Shown: one piece after another, positions 1-64,000 of the stretch
Numbering within the stretch: position 1 is the first letter of the stretch
Layout of the letters: each line of letters opens with the position of its first letter
Origin: Thermodesulfobacteriota bacterium
GTDB taxonomy: Bacteria; Desulfobacterota_D; UBA1144; Nemesobacterales; Nemesobacteraceae
DNA length: 64,000 nt
Direction: 5' to 3'
Assembly (NCBI GenBank): GCA_965208155.1
Contig: OZ242322.1
Location: 9,774 to 73,773, forward strand
The notes under the pieces: generated by a model
The model's database searches: none
What the model saw: only the letters and a program-made list of their open reading frames with translations
What the model was told of the DNA's origin: nothing
Translations under genes and position numbers: made by a program

Positions 1-521
1 CCTCGCAGCTCGGGGGAATGATCTCCGGCAACAAGACCTTTTTGCTCAGGATAGCAGGGATATTCATAATCCTTTTCGGAATATTCGTAATGGAGATCGT
101 TAAGATCCCGTTTCTTGAGAAAGAACACAAAATCTCCCTTCCGCGGGAAAGGGGAAATCTTCTCGGAACCTATATTCTCGGCCTGGCATTCGGCTTTGGC
201 TGGACACCATGCGTAGGACCTATTCTCGGATCCATACTCCTTTACGCAAGCACAGTGGAAGGAACGCTAAACGCGGTGGGTCTGCTCGCGGTTTACTCAC
301 TCGGAATCGGCATACCGTTCATATTGGTCGGTCTTGCGTTTAACAGCGCCATGAGATCCTTTAGAAGCGTCAGAAGGTATTATCCGTATTATAAGTACGC
401 TATAGGCTCGGGACTTGTGATTATAGGAATAATGATGTTTTCAAACGAGATTTACTACTTGAATATTTACGGTCAGAAAATATTTGACGCGGTGGGAATA
501 GATTTCTGGAAAAAGTTTTAG
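1..521 (+). CDS. ccdA: CcdA/DsbD-family cytochrome c biogenesis thiol-disulfide transporter, 5' end off-window
   Basis: ORF 18..521 stays open to base 1. It is a polytopic hydrophobic protein with the CcdA-type motif GFGWTPCVGPILGS. It is the only copy of this segment joined to the upstream part of the gene. Confidence 0.8.
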   Translation, partial: SQLGGMISGNKTFLLRIAGIFIILFGIFVMEIVKIPFLEKEHKISLPRERGNLLGTYILGLAFGFGWTPCVGPILGSILLYASTVEGTLNAVGLLAVYSLGIGIPFILVGLAFNSAMRSFRSVRRYYPYYKYAIGSGLVIIGIMMFSNEIYYLNIYGQKIFDAVGIDFWKKF

Positions 522-547
522 GGTGCGATAACTCCTCAGGGAGCAAC

Positions 548-955
548 TCAGCTTGCGTGGCCGTCTAAGAGGGAAACGCCCTCAATCCGTGAGAACTTCC
601 GGTCTAATGTATAAAGTGAGCGTGCTCCCGCTCTTTTTGCGGCGAATACAATCATCAGGTCACAAAGCTCTGCTTCCCGTCTACGGTAAAGAGGCAACGC
701 CCAAGCAACTTCCTCAGACACCTCTACAACCAGATCATCGCTCGTAGCAAGTTCTTCCAGTATAGTCGCAATCTGATCACGGGAACAACCGTAGGACCGT
801 TCAAGCACCCAGACAAGCTCAACTATCACCTCCCGGCAAATATATCCGGGGCACTCAACTGTAAGCGATTCCAGGAGCACCCGTGCCGCTTCGAACTGCT
901 TGATATCATCACGTACCAGATAACGGACCAGTACATTCGTATCAAGCGCAATCAT
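548..955 (-). CDS. vapC: PIN-domain ribonuclease toxin VapC, copy 1 (no adjacent vapB)
   Basis: 135 aa with N-terminal MIALDTNVLV (PIN Asp) plus downstream acidic residues (VELVW, LCDLMIV, YTLDRKF). Immediately upstream lies the ccdA fragment of the next repeat unit, not an antitoxin. Confidence 0.8.
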   Translation of the reverse strand: MIALDTNVLVRYLVRDDIKQFEAARVLLESLTVECPGYICREVIVELVWVLERSYGCSRDQIATILEELATSDDLVVEVSEEVAWALPLYRRREAELCDLMIVFAAKRAGARSLYTLDRKFSRIEGVSLLDGHAS

Positions 956-966
956 TCTTCACACGC

Positions 967-1294
967 CTTTGGCTGGACACCATGCGTAGGACCTATTCTC
1001 GGATCCATACTCCTTTACGCAAGCACAGTGGAAGGAACGCTAAACGCGGTGGGTCTGCTCGCGGTTTACTCACTCGGAATCGGCATACCGTTCATATTGG
1101 TCGGTCTTGCGTTTAACAGCGCCATGAGATCCTTTAGAAGCGTCAGAAGGTATTATCCGTATTATAAGTACGCTATAGGCTCGGGACTTGTGATTATAGG
1201 AATAATGATGTTTTCAAACGAGATTTACTACTTGAATATTTACGGTCAGAAAATATTTGACGCGGTGGGAATAGATTTCTGGAAAAAGTTTTAG
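967..1294 (+). pseudogene. ccdA 3' fragment (duplicate of 194..521)
   Basis: Identical to the 3' 328 bp of ccdA. It lacks the 5' part of the gene. ORF-track entry 1028..1294 is an internal GTG ORF of this fragment. Confidence 0.85.
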
Positions 1295-1320
1295 GGTGCG
1301 ATAACTCCTCAGGGAGCAAC

Positions 1321-1728
1321 TCAGCTTGAGTGGCCGTCTAAGAGGGAAACGCCCTCAATCCGTGAGAACTTCCGGTCTAATGTATAAAGTGAGCGTGCTC
1401 CCGCTCTTTTTGCGGCGAATACAATCATCAGGTCACAAAGCTCTGCTTCCCGTCTACGGTAAAGAGGCAACGCCCAAGCAACTTCCTCAGACACCTCTAC
1501 AACCAGATCATCGCTCGTAGCAAGTTCTTCCAGTATAGTCGCAATCTGATCACGGGAACAACCGTAGGACCGTTCAAGCACCCAGACAAGCTCAACTATC
1601 ACCTCCCGGCAAATATATCCGGGGCACTCAACTGTAAGCGATTCCAGGAGCACCCGTGCCGCTTCGAACTGCTTGATATCATCACGTACCAGATAACGGA
1701 CCAGTACATTCGTATCAAGCGCAATCAT
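1321..1728 (-). CDS. vapC: PIN-domain toxin VapC, copy 2 (no adjacent vapB)
   Basis: Differs from copy 1 by one nucleotide (C-terminus GHSS vs GHAS). Confidence 0.8.
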   Translation of the reverse strand: MIALDTNVLVRYLVRDDIKQFEAARVLLESLTVECPGYICREVIVELVWVLERSYGCSRDQIATILEELATSDDLVVEVSEEVAWALPLYRRREAELCDLMIVFAAKRAGARSLYTLDRKFSRIEGVSLLDGHSS

Positions 1729-1739
1729 TCTTCACACGC

Positions 1740-2067
1740 CTTTGGCTGGACACCATGCGTAGGACCTATTCTCGGATCCATACTCCTTTACGCAAGCACA
1801 GTGGAAGGAACGCTAAACGCGGTGGGTCTGCTCGCGGTTTACTCACTCGGAATCGGCATACCGTTCATATTGGTCGGTCTTGCGTTTAACAGCGCCATGA
1901 GATCCTTTAGAAGCGTCAGAAGGTATTATCCGTATTATAAGTACGCTATAGGCTCGGGACTTGTGATTATAGGAATAATGATGTTTTCAAACGAGATTTA
2001 CTACTTGAATATTTACGGTCAGAAAATATTTGACGCGGTGGGAATAGATTTCTGGAAAAAGTTTTAG
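1740..2067 (+). pseudogene. ccdA 3' fragment (second duplicate)
   Basis: Identical to 194..521 and 967..1294. Confidence 0.85.
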
Positions 2068-2093
2068 GGTGCGATAACTCCTCAGGGAGCAAC

Positions 2094-2501
2094 TCAGCTT
2101 GAGTGGCCGTCTAAGAGGGAAACGCCCTCAATCCGTGAGAACTTCCGGTCTAATGTATAAAGTGAGCGTGCTCCCGCTCTTTTTGCGGCGAATACAATCA
2201 TCAGGTCACAAAGCTCTGCTTCCCGTCTACGGTAAAGAGGCAACGCCCGAGCAACTTCCTCAGACACCTCTACAACCAGATCTTCGCTTGCAGAAAGTTC
2301 TTCCAGTATTGTCGCAACTTGGTCGCAGGAATAACCGTAGGACCGTTCAAGCACCCAGACAAGCTCAACTATCACCTCCCGGCAAATATATCCGGGGCAC
2401 TCAACTGTAAGCGATTCCAGGAGCACCTGTGCCGCTTCGAACTGCTTGATATCATCACGTACCAGATAACGGACCAGTACATTCGTATCAAGCGCAATCA
2501 T
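2094..2501 (-). CDS. vapC: PIN-domain toxin VapC, copy 3 (paired with vapB)
   Basis: Same length as copies 1 and 2. It carries a patch of amino-acid changes (SYGYSCDQVATILEELSASEDL vs SYGCSRDQIATILEELATSDDL). Its ATG overlaps the vapB stop (ATGA). Confidence 0.85.
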   Translation of the reverse strand: MIALDTNVLVRYLVRDDIKQFEAAQVLLESLTVECPGYICREVIVELVWVLERSYGYSCDQVATILEELSASEDLVVEVSEEVARALPLYRRREAELCDLMIVFAAKRAGARSLYTLDRKFSRIEGVSLLDGHSS

Positions 2502-2731
2502 TCTTCACACGCCCCGTCCGCTATGGCCTGCTCCATTTCCTCAAGCGTGACCGTTGGTCCATCGTACTGCAGCACACCACACAGTCGTTTAACGCTCCGC
2601 ACAGGCATAATACGCACTCCACCGTCAGCAATGAAATACCGTATCTTGTCTCCAGCCCGCAGACCAAGAAATTCACGAACAGATTTCGGCAAAGTCGTCT
2701 GTCCTTTTTTCGTTATGGAAGACTCAACCAT
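2498..2731 (-). CDS. vapB: AbrB/MazE/SpoVT-family antitoxin VapB
   Basis: 77 aa. The N-terminal swapped-hairpin motif (ITKKGQTTLPKSVREFLGL..GDKI) is typical of AbrB-type antitoxins. There is a 4-nt overlap with vapC. Confidence 0.8.
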   Translation of the reverse strand: MVESSITKKGQTTLPKSVREFLGLRAGDKIRYFIADGGVRIMPVRSVKRLCGVLQYDGPTVTLEEMEQAIADGACEE

Positions 2732-2778
2732 GATATCACCTCCTGTGGTACTGCAATATACAGTTTAACCTTCGCCCG

Positions 2779-4123
2779 TTGAATTTTGAAGTGCACCACC
2801 CCTAAAAACAGAGTTTGAGCCCTTTTGAGGCATACACCTCAATTTGAAAGGGCCAAGTGACAAAGATAATCTCTAAGTTAGCAAAACAAAGGAGGTTATC
2901 CAATGCCATATAGACACTTGACCCTAGAAGAAAGGTTCCTGATATACAAGCTTCGTCAAGCCGGTTGGTCGTATCGTCAGATCGCTGTTAGTCTCGGACG
3001 CAACCACGCTACGATCAGTCGAGAGATAAAGCGTAACAGTGGTAAACGGGGCTACAGATACAAGCAGGCAGATAAATCAGCGAAGCGTCGTCGCAGGGAA
3101 GCATCAGCAGTCCCCCGCAAGATGACCCAGGAGCGTTGGGCAATGGTGGAGGACCGGCTGGTCAACGAACACTGGAGCCCCGAACAGATATCCGGGAGAT
3201 TGCATCGCGAAGGGGTGCTCTCGGTAAGCACGAAATGGATTTACAGCCGCATCTGGGCGGATAGGAAGGCCGGGGGAACCTTGCACAAGAGTCTGCGCAG
3301 ACGAGGCAAGAAACCGAACCGTCGCGGCAGAGACGGTTCGGGACGAGGTGTTATTCCCGGGAGAGTGGACATAAGCAAACGCCCGAGGGAGGTTGAATAT
3401 AAGAGCAGGGTCGGGGACTGGGAGGCGGACACCATAGTGGGCGCAAAGCACAGCGGAGCGTTTGTTTCCCTGGTGGATCGCCACTCGAAGTTTACGCTTC
3501 TTCACCCTGTCGAACAAAAAACCGCAGAAGATGTGGGAGCTGCTATGTTGTGGTGCCTGGAGCCGGTGAAGGCCCTTGTGCACACCATAACAGCGGACAA
3601 CGGTAAGGAGTTTGCGGGGCACGCCAAAGTGGCCGAGCGGCTCTCTACAGGGTTTTACTTCGCTACGCCTTACCATTCGTGGGAGCGAGGGCTTAATGAG
3701 CACACAAACGGTCTTGTGAGAGAGTTCTTCCCAAAGAAACAGGACTTGCGCAAGGTTGACCCGGAGGAGGTCAAACGGGTTCAGGGCTTGCTCAATACCC
3801 GACCGAGGAAAGCGTTGGGCTACAGAACGCCTGTCGAGGTGTTCTGCGAGGCGCTGGGGAAGAGTCCGGTTGTGTCTGAGCTGTGTTCGTGGCGGGAATA
3901 GTTTCGGGGTCTGTTGTCTGGATATGGAGAATGGGGAGGTTTTTTCTTGTAGGAGAGTTGCGTTGTGTTTTGGAGGCAACGCAATACAAATTGCAATTCC
4001 AAGACAATGCTCTTCTTCGCTCGGGCTCGCCCTCGCTACGAAGAGCATTGTCCCCCGTCCACCTCTGTGCTAAACTCTCCCAAAAGAAGATTGTCTGAGT
4101 CAGTGGTGCACTTCGGAGTTCAA
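2779..4123 (+). mobile_element. IS30-family insertion sequence
   Basis: Imperfect 21-bp terminal inverted repeats: TTGAATTTTGAAGTGCACCAC (2779..2799) vs the reverse complement of 4103..4123, TTGAACTCCGAAGTGCACCAC (18/21). They enclose a single transposase ORF. The target-site duplication could not be resolved by eye. Confidence 0.7.
2903..3901 (+). CDS. IS30-family DDE transposase
   Basis: 332 aa. The N-terminal HTH (LTLEERFLIYKLRQAGWSYRQIAVSLGRNHATISREIKRN) and the DDE core (GDWEADT ... ITADNGKEF ... YHSWERGLNEHTNGL) are characteristic of IS30 transposases. A good SD (AAGGAGG) lies upstream. Confidence 0.9.
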   Translation: MPYRHLTLEERFLIYKLRQAGWSYRQIAVSLGRNHATISREIKRNSGKRGYRYKQADKSAKRRRREASAVPRKMTQERWAMVEDRLVNEHWSPEQISGRLHREGVLSVSTKWIYSRIWADRKAGGTLHKSLRRRGKKPNRRGRDGSGRGVIPGRVDISKRPREVEYKSRVGDWEADTIVGAKHSGAFVSLVDRHSKFTLLHPVEQKTAEDVGAAMLWCLEPVKALVHTITADNGKEFAGHAKVAERLSTGFYFATPYHSWERGLNEHTNGLVREFFPKKQDLRKVDPEEVKRVQGLLNTRPRKALGYRTPVEVFCEALGKSPVVSELCSWRE

Positions 4124-4331
4124 GTGGTGCTTACTTTAGCCAAAAAAGAAGGTCTTTTACCTCATTGGCAGTACTTTAACTGCAAAAACATTGCAATTTC
4201 CGATACAACTGGCTGCTAAATTCTCTCAAGAGATGGACCATGAAGGAAATTGCCAGATAGCATCGCTTATTGAACGCATTGCACAGTCAGAAGAAAAAGA
4301 GCTGAAGCCCGAAAACAGCATATATCCAGGA

Positions 4332-5195
4332 TTACTCATTTCCGTAGCTCAGGATTCCGTAACTGTACACGTCGGCAAGAGCGGCGACGGAATCTACGGC
4401 TTCCGGAGCGACCCGTTTTCCGACTTCCAGCAGTTCCTTCGATTCCTCTACCTTCATGCCGTGGCGCTTTTCAAAAAGGCTTAGGTCATCAAACCCCGTC
4501 ACCCAAGTCACGTTGAAAGTCTGTTGAAACATATCAGCTGCCCTAACAACCTCAGGGTTTTCATAGGTCCTGTTAATGACGCTCAATGAATAGTAGTCAA
4601 AAGCGATTTTGAACGAAGGAATTCCGGCACGCAGACTGTCAAAGAAACCGTGGATCAGCTCAATGGGAAGATACATACTATTTCCTTCCCATAGAAAAAG
4701 TATCGGGGAGTTGATGTCAAAGCCCGCCTTGGTGAGTTCTTCCGGCAGGTCAACTTCAAGATAGTTGCACGGTATGCTTGCGCATGGCGTAACGCCGCGG
4801 CTCCCAAGAACCTTGTGCTTGAACTCCAGAATGGCGGGCTGATCAATGTCGCAGAAATGCACTCCTTCGGTCTCAAAGACCAGGGAACGCATGTCAAACC
4901 CGCAGCCGAGTATGACAATCTGTTTCATGCCGGCTTGAATCTCGCGTCTTGTGATTTCATCCAGTATGCAGAAGCGGTAACGGAGAATCTCAATCGATTC
5001 CGGAAGAATTTTTGTTACCCTGTCGATCTTCTCCCTTATTTCGTCTGTAACAAACCAGTGGGCGTAGGGGTCGTTGAACACGCGGTGTTCACGGTTTCTC
5101 TCCATTTCCCTGTAACAGGCTACGGCAAACGCGGTTGTTCCGACTTCATTTATGTCCGACATGACAGATCCATGTAAAATTACGGGGATACGCAT
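4332..5195 (-). CDS. Class I SAM-dependent O-methyltransferase (LCMT/TIGR00027-like)
   Basis: Motifs VILGCGFDMR (SAM motif I), DIDQP, and LFLWEGNSMYL. The true start may be the internal Met at 5162. Confidence 0.7.
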   Translation of the reverse strand: MRIPVILHGSVMSDINEVGTTAFAVACYREMERNREHRVFNDPYAHWFVTDEIREKIDRVTKILPESIEILRYRFCILDEITRREIQAGMKQIVILGCGFDMRSLVFETEGVHFCDIDQPAILEFKHKVLGSRGVTPCASIPCNYLEVDLPEELTKAGFDINSPILFLWEGNSMYLPIELIHGFFDSLRAGIPSFKIAFDYYSLSVINRTYENPEVVRAADMFQQTFNVTWVTGFDDLSLFEKRHGMKVEESKELLEVGKRVAPEAVDSVAALADVYSYGILSYGNE

Positions 5196-5365
5196 TCAGG
5201 AAAAACGGGATGCGGTGGTCCTGTTATCAAGATATGCTCTATTGCGGCGTTGGCAAGTAAGAAATCTTTTTGGACTTCGCATAAAAACAGCAATTATATA
5301 CTTGATTACCCTTCGTACAATCAAGTATATAATTCCATACTTGTTACGGTTAATCGGAGGTGAAA

Positions 5366-5581
5366 ATGCCCTTATACGAATATGAATGTTCTGATTGCGG
5401 CAAGGAATTTGAAGTTCTGGTGCTTGACTCAGGCGAAACCATAAAATGTGCGAGTTGCGATTCGGAGAATATCGGAAAGCAGTTTTCGACTTTCGGCCTT
5501 GGCAGCAGCGACGGGAATCTCGAAATTTCCGAGAGCGGGGATTCAGGATGCTGCTCGCAATCGTCCTGCTGTTGCTGCTGA
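5366..5581 (+). CDS. FmdB-family zinc-ribbon protein (CxxC...CxxC) with Cys-rich tail
   Basis: MPLYEYECSDCGKEFEVL...CASCDS is the signature of the family. The ORF-track start at 5360 (GTG) is two codons upstream. Confidence 0.75.
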   Translation: MPLYEYECSDCGKEFEVLVLDSGETIKCASCDSENIGKQFSTFGLGSSDGNLEISESGDSGCCSQSSCCCC

Positions 5582-5665
5582 TTTACCGGCGCAATTGCAC
5601 AAAATTTATCTCTGTATATAATTAACTTTTCATTTTAAAACACCCGATGGAGGATCGGTTCAAAA

Positions 5666-6955
5666 ATGTGCGAAGGCGATAAAAAGATGAAGGAAGCCGC
5701 CCTTGAATATCACAGGAGCGGAAGAAAAGGGAAACTTGAAGTCGTACCAACAAAGCCCTGTGACACGTCCTGGGAACTCTCACTTGCATACTCCCCCGGA
5801 GTTGCTGAGCCCTGCAGGGAAATAGACAAGGATAAAGACCTCTCTTATGAATACACCAACAGAGGAAATCTGGTCGCGGTAGCTTCAAACGGCACTGCAA
5901 TACTGGGACTCGGAAATCTGGGTGCCCTCGCGGGAAAACCCGTAATGGAAGGAAAAGGGGTGCTTTTCAAGAAGTTCGCGGATGTGGACGCCTACGACAT
6001 TGAAATAGATACCGAGGATCCCGACGAATTCATAAAGACCGTAAAATACCTTGAGCCCACTTTCGGCGGCATTAATCTCGAAGATATAAAAGCCCCGGAG
6101 TGTTTCTACATCGAAGACAAATTAAAAGAAGAGATGGACATACCCGTCTTTCACGACGATCAGCACGGAACCGCGATAATATCGGGTGCCGGACTTCTTA
6201 ACGCCTGCGAGATTACCGGGAAAAAGATGAGTGAGCTCAAAATGGCGTTTAACGGCGCCGGAGCATCCGCAATCGCGTGCGCAGAGTTCTTCATAGCGCT
6301 CGGCGCGAAAAGGGAAAACATAATAATGTGCGACAGCAGGGGCGTAATCTACAAGGGAAGGGGCGCGGGGCTTAATCCCCAGAAGGAAAGGTTCCTTGTA
6401 GAGACGGATAAAAGAACCATAGGGGACGCACTGGTCGGGGCCGACGTGTTTGTCGGACTCTCAAACGGCGGAGCCATCAACCAGGAAAACGTAAAGAGCA
6501 TGGCGAAGAACCCCATAATATTCGCCATGGCGAATCCCGATCCCGAAATACTCCCCGTAGACGCGAAGGAAGCCAGAAGCGACGTAATAACGGCCACGGG
6601 ACGTTCCGACTTCGCTAACCAGGTGAACAACGTTCTGGGATTCCCCTTCATTTTCAGAGGAGCGCTTGACGTAAGAGCTACAAAAATAAACGACGAAATG
6701 AAAGTCGCAGCTGCATACTCCCTTGCGGCGCTTGCAAAAGAACCCGTACCGGAAAAAGTGGCCAGGGCCTACGGAGACCAGAAATTTGAGTTCGGTCCGG
6801 ATTACATAGTGCCGAAGCCGTTTGATCCCAGGGTTTTGGTATGGGAATCGGCCGCTGTCGCTCAAGCCGCGATGGAAACAGGCGTTTCCAGAATCAAGAT
6901 CGATCTTGATGCATACAAGCAGTCCCTGGAAGACAGGATAAAAAATCTGCTCTAG
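5666..6955 (+). CDS. NAD(P)-dependent malic enzyme (short form, no PTA domain)
   Basis: Motifs [38 protein letters not shown] and [10 protein letters not shown]. The probable start is MKEAALEYH at 5687. Confidence 0.9.
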
Positions 6956-6999
6956 GAAAAAACCGGCATTTTGCAAGATTACCCAAATCTTCCGTTCGT

Positions 7000-7713
7000 T
7001 TGCTTTTCGCCTTGCAAACGGTTGCGCCCCAGCCTTTACCTGCTCCATTGATAAAAGCAGTAATATTTGACATGGATGGAGTCATAATAGACAGCGAACC
7101 CCTTTGGGAAAAAAGCGAGTCTATCATGCTCAAGCAAAAGGGGTTTGGAGGCAATGAAAATTACAGAAAGCAATACAGAAAGAAGGTAATGGGTCTTAAC
7201 CAGAGAGACTCTGTAGAACTTCTAAAAGAAACTTTCGGCCTTGATGAATCCCCTGAGGAAATTCTCCGCACCCGTCTCGAGATTCTTCTCGAGCTTTATG
7301 AAAAAGAACTAAGACTCATTGACGGAATTCCCGAAATTCTTCAGAGTCTAGGCGAGGAGAAACACATAAAGATGGCTCTTGCCTCGGGCTCCCCTATGGA
7401 GGTGATAGAGTTTGTTCTCAATAAATTCTCTCTTTCGGACACTTTCAGAATAAAAGTCTCAGGAGACTGCGTCGAAAACGGAAAACCTCACCCCGATATA
7501 TATCTTGAAACCGCAAGACGTCTCGGGGTCAGCCCTGAAGAATGCGTCGCGATTGAAGATTCCATAAACGGTATAGTGTCGGCCAAAGAGGCTGGCATGC
7601 GTTGTATTGCAGTGCCTGACCCGAGAATAGCCGCAGAAGATTACCCTCATGCCGACATCTTCAGAAAAAGCGTCTCGGAAATCCGCCTTGAAGACATAAA
7701 AAGCCTCCGGTGA
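7000..7713 (+). CDS. HAD-superfamily hydrolase (beta-phosphoglucomutase/phosphatase-like)
   Basis: HAD motif I VIFDMDGVIIDSE, motif III GKPHPDIYL, and motif IV IEDSINGIVSAKEAGM. TTG start as in the ORF track. Confidence 0.8.
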   Translation: MLFALQTVAPQPLPAPLIKAVIFDMDGVIIDSEPLWEKSESIMLKQKGFGGNENYRKQYRKKVMGLNQRDSVELLKETFGLDESPEEILRTRLEILLELYEKELRLIDGIPEILQSLGEEKHIKMALASGSPMEVIEFVLNKFSLSDTFRIKVSGDCVENGKPHPDIYLETARRLGVSPEECVAIEDSINGIVSAKEAGMRCIAVPDPRIAAEDYPHADIFRKSVSEIRLEDIKSLR

Positions 7714-7981
7714 AAACAACCCGTTCTGCTCCGCTTGCTCCTCAGAATTCCGTCACACGCAATCTTCCCCATACCGCGTCCCAAACCCCGAGGCTGTACC
7801 GCTTCCGGCAAGACTGATGATTTGCTGTTCCGATGAGTTCAAATCAACTCGATACTCAAGCTTTTCTCAAAACATCCATACGCGAATTTGAGTACAATCC
7901 CTTTGACTGATACTCTATACCAGATAATTTTTCAGGTACGCTATCTCGAACAGCCGCGGGAGAGAATATCATCAGCACTCC

Positions 7982-9112
7982 ATGAACGTGAAGATAATAC
8001 ACACTTCGGACTGGCAGATCGGCAAGGTCTTCCGGTATGTCGACGATGGCACCATGGGGCTTCTCCAGAACGCCCGTCTTCAGACCATCACGTATCTTGG
8101 AAAGCTGGCAGAAGAACACGGCGCAAGTCACATACTGGTTGCGGGCGATGTATACGACATGGAAGCGCTGTCCCCACGCTCTGTTAACCAGCCGATTGAG
8201 CGAATGCGAGAATTCCCCGGCGTGAGATGGCATCTTCTGCCCGGCAACCACGACCCGCATCGTCCTAACGGTCTCTGGGATCGGATTCTTGCCGCAGGTC
8301 CGCCGGAAAATGTTCATATTCACACAACTCTCCAACCCATGATATTTGAGGAAGAGTCGCTCGTTCTGCTTCCGGCTCCGCTTTTCTATCACCATACGCT
8401 TGAAGACGCGACTGCGTATATGGACGATCTTGATCTTCCCGAAGGCTTCGCTCGCGTGGGTATAGCTCATGGCACTGTGACGGGGTTCGGCTCCGATGAA
8501 AGCTCCACTCCAAATTACATCGCTCCCGACCGCCCGAAGCGTGCGGGTCTCTGCTATCTTGCCCTCGGCGACTGGCACGGGCAGAGAAAAATAAACGACC
8601 ACTGCTGGTACAGCGGTACACCTGAGACCGATTCATTCAAGGTAGTTGACGGCGGCAAGGCCCTTCTCGTGGAAATTGACGATCCAATATCTCCTCCCAA
8701 GATAACGCCTCTTGACACAGGACAGCATAAATGGCTCAGCTTTTCGGAACGAATCGGAGGCAGAGAGGATATCGATTTTCTGGAGAAAAAACTGCGCGGA
8801 ACATCCGACAGCCTCGACAGGGTTCTCGTGGATCTGAACGTAGAGGGATCCCTGTCCCTTGAAGACCGGGAGTATTTCGAAGAACGCATCGTAAACGGCG
8901 TTTCAGCCGCTCTCTGTTTTCTTCGCGTCGGGACCGAAAGGCTGTTTCCAAGTCCCACCGAGCAAGACCTTGACCGGATCGACCAACGCGGATTCGTGCG
9001 AACCGCGGCCGAAACTCTCAAGAGAATGGCGGACGAAGGCGACGGGCTTGCTGCGGAAGCCCTCCAGAGGCTCTACATAGAACACATGAAACTCAGGGCG
9101 GAAAAACAATGA
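7982..9112 (+). CDS. SbcD/Mre11-like metallophosphoesterase (DNA repair exonuclease family)
   Basis: Calcineurin-like motifs HTSDWQIG, VAGDVYD and GNHDP. There is a 4-nt overlap with the following ATPase gene. Confidence 0.75.
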   Translation: MNVKIIHTSDWQIGKVFRYVDDGTMGLLQNARLQTITYLGKLAEEHGASHILVAGDVYDMEALSPRSVNQPIERMREFPGVRWHLLPGNHDPHRPNGLWDRILAAGPPENVHIHTTLQPMIFEEESLVLLPAPLFYHHTLEDATAYMDDLDLPEGFARVGIAHGTVTGFGSDESSTPNYIAPDRPKRAGLCYLALGDWHGQRKINDHCWYSGTPETDSFKVVDGGKALLVEIDDPISPPKITPLDTGQHKWLSFSERIGGREDIDFLEKKLRGTSDSLDRVLVDLNVEGSLSLEDREYFEERIVNGVSAALCFLRVGTERLFPSPTEQDLDRIDQRGFVRTAAETLKRMADEGDGLAAEALQRLYIEHMKLRAEKQ

Positions 9113-11814
9113 AACTTCGTTCGCTCGCAGTAAACCAGTTCAAAAAATTCACAACCCCCAAGAGACTGGAAGGCATTGAAGACGGGCTGAATATCATCGT
9201 CGGTCCGAACGAAATGGGAAAATCCACGCTGCTCGACGCCCTGCGCGCAGTCCTTTTCGAAAAACACGATTCAAAGGCGAAAACCATCAGGAATATGCAG
9301 AACGAACGCAACCAGGCAGCGCCGGTTGTGGAACTTGGGTTTGAGCTTGAAAGCGGTACTTACACCATCTCCAAGCGGTTTATGAAAAAAAACTACGCCC
9401 GCCTTCGCTGTCCCGACGGCACGGTGTTTGAGGGAGACGCGGCTGAGGGCAGATTGAGAGAACTGCTGAATTTTTCTGAACCCGGGACAAAAGGCGGGAG
9501 CCCCGAAACACTGGGCATGTGGAACGTCTTGTGGGTAAAACAGGGGCAGTCTTTCGGGGCCATTGACATTCCCAAGAGCGCAAGCGCGAATCTTCACGGC
9601 GCCCTTGAATCAGAGGTCGGAACGGTGCTCGGGGGACGGCGCGGCCGGGAGCTTCCGCAGATGATAGAGAGACAGCTCGGTGAACTGGTCACCAGGACGG
9701 GCAGAAGCACCGGCAAATATAAAATCGCGGAAGGACGGGTAAGCGATATCGCTGAGAAGCTTGAAAAACTGAAAGAGAAAAAAAAGGGTCTCTCCGACAC
9801 CCTCAAGGAGCTTGAGGATGATCAGGGAAAACTGCAACGTCTGTCGGATGTCGCACGCGATGAAGCGGACAGGGCGGAACTTGACACCGCTCGGAAACGA
9901 AGAAACGAAGTTGCTGAACTTGAAAACCGGGTGAAGGCGGCGGAAAGCGAACTGGAGGTACTGAAACTCAGACTTCAGCAGACAATGCAGAGAGAGCAGG
10001 AACGCCATAACCTTAAAAATGATATAGACAGGGAGAAAAACACGCTTGGGGATCTCAGGGAAAAACGCGAAGAAATTCTCGAACGGGAAAAGCAGGCCCG
10101 GGAAAATCTTGAAAAGCTGAAAACAGAAAAAGACAAGGCTGAAACGGCTGCAAAAGATGCCGATGACGCTCTTTCGATGAGAAGTCGTATACTCGGCGCC
10201 GTAGAGATTAAAACCCGCATAAGCGAACTCAGAATCAAACTCGATAAAGCCCTTGACGCGGAAAAACGCCAAATGGAAGCTCAAAAGCGCGTCGCTTCGA
10301 TTTCCGTGACAGAAGAGATGATCAGGCGTATAGAGTCCGCGGAAAAAGAGATGGAAAAAGCGGCAAATCGCCTGAACGCGACTTCAACCCTCATAACTTT
10401 TGAGATTCAGAACCCGTCAGGCATTGAGGTTGACGGCTCACCACTTACTTCCGGCGAGGATTCCCTGCAGGCCGTCTCGCCGACCACAATCACGATTCCT
10501 GAAAGAGGAAAGATATTAATCGAACCCGCGGCAGAGAACCGGGACGAGTTGCTGGGCCGTATAGAGGAAGCGGAAAGCCGTTTAAGGAACATTCTCGACG
10601 AAGCCGGCATTTCGACCGTCAAGGACGCACAAGCTCTTTACGACAGCAGGAAAAAAGCTCTTTCGGAGGAAGAATTTGCCCGCAAGGAGTCTGAGCTTTA
10701 CGCCCCGCGCACAGACGAATACGAAGCGGGGGCCCAGTCTCTTGCCAGTTACATGAAAAGCCTTGAACGGAGCCTTGAAAATCAAGCGGACAGTCTCCCG
10801 GCGCAGAATCTGCCTGAACTCCAGGAAGCGGAGACCGCGCTTCGCAATGCCGCGGATAAATCCGATGCCGCACGACACGCTCTTGAAAAGGCGCGCACGG
10901 CGCTTGACGCTCCAGAGAAGGTTCTGCGGAGTTTCGCAAAAGAACTGGCATCTGCCGAAGCCATATACGAAGAAAGCGAGAAGCGTCTTAAAAATCTTCT
11001 TGACCGCTTGGGGAAAGCTGAAAGCGAATGTGCTGAGAACAAGCTGCTTGAGGAAACCGAAGCGGCACAATCCACCGTCGCGGCGCAGGAGGCCTCGGTC
11101 GCAAAAATGCGTGCGGAACTGAGTGAGGACGATACGCTTGAGCAGGCAGAAGCACGGGTAGAGCGTCTTCAGAAAGCCGCGGATGACAGACGCAAAAAAC
11201 AGCAGAACCTTGAAATCAATATCGGGCGCCTCAAGGAGCGGGTTCATGTCCTTGAAGGGGCGGGAATTGACGAAGACATAGAACGGGAAAACCGGCAACT
11301 GGAAATCTGTGAGAGGGAATTCGGACGCCTCGAGCGCGAGGTGCAAGTTCTCAGCCTTCTGCTCGACACCCTCCGTAACGCGGAGCGGGAAGCCAAGGAA
11401 CTCTATCTCTCACCCGTAACGGACCGCATGCGACCCTATCTGCAGCGTCTGTTTCCCGGTTCCGACATCACGATTGACGAAGATCTGCGCATAACGGGAG
11501 TAATACGGGAAGCGGGATACGAAGAACCTTTTCCTCTTCTTAGCATGGGAACCCAAGAGCAGATCGCTGTTCTGGTACGCCTCGCATTCGCCGAGATGCT
11601 TGTCGAACAGGGACGGCCTGCGACAGTCGTGCTTGATGACGCTCTTGTCTTTTCAGACGATACTAGAATGGAACGCATGTTTGACATCCTGACCGTCGCG
11701 TCCCGCAGGGTGCAGATACTGATTCTTACCTGCAGGGAGCAGCTTTTTGAGAACGTGGGAGGACATACTTTATCTCTTCGGTCCGGAGACCCCGAAGAAC
11801 TCATATCCGCATAG
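9109..11814 (+). CDS. SbcC/Rad50-like AAA ATPase with long coiled coil (YhaN-like)
   Basis: Walker A GPNEMGKST. The central region is extremely E/K/R/L-rich and predicted coiled coil. C-terminal signature LSMGTQEQ and Walker B VVLDDAL. Confidence 0.75.
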   Translation: MKLRSLAVNQFKKFTTPKRLEGIEDGLNIIVGPNEMGKSTLLDALRAVLFEKHDSKAKTIRNMQNERNQAAPVVELGFELESGTYTISKRFMKKNYARLRCPDGTVFEGDAAEGRLRELLNFSEPGTKGGSPETLGMWNVLWVKQGQSFGAIDIPKSASANLHGALESEVGTVLGGRRGRELPQMIERQLGELVTRTGRSTGKYKIAEGRVSDIAEKLEKLKEKKKGLSDTLKELEDDQGKLQRLSDVARDEADRAELDTARKRRNEVAELENRVKAAESELEVLKLRLQQTMQREQERHNLKNDIDREKNTLGDLREKREEILEREKQARENLEKLKTEKDKAETAAKDADDALSMRSRILGAVEIKTRISELRIKLDKALDAEKRQMEAQKRVASISVTEEMIRRIESAEKEMEKAANRLNATSTLITFEIQNPSGIEVDGSPLTSGEDSLQAVSPTTITIPERGKILIEPAAENRDELLGRIEEAESRLRNILDEAGISTVKDAQALYDSRKKALSEEEFARKESELYAPRTDEYEAGAQSLASYMKSLERSLENQADSLPAQNLPELQEAETALRNAADKSDAARHALEKARTALDAPEKVLRSFAKELASAEAIYEESEKRLKNLLDRLGKAESECAENKLLEETEAAQSTVAAQEASVAKMRAELSEDDTLEQAEARVERLQKAADDRRKKQQNLEINIGRLKERVHVLEGAGIDEDIERENRQLEICEREFGRLEREVQVLSLLLDTLRNAEREAKELYLSPVTDRMRPYLQRLFPGSDITIDEDLRITGVIREAGYEEPFPLLSMGTQEQIAVLVRLAFAEMLVEQGRPATVVLDDALVFSDDTRMERMFDILTVASRRVQILILTCREQLFENVGGHTLSLRSGDPEELISA

Positions 11815-11860
11815 GCGACGCATGGAATTACGGGCAGTGAAAATAAATGGTTCCCGTCAT

Positions 11861-12853
11861 TCAAGAAGGTCTCGGACCCGGAGCCATGAACTCGGGACCT
11901 ATCGGGTCTGGAACAAAAGTACTGAGTACCGCATCTATTTCACTCATAGAGTCATCGTCTATGGTCCACCCGACGGCGCCCGCAAGGTCATCGAGCTGCC
12001 CGGGGCGCCTCGCCCCCCAGAGAGTGATGTCGTTTTCGCATTTGTCGAGAACCCACCTTACGGAAAGTTCAAGCACATTCCTCCCGAAACGCTCGGAGGC
12101 AAGTTCCCCCAGTTTTTCAACAGCGCCAAGATAATTATCATAGACGGGCTTTCGAAACTTGGGATCAAAATTCCTTATGTCGTCTCCCCGAAACTCCGAG
12201 TCACTCTTCAGTTTCCCGCCCAGAAGTCCCCGGCACAGGGCCCCGTAGAGAAGCATTGTAACCCCTTGCTCTTCGCACCAGGGAAGCACGTCGTCCTCAA
12301 TCCCTCTCTCGAAAAGATTGTAAGGAGGCTGACTTGAGTTAAGCGGGCACACGGAACGAAAAACCTCCATCTGCTCAACAGAATAGTTGCTTACCCCAAC
12401 TGCCCTTATCTTTCCGCTGCGGAGAAGCTCCGCCATGGCCTCCGCGGTTTCCTCGACGGGCGCAAGCGGGTCCGGCCAGTGAATCTGGTAAAGATCTATC
12501 CGATAGGTGCGCAGTCTTCTGAGAGAATCGTCAACTTCCTTGCGTATCCTCTCCGGCAGGGAATTTCTGAATATTCCTCCCCTCTCCCACTCAAGCCCTA
12601 CTTTAGTCGCGATCACAAGTTCATCCCTCATACCGCTCTCGGAAACCGCTTCCCCCACGATTTCTTCTGAAAGACCGAAACCGTAGATAGGAGCTGTGTC
12701 AATCAGATTCACCTCGTTATCAAACGCCTTGTATATCGTTCTCACGCATTCTTTCCTGTCGCTTCCTCCCCACAGCCACCCTCCCATCGCCCAGGTCCCG
12801 AGACCTATTCTCGACGAATTTATTTCCGTACCGGCAATTTTTACAAACTCCAT
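11861..12853 (-). CDS. Aldo/keto reductase
   Basis: Motifs GLGTWAMGG, NLIDTAPIYG and IRAVGVSNY. Typical AKR length (330 aa). Confidence 0.85.
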   Translation of the reverse strand: MEFVKIAGTEINSSRIGLGTWAMGGWLWGGSDRKECVRTIYKAFDNEVNLIDTAPIYGFGLSEEIVGEAVSESGMRDELVIATKVGLEWERGGIFRNSLPERIRKEVDDSLRRLRTYRIDLYQIHWPDPLAPVEETAEAMAELLRSGKIRAVGVSNYSVEQMEVFRSVCPLNSSQPPYNLFERGIEDDVLPWCEEQGVTMLLYGALCRGLLGGKLKSDSEFRGDDIRNFDPKFRKPVYDNYLGAVEKLGELASERFGRNVLELSVRWVLDKCENDITLWGARRPGQLDDLAGAVGWTIDDDSMSEIDAVLSTFVPDPIGPEFMAPGPRPS

Positions 12854-15087
12854 TATTTCCGCCTCCTGTTCTTAATGGCTTCAGAAGGCAAATCTTTCGT
12901 CTCCCGTGTTGCTTCAACAAGCGAGAACAGAAGTTCTCTTGCCTCTGCGGTTGAGCGGACTCTGTATTTGGCCTTTGACGGCCCGAAACCCACCTTTATG
13001 GAATAGGCATCTTCGGGAAGCTGCTCAAAGATATCCTCATCCGTCCAATCGTCTCCTATTGATATGATAAGGTCCCATTTTTTTGCTTTTAGCCACTGAG
13101 TAGCCGCCTTGCCTTTATTTATAAAAGAGCCTTTAATCTCAACGACCTTGTTTCCCTCAAGCACGCCGACCTCAAGATTCGCGGTTATGTGAGACAGCAT
13201 ATCCTTAAGCTCCCCCACTCTCACTATTGACAGTGCCGGGTCAACTTTCCTGTAGTGCCAGGCCAGCGAAAAATTTTTCTCCTCGATAAGCGACCCCGGA
13301 GTCCTGTCGACAAACACTTCCAGTATGGGCCTTATTTCTTCCTTCCATCCCTCCGGAGCAATATCGGACATTTTCCACTTTTCGCGCATTATCCAAAGAC
13401 CGTGTTCGGCTGCAAGACCGTTCGTCACATCCCCGAGCCACTTGGCAAGAGTATTTTTGTCCCTGCCGCTTATAACGACAAGCTCGTTCTTCTCCCTCGA
13501 AGAAAGCTCACTAAGCGCGGAATAGATTTTCGGGTCAGGTTTCGCATCCTGCGGATTATTCTTGAAGGATACAAGGGACCCGTCATAATCAAGCAGAAAA
13601 AGACACTTTTTGCTCTCTCTGTATTTTTCAATCAGTTCGGCTGTCATCTCCAGACTGAATCTTCGGGCAAACATCTTAAGCTGCCTTTCCTTTGTTTCAT
13701 CAAGCCTCTCCATGAAGTCTGCCGTCCATGTCCTGATATCGTATCTGCTGAGACGATTCTGCATCGCCTTCATCCGTCTTTTCTGCTCCGTCTTGGTCAT
13801 GGCAAGAGCAGTTTCGAGCGCCCGTGAAGTAGATTCGAGATCATTGGGGTTTATGATTATGGCTTCGCTCAGTTCCTGTGCGGTTCCTGCCATCTCACCA
13901 AGTATGAGCACACCTGCCTTGTTCTGTCTCGCGGCCACATACTCCTTGGCAATCAGATTCATGCCGTCACGAAGGGGAGTAATGAAAAGGATGTCCGCGG
14001 CCAGGTAAAGAGAAATCAGATCCTCGAAACCGAAAGATCTATACATGTAGTGAATGGGGTTCCAGCCGATCGTTCCGTAGCGACCGTTTATCGCGCCGAC
14101 CAGATTATCAACTTCGTTTTTCAGTATCTTGTAGTGAACCACCTCGGTTCTCGAAGGCACCGCGACAAGCAAGAGAACCACCTTGCCCCTCATCTTGGGG
14201 TTTTTCTCGAGGAAAAGATCAAATGCCCTGAGTCTCTCCGGAATTCCCTTTGAGTAATCAAGACGGTCTATGGAGAGAATGATTTTCTGATCAGTTCCCA
14301 GAAGATCTATGAACTCGTCTTTTCTTTTCTGAACGGTTCGTTTCTTTGGAGCGGAGGAGAATTTTTTGTAATCGATTCCCATAGGAAAAGTATCGGTTCT
14401 TACCTCTCTTTCTCCGATTATAAACCTTCCGAGAGAATGTTCGTGTCCAAGTATCCTTCTTACGCTTTCAGCAAAATGCCTTACGTAGTCAAAAGTGTGA
14501 AAACCTATAAGATCAGCGCCGGTAAGTCCCTGTATTATTTCCCGGCACCACGGAATAAGTCTGAAAATTTCTGAAGACGGAAAAGGTATATGGAGAAAGA
14601 AACCGATGCTCGATTTGGGAAGCTGTTTTTTCACAAGCTCGGGGACGAGCATGAGATGGTAATCATGAACCCAGATGTAATCCCCTTCACTGGCCACGTC
14701 CAGTATGGCGCTGGCAAACTTGCTGTTTACCTTTATGTATGATTCCCAGAACTCTTTTTTATAGGTTCCGTACTGGACGAAATAATGGAAAATAGGCCAT
14801 ATTACCTCGTTACAGAACCCTTGGTAATAGTCCTTTACCTCTTCTGCGCTCAGACCCACGGGATAGAAGTTCTGCTCTGCGAGCCGCCGCTCCACTTCCG
14901 CAATCTGCCCCTCTGACAGACTCCCGTAATCTATTCCCGGCCATCCTATCCAGCATTTTTCGCGATCGGTATCCAGAGAGCTTAGTCCAGTAGCCACACC
15001 TCCAACGCTCGGCTCAAAAGAAAGCTTTCCGCTCTCCTCCCGCACAGTCGTCGGCAATCTGTTGGATACTATGATGAGTTTTTTCAT
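12853..15087 (-). CDS. otsA: Bifunctional trehalose-6-phosphate synthase / trehalose-phosphatase (OtsA-OtsB fusion)
   Basis: N-terminal GT20 motifs (IIVSNRLP, GGVATGL, IWVHDYHL, HIPFPSSEIF) and a C-terminal HAD phosphatase (LFLLDYDGSL, VVISGR, IGDDWTDEDIF). Confidence 0.85.
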   Translation of the reverse strand: MKKLIIVSNRLPTTVREESGKLSFEPSVGGVATGLSSLDTDREKCWIGWPGIDYGSLSEGQIAEVERRLAEQNFYPVGLSAEEVKDYYQGFCNEVIWPIFHYFVQYGTYKKEFWESYIKVNSKFASAILDVASEGDYIWVHDYHLMLVPELVKKQLPKSSIGFFLHIPFPSSEIFRLIPWCREIIQGLTGADLIGFHTFDYVRHFAESVRRILGHEHSLGRFIIGEREVRTDTFPMGIDYKKFSSAPKKRTVQKRKDEFIDLLGTDQKIILSIDRLDYSKGIPERLRAFDLFLEKNPKMRGKVVLLLVAVPSRTEVVHYKILKNEVDNLVGAINGRYGTIGWNPIHYMYRSFGFEDLISLYLAADILFITPLRDGMNLIAKEYVAARQNKAGVLILGEMAGTAQELSEAIIINPNDLESTSRALETALAMTKTEQKRRMKAMQNRLSRYDIRTWTADFMERLDETKERQLKMFARRFSLEMTAELIEKYRESKKCLFLLDYDGSLVSFKNNPQDAKPDPKIYSALSELSSREKNELVVISGRDKNTLAKWLGDVTNGLAAEHGLWIMREKWKMSDIAPEGWKEEIRPILEVFVDRTPGSLIEEKNFSLAWHYRKVDPALSIVRVGELKDMLSHITANLEVGVLEGNKVVEIKGSFINKGKAATQWLKAKKWDLIISIGDDWTDEDIFEQLPEDAYSIKVGFGPSKAKYRVRSTAEARELLFSLVEATRETKDLPSEAIKNRRRK

Positions 15088-15169
15088 GAAAACTTATTAT
15101 AATAGATGGGACAATTGCAGGAATAATAACCAAAAGAAAACTTAAGGCTAGAAAGAGAAGGTTGCTTTT

Positions 15170-15709
15170 ATGAAGATGTTCCTTACCATCCTTATTATAG
15201 CCCTGCTTGCCTACACCCTTTGGAACGGGCTCTCGGGGAAAAAAGATGTCGGGATTCCCTCACAGCTTGTGGGGAAACCTGCGCCCGAGTTCGCACTGGA
15301 ATCGTTTAGCGGAGAGAAGGTAAGGCTTTCTGATTTTCGGGGGAAGACACTGCTTGTGAACTTCTGGGCATCCTGGTGCCATCCCTGCAGAGAGGAGGCC
15401 CCGGCGCTTGAGAGAGTCTACCTGTCCCTTCCGGGCAATCAGGTTGAGTTCATAGGAATAAACATAATGGACGACAGAAAAAGCGCTGAAGAATACATAA
15501 AATCGTTCGGAGGGACTTTCGTCAACATTTACGACCCTGAAAACAGGGTTCATCTTGACTACGGAGTAGCAGGAGTTCCCGAGACCTTTTTCGTAAACCC
15601 CGAAGGGGTCATAACAGGCAAACACAGAGGTCCCCTCACCGAGGAAATGATCACAAGCTATATTGAAAAAGCAATTTCATACGGGGACAAAGGAGAAAAA
15701 AACCCATGA
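15170..15709 (+). CDS. ccmG: Thiol:disulfide oxidoreductase CcmG/DsbE (TlpA/ResA family)
   Basis: N-terminal TM anchor, thioredoxin motif WASWCHPC, and GVPETFF. Overlaps ccmH by 4 nt. Confidence 0.8.
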   Translation: MKMFLTILIIALLAYTLWNGLSGKKDVGIPSQLVGKPAPEFALESFSGEKVRLSDFRGKTLLVNFWASWCHPCREEAPALERVYLSLPGNQVEFIGINIMDDRKSAEEYIKSFGGTFVNIYDPENRVHLDYGVAGVPETFFVNPEGVITGKHRGPLTEEMITSYIEKAISYGDKGEKNP

Positions 15710-16104
15710 ACTGTCTTTTCCGCAAAACCCTGAGCACGGGACTTTTACTGTCCCTGGCACTTCTAATCGCCTTCGGAGTGAATGCAGACACGCTTGAAGA
15801 CCAGATCGCCGAAATCTCGGGAGAGCTCATGTGTCCGGTATGCGAAGGGCAGAGCGTCGCGGAGTCAAACGCACAGCTTGCCCGGGATATGAGGGCCGTC
15901 ATAAAAACCAAACTGCTTGAAGGGCGCTCAAAGGAAGAGATAATAGACTATTTCATCTCAAGCTACGGAGAAACAATCCTCGCGTCCCCTCCGCCCAAGG
16001 GATTCAGCATCATATTATGGCTCCTGCCCGTACTTTCCGTACTTATCGGTGGGGCGATAATCCTGAGAACCGTTTACTCATACAGGGTTGAGGAGAAGAA
16101 ATAG
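15706..16104 (+). CDS. ccmH: Cytochrome c-type biogenesis protein CcmH
   Basis: Signal/TM segment, the LMCPVCEGQSVAESNA (CxxC) motif, and a C-terminal TM. Confidence 0.8.
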   Translation: MNCLFRKTLSTGLLLSLALLIAFGVNADTLEDQIAEISGELMCPVCEGQSVAESNAQLARDMRAVIKTKLLEGRSKEEIIDYFISSYGETILASPPPKGFSIILWLLPVLSVLIGGAIILRTVYSYRVEEKK

Positions 16105-16235
16105 CCAAAATCAGCATCAACAGCCTTTCGATACCTCTCTTGCTTTAACTCTAAACATCAGTAAAATAAGGCTTACAAGCTTTATAGCTACTCTAACATC
16201 AAATAATTGCTGTTTACAGGAGGTGTAGGGAAGTA

Positions 16236-16583
16236 ATGAGCAAAAAGAATTTTTATTCCATGACCGACTCGGCCATAGCTGAAGAGTTCGGGCGCAGACT
16301 GGAGCAGATTCGTCTTGAGGCTAACAAGCCACAAAAGGAAATGGCCTATGAACTCGGCATCTCCGAGGGGACTTATCGCAAGGCGATTACGGGAAAGGCC
16401 AGATTCGAGGTCATTATAGGCATCATGAGGATACTGGAGCAGCTCGAAAATCTGGAGAACCTGCTACCCGACCGGCCTTTCAGTCCAATTGAGATGCTGA
16501 AGCTTCAAGGAAAAAAGAGGCAGAGAGCGGCATCGAAAAGATCCGGCAATAGACGAACTCTCAAAGAGGATGCGAATTGGTAA
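16236..16583 (+). CDS. hipB: XRE-family HTH antitoxin (HipB-like)
   Basis: HTH segment QKEMAYELGISEGTYRKAITG. It sits directly upstream of hipA and overlaps it. Confidence 0.65.
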   Translation: MSKKNFYSMTDSAIAEEFGRRLEQIRLEANKPQKEMAYELGISEGTYRKAITGKARFEVIIGIMRILEQLENLENLLPDRPFSPIEMLKLQGKKRQRAASKRSGNRRTLKEDANW

Positions 16584-17878
16584 CTCACAACACAGCACGA
16601 GTGGAGATATGGGGGCGAACCGTAGGAGCTATTTCATACGATAAAGATACGGATCTGTGCGCTTTTCAATATGATCCTTCATGGGTCAGAACCGCAATAG
16701 AGTTAAGTCCCGTAAAATTGCCGTTATCCGACCGAATCTATCAATTCCCCGCTTTGTCCAGAGAAACATACAGAGGATTGCCGGGCACGTTTGCCGATTC
16801 ACTCCCAGATGATTTCGGCAATGCGCTGGTGGATGCGTGGCTCGCCCGAGCAGGTCGTCACAAGGATTCTTTTTCCGGGTTGGAACGCCTGCTCTATACA
16901 GGCAGAAGAGGCATGGGAGCGTTTGAGTATTTCCCGTCCATAGATACAGGGTTAGAGTCTCCTGAAATTGTTGAACTGGAAAGTCTTATCAACATGGCTC
17001 AGTCCGTACTTAAGCAGAGAGAAAAATTATCGGGGACGCTAACCAGCGACACAAGCAGAGAATCGCTTTACGCGCTCTTTCAAGTGGGCACTTCCGCTGG
17101 AGGAGCAAGGCCCAAAGCCGTCATAGGAGTCAATAAAACACGCACGGAAATCCGAAGCGGACAAGCGGACCTGCCCGAAGGATTTGAGCACTATCTCTTG
17201 AAATTTGACGGCGTCACTGAGAGCTCAAAAAGAGAACAGACGTTCGGCAAATCGCAAGGGTTCGGCCGGGCGGAGTATGCTTACTACCGGATGGCGAGAG
17301 ATGCCGGAATCAACATGTCTGATTCTGAACTGCTAACAGATGGTGCCAGAGCTCACTTCATGACCAAGCGATTCGACAGAATTGGAAACAAGAAAGTACA
17401 TTACCAGTCATTGTGCGCCATGGACCACGCAGATTACAAGATGCCCGGGCACTACAGTTACGAACAACTGTTTTCGTTGATGCGCTCAATGAGACTAAGC
17501 AGAACACAGGCGCTGGAATTGTACAGGAGAATGGTATTTAACATCGTAGCCCGCAATCACGATGATCATACAAAAAATTTCGGTTTTATCTTGAACGAAC
17601 AACACGCTTGGGAGCTGGCCCCGGCTTTTGATGTGGCCTACAGTTATAAACCGGGTTCAAAGTGGCTTAACTCACACCAGATGTCTCTTAACGGCAAACG
17701 AGACGATTTCACACGAAAAGATCTGCTTGCTCCCGCTGAGAAATTCAACAAAGAAGCAAACCGGATTATCGATGAAGTTACAGAAATCGTGTCCCAATGG
17801 CCCAAATACGCAAAAGAAGCGGAGGTTTCTCCCGATTTCACCAGAGAAATTCAGAGTACGCATGAATTAAACTTGTGA
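16577..17878 (+). CDS. hipA: HipA-family serine/threonine kinase toxin
   Basis: Motifs GTSAGGARPKAVI (P-loop-like), HYLLKFDG, and catalytic NHDDHTKNFGF. 433 aa. TTG start per the ORF track. Confidence 0.85.
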   Translation: MVTHNTARVEIWGRTVGAISYDKDTDLCAFQYDPSWVRTAIELSPVKLPLSDRIYQFPALSRETYRGLPGTFADSLPDDFGNALVDAWLARAGRHKDSFSGLERLLYTGRRGMGAFEYFPSIDTGLESPEIVELESLINMAQSVLKQREKLSGTLTSDTSRESLYALFQVGTSAGGARPKAVIGVNKTRTEIRSGQADLPEGFEHYLLKFDGVTESSKREQTFGKSQGFGRAEYAYYRMARDAGINMSDSELLTDGARAHFMTKRFDRIGNKKVHYQSLCAMDHADYKMPGHYSYEQLFSLMRSMRLSRTQALELYRRMVFNIVARNHDDHTKNFGFILNEQHAWELAPAFDVAYSYKPGSKWLNSHQMSLNGKRDDFTRKDLLAPAEKFNKEANRIIDEVTEIVSQWPKYAKEAEVSPDFTREIQSTHELNL

Positions 17879-17887
17879 AGAGAGAAA

Positions 17888-18820
17888 TCAGTTGAAAAAT
17901 CCAGAGCACGCGGCCAGCACGGAATCCCTTTCTTTCTCGGAATCAAACCATTTTATGTCCTCATCCGCGCGAAGCCATGTAGACTGTCTTTTGGAGAACC
18001 TCTTGGTGTCAGTCTTTATCTTCTCCACCGCCGTCTGAAGATCAGTCCGGCCGTCAAGAAAGTCGTTCACTCTCCTGTAACCTATGGACTGCATAGGTTT
18101 TAAATGCGACCCGTATCCCATTGCTCTTATGGCCTCCACTTCTTCAATCCATCCGCGGGCAATCATTGCGTCAACCCTCGCGTCTATCGTGCGGCGAAGC
18201 TCCTTCCTTTCCGCCAGAAGACCTATCTTAAGGGAGTCAAATTTCTGCTCCGAAAAACCGTGGCGCCGCTGATGATCAGACATGCGCTCACCCGTAACGT
18301 GACAGACTTCAAGCGCGCGTTCGACTCTCACGTAATCATTCGGACTTATTCTCCCGGCGGATACCGGATCTATTGACTGAAGTTTCCTGTGAAGCGCCGC
18401 GACCCCTTTTTCTTCTCTCTCCCTCGCGAGGCGCTTTCTGAACTCCCGATCAACTTCAACACCTTCAACGAGCCCGTAAAGAAGTGCTCTCACGTAGAGA
18501 AAGGTTCCCCCTGTCACAACTATTTTTCTGCCGTCCCGAAGAAGAGCCCCGATCTGCTCAAGGGCAACTCTCATGTACTTGCCGGCATTAAATTCCTCGT
18601 CGGGGTCGACAATATCTATCAGGAAATGAGGAATCGCGCGGCGCTGCTGCGGGGAGGGTTTGGCGCTGCCTATATCGAAATGCCTGTAGACCTGAATGGA
18701 ATCGGCGCTTACCACGCAGGCGCCGGTTGCTGTAGCTATTTCAAGCGCCATTTCCGTCTTTCCCGAGGCTGTAGGCCCTAAAACGACAATCAGTTTCGGT
18801 TTTTCCCGGGAAAGACTCAA
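17888..18820 (-). CDS. miaA: tRNA dimethylallyltransferase
   Basis: Motifs VVLGPTASGKTEMALEIA, VSADSIQVYRHFDIGSAKP and HFLIDI. Confidence 0.9.
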   Translation of the reverse strand: MSLSREKPKLIVVLGPTASGKTEMALEIATATGACVVSADSIQVYRHFDIGSAKPSPQQRRAIPHFLIDIVDPDEEFNAGKYMRVALEQIGALLRDGRKIVVTGGTFLYVRALLYGLVEGVEVDREFRKRLAREREEKGVAALHRKLQSIDPVSAGRISPNDYVRVERALEVCHVTGERMSDHQRRHGFSEQKFDSLKIGLLAERKELRRTIDARVDAMIARGWIEEVEAIRAMGYGSHLKPMQSIGYRRVNDFLDGRTDLQTAVEKIKTDTKRFSKRQSTWLRADEDIKWFDSEKERDSVLAACSGFFN

Positions 18821-18829
18821 CTCTGCGTG

Positions 18830-20938
18830 TTAATCGGAAATCCTGTAATCTTCTATGTTCTGGTCAAGCACGGCCTTTCTGCTGAGCCTAACCCTGCCGT
18901 CACGCGCAACTTCGAGGCACTTTACGAGGACCTCGTCTTTTTCGTTCAGGATATCGGTTACTTTTTCGACCCTGCGGTTTTCAAGTTCGGAGATGTGCAG
19001 AAGCCCGTCTTTTCCAGGTCCGAGCTCAACTATCGCCCCGAAATCGAGAATGCGCTTAACCACGCCGACATACAACTTGCCGGCTACTACATCTTCTACG
19101 ATTCTCTGTATATATTTCTCGGCTTTCTTGCAGGCTTCATAGTCGGGGGAGAAAATCTTCACCAGACCGTCATCCTGTATGTCAATCTGCGCTCCAGTGT
19201 CCTCGACCAGCTTCTTTATAGTCTTGCCACCCGAACCTATCACAACCTTGACCTTCTCGGGCTTAAGCTGCATTGTAAGAATCCTCGGAGCGTAGTCGGA
19301 AAGTTCTTCTCTGGGTCCGCTGATTACCTCATCCATTTTTCCGAGAATATGCATCCTGCCATCTCTTGCCTGAGCAAGAGCGGTTGTGAGAATCTCTTCG
19401 GTTATGCCGGTTATCTTGATATCCATCTGCAGGGCGGTGATACCGCTTTCTGTCCCCGCCACTTTAAAATCCATGTCCCCGAGATGATCTTCATCACCTA
19501 GAATATCGGAGAGAATGACAAAATTATCTCCCTCCTTTATAAGTCCCATTGCTATGCCGGCCACAGGAGCGCTTACAGGTGCTCCCGCGTCCATAAGGGA
19601 CATTGAAGAACCGCACACAGTCGCCATTGAAGAGGAACCGTTTGACTCGAGGATTTCGGAAACGATCCTGATGGTATAGGGAAAGTCCTCTTTATCCGGC
19701 AAAACGGGTTTTATCGCCCTTGCGGCAAGCGCGCCGTGTCCTATCTCTCTTCTGCCTGGACCCAGCCGGAAGCTCGTCTCTCCGACGGAATAGGGAGGAA
19801 AGTTGTAATGCAGCATGAAGCTTCTTGTCTGGTCGCCTTCAAGCGCGTCTATTCTCTGCTCATCGTATGAACTTCCCAGGGTCGCGACAACTATGGCCTG
19901 GGTTTCCCCGCGGGTAAAGAGTGCTGAACCGTGGGTTCTCTCAAGAAGACCCACTTCGCCCCATATGGGCCTTACCGTCACGTAGTCTCTTCCGTCGGGC
20001 CTCGTGCCCTCAACTATCCTCTGTCTGACGGACTCTTTGAGCAACTCATCAAATGCCTTGTCAATCTTCGCTTTGTCTTCGGGATGGTCTTCGATCAGCT
20101 TGTTTACGGTGTCTTCATGAGCCTTTCTTATAAGTTCCTTTCTGCCGTCCTTTGAATCAGTCACTATCCCCTGCTCAAGCAAAGGCAGCGCCAATGAACG
20201 AACCTCGTCCTCAAGCGTTCCGTCAGTCTCGACTGCGGGAACCTGCCTTTTCTCCTCCCCTAACCCTTCAACAAAACTGTTTTGGAAAGAAATGATTTCC
20301 CTGATCCCGGAGTGGGCAAACGTAAGAGCTTCGACCACCTCCGCCTCGCTTACTTCCTTTGCGCCGCCTTCAACCATCACGATGGCTTCTTCTGTACCCG
20401 CGACGGTTATCTCCATAGTGCTGGTTTCAAGCTGCTTGGGAGTGGGATTTACAACAAGTTCACCGTCAACTTTTCCAACGGTGAGGGCCGCTATGGGTCC
20501 GGCAAATGGAATATCCGAGACCATAAGCGCCGCCGAAGACGCTATTACCGACAGAACATCCGTAGCGTTCTCTCCGTCAGCGGAAAGAACTGTCACTATA
20601 ATTTGGGTGGGGTAACAAAAGCCCTTGGGTATAAGAGGCCTTACGGGCCTGTCAATAAGCCTTGACGTAAGAATTTCTTTTTCGCTTGGGCGCCCTTCTC
20701 TCTTGAAATAACCTCCGGGGATTTTCCCGGCCGCAAAAGACTTTTCCTGATAATTAACCGTAAGCGGCAAAAAATCATCTTCTATTTTTTCTTCCGAGGC
20801 AACGACCGTGGCAAGCACGGTAGTTCCTCCGCAGGAAGCGAGTACCGCCCCGTTTGCCTGCTTTGCAAGCCTTCCTGTCTCAAGGCGCAGCTTGCTTCCA
20901 AACAGCTCCGCTTCCATCTCTCTTGTTTGTTCAGTCAA
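18830..20938 (-). CDS. pnp: Polyribonucleotide nucleotidyltransferase (PNPase)
   Basis: 702 aa with two RNase PH domains, KH (IGSGGKTIKKL) and S1 (GKLYVGVVKRILDFGAIVEL). Conserved rpsO-pnp synteny. Confidence 0.95.
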   Translation of the reverse strand: MTEQTREMEAELFGSKLRLETGRLAKQANGAVLASCGGTTVLATVVASEEKIEDDFLPLTVNYQEKSFAAGKIPGGYFKREGRPSEKEILTSRLIDRPVRPLIPKGFCYPTQIIVTVLSADGENATDVLSVIASSAALMVSDIPFAGPIAALTVGKVDGELVVNPTPKQLETSTMEITVAGTEEAIVMVEGGAKEVSEAEVVEALTFAHSGIREIISFQNSFVEGLGEEKRQVPAVETDGTLEDEVRSLALPLLEQGIVTDSKDGRKELIRKAHEDTVNKLIEDHPEDKAKIDKAFDELLKESVRQRIVEGTRPDGRDYVTVRPIWGEVGLLERTHGSALFTRGETQAIVVATLGSSYDEQRIDALEGDQTRSFMLHYNFPPYSVGETSFRLGPGRREIGHGALAARAIKPVLPDKEDFPYTIRIVSEILESNGSSSMATVCGSSMSLMDAGAPVSAPVAGIAMGLIKEGDNFVILSDILGDEDHLGDMDFKVAGTESGITALQMDIKITGITEEILTTALAQARDGRMHILGKMDEVISGPREELSDYAPRILTMQLKPEKVKVVIGSGGKTIKKLVEDTGAQIDIQDDGLVKIFSPDYEACKKAEKYIQRIVEDVVAGKLYVGVVKRILDFGAIVELGPGKDGLLHISELENRRVEKVTDILNEKDEVLVKCLEVARDGRVRLSRKAVLDQNIEDYRISD

Positions 20939-20965
20939 TTCATTTCCTCCAATAATATTACTTCC

Positions 20966-21235
20966 TTACTTCCTCAGCCCAAGGGTCTCAATCAGCTTTC
21001 CGTACTCCTGCGGTCTTACCCTCTTTACGTAATTGAGCAGCTTTCTTCTCTTGGCAACCATGGAAACCAGTCCTTTTCTTGAATGGTTATCCTTGGGCGC
21101 CCTTTTCACATGCTCTGACAGTTCCTGTATCTTTCCGTTCAGAATCCCTATCTGAACCTCGGCCGAACCAACATCGTTCTCATGTTTTTGAAATTCACTT
21201 ATGATTCGCGCCTTCTCTTCTTTCTGCAAAGACAT
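20966..21235 (-). CDS. rpsO: 30S ribosomal protein S15
   Basis: 89 aa with GSAEVQIGILNGKI...H.K..KDNHSRKGL. Confidence 0.95.
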   Translation of the reverse strand: MSLQKEEKARIISEFQKHENDVGSAEVQIGILNGKIQELSEHVKRAPKDNHSRKGLVSMVAKRRKLLNYVKRVRPQEYGKLIETLGLRK

Positions 21236-21264
21236 AAATTACTTCCTCCTAGACCCTTGCCTGA

Positions 21265-22176
21265 TCAGTTAAACACTCTTAAATGCCGGAACACTATATC
21301 CTTATCTCCCATATACTCAAATTCATCCGAGTCAGCTTTCGCCTCGCAGATGGAAAGAATCTTTTTCCGGCAAAATATGGTGATTATATCCCTATTTTTG
21401 AATTCGGGCAATTCCACACCTGAAAGATGCCCCCGGCAAACGGGTATTCCATTGCGCACACTCTCGCAGAGACTGCCTTCCAAATGAACCCCGGGATAGC
21501 CCCCGAGAACCTTCTCCAGGGGGAAAATACTGTAGTTTCCGGATTCCACATCCTCAAGACTGCTAGCCTCGCTCAGCGTGAAGGGACCACTTCTGAGTCT
21601 TCTCAGTTCGCAAAGATGAGCTCCGCAGCCAAGCTTCCTCCCGGCATCCGAGGCAATCACCCTTACATAGGTTCCTCGAGAGCACTTCACGTAAAAAGTC
21701 GCTTTAGGATAAGCAAAATGAAGAAGTCTTATTTCCTCTATGGTGACTCTTTTCGGTTTCCTTTCAACTTCCTTCCCGGCTCTTGCGAGGGCGTAGAGTT
21801 TCGTACCTGAAACCTTGGCGGCGGAATACATCGGTGGAACCTGCATTATCTCCCCCGCAAATCCTTCAATGACCTCTTCAACCTTGTCCCTGCCCAGATG
21901 CTCCGCGTCCACCCGGCCGGTGACCGTGCCGGTCTCGTCCATGGTATCGGTCGATACGCCCAAGATCATTTCGGCTTCGTATTCCTTTATATCATCTCCG
22001 AGGTAAGGAATGGCTTTTGTCGCCTGATTAAAACACACAGGCAGCACCCCTGTAGCAAACGGGTCCAAGGTGCCCGTATGACCCGCCTTTTTTGCTCCCA
22101 AGGCTTTTTTCACCCTGTTAAGCGCCTGAGCGGAGGTATAACCCCTGGGCTTATCGAGAATCATAACTCCGTCCAT
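21265..22176 (-). CDS. truB: tRNA pseudouridine(55) synthase
   Basis: Motifs GVMILDKPRGYTS, KAGHTGTLDPFATGVL and QVPPMYSA. Confidence 0.9.
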   Translation of the reverse strand: MDGVMILDKPRGYTSAQALNRVKKALGAKKAGHTGTLDPFATGVLPVCFNQATKAIPYLGDDIKEYEAEMILGVSTDTMDETGTVTGRVDAEHLGRDKVEEVIEGFAGEIMQVPPMYSAAKVSGTKLYALARAGKEVERKPKRVTIEEIRLLHFAYPKATFYVKCSRGTYVRVIASDAGRKLGCGAHLCELRRLRSGPFTLSEASSLEDVESGNYSIFPLEKVLGGYPGVHLEGSLCESVRNGIPVCRGHLSGVELPEFKNRDIITIFCRKKILSICEAKADSDEFEYMGDKDIVFRHLRVFN

Positions 22177-23138
22177 TACATTGCTTCCTGAATCGAACTG
22201 CGAAGTCTTCGCTTAACGGTAGCAAGCGGCGCGGAGACCACACAGCCGGCGGCCCTGCGGTGCCCTCCTCCACCGTAACGTCCGGCAATCTGCGCCACGT
22301 CCACGTACTCCTTTGACCTTAGGCTCACCTTCCATCCGATGGCGGATTCCTGCCTCAGAAAAACCGCGACCTCAACCCCTTCAATTGACCTCGCCATGCT
22401 TACAAGACCCTCGGTATGCTCCTTTTCGGTGCCTGTCTGCCGGAACATCTCGCTCGATACGTGGAGAAAAGCGATTTTCCCTGTTACCTCAAGGGTGTTC
22501 ATCGCCAAGGTTCTAAGCATAACCTTCCTGAGGGGTTCGTTATCATAAATAAACCTTGAGATCTTCTCGGGGTCAGCTCCGCAGTCAACCAGCTCGGCAG
22601 CAATGGTGAACGTCTCAGAACGGGTATTTGAATACCGGAACGAACCCGTATCCCCGACTATCGTGGAAAAAAGACACTCCGCAACATCAGGGCTTATGGA
22701 AATCCCGAGCCGTTTTATCATCCTGTAGAGAATAACTCCCGTGGAAGACGCGTTTTCATCCACAAGGCAGTACTCAGAGCCGGTGCTGTTGCTCGCATGG
22801 TGGTCGACAAACGCAAGCGTGAAACCATCTTTTAGAATTAATCCCTCAAATTCTTTTCCGGGTCGCGAGATATCGGCACAGTCAAGCAGCATAACCACAT
22901 CCACTTCGTTCGTAACGCAATCAAGAGAATCCGTAACACCGGAGCATTCAGGAAGAAATCGCAGGTGCTCGGGAACTCCGTCTCGGTTGTACATGATCAC
23001 ATCCTTTCCAAGCTCCCGGAGAACCAGCGCCATGGCTATGGTTGAACCCAGAGCGTCACAATCGGGATTTTCGTGGGAAACGACGAGGAAGCTTCGGTTC
23101 GCCTTTATGAGATCAAGAATCCTGTCAATCTTATCCAT
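22176..23138 (-). CDS. nrnA: DHH/DHHA1 phosphoesterase (NrnA-like oligoribonuclease/pAp phosphatase)
   Basis: Motifs SHENPDCDALGS, DHH (FVDHHAS) and GGGHRRAAG. Confidence 0.8.
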   Translation of the reverse strand: MDKIDRILDLIKANRSFLVVSHENPDCDALGSTIAMALVLRELGKDVIMYNRDGVPEHLRFLPECSGVTDSLDCVTNEVDVVMLLDCADISRPGKEFEGLILKDGFTLAFVDHHASNSTGSEYCLVDENASSTGVILYRMIKRLGISISPDVAECLFSTIVGDTGSFRYSNTRSETFTIAAELVDCGADPEKISRFIYDNEPLRKVMLRTLAMNTLEVTGKIAFLHVSSEMFRQTGTEKEHTEGLVSMARSIEGVEVAVFLRQESAIGWKVSLRSKEYVDVAQIAGRYGGGGHRRAAGCVVSAPLATVKRRLRSSIQEAM

Positions 23139-23484
23139 CGGACAAGTCCTTTATCAGTTCGTCCATTCTCGCCCGCTTCTCCACCAGACTGTCGTACTCA
23201 AATTCTATGTTCGGAATTCTTTTTATCCTCAATCTCCTTGAGAGGGCGCTCCTTATGTAGCCTGTAGCGTTCCTTAATCCCTCGAGCATCTCCTTGGTAT
23301 CGGAGTGTTCGTCAAAAGAGGTGAAAAACACCTTCGCGTAGCCCATGTCGTCTGTAACCCTCACGTCCGTTATGCTTACCGACGACACCCTCGGGTCCTT
23401 GATCTTGCCGCGTACCAGCATCTCGGATATCTCCTTTATGAGAAGATCAGAAATCCTCGCGGATCTTTTGTAACTGTGAGACAT
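23131..23484 (-). CDS. rbfA: Ribosome-binding factor A
   Basis: 117 aa with RSARISDLLIKEISEML...DPRV..VSITDVRVT.D. Conserved position after infB. Confidence 0.9.
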   Translation of the reverse strand: MSHSYKRSARISDLLIKEISEMLVRGKIKDPRVSSVSITDVRVTDDMGYAKVFFTSFDEHSDTKEMLEGLRNATGYIRSALSRRLRIKRIPNIEFEYDSLVEKRARMDELIKDLSDG

Positions 23485-23495
23485 ATATCGGTCAC

Positions 23496-23786
23496 TTAGA
23501 AATGGATGATCTCCATCTCTTTTTCACCCATGCGGAAATTCCCCGTGCTCTCTATATAGGAGGTCACCTTGTCCAGAACAGAATTTACCAGGGAAACGTC
23601 GTTGGATACATACCCAAGCCCTATGGTGGCTTTATTTTTCAGGTCCAGGGAATCAACTTCAGTCAGTGAGAGGCTCGGGAATTTCGACCTTGCCCTCTCC
23701 ACAAGGCTCCTTACCAGGCGTCTTTTATCCTTCAAAGACCTGTTGCCCGACATATAGAGTTCAAATCTGGCTATGCCCACTACCAT
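23496..23786 (-). CDS. DUF503-family protein
   Basis: 96 aa with SLKDKRRLVRSL. This small protein commonly lies between infB and rbfA. Confidence 0.7.
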   Translation of the reverse strand: MVVGIARFELYMSGNRSLKDKRRLVRSLVERARSKFPSLSLTEVDSLDLKNKATIGLGYVSNDVSLVNSVLDKVTSYIESTGNFRMGEKEMEIIHF

Positions 23787-23799
23787 CTAAATCCAGATA

Positions 23800-26346
23800 T
23801 CAAAGCTCCTGCTTTATCTCCTCAAGCTTGTAGAGTTCGAAGACATCTCCCTGCTTCACGTCGTTGAAATTCTCTATTGTTATACCGCACTCGTAGCCCG
23901 AAGGTACCTCCTTTACGTCCTCCTTAAAACGCCTGAGAGAACTTACCCTGCCGTCAAAGACAACCGTACCGTCCCGAACCACTCTGATGCTGTTGTCCCT
24001 GCTTACCTTGCCGTCAGAAACCATGCATCCCGCGATAGTCCCTACCCTTGAAACGTGGAAAAGCTCCCTTACGTCCATGTGGGCCACCACAACTTCCTTA
24101 CGAATGGGCTCAAGAAGTCCCTCCATCGCGCTTTTTACCCGGTTTACAACATCGTAAATTATTGAATGAAGTTCAAGAGAGACCCCTTCCTTCTCAGAAA
24201 TCCTAAGCGCGTTAGCATCCGGCCTGACGTTAAACCCTACCACCACGGCGTTTGAAGCACTCGCCAAGACCACATCCGTCTCGTTTATGCCTCCGGCTCC
24301 TGAGTGAACGATCTTCACCCTGCACTTCTCGGTAGAAAGTTTTTCGAGAGACTCCCTGAGAGCTTCGACCGATCCCTGGGTATCTGCCTTTATAATGAGC
24401 GAAAGTTCCTTGGATTCCTCGTTTTCAATGGAGCTGAAAAGATCCTCAAGCGAAAGTTTCGGAGTGGTGATCACCTTGCGGGACCTGATCTTGTCCAGAC
24501 GGTGAGACGTTATCTCCTTGGCCGTCTTTTCATCCTTTACCACGTGGAATTTCTCCCCGGCTTCGGCAACTCCCGAGAGACCCATGATCTTAACGGGCAT
24601 TGAAGGACCGATACTTTTTACCGTTTTGCCCTTGTCATCGGTAAGAGCCCTTATTTTTCCGCTGTGAACCCCTGACACGATGCAGTCTCCGACCCGAAGC
24701 GTCCCTTCCTTGACGATAACAGTGGAGACCGCTCCTTTGCCTTTGTCAAGCTCCGCTTCTACCACCACGCCGTTTGCTTTTTTATCCGGCGACGCCCTGA
24801 GCTCAAGTATATCGGCCTGGAGAAGGACAAGTTCAAGGAGTTGGCTTATACCCTTTTTCTTTTTTGCTGAAACCTCGGCAAAAAGAGTGTCTCCTCCCCA
24901 CTGTTCCGATATGAGGTCTATCTCGGAAAGTTCCCTCCTGATCTTTTCGATATCGGCACCTTCCTTGTCCACTTTGTTTATGGCCACTATTATGGGAACT
25001 TCAGCTGCTTTCGCATGGTTAACCGCTTCGACCGTCTGGGGCATCACTCCGTCATCCGCCGCCACGACCAGAATGACTATATCCGTTATACTCGCACCAC
25101 GAGCCCTCATTGAAGTAAACGCCTCGTGTCCAGGCGTGTCCACGAAGGCTATGGTTGAATCCTTTATCTTCACCGCGTAGGCCCCTATGTGCTGCGTTAT
25201 TCCACCGGCCTCTCCAGCAACAACATCGGTCTCCCTTATGGAGTCAAGAAGAGTGGTCTTGCCGTGATCAACATGTCCCATTACCGTAACGACCGGCGGG
25301 CGCGGCATTCTCTCCGCATCGTGCGACTCACTCTGATCAAAAAGCAGATCTTCTTCGACAAACCTCTCAATGGTTACGTTAAAACCGAATTCATCGGCGA
25401 CCAGCTCAGCGGTATCGCTGTCAATCGACTGGTTGATCGTGGCACCCGTACCCATGGTCATGAGTTTCTTAACAACTTCCGACGCTTTCACACTCATCAT
25501 TTTCGCAAGATCGGAAACCACTACAGTTTCGCCGACCTTGATGTTTCTTTTCGAAGTATGGGCGGGAGAAGTGGGAATAACCTGGGTGTCATGTCCATCG
25601 GTCCCGTAGCCCCCTCTGTTTCTCGCAGACCCGTCAAAATTCTGTCTCAGTTTGGGCTTTTTGTTCTGTACTACGTATTCCTTTCTGCTGGGAACCTTGG
25701 TTCGAAACGCTCTTTTGAGCTGCTCCAGGGTCTCTTCATCATGTATTTCTTCTTTAAGGGGTTTACTCTTTTTTAATTTTTTCTTCTGCTTTGGTTTTTC
25801 CTTGTCAGCATCTTCCTCAACGGCCCCTTCAGTCTTGGGGGGTGATTCCGGGCTCAGTTCAACACCATCTTCCTGCGGAACCTCGGGTTCAAGCGCTTCC
25901 TCGGGCATCACTTCCCCCTCGGCGCCTGGAGGTTCGGGCGCTTCGGTTTCCACAGGTTCGGGCGGAGCGGGAATCTCGGGTGTCGGCGTGATTTCCGCAG
26001 GTTCCCCGGCGGCCGGAACAGCTTCTGCTTCAACAGGCACCGCCTCGGGCTCCGGCTTTACGATCTTCTTTCTTCTTCTGATGACCCTGGACCCCTTTCT
26101 TCTTTCAACAAGGTCATGGCCGGCTTCGGATTTGAAAACCTTTACGGTTTCCTTCGGCTCTTCCGCCGTCGAAGAATCGTCTTCCGGGACTTTAACAAAG
26201 GCCTTTCTTATCCGCTCGGCATCCGCTGCCGAGACTATGTTTTGATGACTCGTAACTTTTATTCCAAGCTTTACGCTCTGGTCTATTACCTCTTTACTGC
26301 TTATTCCCAGTTCCTTGGCTATCTGATGTATTCTGATTTTAGGCAT
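23800..26346 (-). CDS. infB: Translation initiation factor IF-2
   Basis: GTPase motifs GHVDHGKTTLLD, DTPGHEAF and NKVDK. There is an N-terminal low-complexity E/P/K region. Confidence 0.95.
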   Translation of the reverse strand: MPKIRIHQIAKELGISSKEVIDQSVKLGIKVTSHQNIVSAADAERIRKAFVKVPEDDSSTAEEPKETVKVFKSEAGHDLVERRKGSRVIRRRKKIVKPEPEAVPVEAEAVPAAGEPAEITPTPEIPAPPEPVETEAPEPPGAEGEVMPEEALEPEVPQEDGVELSPESPPKTEGAVEEDADKEKPKQKKKLKKSKPLKEEIHDEETLEQLKRAFRTKVPSRKEYVVQNKKPKLRQNFDGSARNRGGYGTDGHDTQVIPTSPAHTSKRNIKVGETVVVSDLAKMMSVKASEVVKKLMTMGTGATINQSIDSDTAELVADEFGFNVTIERFVEEDLLFDQSESHDAERMPRPPVVTVMGHVDHGKTTLLDSIRETDVVAGEAGGITQHIGAYAVKIKDSTIAFVDTPGHEAFTSMRARGASITDIVILVVAADDGVMPQTVEAVNHAKAAEVPIIVAINKVDKEGADIEKIRRELSEIDLISEQWGGDTLFAEVSAKKKKGISQLLELVLLQADILELRASPDKKANGVVVEAELDKGKGAVSTVIVKEGTLRVGDCIVSGVHSGKIRALTDDKGKTVKSIGPSMPVKIMGLSGVAEAGEKFHVVKDEKTAKEITSHRLDKIRSRKVITTPKLSLEDLFSSIENEESKELSLIIKADTQGSVEALRESLEKLSTEKCRVKIVHSGAGGINETDVVLASASNAVVVGFNVRPDANALRISEKEGVSLELHSIIYDVVNRVKSAMEGLLEPIRKEVVVAHMDVRELFHVSRVGTIAGCMVSDGKVSRDNSIRVVRDGTVVFDGRVSSLRRFKEDVKEVPSGYECGITIENFNDVKQGDVFELYKLEEIKQEL

Positions 26347-26392
26347 ATTTCCAAAAAGCCCGCTCTAAAAACGGGAGGGGGCGGTGGTTTCT

Positions 26393-27748
26393 CTACTCGT
26401 CTTTTGGCGAATCCTGTACCTCTGTACCATCCGACGATGATACCTGAACCTCTTCTGTATCCGAGGCCTCTTCGGTCTCGCTCTCAACAGGCATTTCCTC
26501 AAGTTTTTCCATAAGCGCCACGCGGGCTGCTTTCTGGAGCGTGGAAACCTCGTCTTCATTGAGACTTCCAACCTTCATAAGCACATCCGGTTCGCAAAAA
26601 GCTATGTGTTCAAGAGAGTAAAACCCGTCATTATAAAGCAGGCTTGCCGTAACCTCGCTTACAGACGGCAAGCTTGTAAGAAGAGACAGCACTTCCTGCT
26701 GTTCCTGCTTGATTCTGGACTCAGTTTTTATGTCTATCTTCCACTCGGTAAGCTGCGATGCCAGCCTTACGTTCTGTCCCTTTCTTCCGATGGCAAGAGA
26801 AAGCTGGTCATCATCGACTATAACCTCCATAGAGCGGCTGTTCTCGTCAATTACGACCTTGTTGACGACAGCCGGGGAGAGGGCGTTGCAAACGTAGCGG
26901 GCGGGGTCTTCTGACCAGGGAACTATATCCACTTTTTCGCCCCTCAGTTCCTGGATGATGCTCTGTACTCTTGAGCCCCTCATCCCCACGCAGGCACCAA
27001 CCGCGTCCACATCCGAATCGTTTGACGCCACGGCTATTTTCGTCCTTCCACCTGGATCCCTGGAAATAGCTTTTATCTCAACTATCTTCTCTGAAATTTC
27101 CGGAACTTCCGATTCAAAGAGCCTCATTACGAAACTCACGTGAGCCCTTGACAGAATAAGCCTCGGTTCCCCCCGGGGCGACTCCCTTATGTCAAGAAGC
27201 ACGGCACGTATCCTTTCTTTCATCTTGTAGTACTCTCTTGGCACCTGCTGTTCGGGAGGCAATACGGCTTCAACCCTCCCGAGGTCCACTATGATGTGTC
27301 TTCTGTCAACCCTTCTTACTATGCCGCCTATTATGGTTCCTTTCCTGCCTATAAACTCCTCGTATATAACCTTGCCTTCGGCCTCTTTGAGTTTCTGAAG
27401 AACTTTCTGCTTGGCGTTGTGAATGGCGATTCTCGTGTATTCGGGGCTTATCTTGACGCCTATCATGTCGCCAAGTTCAGTTTCGGGATCAAGTTCGGTT
27501 GCTTCTGCGAGGGAAATCTCAATTTCAGAGTCGCTTACGGCTTCCACGACCTCCTTGTACTCGAAAAGCTCCACCTCTCCCTCTTCGGGGTTATAGTAAA
27601 CGTCGAGTTCCTTATCCTGATTCTTTGACTTGAGAAGCTTCTCGGCAGCGGACAGAACCGCTTCCTCAACCGCGCTTATTATGCGTTCCCTGTCAATGCC
27701 CTTGTCCTTCCCTACGGAATCTATAACTCTGGTCAGTTCCGTAATCAT
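26393..27748 (-). CDS. nusA: Transcription termination/antitermination factor NusA
   Basis: S1 and KH domains (AIGRKGQNVRLASQLT) and an acidic C-terminal tail. Conserved rimP-nusA-infB order. Confidence 0.95.
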   Translation of the reverse strand: MITELTRVIDSVGKDKGIDRERIISAVEEAVLSAAEKLLKSKNQDKELDVYYNPEEGEVELFEYKEVVEAVSDSEIEISLAEATELDPETELGDMIGVKISPEYTRIAIHNAKQKVLQKLKEAEGKVIYEEFIGRKGTIIGGIVRRVDRRHIIVDLGRVEAVLPPEQQVPREYYKMKERIRAVLLDIRESPRGEPRLILSRAHVSFVMRLFESEVPEISEKIVEIKAISRDPGGRTKIAVASNDSDVDAVGACVGMRGSRVQSIIQELRGEKVDIVPWSEDPARYVCNALSPAVVNKVVIDENSRSMEVIVDDDQLSLAIGRKGQNVRLASQLTEWKIDIKTESRIKQEQQEVLSLLTSLPSVSEVTASLLYNDGFYSLEHIAFCEPDVLMKVGSLNEDEVSTLQKAARVALMEKLEEMPVESETEEASDTEEVQVSSSDGTEVQDSPKDE

Positions 27749-28233
27749 TTTCTCGCTCCTTTCCCAAAATCAATTTCCAAGTTCGCCCTGCTGACGGAGC
27801 CGAAAGGCACGCTGTAGGAACGGCCATCAACTTCCACCAGAACCATTTCCCCTTCCATTCCGAGAAGCGTTCCGGAAAAAACCTTTCTGTCCTCGACCGG
27901 ATCCGTGGTCTTTATCTTCACTTTTCTTCCCTTGAACCTCTCATAGTCGCTTTGCCTGTTAAGGGGCCTCCTGAGACCTGGAGAAGACACCTCAAGCGTG
28001 TAGGAACGCTGCGGCATTATGTCGTAGGCATCCAGAGCCACGCCGAGTTCCCTGCTAACGTTCGCGCAGTCATCAACGGTGACCCCGCCTTCCTTGTCAA
28101 GGTATATCCTCAAAACCCTGCCACCTCTTTCCCTCAGATACTTTATGTCCACAAGCTCACAGGAATTCTCCTCGACAATAGGGTGAAGAATCTCTAAAAC
28201 AGCCTTCTCAAGCTTGTCTTCAGCTTTTTCCAC
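27745..28233 (-). CDS. rimP: Ribosome maturation factor RimP
   Basis: 162 aa with LRIYLDKEGGVTVDDC...LEVSSPGL.RPL. Overlaps nusA by 4 nt. Confidence 0.9.
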   Translation of the reverse strand: MEKAEDKLEKAVLEILHPIVEENSCELVDIKYLRERGGRVLRIYLDKEGGVTVDDCANVSRELGVALDAYDIMPQRSYTLEVSSPGLRRPLNRQSDYERFKGRKVKIKTTDPVEDRKVFSGTLLGMEGEMVLVEVDGRSYSVPFGSVSRANLEIDFGKGARK

Positions 28234-28264
28234 AAAAATTCTCCGTGTCTTTTATGCCCATCAA

Positions 28265-28292
28265 CAAAAAAGAGCGGGTAAAGACCCACTCT
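28265..28292 (-). terminator. Rho-independent terminator downstream of uvrB
   Basis: The minus-strand RNA is AGAGUGGG-UCUUUA-CCCGCUCU followed by UUUUUG: an 8-bp stem including one G-U pair, then a U run. Confidence 0.6.
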
Positions 28293-28351
28293 TTCCAAAG
28301 CGGTTTAAATTCTACATAAAACAAAAAAATCAGCAAGGAAATACCCGATTC

Positions 28352-30421
28352 TTACGCTACCCCTTCGGCGTATTTAAGCTCCAGTTCCTGCAGTTTTTTT
28401 ATCCTGTTTCTGAATTCGGCTGCCTTCTCAAATTCAAGCTTCTTCGCAGCGGACTTCATCTCCCTTGAGAGTTTGGCTACAGCCTCCGGAATCTTGTTCG
28501 GGGGAATATCAAGGAGATCCTCTTGCTCCGTACCGGAAATCTTGAGATAGTCAGATTCGTATATGGAACCCAGCACGTCGGTTATGTTTTTTTCGATACT
28601 CCTCGGAACTATGTTGTTTCTAGCGTTGTACTCCGTCTGGATATCTCTTCTCCTGCGGGTTTCCGCCATGGCGGCACGCATAGACCCCGTCATGGTATCC
28701 GCATAGAGAATCACCCTGCCCGAAACATTTCTCGCTGCCCGGCCGAAAACCTGAACAAGCGACGTTTCTGAGCGAAGATACCCTTCTTTGTCGGCATCAA
28801 GCACCGCAACAAGGGAAACCTCGGGTATGTCGAGTCCTTCCCGAAGAAGATTTATTCCCACCAGAACGTCAAATCTGGCAGCTCTTAAGTCCCTCACGAT
28901 CTTTATTCTCTCGAGTGTGTCAATCTCCGAATGCAGGTATTCAATGCGCAGGCCGAGCTCCCGATAATAGTCCGTAAGGTCTTCCGCCATCTTTTTGGTA
29001 AGCGTCGTAACGAGGGCCCTCTGTCCCGATGCGGCAACTTTTTTTAGTTCATCAAACAGATCGTCCACCTGGTTCTGGGCTGTACGGGTTTCAATCAAGG
29101 GGTCGGCAAGGCCCGTCGGCCGTATGATCTGCTCGACGACATTACCGCGGGCCTGCGCAAATTCATAAGGCCCCGGGGTAGCCGAAACGTATATCACCTG
29201 CCCAATTTTGGCCTCAAACTCCTCGAAATTAAGCGGGCGGTTATCAAACGCCGAAGGAAGCCGGAAACCGTTTTCAACCAAGGAGAGCTTCCTGCTTCTG
29301 TCACCGAGGTACATGCCCCGAAGCTGCGGAATCATCTGGTGACTCTCATCAATCACGCATAGAAAATCCTCGGGGAAATAATCAAGAAGCGTGTAGGGAG
29401 GCTCTCCGGGGCGCCGTCCCGAAATGTATCTTGAGTAATTCTCGATGCCGGGGCAAAAACCCATCGTATCGAGCAACTCAAGATCAAACCTGGTCCTTTC
29501 CTCAAGACGCGAAGCCTCAAGCTCCATGCCCCTCTCCTTGAGTTCAGCTAGTCTGGTCTCAAGCTCGCTACCTATGTTCTCGACCGCCTGCTCAAGAACG
29601 CTTTTGGGAGCCACGTAATGAGAGCCCGGGAAAATGGAAACTTCCCGCACATCCCCGACCGACCGGCCGCTCAGCGGATCTATAGCGCGTATCGTCTCTA
29701 TTGAGTCTCCGAAGAACTCGACCCTGAGCGCAGTCGATTCCTCATGCGAGGGAAACACGTCCACCACATCCCCCCTGACCCTGTATGTGCCCCTGTCAAG
29801 TTCGTCGATCTTTCTTTCGTAACGCACCTCTTCAAGCCTGAGGGCGAAATCGTCCCTTGAGATCTCCATTCCCACTTCGATCTCGGTAAGCATGCCGTAG
29901 TAAACCTTGGGAGCCCCGATTCCGTAGATAGCCGAGACGCTTGAGACGACTATCACATCCCTTCGTCCGAAAAGAGCCTTGGTGGCGGCGTGGCGCATGC
30001 GGTCTATGTATTCGTTTATAGATGCGTCTTTCTCTATGTACGTGTCGGTCTCGGGGATATAGGCTTCGGGCTGATAGTAGTCGTAATAGCTCACGAAATA
30101 GTGAATTTCGTTTTCGGGGAAAAAATCGCGCAGCTCCCCGTATATCTGCGCAGCCAGGGTCTTGTTATGAACAAGTATCAGCGCAGGACGTCCGGCGTCA
30201 CGGATAACCTGGGCTATGGTAAAGGTCTTGCCGCTTCCTGTAACTCCAAGGAGTACCTGGTCCTTGCACCCGCGTTCCAGCCCTTTACCCAGAGCGGAAA
30301 TGGCCCGGGGCTGATCTCCCCTGGGTTCAAAAGGGCTTTTTAAATTAAACAGAGATTTTGCGGAATCCATTTCAGGAACTATTTTAACCATTGTAATTGC
30401 TGATATGTTTTGACCCGTCAA
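28352..30421 (-). CDS. uvrB: Excinuclease ABC subunit B
   Basis: Motifs GVTGSGKTFT, DESH and the helicase C domain. C-terminal UVR motif (LEFEKAAEFRNRIKKL). Confidence 0.95.
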   Translation of the reverse strand: MTGQNISAITMVKIVPEMDSAKSLFNLKSPFEPRGDQPRAISALGKGLERGCKDQVLLGVTGSGKTFTIAQVIRDAGRPALILVHNKTLAAQIYGELRDFFPENEIHYFVSYYDYYQPEAYIPETDTYIEKDASINEYIDRMRHAATKALFGRRDVIVVSSVSAIYGIGAPKVYYGMLTEIEVGMEISRDDFALRLEEVRYERKIDELDRGTYRVRGDVVDVFPSHEESTALRVEFFGDSIETIRAIDPLSGRSVGDVREVSIFPGSHYVAPKSVLEQAVENIGSELETRLAELKERGMELEASRLEERTRFDLELLDTMGFCPGIENYSRYISGRRPGEPPYTLLDYFPEDFLCVIDESHQMIPQLRGMYLGDRSRKLSLVENGFRLPSAFDNRPLNFEEFEAKIGQVIYVSATPGPYEFAQARGNVVEQIIRPTGLADPLIETRTAQNQVDDLFDELKKVAASGQRALVTTLTKKMAEDLTDYYRELGLRIEYLHSEIDTLERIKIVRDLRAARFDVLVGINLLREGLDIPEVSLVAVLDADKEGYLRSETSLVQVFGRAARNVSGRVILYADTMTGSMRAAMAETRRRRDIQTEYNARNNIVPRSIEKNITDVLGSIYESDYLKISGTEQEDLLDIPPNKIPEAVAKLSREMKSAAKKLEFEKAAEFRNRIKKLQELELKYAEGVA

Positions 30422-30644
30422 TTTTATCAGTAATTACTAACCATTCGCTTCCATATCAAGAACCTTCCCGCAAACGAATCCGCCAATTGAAATTGCTTGC
30501 GCAGTACGCTGTGATACCATAGATATTTAGCAAGAAGGCTGATTTGTCGCCTTCCGAAATAAAGGGGTTGCACGCTAACCTGCACCGCGGTGGCTACAAA
30601 AGTACTTACAGTCTGTATCAAGACAAGTAACGCATAATACTGAG

Positions 30645-31667
30645 ATGGAAGCCGTGAAATCATCAATCCTGACATTTTTCAACAGTAGAAGCGGAGTAGG
30701 AAAGACCTCCATGGTTTATCATCTGGCCTGGATGTTTGCCAGACTGGAAAAACAAGTGGTGATTTTTGATCTTGATCCTCAATCCAACCTGACCGCGACA
30801 TTCTTAAATGAAGATGAAATTGAGAGTGCATGCAACCAGCAAGATCAGGGTTCCACCATTTACAACTGCGTCAGCCCGTTAGCGGGTGTCGGGGACATAG
30901 TCAGACCCGTACTCAGGAATATAACAGACAATCTGTACCTTCTTCCGGGAGACATGAGATTATCGGATTATGAAAGCGTTCTGTCCGAAGCTTGGCCTGC
31001 AAGCATGGATGACAGCAGATTGTATCAACCAATGCGTATACTAAGTTCATTCTGGCAGGTAATACAGATGGCAGCCAACCAGATAGAGGCTGAGATCGTT
31101 CTGATTGATATCGGACCCAATCTGGGCGCAATCAACCGCTCAGTGCTCATATCCACAGATTATGCTGTAATACCGATGGGCACGGATATTTTCTCCCTGC
31201 AGGGACTGAAAAACCTCGGCACCGCACTGAGGAAATGGAAAAAACAGTGGCAAAAAAGACTGGACAACTGGAAAGAGAATGGAGAAGCTTCCATGCTCGT
31301 AGACTTCCACCTGCCACAGGGGAAAATGCAGCCTGTCGGGTACCTGTGCAAGCAGCACGGCGTGCGATTATCCCGACCCGTGAGAGCCTGCGACAAATGG
31401 GTAAAACGTATACCGGAAACTTACCGCAAGTTTGTATTAAACAAGGACAGGGATGGCAACGGATATATGGAGAAAGAGCATTGTCTGGCCACGGTAAAGC
31501 ATTACCGAAACCTGATTCCCATGGCGCAGGAACACAGCAAACCCATCTTTAACCTGACTTCCGCGGATGGAGCTATAGGTTGCCACGCAAATGCGGTCCA
31601 GGACGCCAGGCAGGATTTTAAGAAATTAGCAATCAAAATCGCCGAGCAAATGGGAATAAGCACTTAA
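30645..31667 (+). CDS. ParA/MinD-superfamily ATPase, orphan and unusually long (340 aa)
   Basis: Deviant Walker A FFNSRSGVGKTS followed by VIFDLDPQSNLT and VLIDIGPNLG. No parB-like partner or parS is visible nearby. Confidence 0.65.
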   Translation: MEAVKSSILTFFNSRSGVGKTSMVYHLAWMFARLEKQVVIFDLDPQSNLTATFLNEDEIESACNQQDQGSTIYNCVSPLAGVGDIVRPVLRNITDNLYLLPGDMRLSDYESVLSEAWPASMDDSRLYQPMRILSSFWQVIQMAANQIEAEIVLIDIGPNLGAINRSVLISTDYAVIPMGTDIFSLQGLKNLGTALRKWKKQWQKRLDNWKENGEASMLVDFHLPQGKMQPVGYLCKQHGVRLSRPVRACDKWVKRIPETYRKFVLNKDRDGNGYMEKEHCLATVKHYRNLIPMAQEHSKPIFNLTSADGAIGCHANAVQDARQDFKKLAIKIAEQMGIST

Positions 31668-31694
31668 CAGCAGGCCTCGGCAACCCTCAGTTCC

Positions 31695-33206
31695 ATGAAA
31701 GAAAAAAAAGGCAGGATTTATCTGATCGGCGCAGGTCCCGGCGATGCGGGACTTCTTACCCTGAAGGGAAAGAGACTGCTCGGGGAAGCACAAGTGGTAA
31801 TCTATGACTCTCTTGTAAATCCGCAGATTCTTAAGTTCTGCCGTCCCGACACGGAGCTTCTCTTTGCAGGCAAGACAATGGGACGGGTCCATATGTCCCA
31901 AGAAGAGATAAATGAACTTCTTATAAGCAAGGCAAAAGAAGGAAAGACGGTGGCCAGGCTAAAAGGGGGCGATCCTTTTGTTTTCGGAAGGGGTGGAGAA
32001 GAAGCCGAGGCGATAGTTCAAAACGGCATCGATATTGAGGTCGTCCCGGGAGTAAGCTCCGTTACCGCGGTTCCCGCTTACGGAGGAATCCCTATTACTC
32101 ACAGACAATACAATTCTTCTTTCGCAGTTTTTACCGGACATCATCAAGGTGAGTACTTTGACTACGATCCGGCTCAAATAGAAACACTTGTATTCCTTAT
32201 GGGACTAAACAACATCGAGAGCATAATGAAAAAACTGCTTGAGATCGGAAAGAAACCCTCTACTCCCGTCGCCGTCATATCCTGCGGCACTCTGCCTGAG
32301 CAGAGATCAATTGTGGGAACCATCTCCGACATAGCGGAGAAGACTAAGGCACTTGATGTGCAGACCCCGGCCACCATAGTGGTTGGAGAAGTCGCCGTGC
32401 TGGCAGGAGCTATAGGGTGGTATGAAAAAAAGCCTCTTTTCGGAAAGACTATAATGGTAACAAGAGAAAAAAAAGCTTCATCCGAGTTCGCAGAACTTTT
32501 TGGCTTCTGCGGAGCAAAGACCATCGAATTCCCCACGATCGAGATAAAACCCATAAGAAATACGGAAGATCAGGAGCTTTCGGTGCGGAGCCTCGGAGAC
32601 TACGATTTTCTGATATTTACAAGCGTAAACGGGGTAAGCAACTATTTTGAGGTGCTGGCTTCTTATGGAAAGGACTCACGCGAACTGAAAGGCAAAAAGA
32701 TAATAGCCATAGGAGAGAAAACATCGGAAGAACTGCTAAAGTACAATCTTACGCCGGATCACATGCCTGCGGTCTATACGGCTGAAGGAATAATTTCGCT
32801 TGCAGAAAAGCTTGACCTCGCCAGCAGGAAAATACTTATCCCGAGGGCGCTTGTGGCAAGAGAGCTTCTCCCTGACACGCTACGGGCGATGGGAGCTACA
32901 GTGGAGGTCCTCTGCGTTTATGAAACACTTACTCCTTACTACTCAAAGCAAGAGATCGATGCGATAAAAGAAAAATTCTCCGATGCGGAGATAGACCTCG
33001 TAACATTCACAAGCTCCTCGACCGTAACGAATTTCTTCTCACTTCTTGGAAAAGACCCGGAGCTTTTCAGTAAAACCGGGTTTGCCTGCATAGGACCCGT
33101 AACGGCCGCGACGCTGCTCGACCACGGTTTTACCCCGGTGGTAACCGCCGACATTCACACGACCTGGGGTCTCAAAGAAAAAATCCTGGACCTATACGTC
33201 TCATAA
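31695..33206 (+). CDS. cobA: Uroporphyrinogen-III C-methyltransferase / uroporphyrinogen-III synthase fusion (CobA-HemD)
   Basis: N-terminal IYLIGAGPGDAGLLTLKG...VVIYDSL and RLKGGDPFVFGRGGEE. The C-terminal half is HemD-like (~250 aa). Confidence 0.85.
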   Translation: MKEKKGRIYLIGAGPGDAGLLTLKGKRLLGEAQVVIYDSLVNPQILKFCRPDTELLFAGKTMGRVHMSQEEINELLISKAKEGKTVARLKGGDPFVFGRGGEEAEAIVQNGIDIEVVPGVSSVTAVPAYGGIPITHRQYNSSFAVFTGHHQGEYFDYDPAQIETLVFLMGLNNIESIMKKLLEIGKKPSTPVAVISCGTLPEQRSIVGTISDIAEKTKALDVQTPATIVVGEVAVLAGAIGWYEKKPLFGKTIMVTREKKASSEFAELFGFCGAKTIEFPTIEIKPIRNTEDQELSVRSLGDYDFLIFTSVNGVSNYFEVLASYGKDSRELKGKKIIAIGEKTSEELLKYNLTPDHMPAVYTAEGIISLAEKLDLASRKILIPRALVARELLPDTLRAMGATVEVLCVYETLTPYYSKQEIDAIKEKFSDAEIDLVTFTSSSTVTNFFSLLGKDPELFSKTGFACIGPVTAATLLDHGFTPVVTADIHTTWGLKEKILDLYVS

Positions 33207-33224
33207 AAAGGCAGGCAGCTTGAA

Positions 33225-33959
33225 ATGCCCAGATTTCCGATCAGAAAAAAGCCTTCGACAGAAGATGACGGGATCCTTCGCGGAACAATATCCGAGAGCG
33301 ATTACACGCACATAACGAAAGTGCTGAGACTCGGGGCCGGGGACCGCATAACCGTTTTTGACACCGAATCCACCGAGTACGAAGGCGTAATAAGAGACCT
33401 CTCTCCTGGAACCATCGCCATCCAGGTTCACAACGCCCTACTGCTGCGAACAGAGCCTGCACTGGAACTGAATCTCTTCCAGGCGATTCTCAAAGGAAAC
33501 AAGATGGACGGGATAATAAGTCAGGCAACGCAACTCGGCGTATCGGGGATTTTTCCGGTAGTCTCCGAAAGGACTCAGGTAAGGTCAACCGCCAAGGTCG
33601 ACAGATGGAACAAGATAGCCCGGGAATCGACAAAGCAATGCGGAAGAGTGACTCCGCCGGTGGTTTCCGAGCCGTTTAATTTCCGTGATTCCTTTGGAAT
33701 TAAGAAGCAAAGCGGGATGAAAATAATACTTTATGAAAATCAAGGCGAACTGCTTGGGGATTATATGGATTCCGTTTCAAGATCAGTAAACAGCATAAAT
33801 GTATATGTCGGCCCCGAGGGAGGTTTTTCGGAAAGCGAAATTGTTCTGGCAAGTGGAGAAGGCTATACAGCGCTTGGACTTGGAAAGAGAATACTTAGAG
33901 CGGAAACTGCTTCGATAACAAGTCTGGTGCTTTTCCAGTCATCCTTCGGCGACATGTAA
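33225..33959 (+). CDS. rsmE: 16S rRNA (uracil1498-N3)-methyltransferase
   Basis: Motifs HITKVLRL..GD and RWNKIARESTKQCGR, plus the C-terminal SPOUT knot (VGPEGGFSESEI ... LGKRILRAETA). Confidence 0.85.
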   Translation: MPRFPIRKKPSTEDDGILRGTISESDYTHITKVLRLGAGDRITVFDTESTEYEGVIRDLSPGTIAIQVHNALLLRTEPALELNLFQAILKGNKMDGIISQATQLGVSGIFPVVSERTQVRSTAKVDRWNKIARESTKQCGRVTPPVVSEPFNFRDSFGIKKQSGMKIILYENQGELLGDYMDSVSRSVNSINVYVGPEGGFSESEIVLASGEGYTALGLGKRILRAETASITSLVLFQSSFGDM

Positions 33960-34005
33960 TCCCGTACAAGAGAATGAAAATAGACATTTTTCTATCGATT
34001 CCAAG

Positions 34006-35671
34006 GCTTCAATGAGGCCGGGGCATTCCTACCCCGGAAAACTTCATGAATAATGACCAGACGAATTTCTCTGTCGTGTGCTTCAATGAGGCCGGGGCAT
34101 TCCTACCCCGGAAAACCTCCCGCGGCGCGATGCCGTGCGTTTATTCGATCGCGACGCTTCAATGAGGCCGGGGCATTCCTACCCCGGAAAACAGCTCCAA
34201 GAACAGCTACATACGACCTGCGGTTTAAGGCTTCAATGAGGCCGGGGCATTCCTACCCCGGAAAACTGGCGCTGCTGATGTTCAAGCAACATGTTCCTGA
34301 ATTGCTTCAATGAGGCCGGGGCATTCCTACCCCGGAAAACGCGGCTACTGAAAGACCAGTGCGAAAAAGATTTGCGTGCTTCAATGAGGCCGGGGCATTC
34401 CTACCCCGGAAAACCGCCGATTGCGCAGAGAACCCACCATCCCCAGAACGAGCTTCAATGAGGCCGGGGCATTCCTACCCCGGAAAACGTTTTCCTGGAA
34501 GATCCTTCAGCTTATTTGGAAATGCTTCAATGAGGCCGGGGCATTCCTACCCCGGAAAACCTGGTTTTACGGGAATAAGGCTTTAGTAGAATCAGTGCTT
34601 CAATGAGGCCGGGGCATTCCTACCCCGGAAAACCTTTTTTAATCGATGACAAGGCCGTATATCAACATTTGCTTCAATGAGGCCGGGGCATTCCTACCCC
34701 GGAAAACGAAGCGGATGTCTTTTTCTCCATGCTTGACCGCGAGGCTTCAATGAGGCCGGGGCATTCCTACCCCGGAAAACGTCGGGACCGACTCGCCTGA
34801 GACTCACCAGGATCGCAGCTTCAATGAGGCCGGGGCATTCCTACCCCGGAAAACCTCCCGGAGGATAGGGATACCGTCACATTCTTGAAGGCTTCAATGA
34901 GGCCGGGGCATTCCTACCCCGGAAAACCTCTGGTTCACCGCGCCGTAAGCCTGCGTCGCGGACGCGCTTCAATGAGGCCGGGGCATTCCTACCCCGGAAA
35001 ACAAGATTTGTTAGCCAAATTAGCCGTAACGACGATGGGAGCTTCAATGAGGCCGGGGCATTCCTACCCCGGAAAACTTTGTTGTCGCGGCCGTGTCGAT
35101 AAACATTTCGGATGCTTCAATGAGGCCGGGGCATTCCTACCCCGGAAAACCGTGGCCCTGAGGAACGATGGCAGCTTCTACAAGGAGCTCGCTTCAATGA
35201 GGCCGGGGCATTCCTACCCCGGAAAACAGTGAGGAGAATTATACAGACCTTCAGGTGCATTACGTGGCTTCAATGAGGCCGGGGCATTCCTACCCCGGAA
35301 AACCACTGTACCTCCGTTTTTGATTATATACTTGGCCAGGCTTCAATGAGGCCGGGGCATTCCTACCCCGGAAAACCAGAAGCAAGGGTTTCAAGATTAC
35401 GGGCGACTGGCATGCTTCAATGAGGCCGGGGCATTCCTACCCCGGAAAACTTGGGAGCCCGGCTAACAAAACCGTTCATGCGAATCGCTTCAATGAGGCC
35501 GGGGCATTCCTACCCCGGAAAACGGGGGCTGTCCAGATCGGGTCCTCGATTGTTGCGTCTGCTTCAATGAGGCCGGGGCATTCCTACCCCGGAAAACTGT
35601 CTAGAGTGAGCAGAAAGAGAGGGAGATTTTGAACGCTTCAATGAGGCCGGGGCATTCCTACCCCGGAAAAC
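34006..35671 (-). CRISPR. CRISPR array: 23 identical 37-nt repeats and 22 unique spacers (35-40 nt)
   Basis: Every repeat start was read from the sequence (34006, 34080, 34156 ... 35635). The plus-strand repeat is GCTTCAATGAGGCCGGGGCATTCCTACCCCGGAAAAC. The minus-strand form, GTTTTCCGGGGTAGGAATGCCCCGGCCTCATTGAAGC, ends in an ATTGAAGC handle. The AT-rich leader lies on the cas2 side, so transcription is inferred on the minus strand. Confidence 0.97.
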
Positions 35672-35892
35672 TGTCTGTATTAAAACTATCTCTGAGAACT
35701 AAAATATTTTCAAGCTTTGCGAGCACTAACCTGAAATCAGTCGTAGAAGACAAGATAATTCTTGATAAACATCCCATAAACTTATCTATCCTACTGCAAT
35801 TCAAGTAAAAACTGTATTGCGAGAGCTGCCCACGATTATATCCCTGTTGGAGTTCTCGCAACAATGACGGCAGCAACTTTATCTTCATCCTT
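35672..35892 (-). promoter_or_regulatory. CRISPR leader (AT-rich, between cas2 and the first repeat)
   Basis: A 221-bp AT-rich non-coding stretch between the cas2 stop and the repeat at 35635..35671. No promoter was mapped. Confidence 0.6.
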
Positions 35893-36110
35893 TCAGATAA
35901 TTATTGCCTCTCTGGTCGGCATTTTATAATTCTTGCCCAGACTTTGTATGCTAGGCTTAACTTTGTCAGCATGACCTAAGTCAAGAATTAGAACATGGTC
36001 TTCTGTTATCTTTATCAAGTTTTCTATGCGTGCGACCATATCAGCCTGACGCTTAGCAGTTAACCTGCATTGAAAGATAGATAATTGTAACCAGTGACCA
36101 TATCCTTTCA
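35893..36110 (-). pseudogene. cas2: cas2, 3' part (gene split by an IS insertion)
   Basis: Encodes ...KGYGHWLQLSIFQCRLTAKRQADMVARIENLI...HVLILDLG, a Cas2 core (G..vQ.SvFeC). It joins in frame to the 5' part once the IS and one TCA copy are removed. Confidence 0.85.
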
Positions 36111-38242
36111 ACCTGAATTCCCAACTGCAGGAATTGACATGACACTTTGAGGGGGGTCAGAAGAACCTTATCTTGAGAACACGATTATCAAGCCAGGGGA
36201 TTCGTTCTTCCATCTCCCCATAGCCAGCAGCTATGAGCAGCGGATTGTTCGCACGGCGTCCAAGACTCACTATTATCTCATCCCCCTTTACCTCTACTTT
36301 TCCACTTGCCCTCACAAGATCCCGGAATATAGTACTCGCCTTCGCTACATCATACCCATCACCCACTCGCTTCCCCAATACCCTGTACAACCCACTGGCC
36401 ATCACCGTAAGCTGTGCGTCCACATTAACCTTCATAGCCACAGCCGCAGAAAGCGCGTCCATGTGAAAAAAGTCTATAGCGTCCGCTATCGTATTCTCTA
36501 TTATCATTCGCCTCGCGTAACGGTCTATAAGCTTCGCCGCATTCTCCTCCATCTGATTGGTCAGAAGCAGCACCGGCTTCCTGCGTCCAAGATCCTTTAT
36601 TGCTATCTGTCGTATATCCCCGGGATAATCCCTGAGCTTAACCCTCTGCTCATATATCTTAGGGGTCCTGTACTCCCTGCCCACATTGCTGAGCCTTATC
36701 TTCTTCCACTCAGAAGACGGCTTTGAAGCCAACACAGACACCATCTTCTCAGACCTTCTTCGTAATGTCAGAAACCTTATCCCCATCTCCTCAAGCCTCC
36801 CCAGATTGGCATACGTGGTAAAACCACTGTCAAACACAAGCTCCCTGGGCTTGCGCCCCGTACGCTTCTCCCACCCCTCTATGAACCGCAGTATCTCATC
36901 GCTTGCCCCCTTCTTGCGTATATCAGTGTTGGCCCAGGCAAACATCCTCGCGTCAGCATCCCTCGCTACAAACGCCAGTATCCCCTTCTGACGCCTGCTC
37001 CTCTTCGATACATAGTGGCGTTCTACCAACGCCGCGTCCCCGTGATAGGGAATAGCGTGGAAATCAAGATCAAACGATTCCTCCCCTCCAAGATTGACTC
37101 CAAGACCGCGTACCACTTTATACCACCTGTCCATAAGCCCGGGATTCATCCTCGGATCAATCCTGCATGAATACTCCGTAAGAGTGCTTCGCTTCGGTAT
37201 TACGTTAAGACCACAGAACAGCCCTAACCCCTCATCAAGAGTCTCTGCCATTATCCGTGAAGGTCTTCCTATCCCCCATAGCTTCAAAGCAAGCAGGGAA
37301 CGAAACGCGCACCCCGCCGGTATCATCCCGCTCCCAGGCATGCCGCTTCGCTCCACTATCCCGTCAATGTCTGCTCTCCCAAGATCATGGGCAAACAGAA
37401 ACAACCCAGCAAACTCGGTACGAAACGTCCGGGAACCCAGATTCAGCACCCTTCGGTCAGACGTAGCCGCTTTATGTGCCCGTACAATGTCCAGCCTCTC
37501 ATCCAGGGACCTTCGCGCAAGCTTCTGTACCCCCGCCCCTTTAAGCACACCGTGAACATAGGCCGAACTCACAGAAACACCTTCCTTCTTCAAAACATTG
37601 ATGATGTCATAGATAGAAAGACGGCCTGATTTGCGCAACTCCACTATCCTCTCCTTGCGTTTGAGGGATTCGTCTTCTTTGCGTGTGGCTTTGCGTTTGC
37701 GCGGTTTGGGCAAAAAGAAATCCGGATCATCGCTGTTCGCAAATTCCGAACAGATGTTACGGACCGTTCCATGGGAGTATCCGAAACGTATGGCCACTTC
37801 AGCTGACGACAATCCGTCTACGTGGTATGCGCGCAGGGCTTCATAACGTTTTTGTGCTGGATTTGTTGGTTCCAGGAATCTTTTTGCGTGCGGTGATGTC
37901 ATTGCAGATAGTAAATAGATAAACACACTATCACTATAGCTAATACTATATTCTGTATGTTCGTCATTGTCAAGCAATATTTGTTGGGGTTGGAGGATAA
38001 GGTGAGTTAAATGGTTTACTTGCAGTGGGTTAATCTGATATAGGGATGGCATATGAGAAGTTGGAGAGCAGTACTGCTGAATTGAGTTTTGGGTGGGTGG
38101 GTTGCTGTAAATAAGTGGTAAAGTGTTTATAAGTTAACTATAATAATGACAAATCTGCTTGACTTACTGCGAAAAAACACAGAAATACGGAATGAAACTT
38201 ATCTTGGATGTAACTTCACTCCCTATAGTTGGGAATTCAGGT
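36111..38242 (-). mobile_element. Insertion sequence (2132 bp) inside cas2; DDE transposase of uncertain family
   Basis: Perfect 16-bp terminal inverted repeats: ACCTGAATTCCCAACT (36111..36126) and its complement at 38227..38242. They are flanked by a direct TCA (36108..36110 and 38243..38245). Confidence 0.85.
36157..38052 (-). CDS. Transposase (N-terminal HTH, C-terminal DDE-type with YxxRxxxE motif)
   Basis: HTH-like AQKRYEALRAYHVDGLSSAEVAIRFGYSHGTVRNI. C-terminal DRYARRMIIEN resembles the Y-2-R-3-E signature of the IS4 superfamily. The likely real start is MTSPHAKRF at 37902. Confidence 0.7.
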   Translation of the reverse strand: MPSLYQINPLQVNHLTHLILQPQQILLDNDEHTEYSISYSDSVFIYLLSAMTSPHAKRFLEPTNPAQKRYEALRAYHVDGLSSAEVAIRFGYSHGTVRNICSEFANSDDPDFFLPKPRKRKATRKEDESLKRKERIVELRKSGRLSIYDIINVLKKEGVSVSSAYVHGVLKGAGVQKLARRSLDERLDIVRAHKAATSDRRVLNLGSRTFRTEFAGLFLFAHDLGRADIDGIVERSGMPGSGMIPAGCAFRSLLALKLWGIGRPSRIMAETLDEGLGLFCGLNVIPKRSTLTEYSCRIDPRMNPGLMDRWYKVVRGLGVNLGGEESFDLDFHAIPYHGDAALVERHYVSKRSRRQKGILAFVARDADARMFAWANTDIRKKGASDEILRFIEGWEKRTGRKPRELVFDSGFTTYANLGRLEEMGIRFLTLRRRSEKMVSVLASKPSSEWKKIRLSNVGREYRTPKIYEQRVKLRDYPGDIRQIAIKDLGRRKPVLLLTNQMEENAAKLIDRYARRMIIENTIADAIDFFHMDALSAAVAMKVNVDAQLTVMASGLYRVLGKRVGDGYDVAKASTIFRDLVRASGKVEVKGDEIIVSLGRRANNPLLIAAGYGEMEERIPWLDNRVLKIRFF

Positions 38243-38245
38243 TCA

Positions 38246-38321
38246 ATAATTTAAATACCTTTCTCCAGCGTTTCTGATCCGAAATATCGTAAGTGACTAT
38301 GTAAAGGTGTTCTTCTGGCAT
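38246..38321 (-). pseudogene. cas2: cas2, 5' part
   Basis: MPEEHLYIVTYDISDQKRWRKVFKLL is the canonical Cas2 N-terminal strand plus the catalytic-Asp motif (YDIS). Its start codon lies 2 nt after the cas4-cas1 stop. Confidence 0.85.
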
Positions 38322-38323
38322 CG

Positions 38324-40066
38324 TTATCTGGGTAAATAGTGTGGATAAACCGGTATCTCGCCCTGTATATATCTCGCAAGAAGCCGTGCCTGAACATTTA
38401 TCAAACGTCGCATTGAAACTTGGTAACCAAAAAGCGGGTGCGTAGTTTGCTGGTCCATTCGACGTTCGAAAACAGCAATAAATGCTTTGCGACCACTTGG
38501 CTTGAGTGCGCAAGCTGGCCCATTAAAAATAAAATCATTTGGTTTTATCTCTTTATTGTTTATTGCCTGAATTACACAAGAGTCGGCAACAATCGGACGG
38601 AAAGGCTCCATCAAATCAAGAGCCAGGGCAGGTCGGCCATAACGAGGACGATGATAAAACCCCATATATGGGTCTAACCCTGTTGCCGAGATTGATGTTG
38701 TAAGTGTCCTTGTAAGCAAGGCATAAGCGAGCGAAAGCATTGCATTTACTGGATCCGTAGGTGGACGACGATTACGCGTGGAGAAAGAAAGAGTCGGCAG
38801 GTTTTGATTTTTATGCTTGGCTATCATTTTGTCAAAATGGGAAAAATAGACCGAGGCCGCTTCACCTTCAATTCCCAGCAACTGCTGAATGTCGGCGTTA
38901 TTCATAGCTGACGCACGTCGGGCAGTGCGTTTCAACTTCGACATTATTTCATCCTTGGTTGTATAGTCTTTTTCCGTACGCCAGTTGCGCCGTAGCATAG
39001 TACGTGAGTTCTGTATCTTGGCTACCACTAAATCACGGGAAAATGCAGCACATTTGTACTTTTCGAAGGCAAAGCGGTATTGAGCTTCTCGTACGCCCAC
39101 ATTTTTGCTGCCAGTTCCCACAGTATGGCCAAGGAACCACCCTCCAGTGGAAAACCATGATACAGAAATTTCACTGTTCATAAGAGTATGTAACGCAGGA
39201 GTAGAAACCGACACGGGCCCAAACAGGACAACCTGTGAAACATCAATAATCGGAATTTCTGTAGCATTTTTTGAGGTTTTATCATCTTTTTCTTCACGGG
39301 TTTCCACTATCAACGTGTCTCCGCTTTTACGCAGTCTGGCACCGGGAGTTTGTATGTAAAGAGGTAGCGCGGGATCGTCAGACGGATTCAGGGGGCGGAC
39401 AGAGTATTTTTTCTTGAACAGGTTTGTTTCATCCGGCAGACATATACCCGCGAGTGAACAGCGCGGACATTTAGGGCTGTTTTCCAGAGGAGGTGGCCTC
39501 TGACCTGAAGATGCAGCCTCTCTCAGGCCATATATGGCACTAATGGTCTTAGCTCGCAGTTCCTCATCCAGAATGACCGGTACTTTCTCCCGGGATCCGA
39601 CATACCAGAGAGCACCTTGTGAGACTTTGTATCCGTTGTCTTCAAGGATCATCGCCTGAGTACAGACTTGAACACGTTCGGGGTCGTAAGCTCCTTTCTG
39701 AACATGGGGACGTTTGCCTTTCTTGAAATCCACCGGCATCACCATATCTCCGCTTGTTTCGACAACATCCATTTTCGCAATAATACCCAGACGTTCCGAC
39801 GACAAAGTAACAGAACGACTTTTGGACATTTCTTCACCTATATCATCTGGAGACGGAAGAGGTTCTACTTCTCTGTCAACTCGCGCATGAGCATTTTTTC
39901 CCTGAACGGTGTCTTCGCTGTCAGCCCATTCACCCTCTACCCATTCAAGATAGGCAAGTCTGGGGCAGTAAGCCCATTCATTTACCATGCGTGCCGGAAT
40001 CAGAGGAGTATCTTTATCAGCAGGCTTTGGAGGAAGGGGCAAGGGAATCTGGTTGTGTCGATTCAT
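38324..40066 (-). CDS. cas1: Cas4-Cas1 fusion protein
   Basis: The N-terminal Cas4 part has NEWAYCPRLAYLEW, the nuclease motif MDVVE...VDFKKGK, and a Cys cluster CPRCSLAGIC. The C-terminal Cas1 part has LLGIEGEAASVYF, NRRPPTDPVNAMLSLAYALL and GFYHRPRYGRPALALDLMEPFRP. Confidence 0.9.
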   Translation of the reverse strand: MNRHNQIPLPLPPKPADKDTPLIPARMVNEWAYCPRLAYLEWVEGEWADSEDTVQGKNAHARVDREVEPLPSPDDIGEEMSKSRSVTLSSERLGIIAKMDVVETSGDMVMPVDFKKGKRPHVQKGAYDPERVQVCTQAMILEDNGYKVSQGALWYVGSREKVPVILDEELRAKTISAIYGLREAASSGQRPPPLENSPKCPRCSLAGICLPDETNLFKKKYSVRPLNPSDDPALPLYIQTPGARLRKSGDTLIVETREEKDDKTSKNATEIPIIDVSQVVLFGPVSVSTPALHTLMNSEISVSWFSTGGWFLGHTVGTGSKNVGVREAQYRFAFEKYKCAAFSRDLVVAKIQNSRTMLRRNWRTEKDYTTKDEIMSKLKRTARRASAMNNADIQQLLGIEGEAASVYFSHFDKMIAKHKNQNLPTLSFSTRNRRPPTDPVNAMLSLAYALLTRTLTTSISATGLDPYMGFYHRPRYGRPALALDLMEPFRPIVADSCVIQAINNKEIKPNDFIFNGPACALKPSGRKAFIAVFERRMDQQTTHPLFGYQVSMRRLINVQARLLARYIQGEIPVYPHYLPR

Positions 40067-40129
40067 GCTGTTGATTCGATAAATTCTGATCAGGTTTCGA
40101 GTTGCTTAACTGTTTTTTCTTTCTTGTTT

Positions 40130-41791
40130 TTACAAATCAGCAGATAATGCACGTTCAAATAGTCCAAGACCAAAATGACATGCAAATCCAAGTGATATCG
40201 GACCAGTAATTGCCTCAGGGAAATTCAAACGCAGGAATGTTCCTTGCGTATCTGTCTGTTTTTCTCCCCGCCGAGATCGGAATCGGTGAAAATTGCTTGT
40301 GTGACGAACAGTATCACCGATAGAAATACTTTGCATGATTTCAACCTGAACGCCGTCCACAAGAGACTCGCAAATTATCTTACGTCGCTTCAAAAGCCTT
40401 TTCACTTCACCTGCGTACCCGCTGTTTTTCTTTAAATGTCCGGTTGCAAGAAATGGTGTGGAACTCACCCAAACCCGTGACATGCCGAATATTCTGGATG
40501 AATTCGAAAAGTCTTGAGGGTTTCCAAAACTCTCAAGCGCCAAGCACCACTCACAGAAACCAGAACCATTTTTATTTGCTGAACCCTGATTAGTCCATAA
40601 ACGCGTAATCCGGTCAAGTCGGCTCCTGACATCATCATCTAAGCCCTCTGGAGCATAGACTGTAATATGGTCAATACATCCGTCTCCATCTGTATCCTCA
40701 GGAAGCCAGAATGCATGCGAATGCGAAGAGTTACGCAGTGGTTTTCCATCAATATCGCGTCCTGAAATTACCGATGGCGCCTTCGGTTTCCTGTGACCAG
40801 TTGATCCAACGGTTTCCCACCCGAACTTGGATAGTGCCGCAAGACGCATGAGCTCGCCGACTTTAACCACATCCTCAATTTGTGGTAACGGCCAGCCAGC
40901 TAAAAGATAACGCGCAACCGTGTATCTGTTTTGGGTTTTGATGTTCTTGTGACAGCTAGCAGAAGACTGTCTAGCAGAAGACAAACACAACTCTCCGGGA
41001 AGAAGATATAAAACTTCTCTAGATGCCGGAGGACGGTTCCAGCCATATCTCAGATAATCGTCCGCATCCAGAGCAATCGCGTCGACAAGCAATTCCGGCA
41101 ATGTTGGCCCGAATTTCTGCTCCTGTTTTTTTTCAAGAATTTTGCCGGTTGGAGTTTTTTTTTGAGAAGCTTCCGCTTCGTCATGTAATCGTTTTTCAAA
41201 CTCTGTCATTAAACGCATGCGTTCTGCGGCATAATCGCTTTCACTACGAGGAGCAGCAACCCTTACAAAATTTCCAGTGGTTTTTTCCGTTGTTCCTGTT
41301 ACCGGATAACACATCAGGTCATTTTCTTTAGGAAACCAGTTATTCGTCGCTGTGCAGTCGGCCCAGCTTTCTGTGCGGCCCAGATATCCGATTCCCTTGG
41401 CGAGATGAGAAGCGAATTTGAAAAGATTGGAACTCAGTTCCAAACCAGGCCAGAACGCGATAAGTTTCTCGCCTTTCGGCAATTGCAGAAAGGTGTCAAA
41501 AATTAGGCTTTCCTTGTTTTTCCACAAGGGCATATAGTCGTGTGTTCGTGTATGAACAAGAGCCTTCGGTAACCGGTAGGAAGGCAAAACTTCAACAAGG
41601 ACAGAAATTAGCGCTTTAAGATCGCTTTCCTGCCACAGAGAGTTGTTTCCGTTGCATCTGTAGCTGTTGATCAATGCCCGCAAGATTCGCCATGGTTCAG
41701 GGGGCCAGGGAACTCTAACTTTATCGACATACTCTCCCCATAGTGTCGTATGGTATCTTTTTGCAGGAAATCTGAAAATTAATGCGAACAT
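40130..41791 (-). CDS. csb2: Csb2-family RAMP protein, paralog B (Cas5/Cas6-like, type I-G/I-U)
   Basis: N-terminal FPAKRYHTTLWGEYVDKVRVPWPPEPWRILRALI matches the Csb2 signature as I remember it (RYHATPWG...EWPPSPWRLLRAL). The C-terminus has a glycine-rich loop, CHFGLGLF. Confidence 0.7.
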   Translation of the reverse strand: MFALIFRFPAKRYHTTLWGEYVDKVRVPWPPEPWRILRALINSYRCNGNNSLWQESDLKALISVLVEVLPSYRLPKALVHTRTHDYMPLWKNKESLIFDTFLQLPKGEKLIAFWPGLELSSNLFKFASHLAKGIGYLGRTESWADCTATNNWFPKENDLMCYPVTGTTEKTTGNFVRVAAPRSESDYAAERMRLMTEFEKRLHDEAEASQKKTPTGKILEKKQEQKFGPTLPELLVDAIALDADDYLRYGWNRPPASREVLYLLPGELCLSSARQSSASCHKNIKTQNRYTVARYLLAGWPLPQIEDVVKVGELMRLAALSKFGWETVGSTGHRKPKAPSVISGRDIDGKPLRNSSHSHAFWLPEDTDGDGCIDHITVYAPEGLDDDVRSRLDRITRLWTNQGSANKNGSGFCEWCLALESFGNPQDFSNSSRIFGMSRVWVSSTPFLATGHLKKNSGYAGEVKRLLKRRKIICESLVDGVQVEIMQSISIGDTVRHTSNFHRFRSRRGEKQTDTQGTFLRLNFPEAITGPISLGFACHFGLGLFERALSADL

Positions 41792-42643
41792 TTATGTATT
41801 TTTCCATACCACTTCGGGAGGACCAAAAGTTCCGTAACCTCCCTGTGATGATCTTCGAATTGCTGATTTGAAGACTGTGGTTATCCCCCAAGAACTAAGC
41901 CAATTCTGAAGATTTGTTTCTCCGGGGGGGTCAAAAGATGCGTGCATCAACAAAGATTTAACGGCGTTTGGATATGCTGGTTTGCTCCACAGTGGCCAAG
42001 TGTAATAACCTTCTTTCCAATTTCCATAACATCCAAGTGTAAGAGTTCGATTCCGACCTGCGAATACCTGATACAAGGTCAACCCAAGTATTGCCAAAGC
42101 CTCCGGCCCTGGATTTGTCAACTTTTTTTCTCCTGCTGGGTTGTTTGCAGTTAACGCGTATACTCGGTCATCGCTAACATCCCACATAAAAGAAGGTAAT
42201 TTGCTTGTGTAAGTCCATGGACCCTCAAGACCTTCTATCAGATCAGAGCGGGTTACATGTCTTAGGATTTTCCGTGCCATATCCAAGAACTTTTGTTGTC
42301 CAGCCGTAAAGTATAAGTCTGATGGCTTGGCCACCTGAGAGTTATCTAAGCTACCTTCCGCTACAAGAGCACTGATTAGATAACTGCTAGGGTCGCTTTC
42401 ATTGACGTGAGATAGATATATACGAATGTCTTTTGAGGAAAGCTTAAGCTCGTCAACTTTGGCCAGAACAGTTCCATCAGGGCATTTTGGGTTTAGAGCC
42501 GGACTAGACTCCCACGAGGCAAAAGCTTTTAACGCTTGATCGACTATTCGGTCAACAGAGAAGTTTTTGTCAACAACCGCATGAGGAGTGGTCCCCCTAG
42601 TCCACCAGAGCATAGGCTGCTCAGATTTTGAGGCGAAGATCAC
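41792..42643 (-). CDS. Short Cas8-like (possible Csb3/Cas8g2-type) protein; annotated start is provisional
   Basis: It occupies the large-subunit slot between cas3 and csb2. The frame is open upstream to 42751 and encodes LEGLDGTNPLGFLAALGIQ before the first canonical start (GTG 42643). See the finding on this gene. Confidence 0.45.
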   Translation of the reverse strand: MIFASKSEQPMLWWTRGTTPHAVVDKNFSVDRIVDQALKAFASWESSPALNPKCPDGTVLAKVDELKLSSKDIRIYLSHVNESDPSSYLISALVAEGSLDNSQVAKPSDLYFTAGQQKFLDMARKILRHVTRSDLIEGLEGPWTYTSKLPSFMWDVSDDRVYALTANNPAGEKKLTNPGPEALAILGLTLYQVFAGRNRTLTLGCYGNWKEGYYTWPLWSKPAYPNAVKSLLMHASFDPPGETNLQNWLSSWGITTVFKSAIRRSSQGGYGTFGPPEVVWKNT

Positions 42644-42717
42644 TTGTATGCCAAGAGCGGCTAGAAATCCTAAAGGATTTGTTCCGTCAAGACCTTCTAA
42701 ATATATCCCGTCCGGTG

Positions 42718-45516
42718 TTATTGAAGTTCCTCCTGTGCGCTCTGCTGATGATCAGCAAGACGTAGAATAGTCTCTAACCATGCCACCCCGTAATATCCAT
42801 ATCTTTCTATAAGACGCCAGAAACAATCGGCCATGTCGAGAGCTAATGAACTTTCAACGAAATCAGAACTCACTTCACTCAAAACATATCCATCAATTGT
42901 GTATGAAAGCTTCTGTGGTTCGCAATCCTTAATAATTGGAAGAAGAGGGCGACCCCAGCCGTGATGCGTTCCTATTAGATGTAAAACTAGGTCGGGGTCA
43001 TTCGCTCTTGCAAGAACGTCAGAATTTGATTTAACCATAGCTAAACTCGCTATTTCATGTCGCATTCCTTTCGGATATGTACTAACTCTGGATATGCCAG
43101 GCAGAGATTTAGCTAGAGGATGGTCAAGCATTTCCAAATTCACCGGATCACCACCCACTAATTGATTCTGGAATCGACGATCCACTTTTCCTATGTCGTG
43201 CAGCTGACCAGCTAGATACAGATCTTCAACAATTTCAGCACTACAACCCAATCTCTGAGCAATTTGCATTGCTCGCTTTCCCACATTGCAAAGATGGTCT
43301 TTCAACAGTACACCAGTTCCCGTAAACGCTCCAGATTCGTCAGAACCATCCATAGTTTCTGTCTCTATCAAAAGAGTTCGTTTTGTGAGTCTCTTTTCAC
43401 TTAAAACGTAGTAGCAGGAAGCTTCGTTTTTATTGCCAATACCGACTTGAGTAATTTCAAAGCCATTATTCATCAATTTGCTTGCGGCTTGAGCTACCCA
43501 AGCTTCCGTATCTTCAGGTGCTTCAAGTAGCTCATTAAGTAATTCGGTGATCTTATCCCGTACGTAATAATCCTCAATTAAGATACTTTGGGGATTTGGC
43601 ATGTGTATCAAGTTGGGAAATAGGCGGGAGTCAAGTCGCAAGGTTGCCCTTCTACCATGTTCAAGCTGCGCTACGTCGCCCAAATCAGCAATTGGTTCAA
43701 CTGAAGACGGGTCCCAAGTTCCGCCGCCTAGTCCACCACGGTCCGGTTTCAGAATTAGTATGTCGCCTGGATGAATTTGCTCAATGCGAATCTGTTTGGG
43801 TTCTTCAGCAAACCCTTCCCACCGTACACAACCTTCTATGATATCTGATCCCATCTGATCTGGACTGTTTTTATCTTCTGCAAATGAGTCAACATCCGCT
43901 ACATCTACCTCCAATCCATTTTTCAGCCATGATTTTGCGACATTAATAGGAATCTGTAGAAACTCAGCATTTCTGGGAGGAACAAGAGAAAGTGTTTCTG
44001 AAGACATGTCCCAGCGCCACAAAATATAGACATCTGCATCATGTTTGATATTTATACCGTGAAGAAACCATTCTAAAGGAGGTTGTACAGGTGGTTCAGG
44101 ATTCGTTTGAACCCATGCATCCATGTGCGATCTTAAGAGCAATGGTGCTGAAATTCTTGGTGCTACTGCCTTCTCTGGAAAATTTTGGAGAGACAGTGGT
44201 CCAACATCAATTTCCTTTTGATTGTCCAGCAGAAATTTTAACCTTTCCCATGTTGCCTTAACCGAGTTGCCGTAAATTGGATCGGGCTTTTTGGATTCCA
44301 CAACCGATCTGGGACCAATAATCCAAGCTCGGGCCGGTATTCCTGTTCTGGCAAAGTTCGTGCCTCGTCTATCAAGGCGTCCAAACCTTTGTCGAAGACT
44401 GTCAACTGGTGCACACTCAGTAATTAGAGCGTCAAAACTGAAATCTGCCCCAACCTCAATAGATTGTGTTGCCACTAAGATGGTGAGAGAATCTTCACGT
44501 TCTTCAGCATCAGGATCAATTTTTGTAGAAACACTATTCAGAATCCCAAGACGATCTAGAGGCCTCATACGTCCCGTCAGCATAAAGGGACGAAATCCCG
44601 CTTCCTTAAGCACTCTGTGTGTTTCTCTGGCAGTCCGCACCCTATTAACTATAATCCCTATGGAACGAACATTTCTATCTTTGCTAACCTTGTCTATAGA
44701 CTTGATCTTTTTCAAAGCAGCAGAGGGTATAGAGTCAGAATTTCGAACAGTAATTAGCTCAGCCTTTTTAACCGCATATACGCGTCGGCGCAACTCGTTA
44801 CATTTTTTTAGGTCGGAAGTTTCATCTAAAGTGAATCTATCTGTATTGCTATTGCTGGGAGTAGCGGACATCTCAACTACACTAAACCGTCGTGGTAAAA
44901 ATCTTGGCTTTAGCTTTGACACATTGTCTAAAGTCTCTGCAAATGGAGAGCTAAGATGCACTTCGTCTAGAATAACAAGGCAGTCATTTCCTGCGAGACC
45001 GGCGTGAACAGGGCGCATATTATGTGTCACTCCATAACCCCGAAATAGCAGACGCGAACCGAATTGATCAACTGTGGAAACTATAATCCATGGTTTATCT
45101 GGACTACTTGCCCACTCATTATCAACAGGAATTCCTCCTCTTAACGCAGTGATCCCTAGAGATTCTCCGTCGCTTAGTTTTTTTAATTGTTCTCGGACAT
45201 TTTTTAGAACTAAAGTGTCTGCTGATTCAATCCGTTCTTTAATGCTTTCCGCTCGTTCGTAAACTTGGTCTACGACTATTCGACGATCAATAACAAAAAC
45301 AACTCGACGAGGACACAAATCTGGCCGGATAGCCATTGTAAAAATCGCAGTGTCGAGTACTGCGGTTTTTCCGGTTCCTGTAGGCAAATCAAGAACACGA
45401 GGCCAAGAACAGGATTTTTTGTTAAGTACTTGTTCTGTCAAACGTTTTTGCCATGGAAAGGGTTCGTATCCGTGGACATCTTGAAAAAAGGCTGTAAAAT
45501 CATCGGGCTTCAACAT
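42718..45516 (-). CDS. cas3: Cas3 helicase-nuclease, type I-G/I-U architecture (helicase N-terminal, HD C-terminal)
   Basis: Motifs PFPWQKRL...LDLPTGTGKTAV (Walker A), ILDEVH (DEAH-like), and helicase C (TQSIEVGADFSFD). The HD domain near the C-terminus has LAGQLHDIGKVDRRFQ and LIGTHHGWGRP. Confidence 0.9.
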   Translation of the reverse strand: MLKPDDFTAFFQDVHGYEPFPWQKRLTEQVLNKKSCSWPRVLDLPTGTGKTAVLDTAIFTMAIRPDLCPRRVVFVIDRRIVVDQVYERAESIKERIESADTLVLKNVREQLKKLSDGESLGITALRGGIPVDNEWASSPDKPWIIVSTVDQFGSRLLFRGYGVTHNMRPVHAGLAGNDCLVILDEVHLSSPFAETLDNVSKLKPRFLPRRFSVVEMSATPSNSNTDRFTLDETSDLKKCNELRRRVYAVKKAELITVRNSDSIPSAALKKIKSIDKVSKDRNVRSIGIIVNRVRTARETHRVLKEAGFRPFMLTGRMRPLDRLGILNSVSTKIDPDAEEREDSLTILVATQSIEVGADFSFDALITECAPVDSLRQRFGRLDRRGTNFARTGIPARAWIIGPRSVVESKKPDPIYGNSVKATWERLKFLLDNQKEIDVGPLSLQNFPEKAVAPRISAPLLLRSHMDAWVQTNPEPPVQPPLEWFLHGINIKHDADVYILWRWDMSSETLSLVPPRNAEFLQIPINVAKSWLKNGLEVDVADVDSFAEDKNSPDQMGSDIIEGCVRWEGFAEEPKQIRIEQIHPGDILILKPDRGGLGGGTWDPSSVEPIADLGDVAQLEHGRRATLRLDSRLFPNLIHMPNPQSILIEDYYVRDKITELLNELLEAPEDTEAWVAQAASKLMNNGFEITQVGIGNKNEASCYYVLSEKRLTKRTLLIETETMDGSDESGAFTGTGVLLKDHLCNVGKRAMQIAQRLGCSAEIVEDLYLAGQLHDIGKVDRRFQNQLVGGDPVNLEMLDHPLAKSLPGISRVSTYPKGMRHEIASLAMVKSNSDVLARANDPDLVLHLIGTHHGWGRPLLPIIKDCEPQKLSYTIDGYVLSEVSSDFVESSLALDMADCFWRLIERYGYYGVAWLETILRLADHQQSAQEELQ

Positions 45517-45524
45517 TGCTCTTA

Positions 45525-47534
45525 CTCTAGCGGGAGTTTACCGCCTTCACGCTTGATTTTGCCATAACTAACAAGCCCCTGCCAACTTCAGCAAGTCATA
45601 ACCCCCTGTTTTCATTCAAATCCTGACACTTTTTATCTGTGGGGACATCTCTGTTTTGCGTAAAACTTGTATGACCTAACTACCCGAGGCTACATTAAAG
45701 CCTTTTTATCAATATGTTGACCTGCTCACCACTTGACACCACTATATACATGCTGTATAGTATGCCCTAACATGGCAAGCATTACTAAAAAAATTATCCG
45801 CGGCAAACCCTACTACTACGCAAGAGAATCCGCCAGAATTAACGGCAAACCCAAAATCGTCTGGCAAAAATACCTGGGCAAAGCCGACGACATCATATCC
45901 GGACTCTCAAAACCACCCCTCCCAAAGCAGGTTAATGTCAGGGACTTCGGCGCGGTTGTCGCCCTGCTCGACATTGCACGCAAACTCAGACTCTGTGATC
46001 ATATAGACTACCATGTTCCAAAACGAACCTCTCCCTCCGTGGGAACCTATCTGCTTGCCTCCATCATTAACCGCTGCGTAGCTCCGAGTTCCAAAGCCGC
46101 TACCGCGCGGTGGTTTGCAAATACCGTGCTTGAGCAATTCATCGACATTGAACCCCGACAGCTCACAAGCCAGCGTTTCTGGGACAATATGGACCGCGTA
46201 TCCCCTGAAGCTATTTCCTCAATTGAGCGTGATGTTGTCTCGGAGATGGTAAAGCTTTTTGATGTAGACCTCTCCCAGGTGCTGTTTGACGCAACCAATT
46301 TCTTCACCTTCATAAACAGCTTTAACGATCGCTGTACTCTGGCCCAGCGGGGACACAGCAAGGAAGGACGCAAGTCTCTGCGCATTGTAGGACTTGCTCT
46401 GCTGGTAAGCGCTGACGGACCACTTCCTCTTCTGCATAACACCTATCCCGGAAACCAGACGGACGCTCCCATGTTTCGAGGAGTTGCGGATTCTCTGGTA
46501 CAGCGTTACCAGGAGATTGCGCAAGAGACAGAAGATGTGACGATAGTATTTGACAAGGGTAACAATGCCCGCGACAACCTTGAGGCCGTAAACAAGAGTC
46601 CTTACCACGTAATTGGTTCTCTGGTGCCCACGCATTACCCGGAACTGCTTGCTGTTCCCGAGAGTAAGCTTGCAGAAATCAAAGGCATTGACGGAGTCAA
46701 GGCATGGCGTAGCAGGCATGATGTGCTGGGAGTGGAGCAGACTGTGCTCGTTACCTGGAACAAGAAGCTGTATGACTCGCAGGTAAAGACCCTTTTGCGT
46801 GAGATAGTCAAACGGCGCAAGTTGTTGAGAGAACTTGGCAATCGCCTGCGCAGATGGCGTTCGGGACAGATCACAGCGGGGCGTCGGCCAACTGTCGCTG
46901 GTACAAAGAAAAAAGTTGAGAAATGGCTCAAGGCTCGTCACATGAAAGATCTGTTCCGGGTTGATATTACGGAGACTGACGGATTCACCACACTTCACTA
47001 CAGGTTCAACAAGTCCGAATGGGAGCGTCTGCAGTCAACTCTTCTGGGGAAGACCTTGATCTTTACTGACAATCATCACTGGAGTGATGAGGAGATTGTA
47101 CGAGGTTACAGGGCTCAATATCACGTTGAGAGCGCATTCAGGGAGATGAAGAATGTTCATCATATAGCGCTTCGTCCTCAATATCATTGGACTGACCAGA
47201 AGATCAGGGTTCATATTTTGTGCTGTGTACTCGCTTTCATGCTGTGCAGTCTTCTGAGGCGGGAGGTCAGTCGCCACGGGCTGGAGATGTCAACTCATGA
47301 GATACTTGAGCAGCTTGGCTGTATTCGGGAGGTTGTGTTGTTTTATCCGCCTTCAAAGTGGTGTAAGGAGCCTCAGCTGCATAAAACGCATACGCAGATG
47401 AATCAATCTCAGCAGGCACTCTACGATGCTCTTGATCTGGGAAAATACATGGCCTCGTAGGTCATACGGAATCCAGCCATTTACAAAGTGAAATCAGCCA
47501 GTTAGAAAATTAATGCGGTAAACTCCCGCTAGAG
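45525..47534 (+). mobile_element. IS1634/IS4-like insertion sequence (2010 bp) between csb2 and cas3
   Basis: Perfect 20-bp terminal inverted repeats: CTCTAGCGGGAGTTTACCGC (45525..45544) and its complement at 47515..47534. There is a subterminal inverted pair: GTATGACCTA..CGAGGC at 45669..45690 and its complement at 47452..47467. The target duplication is not clearly resolved. Confidence 0.85.
45733..47460 (+). CDS. IS1634-family (IS4 superfamily) transposase
   Basis: N-terminal ITKKIIRGKPYYYARESARINGKPKIVWQKYLGK is typical of IS1634-type transposases. DDE region VFDKGNN ... YRAQYHVESAFREMK. The probable start is MASITKK at 45772, preceded by TTGACA-17 nt-TATAGT. Confidence 0.85.
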   Translation: MTPLYTCCIVCPNMASITKKIIRGKPYYYARESARINGKPKIVWQKYLGKADDIISGLSKPPLPKQVNVRDFGAVVALLDIARKLRLCDHIDYHVPKRTSPSVGTYLLASIINRCVAPSSKAATARWFANTVLEQFIDIEPRQLTSQRFWDNMDRVSPEAISSIERDVVSEMVKLFDVDLSQVLFDATNFFTFINSFNDRCTLAQRGHSKEGRKSLRIVGLALLVSADGPLPLLHNTYPGNQTDAPMFRGVADSLVQRYQEIAQETEDVTIVFDKGNNARDNLEAVNKSPYHVIGSLVPTHYPELLAVPESKLAEIKGIDGVKAWRSRHDVLGVEQTVLVTWNKKLYDSQVKTLLREIVKRRKLLRELGNRLRRWRSGQITAGRRPTVAGTKKKVEKWLKARHMKDLFRVDITETDGFTTLHYRFNKSEWERLQSTLLGKTLIFTDNHHWSDEEIVRGYRAQYHVESAFREMKNVHHIALRPQYHWTDQKIRVHILCCVLAFMLCSLLRREVSRHGLEMSTHEILEQLGCIREVVLFYPPSKWCKEPQLHKTHTQMNQSQQALYDALDLGKYMAS

Positions 47535-47567
47535 GTCTTCTATTGTCTAATTATAATGCCACTACTT

Positions 47568-49280
47568 TTAATGATCTGAAGGAAGGTTGTCTAAACCTGC
47601 AACTGGTCGCATCAAACCCAATCCGCGAAACCTGCCGGATCCGATTATCAATGGTCCACCAACTAAGTCTTTGAATGTCAGAAACACATGCGCAAGCTGG
47701 CGAGATAGGTTTTTGCCATTTCTATCTCTCTGGTTGAATGTTGGATAGTTTCTTGCTGGTTTACCGCCCATTAGAAATGGGTTCAAGGAAACCTCTACAG
47801 ATAAAGGTTCTGGAAGTCCAACATGACTACACGCATCCCGTACAGCGAATTCGGCATTTTTCCAAGCCTTGGCACGAACCGAACTAGTACCCTTGGAAAG
47901 CGGACCGGGGTGCAGGGGAAGAGCAACTGGTGTAGCAGATGCCCAATAGCGGGACGCATTTCCCCAGATAGAAGGTCGCAGTGAGACTAAAGAGGTAGGG
48001 CCAAGTAGTCGATACATGGTTACTATATACTTAGCTTTAGCTCCTAGGATGAGACTTAGAAACGTGCTGGGTTGTCTGTTCCTTGCATACCGAGAACTTA
48101 AAGCTTTGTTCTCCCATGTTCCGATAGCACGCAGCAAAATTCGCCGTGAAGATTCATCCAGTACATTTGGCAAGGAAACCGCAACTCCCAAGATGCGTCC
48201 GTCAGAATGCTCAAAGCCTATGTAAGGTAGAGGAAGGAAAGACACATGTGGTATTGTCGTAGGACTTCCGTCTATTCTGTATCCACTGATTTCTTCGGGG
48301 ATGGGTTTTTCCGCATAACCAAGAACCGTTGTATACATTGCTGTGGCTAATTCTACTATCCTTGTCGGAGGAAAAGTGCGTGATTCATGCGAAAACTCAA
48401 AGACAATCCACTCACCTGCCGTGTTCGGCATTTGTGTGGATTCCGAGGAAGTAGTATCGCGCACAGTCTGATAACGAACATCAACATAAGGGAGAAACCG
48501 AGGTTTGATTCCTCTATGAAGAGCATGTTTCTTCTCGAGATCTTTTAGTTGTCCAGATCCAAAGGAACGCATACTATCCCCCTCATTACTTGGTATATGG
48601 TTTGGTTTAGTAGGAGTCTCGGTTACTATTCTGCAAGAGACTAAAGAAGAGGAGTGCCCAAGCCTCGTAACTCGTTTGAGCAAGCAGTCAAGTGTTTGCA
48701 AAACACCCTCCTGTGGTTTAGCTTCCCATATATAAGTAACGCGTGGTTCATCTGGAGTAGTTGACGGAAAAAACCGCTCTTGTCTACCTCTATGCTCAGG
48801 AAACATATCAAGCGCAGACGATGGGTTGGTATTGCCTATTTTCAGGACATATTCTTCTACCTTTCTAAGCTTGGTTATTTTGCGTTGGGTGCGAGCAACT
48901 TTTTCTGTAATTTCACCACCGGATATAGAAAGTTCCTTTTCCAATTCATTCATTAGCTCATAGAGTTTGTTGGCTCTCTGCTCACTCCATTTTTTAGGTA
49001 TAATCGAAGAATCATTAACAGGTACAAAGTAGGACACTGGTGTACGTGGAATAGCACCGGAAGCAGCAATTTTAGGAGGAGACAATGTTTCAAGCCACTC
49101 TAAGGCGGTCCTTTCCGATATATCAGATTCGTCGACATCTGTCCACGTTGCTACCATTGCAGAGAATAAACGTGCGGGGTGAGGTGGCCACTCGGGCCGC
49201 TTGCGATTGTTATGCGAAGAAGATACGCAACGACCCGTCAGGAAGTTGACTTCAATACCGAATTCATCATGATTTATCAT
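47568..49280 (-). CDS. csb2: Csb2-family RAMP protein, paralog A (Cas5/Cas6-like, type I-G/I-U)
   Basis: N-terminal VNFLTGRCVSSSHNNRKRPEWPPHPARLFSAMVATW and C-terminal glycine-rich loop IIGSGRFRGLGLMRP. It follows csb1 with a 15-nt gap. Confidence 0.7.
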   Translation of the reverse strand: MINHDEFGIEVNFLTGRCVSSSHNNRKRPEWPPHPARLFSAMVATWTDVDESDISERTALEWLETLSPPKIAASGAIPRTPVSYFVPVNDSSIIPKKWSEQRANKLYELMNELEKELSISGGEITEKVARTQRKITKLRKVEEYVLKIGNTNPSSALDMFPEHRGRQERFFPSTTPDEPRVTYIWEAKPQEGVLQTLDCLLKRVTRLGHSSSLVSCRIVTETPTKPNHIPSNEGDSMRSFGSGQLKDLEKKHALHRGIKPRFLPYVDVRYQTVRDTTSSESTQMPNTAGEWIVFEFSHESRTFPPTRIVELATAMYTTVLGYAEKPIPEEISGYRIDGSPTTIPHVSFLPLPYIGFEHSDGRILGVAVSLPNVLDESSRRILLRAIGTWENKALSSRYARNRQPSTFLSLILGAKAKYIVTMYRLLGPTSLVSLRPSIWGNASRYWASATPVALPLHPGPLSKGTSSVRAKAWKNAEFAVRDACSHVGLPEPLSVEVSLNPFLMGGKPARNYPTFNQRDRNGKNLSRQLAHVFLTFKDLVGGPLIIGSGRFRGLGLMRPVAGLDNLPSDH

Positions 49281-49295
49281 TGTTTAATTAGCAGA

Positions 49296-50549
49296 TTATT
49301 TTTCGACAGTCTCGGCAGAAACACTGTGACTCCGTCGAATCAGTTCAATGAGTTTTGGTGCTGGGAGAAAGCGAATTTCCTCAGTTTCCCAGCCTATTTC
49401 CGCCTCTACAGAATTTGACGCGGCATCTTTAAGGAGTTGAGCTGCCGAAGCTCGGTCTATGTCTATGACTTGTCCAGCTGACCCGTCTCTACCTAACATC
49501 TCCACTCGTAACGGATGTTCTGGGATCAAGAGACAACGAGATCTTAAATCAAAATCCAATTCGTGCTGATATGCAATAGCCGCAATACCTAATGCCGCAA
49601 GAGCAGTGCGCGCAGCTATTTCGGCATTGCGATTAAAACCTCGGAAACGAAGACGGCGTAATGCCGCAAGAGAAATTACAGTTGTCTGAAGGGCTTTAGA
49701 GATAGTAACGCCTCCAGCAAGAGAATCAATTGAAGGGGGAATATTCCCATGGTTGATCTTAGAAGGTTGCCCAGCTTCCCCGCTTGCTCCTCCACGCGAG
49801 GCTAGTACAGGTTGCCCTTTAGCGTCTAGCTCAGCAGATTCAGGGTCATGTGTCCAAACTTCTGAGCGATCTCTGCTGTTAAACACGCGGTTTTCGGTGG
49901 AAACTTTCTCAATTTGTAGTGGGTCAATGCGGCTACCCACTTTTTTTCCAATGGATACATCAAAACCTATAATTTCAGATACATAAGCTCTTTGAAACCT
50001 AGACCCTAGACCTCCCTTGGGACCAGTAGAATCCCACATGCCGAAAAGAAGTGATGTAGGTGAATAGCGGAAAAGTGCAGTGGCGTTAAGTGGTGTCGCA
50101 TCAGTAATAGAACGTCCAATTTCAGACAGTCGAAACAAGGTTCCATTAAGAAGGCTGTCGCGGAAAATAGCATCCGCTAACCGATGCGGTGTTTCAAGCA
50201 CCGTAAGTTTTTCATAATCTGTTATGGAAGTAGTTCCGGTAAAATCCACAAACGGAACAGGAAAAACTAACTCACCACTTTCCCAACCTTCGAGCAACGC
50301 CAATTCTGCCCGATTTGCCTGAGATGCAACAGAGTCCAATAAAACGGTAGTTGATATTTTGTCACTGACACCTATCTGGCGGTCTTCAATAGCGTATTTG
50401 TGCTGTGCATTTCCTTCTACTGCATACGAAGGTGGAAAAATTTTATCTCCTTTGCCACCAGCAGGTTGTAGGGTTAGCTGAGACCGAATAGCTACTGCGT
50501 TACCTGCGACTGCAGATTCGAGTTTTTCAAGTGTAATAGTATCGGACAT
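49296..50549 (-). CDS. csb1: Csb1/Cas7-like backbone subunit (type I-G/I-U)
   Basis: 417 aa and first gene of the operon. N-terminal LQPAGGKGDKIFPPSY resembles the Csb1 family start. The assignment rests mostly on size, position next to csb2, and memory of the family. Strong SD (AAGGGGGA). Confidence 0.55.
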   Translation of the reverse strand: MSDTITLEKLESAVAGNAVAIRSQLTLQPAGGKGDKIFPPSYAVEGNAQHKYAIEDRQIGVSDKISTTVLLDSVASQANRAELALLEGWESGELVFPVPFVDFTGTTSITDYEKLTVLETPHRLADAIFRDSLLNGTLFRLSEIGRSITDATPLNATALFRYSPTSLLFGMWDSTGPKGGLGSRFQRAYVSEIIGFDVSIGKKVGSRIDPLQIEKVSTENRVFNSRDRSEVWTHDPESAELDAKGQPVLASRGGASGEAGQPSKINHGNIPPSIDSLAGGVTISKALQTTVISLAALRRLRFRGFNRNAEIAARTALAALGIAAIAYQHELDFDLRSRCLLIPEHPLRVEMLGRDGSAGQVIDIDRASAAQLLKDAASNSVEAEIGWETEEIRFLPAPKLIELIRRSHSVSAETVEK

Positions 50550-50639
50550 TTATTATTTCCCCCTTATTTGAAATTTGATACATAACATGGAGATGATGAA
50601 AGCATAATAGTTATAACCTGAATATTAAAAGCAAAATTC

Positions 50640-50748
50640 TTTACAATGAGGCCGAGGCAAGGACACCTCGGAAATTTTTACTGGAATCTAGAAAGAATCT
50701 ACTCATAAACTCTCTTCAATAAGGCCAAGGAAATTTGCCTTGGAAATA
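50640..50748 (-). CRISPR. Degenerate mini-array: repeat-like (50713..50748), 36-nt pseudo-spacer (50677..50712), repeat-like (50640..50676)
   Basis: 50640..50676 is 25/37 identical to the array repeat with no indel. 50713..50748 keeps the flanks and a 6-bp stem with a loop 1 nt shorter. Stems are CCGAGG/CCTCGG and CCAAGG/CCTTGG vs CCGGGG/CCCCGG in the array. Same orientation as the array and the cas genes. Confidence 0.7.
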
Positions 50749-50989
50749 GTTTTCGATCAACTAATGTTTGCTTGTTTGCTGACTTTTATTCCTACATCTT
50801 TGATTTCATTTTCCCTTTCAAAGACAACACAATTTCCAGCTTTCGAATAGAACAATAGACGCTAGAACTAAATCTGAAAGACAATTTTGGGATGTTTCTA
50901 ACAACTTGTGTTAGTGTCTTCAATTTAGCCCTTAGCTCCTTAAACTGGAATTATATGTATAGAGTTAAATTTTCCTAATCTGCTGATTA

Positions 50990-51017
50990 ACTCTAAATGT
51001 TTTAAAATTAATGTCAA
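50990..51017 (-). promoter_or_regulatory. Putative sigma70-type promoter reading toward the mini-array and csb1
   Basis: On the minus strand: TTGACA (51017..51012), 16 nt, TAGAGT (50995..50990). A second candidate is TTAGGA (50978..50973), 17 nt, TATAAT (50955..50950). Sequence inspection only. Confidence 0.4.
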
Positions 51018-51259
51018 GCGAAACCAAAAAAATTGTTTTTTCACTTTGCACTGGTTTGCCAATTGAATCTCTTAAGGTACCGTTTCTCATAATGAGCAAG
51101 GTAGAGAAAACTATCTGTGATTTTTCTGGAATTCGACGTTATGTATTGGGCAAAGACAATGAGAGCACGATCATTTCTGCAGTCGGTGTTCTTCCTCATC
51201 TCTAGATATTTCCGACTCGTGCATTCCATATTGGCCACAATTGGAATTAAAGTTGAATC

Positions 51260-52357
51260 ATGTCTGAAAAACCACTAAACAGCGGGCTTCACCTCTCTGA
51301 TCTATTAATAAGTGGGTTTAGGTGCTTTGACAGACTCTCAATTCCAGAGTTGGGCAGCGTAAACCTGTTCGCCGGGAAAAACGGCACGGGGAAGACCTCT
51401 ATCCTTGAAGCAGTAAAAATATACGCTTCCCGCGCGGATGAATCCGTACTTGCTGAATTAATCGCAGGACGCGAAGAATTCCTCTCCGGCATCAACAAAG
51501 ATGGCGAGAAAGATAATTTCCTGGATTTCAAAGCACTTTTTCATGGCCGAGAACCTTCCATGGGCACGCGAATACAAATCGACGCTGGAAACGACACCGG
51601 AAAGCTGGAAATTGAGCTGGGAGTCTCGGATGATAAAGACGGTTTTTCAGACAAGGATGTTCCTGTCTTCAGGGTTCATTTCCAAGGCAAACACAACCTG
51701 ATTTTCGGTTTGTCTGAAAATGACTGGAGAAGGAAAAAGAGAATTCAGAGCGGTATTGTCAAAAACGAGCAAACGGAGATATTGAAATCACAGTGGCTGG
51801 GCCCGGAGATTTTATCCAACAGGACGATTGCCGAACTCTGGGATGAAATAATACTTACTGAAGACGAGAATCTTGCGATCAATGCCCTTAACATCGTTCT
51901 TGATGATCCGGTGGACCGCATAGCCATGATAGGAGAAGAAGGGTCCTCAGGTCGTTGGAGAGGCAGGCGAGCTGTCGTCAGGGTTGGAAAACATGCTCCC
52001 GTTTCTCTCAAAAGCCTTGGTGATGGGGCCATTCGGTTGTTCAGTACCGCTATTGCTCTTGCAAACTGCCGCGGAGGATTCCTTCTCATCGATGAAGCGG
52101 AAAACGGAATTCATTACACAGCTCAGCACAAGTTCTGGGGCATGATTCTTCGGACTGCGCAGGAAAACAATATTCAGGTTTTCGCGACCACCCACAGTTT
52201 TGACTGCGTAAGAGGTTTCGCGCAGGCCGCGACAGAGACAGAAGATGTTTCAGGTGTTCTGGTTCGCCTTGAACGGGAAGAGGAAGAGACCAGGTGCGTA
52301 AGGTATTCAGAAGAGGAACTTGCCGCCGCAGCCGAATACAACATAGAAGTAAGGTGA
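51260..52357 (+). CDS. ABC-type (AAA_15/AAA_21-like) ATPase
   Basis: Walker A GKNGTGKTS, signature-like SLGDGAIRLFS, Walker B FLLIDEAENGIH, and H-loop ATTHS. Confidence 0.75.
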   Translation: MSEKPLNSGLHLSDLLISGFRCFDRLSIPELGSVNLFAGKNGTGKTSILEAVKIYASRADESVLAELIAGREEFLSGINKDGEKDNFLDFKALFHGREPSMGTRIQIDAGNDTGKLEIELGVSDDKDGFSDKDVPVFRVHFQGKHNLIFGLSENDWRRKKRIQSGIVKNEQTEILKSQWLGPEILSNRTIAELWDEIILTEDENLAINALNIVLDDPVDRIAMIGEEGSSGRWRGRRAVVRVGKHAPVSLKSLGDGAIRLFSTAIALANCRGGFLLIDEAENGIHYTAQHKFWGMILRTAQENNIQVFATTHSFDCVRGFAQAATETEDVSGVLVRLEREEEETRCVRYSEEELAAAAEYNIEVR

Positions 52358-52360
52358 AAA

Positions 52361-53014
52361 ATGGTCGAGGCTGACAAAAAACATCTTCTTGTGGTTGAAG
52401 GACAGGATGACAAGCATGTCATCAGGCATATCCAAGACCAATGTTCGCAGAATCTTGAGTTTGCCATAAAGGAATCCGAAGGATTCCCGAACATTCTGAG
52501 GTATATCGGTCCGGAGACCAAGGTCGCCGGACGCAAATCCGTCGGATTTGTCATGGACAGCAACGATTGTCCCAAACAGCGGTGGAACGACGTCAGGAAG
52601 AAACTCACTGAAGCAGGTTTTACGCCCCCGAATAGCCCTGATCCACATGGTACAATCATAGACGGCGACAGAGTACCTGCCGTCGGAGTATGGCTGATGC
52701 CTGACAACAGTTCAAGAGGAGAAATCGAAGACTTCGTAATAAAAATGATCGGAGATCATGATCCGGTATGGCCGTTGGCGCAATCTTATATAAACAGTAT
52801 TCCCGACGATGCCAGAAAGTTTTCCTCAGCAAAATCGGATAAAGCGAAACTCTACGCCTGGTTGGCTACCAGAAAAAAACCCAACAGAATGGGAGCAGCC
52901 GTCAGCGCTGGAGACCTGATTGCACAAACACAGTTAAACTCGTTATTCGTGGACTGGCTTTCGAAACTGTTTGGACAAGCGGAAAGAACAGACTCAGCAT
53001 GCATCATACGTTAG
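52361..53014 (+). CDS. TOPRIM-like small protein (DUF4435/OLD-TOPRIM-like), partner of the ATPase
   Basis: N-terminal LLVVEGQDDKHVI (TOPRIM Glu motif) and a later GFVMDSND (DxD-like). Starts 3 nt after the ATPase stop. Family assignment is from motifs only. Confidence 0.45.
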   Translation: MVEADKKHLLVVEGQDDKHVIRHIQDQCSQNLEFAIKESEGFPNILRYIGPETKVAGRKSVGFVMDSNDCPKQRWNDVRKKLTEAGFTPPNSPDPHGTIIDGDRVPAVGVWLMPDNSSRGEIEDFVIKMIGDHDPVWPLAQSYINSIPDDARKFSSAKSDKAKLYAWLATRKKPNRMGAAVSAGDLIAQTQLNSLFVDWLSKLFGQAERTDSACIIR

Positions 53015-53269
53015 TAATTTTTCTTGGTCGAGAGGCAGGCAGCAGTTCTTCTGAAAGTGTTTCCAGTTATAAGGGAGCCGTTTGCCGGATTCCTGACGGA
53101 ACAGGCAAAAACAAGATTCTTCGACCTGCCACTTGCCAATCGTACTTGTTCCAAGCCCTGAACCGGTTTGATGCGACTGGTGGCTATGGAGCACTCAAAC
53201 AATTTTTGACAGAAAACGGAACTGCTAGAGACAAGACCAGGTGCATTTAGCCGAAGAGCACAGATCGAA

Positions 53270-56200
53270 ATGATATCAAGAAGCGATGTAGAGGACCTGC
53301 TTGACGGACCGTATTTCAACGATGGCACCGATTGTTTCCACCAAGGCAAAGTCTCCTCGGTCAATATCCTTGAGCAACAAAACAGCATAGGAAGCACCGT
53401 CTACGGCAAAAAGGGGGAATTGTATCATCAGAGCATACGCCTCAATATCGCGCCAGAAGGTTACATTGACGCAGTCATGGGCAGATGCTCATGCTCTGTC
53501 GGTTTTAACTGCAAGCACGTAGTGGCGGCACTTCTCGCGGCATCCAGGTTCAATACCAAAACTCGTCCGAAAAACCCGAACCGCTTTCTTACCCCTCGCA
53601 GTTCTCCAGACCAGCGGACTGAAGCCCCCGCAGCAAAACGCCGACGCAAGGAAGTTCTTTATCTTTTTCGCGTCGCCGAAGACAGAACTGTCAGAATAGA
53701 CCCTGTCACTGCGCGGTTCGGAGGAGACAGTACTATGCTCTCCACGGAGAAATACAGCTTTGGCGGTTCCGGTTATGACACCTCCAGGAGATTTCTCACG
53801 ATAAAAGACTTCAACATTCTTTCAAGGCTCTCTGAATTCTCGGAAGGAACTTGGCAGAGAGTTTATGACTGGCCGGAAGGGGAACAGCTCGTTGAGTTAA
53901 TCCAGATGCTGCTCAGCACCGGTTGCGTCCATGCGGAAACCGCCAATGGGCCGATTCTTTCCTGGGGCCCGCCAAGGCGATTTGAGTTTAAATGGATGCC
54001 GGACAGCAAAGGGAACCAGCTTGCAAAGACATTTGATGAGAGCGGAGAGGAATTCTCCCTTCTGCTTTTCTCGCCCCTCCTTTATATTGACGTCAGGGGT
54101 GGCCTGATAGGAATGGCTGAAACAGACATTCCAGACGAACTCGCAGAACTGCTTGCCATAGCTCACCCGGTGTCTCCGGAGAAATCCGGCATCGTTGCCG
54201 ACAGTATAGCCAGCTTCGGAGACGACAACGCACCCAAACCCCGGATAATAGAAATAAACCGCAGAAGCGATCTCATCCCCCGACCGGTTCTGACTCTGAG
54301 CAGCGTTACGACCAGAGTCCCAAAACGCATGCGCATGTATGGCCCTCTGCGCAAAATCAAGTCCCCCAAGATAATCTACCCCTGCGCGCGGATTCATATT
54401 GCGTATGAGGGAACGGAGCAGAGATTGATTCCTCTCGTAGGCGAGGATATTCAGGTTCTGACCGAACAGGGAGTCGACATAATAATCCGCGACTATGATC
54501 TGGAGTGGGAATTTGTCGTGCAGTTCGAAGAAATCGCGGAGGACTATGAGGGAATTTCCCCCAGATCGCCTGATTTTAAAATGGGCAGGACCCCGAAAAC
54601 GGTTCAAGACTCCGATATTGTTTTCAACCCGATTCTAAAAGATATCGAACAGGTGCACAGCTCCCTTATCAATTTCTCGACACAAGCCGTTCCCCGGTTG
54701 CGTGAGGAGGGATGGGATGTTCAGATTGAAAAAAGCTGGCCGTTTCATCTGAGCGAAGAGCATGTCAGTTTCAGCGCGGATATACAGTCTCAAGGCGAAA
54801 ACCGCTTTTCTCTGTCTCTTTGTCTCAAAGCCGGAGAAGAAGAGATAGACCTTGTGCCCGTAATACTCCAGGCGATAAAAATTCTTCCTCTGGAAAACCC
54901 GGGAACCCTTGAAGATGATCTTGAGGAAATGATATCGCCCTGTTCTTTTTACCCGCGACTCAAAGACGGCTCAAGGGTAAGGGTTGAGGGCGCAAATATC
55001 CTTCCTTTTGTTCAGGCATCTATTGAAATCAGCAACCTCAGAGAATTTCACAAAGGGGATGCGGGACGGATCTCCGAGTTTGCGCAAGCGCTTGAAGGAT
55101 CAGGCATTCTCTGGAGGGGAGGAAAGGAAATTCTTGAACTCGGCGAACGTCTTCGCGCTCTCGCCTCCATGTCCGGTACCGAACCTCCCGCGGCAATGAA
55201 GGGGTCCCTGCGTCCCTACCAGAAGCTTGGATACGGGTGGCTGCTCGCGCTTTGCGACAGCGGCTTCGGCGGAGTGCTGGCCGACGACATGGGGCTCGGA
55301 AAAACTGTACAGGCTCTTTCGCTCCTTGCCCGTCGCCATCTTGAAGCGGGCACAGACCGTCCGAGTCTGCTTGTCGTTCCCACAAGCCTCGTCAGCAACT
55401 GGATCCGCGAGGCAGCGCATTTCGTTCCGGATCTGAAACTGCTTGCCCTGCGTGGGCCGGAGAGAAAAAAGAGATTCTGTGAGATCCCCGACAATCATCT
55501 GGTCATAACCACCTATCCGCTTGTAAACCGGGACCACAAGGAACTTTTCTCCCACAAGTACGATCTGGCGATTCTGGATGAGGCGCAGGCAGTGAAAAAC
55601 CCTTCCACGGCCATAGCGAAACACATACGCGGAATAAACGCCCGCCAGCGCGTGGCACTTACGGGAACCCCGATGGAAAACAACCTCGAAGAGCTCTGGT
55701 CTCTTTACGACTGGCTTATCCCCGGGTTTCTCGGCGACCGTAAATCGTTTAAAAGAACCTACAGGACTCCGATAGAAAAACACGGCGACACGGGAAAACA
55801 GCGACTGCTCTCAGCTCGACTCAAGCCGTTTCTGCTTCGTCGGGCAAAGGAGGACGTGGCGAAAGATCTTCCGGCGAAAACGGAAATCGACGAAGTAATC
55901 CCACTTTCAGAAAACCAGCGCGCACTCTATGAGGTTATCCGGGTAGCGATGGATGAAAGGATAAGGGAAGCCGTGCGCGAAAAGGGAATGGCCCGGTCCC
56001 GCATAACGATTCTTGACGCGCTGCTCAGACTTCGGCAGGTGTGCTGCGACCCCGCTCTCGTGAAACTTGACGCCGCGAAAAAGTTTACGGAGAGCTCAAA
56101 GCGCAAGAGGCTGTCTGAAATTCTCTGTGAGCTTGTCGCCGAGGGGCGGAAGGTCCTCGTTTTCTCTCAGTTCGTCGAAATGCTGCGCCTGATTGAAAAA

Positions 56201-56605
56201 GATGTGCAGGGCATGGGCTGGTTTTACGCCATGCTCCATGGCCAGACTAAAAAACGGGATGAGCAGATAGCAAAATTCCAAGAGGGAGACGCGCAACTGT
56301 TTCTGATCAGCCTCAGGGCCGGAGGAGTGGGTCTTAACCTCACGGCCGCCGACACCGTTATCCTTTATGATCCGTGGTGGAATCCGGCGGTTGAACGCCA
56401 GGCGATGGACAGGGCGCACAGGATAGGTCAGGAGAATCCGGTTTTTGTCTACCGCATGATTGCCGAAGGATCAGTTGAGGCCACAATAGTTGAGATGCAG
56501 GCCCGAAAGAAGGCGCTTGCCGAAGCGCTTTTTGAAGGTGGAGGAGAAGGAGCTCTGGCACTCACCGAGGAAGATATAAACGCCCTTCTTATGCCGATCG
56601 AGTGA
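53270..56605 (+). CDS. SWIM zinc finger + SNF2-family helicase
   Basis: SWIM motif CSCSVGFNCKH near the N-terminus. SNF2 ATPase motifs LRPYQKLGYGWL, LADDMGLGKT, DEAQAVKN and LTGTPMENN. Helicase C motifs GGVGLNLTAADTVILYDPWWNP and QAMDRAHRIGQ. Confidence 0.9.
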   Translation: MISRSDVEDLLDGPYFNDGTDCFHQGKVSSVNILEQQNSIGSTVYGKKGELYHQSIRLNIAPEGYIDAVMGRCSCSVGFNCKHVVAALLAASRFNTKTRPKNPNRFLTPRSSPDQRTEAPAAKRRRKEVLYLFRVAEDRTVRIDPVTARFGGDSTMLSTEKYSFGGSGYDTSRRFLTIKDFNILSRLSEFSEGTWQRVYDWPEGEQLVELIQMLLSTGCVHAETANGPILSWGPPRRFEFKWMPDSKGNQLAKTFDESGEEFSLLLFSPLLYIDVRGGLIGMAETDIPDELAELLAIAHPVSPEKSGIVADSIASFGDDNAPKPRIIEINRRSDLIPRPVLTLSSVTTRVPKRMRMYGPLRKIKSPKIIYPCARIHIAYEGTEQRLIPLVGEDIQVLTEQGVDIIIRDYDLEWEFVVQFEEIAEDYEGISPRSPDFKMGRTPKTVQDSDIVFNPILKDIEQVHSSLINFSTQAVPRLREEGWDVQIEKSWPFHLSEEHVSFSADIQSQGENRFSLSLCLKAGEEEIDLVPVILQAIKILPLENPGTLEDDLEEMISPCSFYPRLKDGSRVRVEGANILPFVQASIEISNLREFHKGDAGRISEFAQALEGSGILWRGGKEILELGERLRALASMSGTEPPAAMKGSLRPYQKLGYGWLLALCDSGFGGVLADDMGLGKTVQALSLLARRHLEAGTDRPSLLVVPTSLVSNWIREAAHFVPDLKLLALRGPERKKRFCEIPDNHLVITTYPLVNRDHKELFSHKYDLAILDEAQAVKNPSTAIAKHIRGINARQRVALTGTPMENNLEELWSLYDWLIPGFLGDRKSFKRTYRTPIEKHGDTGKQRLLSARLKPFLLRRAKEDVAKDLPAKTEIDEVIPLSENQRALYEVIRVAMDERIREAVREKGMARSRITILDALLRLRQVCCDPALVKLDAAKKFTESSKRKRLSEILCELVAEGRKVLVFSQFVEMLRLIEKDVQGMGWFYAMLHGQTKKRDEQIAKFQEGDAQLFLISLRAGGVGLNLTAADTVILYDPWWNPAVERQAMDRAHRIGQENPVFVYRMIAEGSVEATIVEMQARKKALAEALFEGGGEGALALTEEDINALLMPIE

Positions 56606-56756
56606 ATCGTCAGTGGCCGTCGCAGATTTGTTTTGGTGCCCATTCTTCTTCTCGGCATCTTGCTACCCTCTGTAGATAGCAAGGAATGTGCAGTAAGCAA
56701 ATTAGATTGAACGATTTTTGAATTTTTTGTCTTTCGTAGAGAGTAAAAAAGAAGAT

Positions 56757-57149
56757 TCAACCAACCAGAGTATAAATAGCGGTGGCCTTTGCCACGCAAA
56801 CACCCGAATTCAAAACCTCGCTCTCAACGGGCATTATTCTCCCCTGCCTGAGCACTCTGGCGCGACAAACCGTAACACCTTCCCTGATGGGTTCGATGTA
56901 ATTTATATTCATTCCAGACGTAAGGAATTTTTTTCCTTTTTCTGCAACACTGGCAACGGCAACTCCGCATGCCGCGTCCGCCAAGGTGAAAATGGCCCCG
57001 CCGTGGAGCATTCCGTAGTGCTGCGTATACTCCTCAATAAACGGCATGGAAAGTTCCGATTCTCCGTCTTCCATGCGCAAGATCTCTATTTTCATCGTGT
57101 CGAAAATCTTCGGGTGACCGGAAGGAAGTCTGATGGGTTTCCCGCTCAT
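56757..57149 (-). CDS. PaaI-family hotdog-fold thioesterase
   Basis: 130 aa with GMLHGGAIFTLADAACGVA. Confidence 0.75.
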   Translation of the reverse strand: MSGKPIRLPSGHPKIFDTMKIEILRMEDGESELSMPFIEEYTQHYGMLHGGAIFTLADAACGVAVASVAEKGKKFLTSGMNINYIEPIREGVTVCRARVLRQGRIMPVESEVLNSGVCVAKATAIYTLVG

Positions 57150-58321
57150 ATTTTACGCTCCTTTAACACAGAACTTCTGGCAAAGAATAAAAAACCTAGG
57201 AATACCATAAGCGCTATTGAAACAAACATCGTCCTGAATCCGAAAAGCTCGGCTACCACTCCGAAAACAAAAGATCCCAGCATTCCGCCGCCAGTGAATG
57301 AAACGCTGCTTATTGCAAAAGCTTTCGCCCTCGCCTCCTTCGGATTCGATTCTATTATGATTGAATATATTGAAGGATACACAAACCCATGTGCGCAGCC
57401 GAATATAATTCCGCAGAGGACAAGAAGTTTAACCTCGTACACAAAACTCAGCATGAAAACACTCAGTCCCAGAAAGAAAACAAACGGGGAAGCGACTCTC
57501 CACTTGCCGTATCTATCGGGAACCCAGCCGAGAAACAGCCTGATCACAAGCACCGAAACGGTGTAGGAAAGAAAATAAACGTGAAAGTTCTCTATGTTTA
57601 TTGAAAGCGAGAAGATGGATATAAAGTTAAACGTTGTTATAAAAGCCGCTCCGCAGATAAAAAGGGTAACTGAGGACACAGATGTAGCCTTATCACGAAG
57701 ACAGTCCATATAGCTTGGTCCCGTGTCTTTCGGCACAGCCGCTTTCCCTCCCTCTTTGATCATAAAAGAAACTCCAAAGCCAACAAGCGCCGTAATGGTC
57801 AGAAAAGAAATGAAGAAATCAAAGCCGAAATTATTTATCAGAATAGAACCGACGTAAGGGGCAATCGCATAGTTTATTATTGTGAAAACGCCGTATATTC
57901 CGAGCGCCTGAGCCCTTCTCTGCTCGCTTGAGACTTCAACCGTAAGCGCTCCGGCGGCGACGAAGAAAAGGGAAAAGGAACAACCGTGAACTATCCTGAT
58001 AAGGTAGTAGAGGTAATCGACCCTGTCTAAGAAGGCGAGCGGAAAAGTCGAGGCAGAAAGCAGCGCGAACCCCAGCAGCACAAACAGCTTTTTTCCATAC
58101 CTGTCGGTTACGTGGCCGGCGTAAGGAGTAAGAAAAAGGGTGCTCATTCCCGCAATGCCCATCACGAATCCCACAATTTTCTCGGTTCCTCCCAGTTCGG
58201 AAATTCTGATGGGCAGAAGGAGAAATGAGTGAAAATTAAAAAAGTAAAGACACCCTAGAAAGGTTACAAGCACAAAACTCCTGTTAAGCAGAGGCGGTGG
58301 GGTTTTCTGCGCGTCGCTCAT
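57146..58321 (-). CDS. MFS transporter
   Basis: 391 aa with about 12 hydrophobic segments. An MFS loop motif GHVTDRYGKK lies between TM2 and TM3. Confidence 0.8.
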   Translation of the reverse strand: MSDAQKTPPPLLNRSFVLVTFLGCLYFFNFHSFLLLPIRISELGGTEKIVGFVMGIAGMSTLFLTPYAGHVTDRYGKKLFVLLGFALLSASTFPLAFLDRVDYLYYLIRIVHGCSFSLFFVAAGALTVEVSSEQRRAQALGIYGVFTIINYAIAPYVGSILINNFGFDFFISFLTITALVGFGVSFMIKEGGKAAVPKDTGPSYMDCLRDKATSVSSVTLFICGAAFITTFNFISIFSLSINIENFHVYFLSYTVSVLVIRLFLGWVPDRYGKWRVASPFVFFLGLSVFMLSFVYEVKLLVLCGIIFGCAHGFVYPSIYSIIIESNPKEARAKAFAISSVSFTGGGMLGSFVFGVVAELFGFRTMFVSIALMVFLGFLFFARSSVLKERKI

Positions 58322-58322
58322 T

Positions 58323-59429
58323 TTAAATCCCTGAATCGATATTCAGATAATAGCGGGTGTACTTTCGCTCCCCCGTCCGTAGAAGCGCGCCCTTGGCGAC
58401 CAGGTCGGAGAGGTCCCGGGTGGCGGTCGGACGAGTAGCACTGGTAATGCTTATATAGTTCTCGGCACTCAGGCCTCCCGTAAAACCCTCCGGGCCTTCC
58501 TCGAACATACGAAGCAGACATTTTTCCTGACGCGGATTTATTTTTCCCCTCAGGCGTTTGAACAGTCTTGACTTCTTTATCAGAAACTCCACGTAGGTTC
58601 GGGTATAGATGAGCCCATCTAGCACCGTACGGGCAAAATAAAGAAGCCACTGGGTTATCTCGTTTTTCGTGTTCACATCCCCAAGCGCCCCGTAATAAGC
58701 CCCTCTGTTTCTGCTGATCACGTTAGCAAGCGCGATCAGAGTCGGTTCCCCGAGACACTGAGCCAGTGCTTTTTCCGACACGGCGCGTCCTACGCGTCCG
58801 TTTCCATCCTCAAAAGGATGAATGGACTCAAAATATACGTGCGCCATACCTGAGCGGGTCAGGGTCGAAAGAGGCGCCTCGCCCCCCGGGGCGCTTCGGT
58901 TAAACCAGCGGACAAATCCTTCCATTTCCCGCTCCACTCGCTTTGCGGGTGGAGCCTGAAAATGAATTCTGCGCCTGTGAAGAGGCCCGGAGACCACAGC
59001 CACCTCATCTTCGCGGTAGCGGCCCACGCATTTAAGATCGTCGCGTCCGCGCGTAAGCATCCTATGCCAGCGGTAAAGCGTCTCATGGGAGAGAGTGTCC
59101 TCGAAACTGTTATAAAGGTCGACCATGAGATCGGCGATTCCCTCTTCAGCGGCACTCACCCTGATATCATCCGCACTGAGACCGAAATGTCTTCTAAGGG
59201 ATGACTGCAGATTCTCGCGGTTAAGATACTCTCCCTCGATTTCAGAAGTTTTAAGTGCCTCATCGCCTATAATCTCTACCCTGAGCCAGCCCCGCTCCTG
59301 TTCATCAAGATGTCTGAATGCCCCGAAAAACAGTCCTGTGCCATGCAGAAAATCATGTTCCAGGCTCTCAAGAAGTTTCGGTTCATAGCTGAAATCGGGC
59401 CATTCGGGGTGCTGCCAGTTCCATTTCAT
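58323..59429 (-). CDS. Fic-family protein (AMPylase-type), class with N-terminal inhibitory motif
   Basis: Active-site HPFEDGNGRVGRA. The putative inhibitory (S/T)xxxE(G/N) motif is TSEIEG in the N-terminal region. C-terminal winged-helix-like tail. Confidence 0.85.
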   Translation of the reverse strand: MKWNWQHPEWPDFSYEPKLLESLEHDFLHGTGLFFGAFRHLDEQERGWLRVEIIGDEALKTSEIEGEYLNRENLQSSLRRHFGLSADDIRVSAAEEGIADLMVDLYNSFEDTLSHETLYRWHRMLTRGRDDLKCVGRYREDEVAVVSGPLHRRRIHFQAPPAKRVEREMEGFVRWFNRSAPGGEAPLSTLTRSGMAHVYFESIHPFEDGNGRVGRAVSEKALAQCLGEPTLIALANVISRNRGAYYGALGDVNTKNEITQWLLYFARTVLDGLIYTRTYVEFLIKKSRLFKRLRGKINPRQEKCLLRMFEEGPEGFTGGLSAENYISITSATRPTATRDLSDLVAKGALLRTGERKYTRYYLNIDSGI

Positions 59430-59646
59430 GAGCTATAAGAATACAGGTTATAAATCATTTAGCACCTTTTTCGTGATTGATTGCAGATAGCAAATAAATT
59501 GACCGGTTTCCTAACAAATGAACTGTCCGGTTTTTAAGTATGCGAGTTGAGACTGTGAGAGTATCGACAGAGGAACTGTAAAGAAATGGACTGGCTGTTA
59601 AAAATGCGTGTGGTTTCTTGTGGAAGAGGTTTAAAAAACTCTGGGT

Positions 59647-60933
59647 TCATATTCTAAACCTGTTCTTACCGTAGAAAAAACAGATAACTCCTGTGGCGGC
59701 GAAGACAAAAAAGAGCATCACGGGCAGGTACTTCCCGAGATCGCTTTTAAAAAAGGAAGCGCCGGAAACAGATACTTTCAGGCTGCCGGGTTTCAGGTTG
59801 GGTATCTCGTACCTAAAAAACTCTTCATCGGAAATGATCACTTCCTCTCTTAGCGCCTCGGGATGTTCAAGCTGAACCCCTGGGCCCGTTTTTCTCACAA
59901 AAACGGCCAGGAACTCCACTTCGTAGTCAATTCCCATCCGGAACTCCCCCCTGATTCGCGACACCGGCAGGGAATAACCAAGACTGACCCTTCTGCCCCC
60001 CGGAAGAAAAGGAAGCCCGCTGTAAAGCTTCTCCCCTTCTCTCTGCATGGCCGCAGCACTGCTTCCGTCTGAAAAACTGATATTGCCAGCCCCTTCGGGT
60101 ACTGAGAAAACAAGTGTTTTCATACCGGATCCCTCCTGTTCTCCGGTAAAAACCGTGTCGCCCGAATTCTCAAAACCGTAAATGGACGTTACGCTCACAT
60201 TCTCCCCCTCATCATCTGGATAGATAATCACGTTCAGTGACCGAAGGGAGATATGCTCATCCGAGGCCGTGGTGTCGTAGACAGGAAGATCGAGGGTGAT
60301 TTCGTCTTCTCCCGGAGGAAAAATCATCTTTCCCGAGACATACTGAACTCCCCGGCGAAAAATCACTATCTCATAACTTCTGTCCCAACGCAGAGAGGGA
60401 AAGGAGAAATTGCCAAGAGAATCCGCCTTGGCAAAGCTGCGGTCTTGCTGCCTCTCTCCCATGTATGAGATCAAAACGACGTCCTGACCCACCTCGGGCT
60501 TCGCGGTGGTTACGTTGCTTACCTGACCCTTTATGGTTCCGCTTTCAGAAAGACCGGAGGGATGACTGTAATTCAGAAGGTAATCGGCAATCTTCTGTGC
60601 GTCGCTTTCCGAAAGATTCATCGGCGGCATGGGCGGATAGCCTTCGTTAACCGGCTTTTTCTTTTTCTCCGCGTAGATAATCCCGGGATCCCGGGCCCAT
60701 TTAACCAGATCATCCCTTGAGTATCTCTCCCCTGCGCTCAAAAGATCAGGACCTACAAACCTTCCCCTTCCAAGCGTATGGCATCTTGCGCATCTGCCTT
60801 GCATAAAAATCTCCTCGCCGGAGAATGGCATCTGTGCGGAAACGGGAACCTGCTGAAAAACAAGGGGGAAAAGGAAGAATATGGAAACGGGAAAGGCAAG
60901 AGTAAAGGCTTTTTTCATTGTCGCTTCATTCAC
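59647..60933 (-). CDS. Membrane-anchored c-type cytochrome domain protein
   Basis: N-terminal signal/TM, a single heme motif CARCH with a downstream PPM, a long beta-rich region, and a C-terminal TM (LPVMLFFVFAATGVICFFY). Confidence 0.6.
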   Translation of the reverse strand: MNEATMKKAFTLAFPVSIFFLFPLVFQQVPVSAQMPFSGEEIFMQGRCARCHTLGRGRFVGPDLLSAGERYSRDDLVKWARDPGIIYAEKKKKPVNEGYPPMPPMNLSESDAQKIADYLLNYSHPSGLSESGTIKGQVSNVTTAKPEVGQDVVLISYMGERQQDRSFAKADSLGNFSFPSLRWDRSYEIVIFRRGVQYVSGKMIFPPGEDEITLDLPVYDTTASDEHISLRSLNVIIYPDDEGENVSVTSIYGFENSGDTVFTGEQEGSGMKTLVFSVPEGAGNISFSDGSSAAAMQREGEKLYSGLPFLPGGRRVSLGYSLPVSRIRGEFRMGIDYEVEFLAVFVRKTGPGVQLEHPEALREEVIISDEEFFRYEIPNLKPGSLKVSVSGASFFKSDLGKYLPVMLFFVFAATGVICFFYGKNRFRI

Positions 60934-60993
60934 CCTGGTTTTTGGGGCTTAGTTGTGGATAGATAAAGTTCCCCTCACAGAACAGTATTGGAT

Positions 60994-61338
60994 CTACAAT
61001 GCTCCAATGCTGAGTCTTCCTTGTCGTTTTGAACGGGGTTCTCGAATGACAATTTCCACGTCCCGCCCCAGTGCCGTCAAGAGACGCAAGAGCCGTTCTA
61101 CTGAGTAATCACGAAAATTTCCCCGCAGCAGGCGGGAGACATCAGGTTGAGACAGCCCCAGCAATTTCGCTGCATCGACCTGCTTGAGTTTGCGGCGGCG
61201 AATAATCTCGTCAATGCGGGTAACGAGTTCCGCCTTTAAAAGATGTACCTCGGCTTCGAGATGGCCCAGATCCGCAAATACATTATCGCTTCCATGTTCA
61301 ACCTTCTCTTCTGTCTCCATCGGTCTAGCCTCCGTCAT
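60994..61338 (-). CDS. XRE-family HTH antitoxin (HigA-like)
   Basis: GSDNVFADLG...LKQVDAAKLLGLSQPDVSRLLRGNFRDYSVERLLRLLTALGRDVEIVI is the typical antitoxin partnered with Gp49/HigB-type toxins. Possible starts are M at 61338 or 61320. Confidence 0.7.
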   Translation of the reverse strand: MTEARPMETEEKVEHGSDNVFADLGHLEAEVHLLKAELVTRIDEIIRRRKLKQVDAAKLLGLSQPDVSRLLRGNFRDYSVERLLRLLTALGRDVEIVIREPRSKRQGRLSIGAL

Positions 61339-61524
61339 ATGTTTCCCTGTAATGCCGTCCGCTACCTTCACCCTGCTCTTGATCAAATCAATATCTTGCT
61401 TCGGCGTCTCAACACCCCGCTTAGCCTTCTTCTGGAAAGCATGCAGTACATAAACCGCCGCCTTAAACCGAACCGTATACACAGCTCGGCAGATATCGCC
61501 ATCGTGTCGTGAGACGATCTCCAA
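61339..61524 (-). pseudogene. 5'-truncated RelE/HigB (Gp49-like) toxin remnant, reading in frame into the antitoxin
   Basis: Only the C-terminal toxin core is left (YRAVYTVRFKAAVYVLHAFQKKAKRGVETPKQDIDLIKSRV). An in-frame TGA lies 2 codons upstream of the TTG at 61524. There is no stop before the antitoxin Met. Confidence 0.6.
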
Positions 61525-61746
61525 GACTCTTCAGGTCCTCTTTGCTTGAACCAATTCATTTAACAGGTCTGCGCGTCTTTTTTAACATGCGCAACTATAG
61601 CAGTTTTACCATATTTCTGCAAATTTAGTATCACTATCTCCCATGCAACTCAGCCACGCAAGGTCAAAAATGCTACGTTTTGTGACAGAAGAATCAAGAA
61701 GTACCAGAACCTAGGTTTTAGAAAAACCTTCAGCACTGCTTCCAGT

Positions 61747-62031
61747 CTATTCAAGTTCTGAAATCAGTTTTGTAACAGCCGCTGCCTTTTTCTTGTACCT
61801 TGAGATAAGCTCGGCATAGTCCCGCTCGCTGAGCTTGCCCATATCACGGTCAAGCTCTATATCCTTTATGGATGAGTAGTAAATATCCCTTTTCTCGTAA
61901 AGCTGCTCGAGCCGGTCGACATCCGGACTGTCAGTACCCCGATCCCCTCCCCTGCGACCCAGCAAAAGAGGATAAACGGTAAAAACCGATACAAAAACCG
62001 CAAGCAGAACAGAAACTATATATTCACTCAC
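61747..62031 (-). CDS. Small membrane protein, CcmI N-terminal-like
   Basis: A GTG at 62031 overlaps the ccmF stop (GTGA). One TM (IVSVLLAVFVSVFTVYPLLL) is followed by an ELDRDMGKLSERDYAEL segment reminiscent of CcmI. The ORF-track start at 62112 lies inside ccmF and is unlikely. Confidence 0.45.
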   Translation of the reverse strand: MSEYIVSVLLAVFVSVFTVYPLLLGRRGGDRGTDSPDVDRLEQLYEKRDIYYSSIKDIELDRDMGKLSERDYAELISRYKKKAAAVTKLISELE

Positions 62032-63992
62032 GCGCCAGACTCCCTTTTTCTTCGCCCCTCGGGCCACATGGTGACAATCGCCCCCAGGACGATAACAAGC
62101 CCTCCCGCCCATATCCAGTTCACCATGGGGTTAAGAAGGGCCCTTATATTTACCCCTCCGCTTCGGTCAACCTCGGAGAGTATGAGATAAAGATCGTCTC
62201 TTAATGTGGAACGAAGCGCGACCTCTGTTTCCTGGTTTATCTCCCTGTTTCCCTCGTACTTGTAGATGTTTTTCTCCGGATACATGGTCGCAACTCTTTT
62301 TCCATTGTTCTCAATCGAGAGTTCAGCCGAAAATCCGTCCTTGGCATCGTTTGAAACAAAGCGCACCCCGTGGAAAACAAGGTCGTATCTTCCTAGAGAA
62401 AAAGAATCCCCCTTGCCCAGAACAACTTCCTTCTGCGTAACGAAAAGAGAAGAAGCCGTGATCCCTATTACAAGCAGCACAACTCCCAGGTGGACTATGT
62501 ATCCGCCGTAGCGTCTGCGGTTTTTCGATACAAGATTAAAAAATGCCAAAGCGGGGTTCTCTCCCCTGGCGCTTCTAACCTTTATGCCCCTGAAATACTC
62601 CAAAAACACTGTCCCCGCGACAAATCCGCAGAGCGCGAAACTCGCAAGCGCCACCGGTTCCCTCATCCCGGAGACAACAAGCGCAAGGAGAACCACAACG
62701 AAAACCGCTGCGGGAAAAACAAAGTTTCTCCTGAGATTGGCCGTAGAGGCTTTTTTCCACGCTATAAGCGGACCCACTCCCATAAGCAGGATAAGCACAA
62801 GCCCTATTGGCACCCCCACAGCGTTGAAATAAGGAGGGCCGACCAGGATTTTCTTTCCAGTGAAGGCCTCTGAGAGTACGGGGAAAATGGTTCCCAGGAA
62901 CACGGCAAACGCCGCGGCGAGAAAAAGAAGGTTGTTAAACAGAAAGGCGCTTTCTCTTGAGAGAGGAGAGTCGAATCTCTCCTCGCTTTCAAGTTCCTTT
63001 GACCTGTAGGCGAGAAGGGCAAAGGAGAAAAGGAGTATTAGTACCATGAAGCCGACAAAAAGCGGACCTATGTCCGAGCGGGCAAAAGAGTGAACCGAGG
63101 ACACTATGCCGCTTCTGGTTATGAAAGTGCCGAATATGGAGAGAAAAAAGGTGATTATAAGCAGGATCATGTTCCATTTCTTAAGCATCGCCTTTCTCTC
63201 CTGAATCATAACGGAGTGAAGAAACGCGGTTCCGGCAAGCCATGGCATAAACGCGGCGTTCTCAACAGGATCCCACGCCCAGTATCCTCCCCAGCCGAGC
63301 TCAAGATATGCCCATCTGGCACCGAGAAGAAGCCCCGCGGAGAGAAACATCCAGGAGAAAAGGGCGTATTTTCTGCAGTTTCTTATCCACTCGTCCCCGA
63401 GGCGACCGCTTAGCAGGGCGGCTATACCGAAAGCGAAAGGCACCGTAATTCCCACGTACCCCACATAGAGAGTGAGCGGGTGGATGGCCATGTATCCGTT
63501 CTGAAGAATCGGATTAAGCCCCCTTCCTTCCCCCACCGCCACGCTCAGTTTCTCAAATGGATCCTCCACGTAGGCTATGAGGAAAAGAAAAAAAAGCGAA
63601 ACGGCGCACAGAACGGCGTTTACGTAAGGGTCCCCGCCTTTTTCTCTGCTTCTAAGAACCACAAAAGCCGCATACAGGGAGAGAACGAAGCTCCAGAGAA
63701 GCAGGGAACCCGCCTGGCCGGCCCAAAGGGCCGTCACCCTGTATATCACCGGTAGGTCTGTGCTCGTGTTAAGCGCTACGTACCTGAGCGAGAAATCAAG
63801 GGTTACAAGCTCGTAAACAAGACAGCACACCGCCACCAGAAGAAGAAAAGCGACCGAGACAAGACCGTTTCCCCCGCTCAGCGCGAACGCGCGGCTTCCT
63901 GTTCTCGCGGAAAAAGCGCAGACAACAAGACTGTAGATGGTGATAAAGAAGGAAAGAAGTATTGCTATACTTCCTATATGGGACATTTTCAA
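62028..63992 (-). CDS. ccmF: Cytochrome c-type biogenesis heme lyase CcmF
   Basis: 654 aa and polytopic, with the WWD-domain motif WGGYWAWDPVENAAFMPWL. Confidence 0.9.
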   Translation of the reverse strand: MKMSHIGSIAILLSFFITIYSLVVCAFSARTGSRAFALSGGNGLVSVAFLLLVAVCCLVYELVTLDFSLRYVALNTSTDLPVIYRVTALWAGQAGSLLLWSFVLSLYAAFVVLRSREKGGDPYVNAVLCAVSLFFLFLIAYVEDPFEKLSVAVGEGRGLNPILQNGYMAIHPLTLYVGYVGITVPFAFGIAALLSGRLGDEWIRNCRKYALFSWMFLSAGLLLGARWAYLELGWGGYWAWDPVENAAFMPWLAGTAFLHSVMIQERKAMLKKWNMILLIITFFLSIFGTFITRSGIVSSVHSFARSDIGPLFVGFMVLILLFSFALLAYRSKELESEERFDSPLSRESAFLFNNLLFLAAAFAVFLGTIFPVLSEAFTGKKILVGPPYFNAVGVPIGLVLILLMGVGPLIAWKKASTANLRRNFVFPAAVFVVVLLALVVSGMREPVALASFALCGFVAGTVFLEYFRGIKVRSARGENPALAFFNLVSKNRRRYGGYIVHLGVVLLVIGITASSLFVTQKEVVLGKGDSFSLGRYDLVFHGVRFVSNDAKDGFSAELSIENNGKRVATMYPEKNIYKYEGNREINQETEVALRSTLRDDLYLILSEVDRSGGVNIRALLNPMVNWIWAGGLVIVLGAIVTMWPEGRRKRESGA

Positions 63993-64000
63993 CCTTTCTT

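Follow-up and report, generated by a model that had tools for sequence, protein, structure and literature searches.

A CreR-like mini-CRISPR upstream of csb1 as a candidate self-repressing guide in a type I-G CRISPR-Cas locus

Why should two diverged copies of a CRISPR repeat lie 90 nt upstream of a csb1 gene and 15 kb away from the main array of the same locus? The question is raised by a 64-kb stretch of DNA (64,000 nucleotides, referred to here as the window), in which this mini-array and the cas genes are on the same strand. Judged from the sequence, the element is most probably a cas-regulating mini-CRISPR of the CreR type that belongs to a type I-G system, with a guide directed to the promoter of its own cas operon.

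The host system is type I-G, with NCBIfam matches for Csb1, Csb2, Cas3g, the Cas3-extension family, and Cas4g/Cas1g. To our knowledge, this is the least studied of the type I subtypes. The csb1 gene (cas7g; 49296..50549, minus strand; NCBIfam TIGR02570) is the first gene of a csb1-csb2-cas3 interference operon, and csb2, encoding a Cas5-Cas6 fusion, lies at 47568..49280 on the same strand (NCBIfam TIGR02165, E = 4.8e-84). This gene order was found in every fetched locus that includes those genes. Two further genes are assigned by their PADLOC names, as Cas8g (41792-42643) and Cas5-6g (40130-41791). The main array contains 23 identical repeats at 34006-35671, and its repeat reads GTTTTCCGGGGTAGGAATGCCCCGGCCTCATTGAAGC on the transcribed (minus) strand. 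There are two IS elements in the locus; an IS1634-family element lies between csb2 and cas3, so that the locus may have lost part of its function, the mini-array module possibly being a relic here.

Read along the minus strand, the mini-array consists of an upstream degenerate repeat (psiR1, 50713..50748, TATTTCCAAGGCAAATTTCCTTGGCCTTATTGAAGA; covariance-model match of 46.1 bits), a 36-nt pseudo-spacer (psiS, 50677..50712, GAGTTTATGAGTAGATTCTTTCTAGATTCCAGTAAA), and a downstream degenerate repeat (psiR2, 50640..50676, AATTTCCGAGGTGTCCTTGCCTCGGCCTCATTGTAAA; 49.3 bits). A first-pass annotation of this DNA had described the same arrangement, and our check of the sequence agrees with it: psiR2 is identical to the array repeat at 25/37 positions with no indel, and psiR1, aligned to the same repeat, at ~24/36, with a loop 1 nt shorter. 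The psiR1 hairpin, CCAAGG/CCTTGG, is followed by a 4-nt linker (CCTT) and then by the 8-nt 5'-handle ATTGAAGA, which stands where the array repeat has ATTGAAGC, and the crRNA 5' handle is thus retained in the upstream copy, as had been proposed. Cleavage by Csb2 has been described 4 nt 3' of the hairpin base, giving an 8-nt handle (PMC9638904), and the linker and handle geometry of psiR1 fits this description. The hairpin of psiR2, CCGAGG/CCTCGG, is predicted to act as the 3' handle and to bind Csb2, and it is intact while the 3' end of this copy has decayed to ATTGTAAA. A canonical adaptive array was considered and rejected: identity to the array repeat is as low as 25/37 and ~24/36 in the two copies, the region shows no resemblance to the array leader, and the sequence in the place of a spacer has its match at the promoter of the locus itself. 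Rfam returned nothing above the gathering score, with psiR2 giving only a sub-threshold match to CRISPR-DR16 (18.6 bits vs 35), and the mini-array pattern had no match in GTDB representative genomes.

Both hairpins survive through paired changes, as the first-pass annotation had it. All 18 of the 18 stem cells in the window pair, with two pairs altered on both sides (G:C to A:U), and both hairpins are present in the minimum-free-energy structure; psiR2 alone has a fold z-score of -4.0. Covariation at this level is modest, since it involves three sequences only and was matched by 46/500 shuffles. The repeats are ~30% diverged and the locus carries its two IS elements, as might be expected if the pair were functionless and in decay, left over from a former array end or from a duplicated pair of repeats, with its promoter match a coincidence, and some mini-arrays, those of type III systems, have indeed been judged degraded junk (PMC10120712). 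Against such an origin, the divergence is not uniform: hairpin pairing, linker, and handle are retained, and only the loop and the psiR2 tail have decayed.

The predicted target of the guide (protospacer, non-target strand) lies on the minus strand at 50977..50993 (GAGTTAATCAGCAGATT) and matches psiS positions 1-17 at 14/17. The trinucleotide directly 5' of it, TTA (50994..50996, minus strand), conforms to the 5'-TTN PAM reported for type I-G (PMC9638904); a search of IMG/VR with the seeds of three leader-proximal genuine spacers, made to derive the system's own PAM, gave zero matches. Our check of the sequence reproduces the seed match as it was first noted, with the mismatches at positions 6, 9, and 12 (so that 14/15 of the pairing positions match), the TTA flank, and complementarity that is absent beyond position 17. 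This site is the unique best psiS seed match in the 64-kb window, both strands included. The shuffling test that had been suggested for the pseudo-spacer was passed: over 15 pairing positions, 1331 nt, and both strands, the observed match was attained by 3/20,000 shuffles in a type-I-aware test, a statistic picked after the window had been inspected, and the 22 genuine spacers score just 9-12 of 15 in the same region. Scoring of shuffles with every sixth position skipped gave counts from 14/2000 down to 0/2000. With a naive prefix-anchored score and the window alone, p is ~0.03-0.055, a figure that leaves some room for coincidence and hence for a decaying remnant; the rank of the site as the best seed match in 64 kb argues the other way.

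The target also overlaps a predicted promoter, P1 (TTGACA-16 nt-TAGAGT, 50990..51017, minus strand), which faces the mini-array and csb1, has 10/12 consensus matches, and bears out the overlap reported at first pass. It is the sole sigma-70-like site on the minus strand within 50450-51350 and, over the 1300 nt that precede csb1, the sole site with a score of at least 9. The -10 element of P1 shares nucleotides with the PAM and with seed positions 1-4. Promoters here are predictions from a consensus. A second promoter claimed earlier, the possible P2 (TTAGGA-17 nt-TATAAT, 50950..50978, minus strand), is present in the sequence and falls below the threshold of the scanner; its -35 element starts at protospacer position 16. 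The layout of P2 resembles that of promoters spotted by eye in two of the related loci (L033 and L051).

The position of the target, within a 710-nt region shared by csb1 and a divergent defence operon, leaves a slim chance that this regulatory guide serves to control another target than the cas operon, for example the divergent PDC-M38-like defence genes from 51260 or, as for a trans regulator resembling scaRNA, sites elsewhere in the genome. Short seeds could match further genomic sites, a caveat also made in PMC10120712. The 64-kb window, however, is without any further TTN-flanked psiS match of at least 12/15 positions, the target lies 267 nt away from the start codon of the divergent genes and overlaps the csb1-facing promoter, and related loci differ in their upstream neighbour yet all have the target upstream of csb1.

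Between the target and the mini-array lies a leader of ~230 nt (50750..50976, minus strand), which contains a 43-codon TTG ORF (50792-50923, minus strand), an AAGGAG, and a handle-like ATTGAAGA. The 3' end of the pseudo-spacer recurs nearby, as had been noted, with ATTCCAGTTTA found at 50951-50941. Extra degenerate units upstream (ATTGAAGA at 50924-50917 and ATTGTTCT at 50856-50849, with ~68 nt spacing) were considered and rejected, as they are without hairpins and without covariance-model matches. No terminator-like sites were found on the minus strand from P1 to csb1. When the 710-nt intergenic region was compared by BLAST with all fetched loci and with the array leader, only chance-level matches appeared (best E = 0.19 among fetched loci), so that neither duplication of a leader nor conservation of a leader element is in evidence.

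This leader is what might suggest an addiction module similar to CreTA, in which the mini-array would be a CreA antitoxin that silences a toxin encoded in the ~230 nt (the 43-codon ORF or a small RNA), so that loss of Cascade kills the cell. The targeted promoter would first transcribe ~230 nt of unassigned sequence with an AAGGAG and the ORF; CreA and CreR share their architecture, and CreA represses a cas promoter too (10.1101/2023.03.10.532045); and the distance from target to csb1 in relatives is 100-570 nt, with small ORFs there in some. We nevertheless regard a toxin partner as improbable. The ORF combines its TTG start with a badly spaced ribosome-binding site, and conservation was looked for in relatives with no counterpart found in any of them; the ORFs that other loci have between target and csb1 show no likeness by eye; the intergenic region of the window has no significant match in the fetched loci; and a CreT-like motif of tandem rare codons was not seen.

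Evidence for a self-repressing guide also comes from related csb1 loci. The comparison of regions upstream of csb1 that had been proposed, for stem covariation and for pairing between pseudo-spacer and promoter, was run and was positive: a psiR1-psiS-psiR2 module is present in 17 further csb1 loci, together with a nearby TTN-flanked site that matches psiS 1-17. Under strict criteria, the module was detected in ~18/160 fetched loci. The nearest relative used has a Csb1 identity of at most 75%, and a metagenome scan for closer relatives gave a best identity of 73%, none closer than the genome set. The exact Csb1 sequence, looked up in public assemblies, had no entry there. Used alone as a query, the 13-nt repeat tail led to mini-arrays upstream of csb1 in ~ten relatives. 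A scan blind to the handle recovered the same mini-arrays, with ATTGAAGN exactly at -8 to -1. The asymmetry seen in the window, with the handle kept in psiR1 and the hairpin in psiR2, recurs in 19 extracted mini-arrays.

Matches between psiS and target were counted at each position across 18 loci (position:matches; 1:18, 2:15, 3:13, 4:18, 5:18, 6:5, 7:18, 8:16, 9:10, 10:18, 11:18, 12:4, 13:18, 14:17, 15:17, 16:18, 17:15, 18:6, 19:8, 20:2). Pairing is held at positions 1-5, 7-11, and 13-17 and is near random at 6, 12, 18, and beyond, which reproduces the 5+1 periodicity known from type I R-loops and breaks off sharply after position 17. The psiS and target sequences are unrelated from locus to locus and pairing is nonetheless retained; it must therefore be kept by covariation. 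In shuffle tests of the window and 11 loci, the observed match was attained by 0 to 200 of 20,000 shuffles. The PAM is TTN in 17/18 loci, and TTN was already apparent without being imposed. The hairpin stems covary as well: in 7/8 pairs both partners are altered, pairing holds in 95.7% of cells, and this level was attained by 0/500 shuffles. In the window and in L009, L027, L036, and L037, the -10 element of a predicted promoter facing csb1 (at least 10/12 consensus) ends no more than ~26 nt from where the protospacer starts.

These observations leave very little probability for a decaying remnant. The same selective retention and the same relation of seed and PAM recur in 17 loci with unrelated sequences, as the first-pass annotation would predict in arguing for selection rather than a decaying array end; coincidence is contradicted by the covariation across loci, which are not recent copies, as psiS differs throughout. 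The reading of the mini-array as an element like CreR or CreA is similarly supported by module, pairing, and stem covariation in the 17 further loci. The co-oriented leader layout is true of the window and atypical of the family: 16/18 modules are divergent from csb1, and because the layout of the window is common to just one other locus, L104, the family evidence on layout transfers to the window imperfectly.

For the self-repressing guide in the window, we infer a sequence of transcription, processing, binding, and repression, with absence of cleavage. Transcription from P1 (51017-50990) would produce a leader transcript with psiR1-psiS-psiR2 that runs on into csb1-csb2. Csb2 would cut 4 nt 3' of each hairpin to give a crRNA-like RNA made up of the handle ATTGAAGA, the 36-nt psiS, and the psiR2 hairpin, on which Csb2 would remain after processing, and this RNA would be loaded by Csb1, Csb2, and the large subunit. 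The loaded complex would read the TTA PAM at 50996-50994 and pair solely at positions 1-5, 7-11, and 13-17 of 50993-50977, and the bound site would then cover the -10 and start region of P1 and also the -35 of the possible P2. With no pairing past position 17, the R-loop would be expected to stay incomplete, so that RNA polymerase is blocked and Cas3 is not licensed. The predicted outcome is a negative feedback loop in which both the Cascade genes and the guide are held down; by analogy with tested CreR systems, the loop should relax once Cas proteins are taken up by genuine crRNAs or by anti-CRISPRs.

A more tentative proposal, which we consider possible and rather doubtful, is that one promoter gives guide and Cas mRNA as a single transcript, and that the Csb2 cut at psiR2 both frees the guide and trims the csb1 leader, coupling guide supply, mRNA maturation, and promoter occupancy in cis. 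Family-wide, complementarity of exactly three 5-nt segments up to position 17 would reflect selection for a threshold at which I-G Cascade binds its target but does not license Cas3, with affinity tuned by the recurrent mid-segment mismatches at positions 9 and 3.

Regulatory circuits of this kind are already known, and the type I-G case is well supported and had not previously been described in detail. The first-pass annotation left it open whether such an element had been reported for I-G. The kind is not new, because mini-arrays have already been counted in I-G (PMC10120712), where Table 1 gives a count only (235 loci, 4% with a mini-array), and because creA-like elements, found by hand, are mentioned for subtype I-U (10.1101/2023.03.10.532045). 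What is added is a probable extension of RNA-guided cas self-repression to type I-G on comparative grounds, from 18 loci in many phyla with covarying psiS and target. It brings concrete material in the form of a PAM, a putative 17-nt, three-segment rule for binding without cutting, and natural pairs of guide and target, usable in the design of I-G-based CRISPRi, and it explains a feature that annotation pipelines would label a tiny CRISPR array or miss.

Among known systems, the closest are the CreR RNAs, which repress cas promoters in I-B, I-E, and V-A (10.1101/2023.03.10.532045). Both are degenerate mini-CRISPRs adjoining a cas operon, with an 8-nt 5' handle in psiR1, a 3' hairpin handle in psiR2, and no obvious toxin partner, and in both psiS is complementary only PAM-proximally to a PAM-flanked site at an effector-gene promoter (as predicted here). 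They differ in subtype, this one being the csb1-first variant of I-G, and in the extent of pairing, with 17 nt in three 5-nt segments here vs 15 consecutive nt in Salmonella I-E. In the window, the RNA gene is co-oriented inside the leader of the operon to be repressed, with one promoter predicted for guide and Cas mRNA; and CreR systems have been experimentally tested, whereas the present element is described from sequence.

Regulatory mini-arrays are widespread (PMC10120712), and those surveyed share with this one the two repeat-like sequences, a spacer with partial complementarity to a cas promoter, a canonical PAM, and mismatches at every sixth position. That survey details I-B, I-D, I-E, I-F1, and V-A and merely counts I-G; the upstream repeat is there well kept and the downstream one degraded, whereas in most of our loci the downstream hairpin is the better kept. 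The CreA RNA of haloarchaeal I-B CreTA has the same architecture and, if our reading is correct, the same Cascade-dependent occlusion of a promoter through limited seed pairing. CreA guards the creT toxin gene, and a conserved toxin candidate was looked for here and none was found. More distantly, tracr-L of Streptococcus pyogenes II-A and scaRNA of Francisella II-B are natural guides of short complementarity that make a nuclease a transcriptional repressor, and tracr-L likewise represses its own cas operon. Both belong to class 2 and are based on Cas9 and tracrRNA, in contrast to the repeat-spacer-repeat unit and the Cascade complex of the element described here.

The AT-rich spacer upstream of csb1 (cas7g; 49296-50549, minus strand), 710 nt long with 34% GC and bounded by a divergent defence-type ATPase gene starting at 51260, contains a mini-array of two diverged repeat copies, psiR1 (50748-50713) and psiR2 (50676-50640), separated by a 36-nt pseudo-spacer, psiS (50712-50677), all on the minus strand. 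psiR2 is identical to the array repeat at 25 of 37 positions with no indel, and the loop of psiR1 is shorter by 1 nt. The CRISPR array itself (34006-35671, minus strand) has 23 identical 37-nt repeats, GTTTTCCGGGGTAGGAATGCCCCGGCCTCATTGAAGC on the minus strand, in each of which a hairpin of 6-8 bp is followed by the 4-nt linker CCTC and then by ATTGAAGC. This layout agrees with the published activity of Csb2 on type I-G repeats: cleavage 4 nt downstream of the base of the hairpin, leaving an 8-nt 5' handle (PMC9638904). [quoted passage not shown]

The mini-array has decayed selectively: drift has affected the loop and the final eight nucleotides of psiR2, and has spared TTTCC, pairing in the stem, the linker CCT(C/T) and ATTGAAGA, the handle of psiR1. 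Stem pair G8-C23 has become A-U in psiR1, and G9-C22 has become A-U in both copies. The two arms changed together, as the earlier view had it, and every one of the 18 stem cells is paired; a set of three sequences makes this no more than suggestive, as 46 of 500 shuffles equal it. Both hairpins are present in the minimum-free-energy fold, and the z-score of psiR2 folded by itself is -4.0. On the plus strand a T-rich run follows each psiR hairpin (50652-50671 and 50725-50743); a scanner scores the two hairpins as intrinsic terminators, and they could stop antisense transcription from the csb1 side. At 50917-50930 (minus strand), 204 nt upstream from the handle of psiR1, the 8-nt handle recurs in a repeat-tail-like context (GGCTAAATTGAAGA); this copy has no hairpin at spacer distance and no covariance-model hit, and may be the trace of an older unit.

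The first 17 nt of psiS match minus-strand positions 50993-50977 at 14 of 17 positions, with mismatches at 6, 9 and 12, a 5' flank of TTA and no pairing past position 17. The strength of this match depends on the statistic chosen. A naive prefix-anchored score gives p ~0.03-0.055; when the 15 positions that pair in type I R-loops (1-5, 7-11 and 13-17) are scored, an equal match over 1331 nt on both strands arises for 3 of 20,000 shuffled pseudo-spacers, so the match stands up to the shuffling check proposed earlier. The 22 genuine spacers score no better than 9-12 of 15 over those 1331 nt. Across both strands of the 64-kb window the site is the single best match to psiS, and the next-best matches score 12/15 and lack a TTN flank. 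The -10 element of the predicted promoter P1 (TTGACA-16-TAGAGT, 51017-50990) contains the PAM and seed bases 1-4. P1 is the only sigma-70-like site on the minus strand within 50450-51350, and the only site with at least 9 of 12 consensus matches in the 1300 nt upstream of csb1. A second promoter proposed in the first-pass annotation, P2 (TTAGGA-17-TATAAT, 50978-50950), is present, although its -35 element is weak. The heptamer ATTCCAG occurs three times on the minus strand of the intergenic region (50681-50687, 50945-50951 and 51126-51132), compared with 12 times on both strands of the 64 kb; one copy is within the unpaired 3' part of psiS and another comes right after the TATAAT of the putative P2. 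The heptamer may bind a protein, or its recurrence may be chance.

The decisive evidence comes from sequence comparison with related csb1 loci (given L numbers here). Relatives of Csb1 were collected from GTDB genomes (80 loci with 60-75% identity, most of them in MAGs of sponge symbionts from many phyla) and from metagenomes (80 loci, 40-73% identity). The order csb1-csb2-cas3, with csb1 first in the operon, is found wherever those genes fall inside the fetched locus. A first search used the 13-nt repeat tail GGCCTCATTGAAG alone with at most 2 mismatches, and gave solitary or paired matches 150-700 nt upstream of csb1 in ~10 loci. Each was a degenerate psiR1 ending in ..CCYC-ATTGAAGN, followed by a pseudo-spacer of ~36 nt and, 5-6 nt later, a GC-rich hairpin. 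A second scan ignored the handle and sought a hairpin at the correct distance and, close by, a match at 12-13 or more of the 15 positions; it was run once with the PAM imposed and once with the PAM free. Its top non-palindromic matches have ATTGAAGN (or ATTGCGGC, GTTGAAGC, TTTGAAGC) exactly at -8 to -1, and it added members down to 42% Csb1 identity (L143). In total a psiS/target pair is defined in 18 loci, window included, and the check suggested earlier, for stem covariation and a conserved pseudo-spacer/promoter pairing among relatives, came out positive. Csb1 proteins of 60-75% identity (L001-L080, e.g. L079) occur in MAGs of >10 phyla, one of them a Nitrosopumilaceae archaeon. Sponge symbionts, among them Poriferisodalis, Spongiisociaceae and Rariloculaceae, make up many of the hosts, and this range within one habitat points to horizontal spread of the I-G variant.

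By eye the pseudo-spacers look unrelated across most loci (e.g. ATAGAGAGTTTTG, ATTGGCAGGTTGC, CTGGCTGCTAGCT, TTGACTTCTTTCG and GAGTTTATGAGTA), except that those of L022, L025, L084 and L089 are visibly alike, and yet the target in each locus tracks its own pseudo-spacer. Matches at positions 1 to 10 are found in 18, 15, 13, 18, 18, 5, 18, 16, 10 and 18 of the 18 loci, and at positions 11 to 20 in 18, 4, 18, 17, 17, 18, 15, 6, 8 and 2; positions 21-36 are near chance throughout (12-locus set). Each sixth position is thus free and the match ends sharply after position 17, a pattern that points to selection on three 5-nt segments. The weakest of the expected pairing positions are 9 (10/18), 3 (13/18) and 2 (15/18), all others being matched in 15-18 loci. 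At position 9 the bases of both partners vary and are still mismatched, and so this is not one inherited mismatch. In the window and 11 other loci, 0 to 200 of 20,000 shuffles equal the observed match. The PAM is TTA, TTC, TTT or TTG in 17 of 18 loci, as a separate scan with no PAM requirement had already shown. Among 18 sequences of repeat and psiR hairpins, 95.7% of cells are paired and seven of the eight pairs have changed on both sides; none of 500 shuffles equals this, and slid controls are at most 60% paired. The covariation across loci contradicts the explanation that the mini-array is a relic with a coincidental promoter match.

A promoter of at least 10 of 12 consensus matches faces csb1, with its -10 end within ~26 nt of the protospacer start, in the window, L009, L027, L036 and L037, and a promoter-like pair lies just downstream of the target, by eye, in the group L022/L025/L033/L051. 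A main target other than the cas promoter is unlikely, since the window has no other TTN-flanked seed match and the target in relatives always lies on the upstream side of csb1, regardless of which genes adjoin. The mini-array and csb1 diverge in 16 of the 18 loci, with the target between the two in most of these; the mini-array is co-oriented, ~45-90 nt before csb1, in the window and L104. In protospacer sense relative to csb1, the window belongs with the common divergent class. Target and psiS share a strand in the window, with the target 281 nt upstream, so that one promoter would drive the leader, the guide and csb1-csb2. Small genes lie between target and csb1 in L009 (-291 to -100; a 63-aa ORF, winged-helix-like by eye only) and L078 (-484 to -35; a 149-aa ORF with an NYN/LabA-like N-terminus, by eye only). 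In L027 a distance of 2.6 kb, which includes a 455-aa ORF, lies between the upstream mini-array and target (1227-1372) and csb1, and an insertion has probably separated regulator from operon. No mini-array was found upstream of csb1 in L044, where several copies of the motif AACGTTTAACC and of its palindromic form lie ~500-950 nt upstream of the gene; they may serve as a protein operator that answers the same regulatory need.

We propose that P1, perhaps with P2, transcribes through the mini-array into csb1; a scan found no terminator-like site between P1 and csb1 on the minus strand. Cleavage by Csb2 after both hairpins would release an RNA in which psiS (36 nt) is flanked by the ATTGAAGA handle and the hairpin of psiR2. 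Cascade would take up this RNA, recognise the TTA PAM and form a segmented, partial R-loop of 17 bp over the -10 and start region of P1, which would block RNA polymerase and leave Cas3 unlicensed. That a partial R-loop does not recruit Cas3 is taken from type I systems in general and from the work on CreR (Cas-regulating RNA from a mini-CRISPR) and I-F1, rather than from I-G. Tested precedents for such repression are CreR in I-B, I-E and V-A (10.1101/2023.03.10.532045) and an I-F1 mini-array (PMC10120712). The 230-nt leader could conceivably hide a toxin like that of CreTA, a toxin-antitoxin system with a CreA guide RNA, but nothing conserved was found in it.

This genome carries a caveat of its own. 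csb2, a Cas5-6 fusion (47568-49280, minus strand), is 50-110 nt from cas3 in relatives, whereas in the window the gap (45517-47567) is filled by an IS1634-family transposase gene (45733-47460, plus strand) that splits the interference operon. As a result, cas3g (42718-45516, minus strand) and the genes that follow would need another promoter, and control by the circuit may now be limited to csb1-csb2, or the system may be in decay; long disuse is made less likely by the 23 identical repeats of the array. The following minus-strand genes encode a 283-aa protein (41792-42643; 'Cas3-extension' in NCBIfam, Cas8g in PADLOC), a second Cas5-6g (Csb2) paralogue (40130-41791) and Cas4/Cas1 (38324-40066). 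The short Cas8g-like protein and second Csb2 paralogue (40130-42643) are features of this I-G variant, and its csb1-csb2-cas3 order differs from the Geobacter-type order. A second transposase gene (36157-38052, minus strand; 631 aa, weak IS1380 and IS481 hits) separates the adaptation genes from the leader end of the array. Divergent from csb1, a defence island (51260-56605) encodes a PDC-M38A/AbiLi-like ATPase (E = 2e-80), PDC-M38B (E = 4e-37) and then a 1111-aa DpdE/ZorD-like SNF2 helicase (E = 4e-184).

The principle of self-repression will not surprise a specialist; the broad, clean comparative signal makes I-G autoregulation and the threshold between binding and cleavage directly testable. 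Prior work on I-G mini-arrays is thin. The CreR preprint tested the three types named above and found creA-like elements by hand for I-D, I-C, I-E, I-F and I-U (Figure S7; 10.1101/2023.03.10.532045), and Shmakov et al. counted mini-arrays in 4% of 235 I-G loci, with I-G not described (PMC10120712). No treatment of I-G autoregulation was found in the literature searched. The window element carries all the features that define a CreR-type mini-array at the sequence level, and it therefore appears as a new, well-documented addition to a known kind, in which novelty may lie in two details, namely the strict pairing rule of three segments across 17 nt and the placement of the mini-array within the leader.
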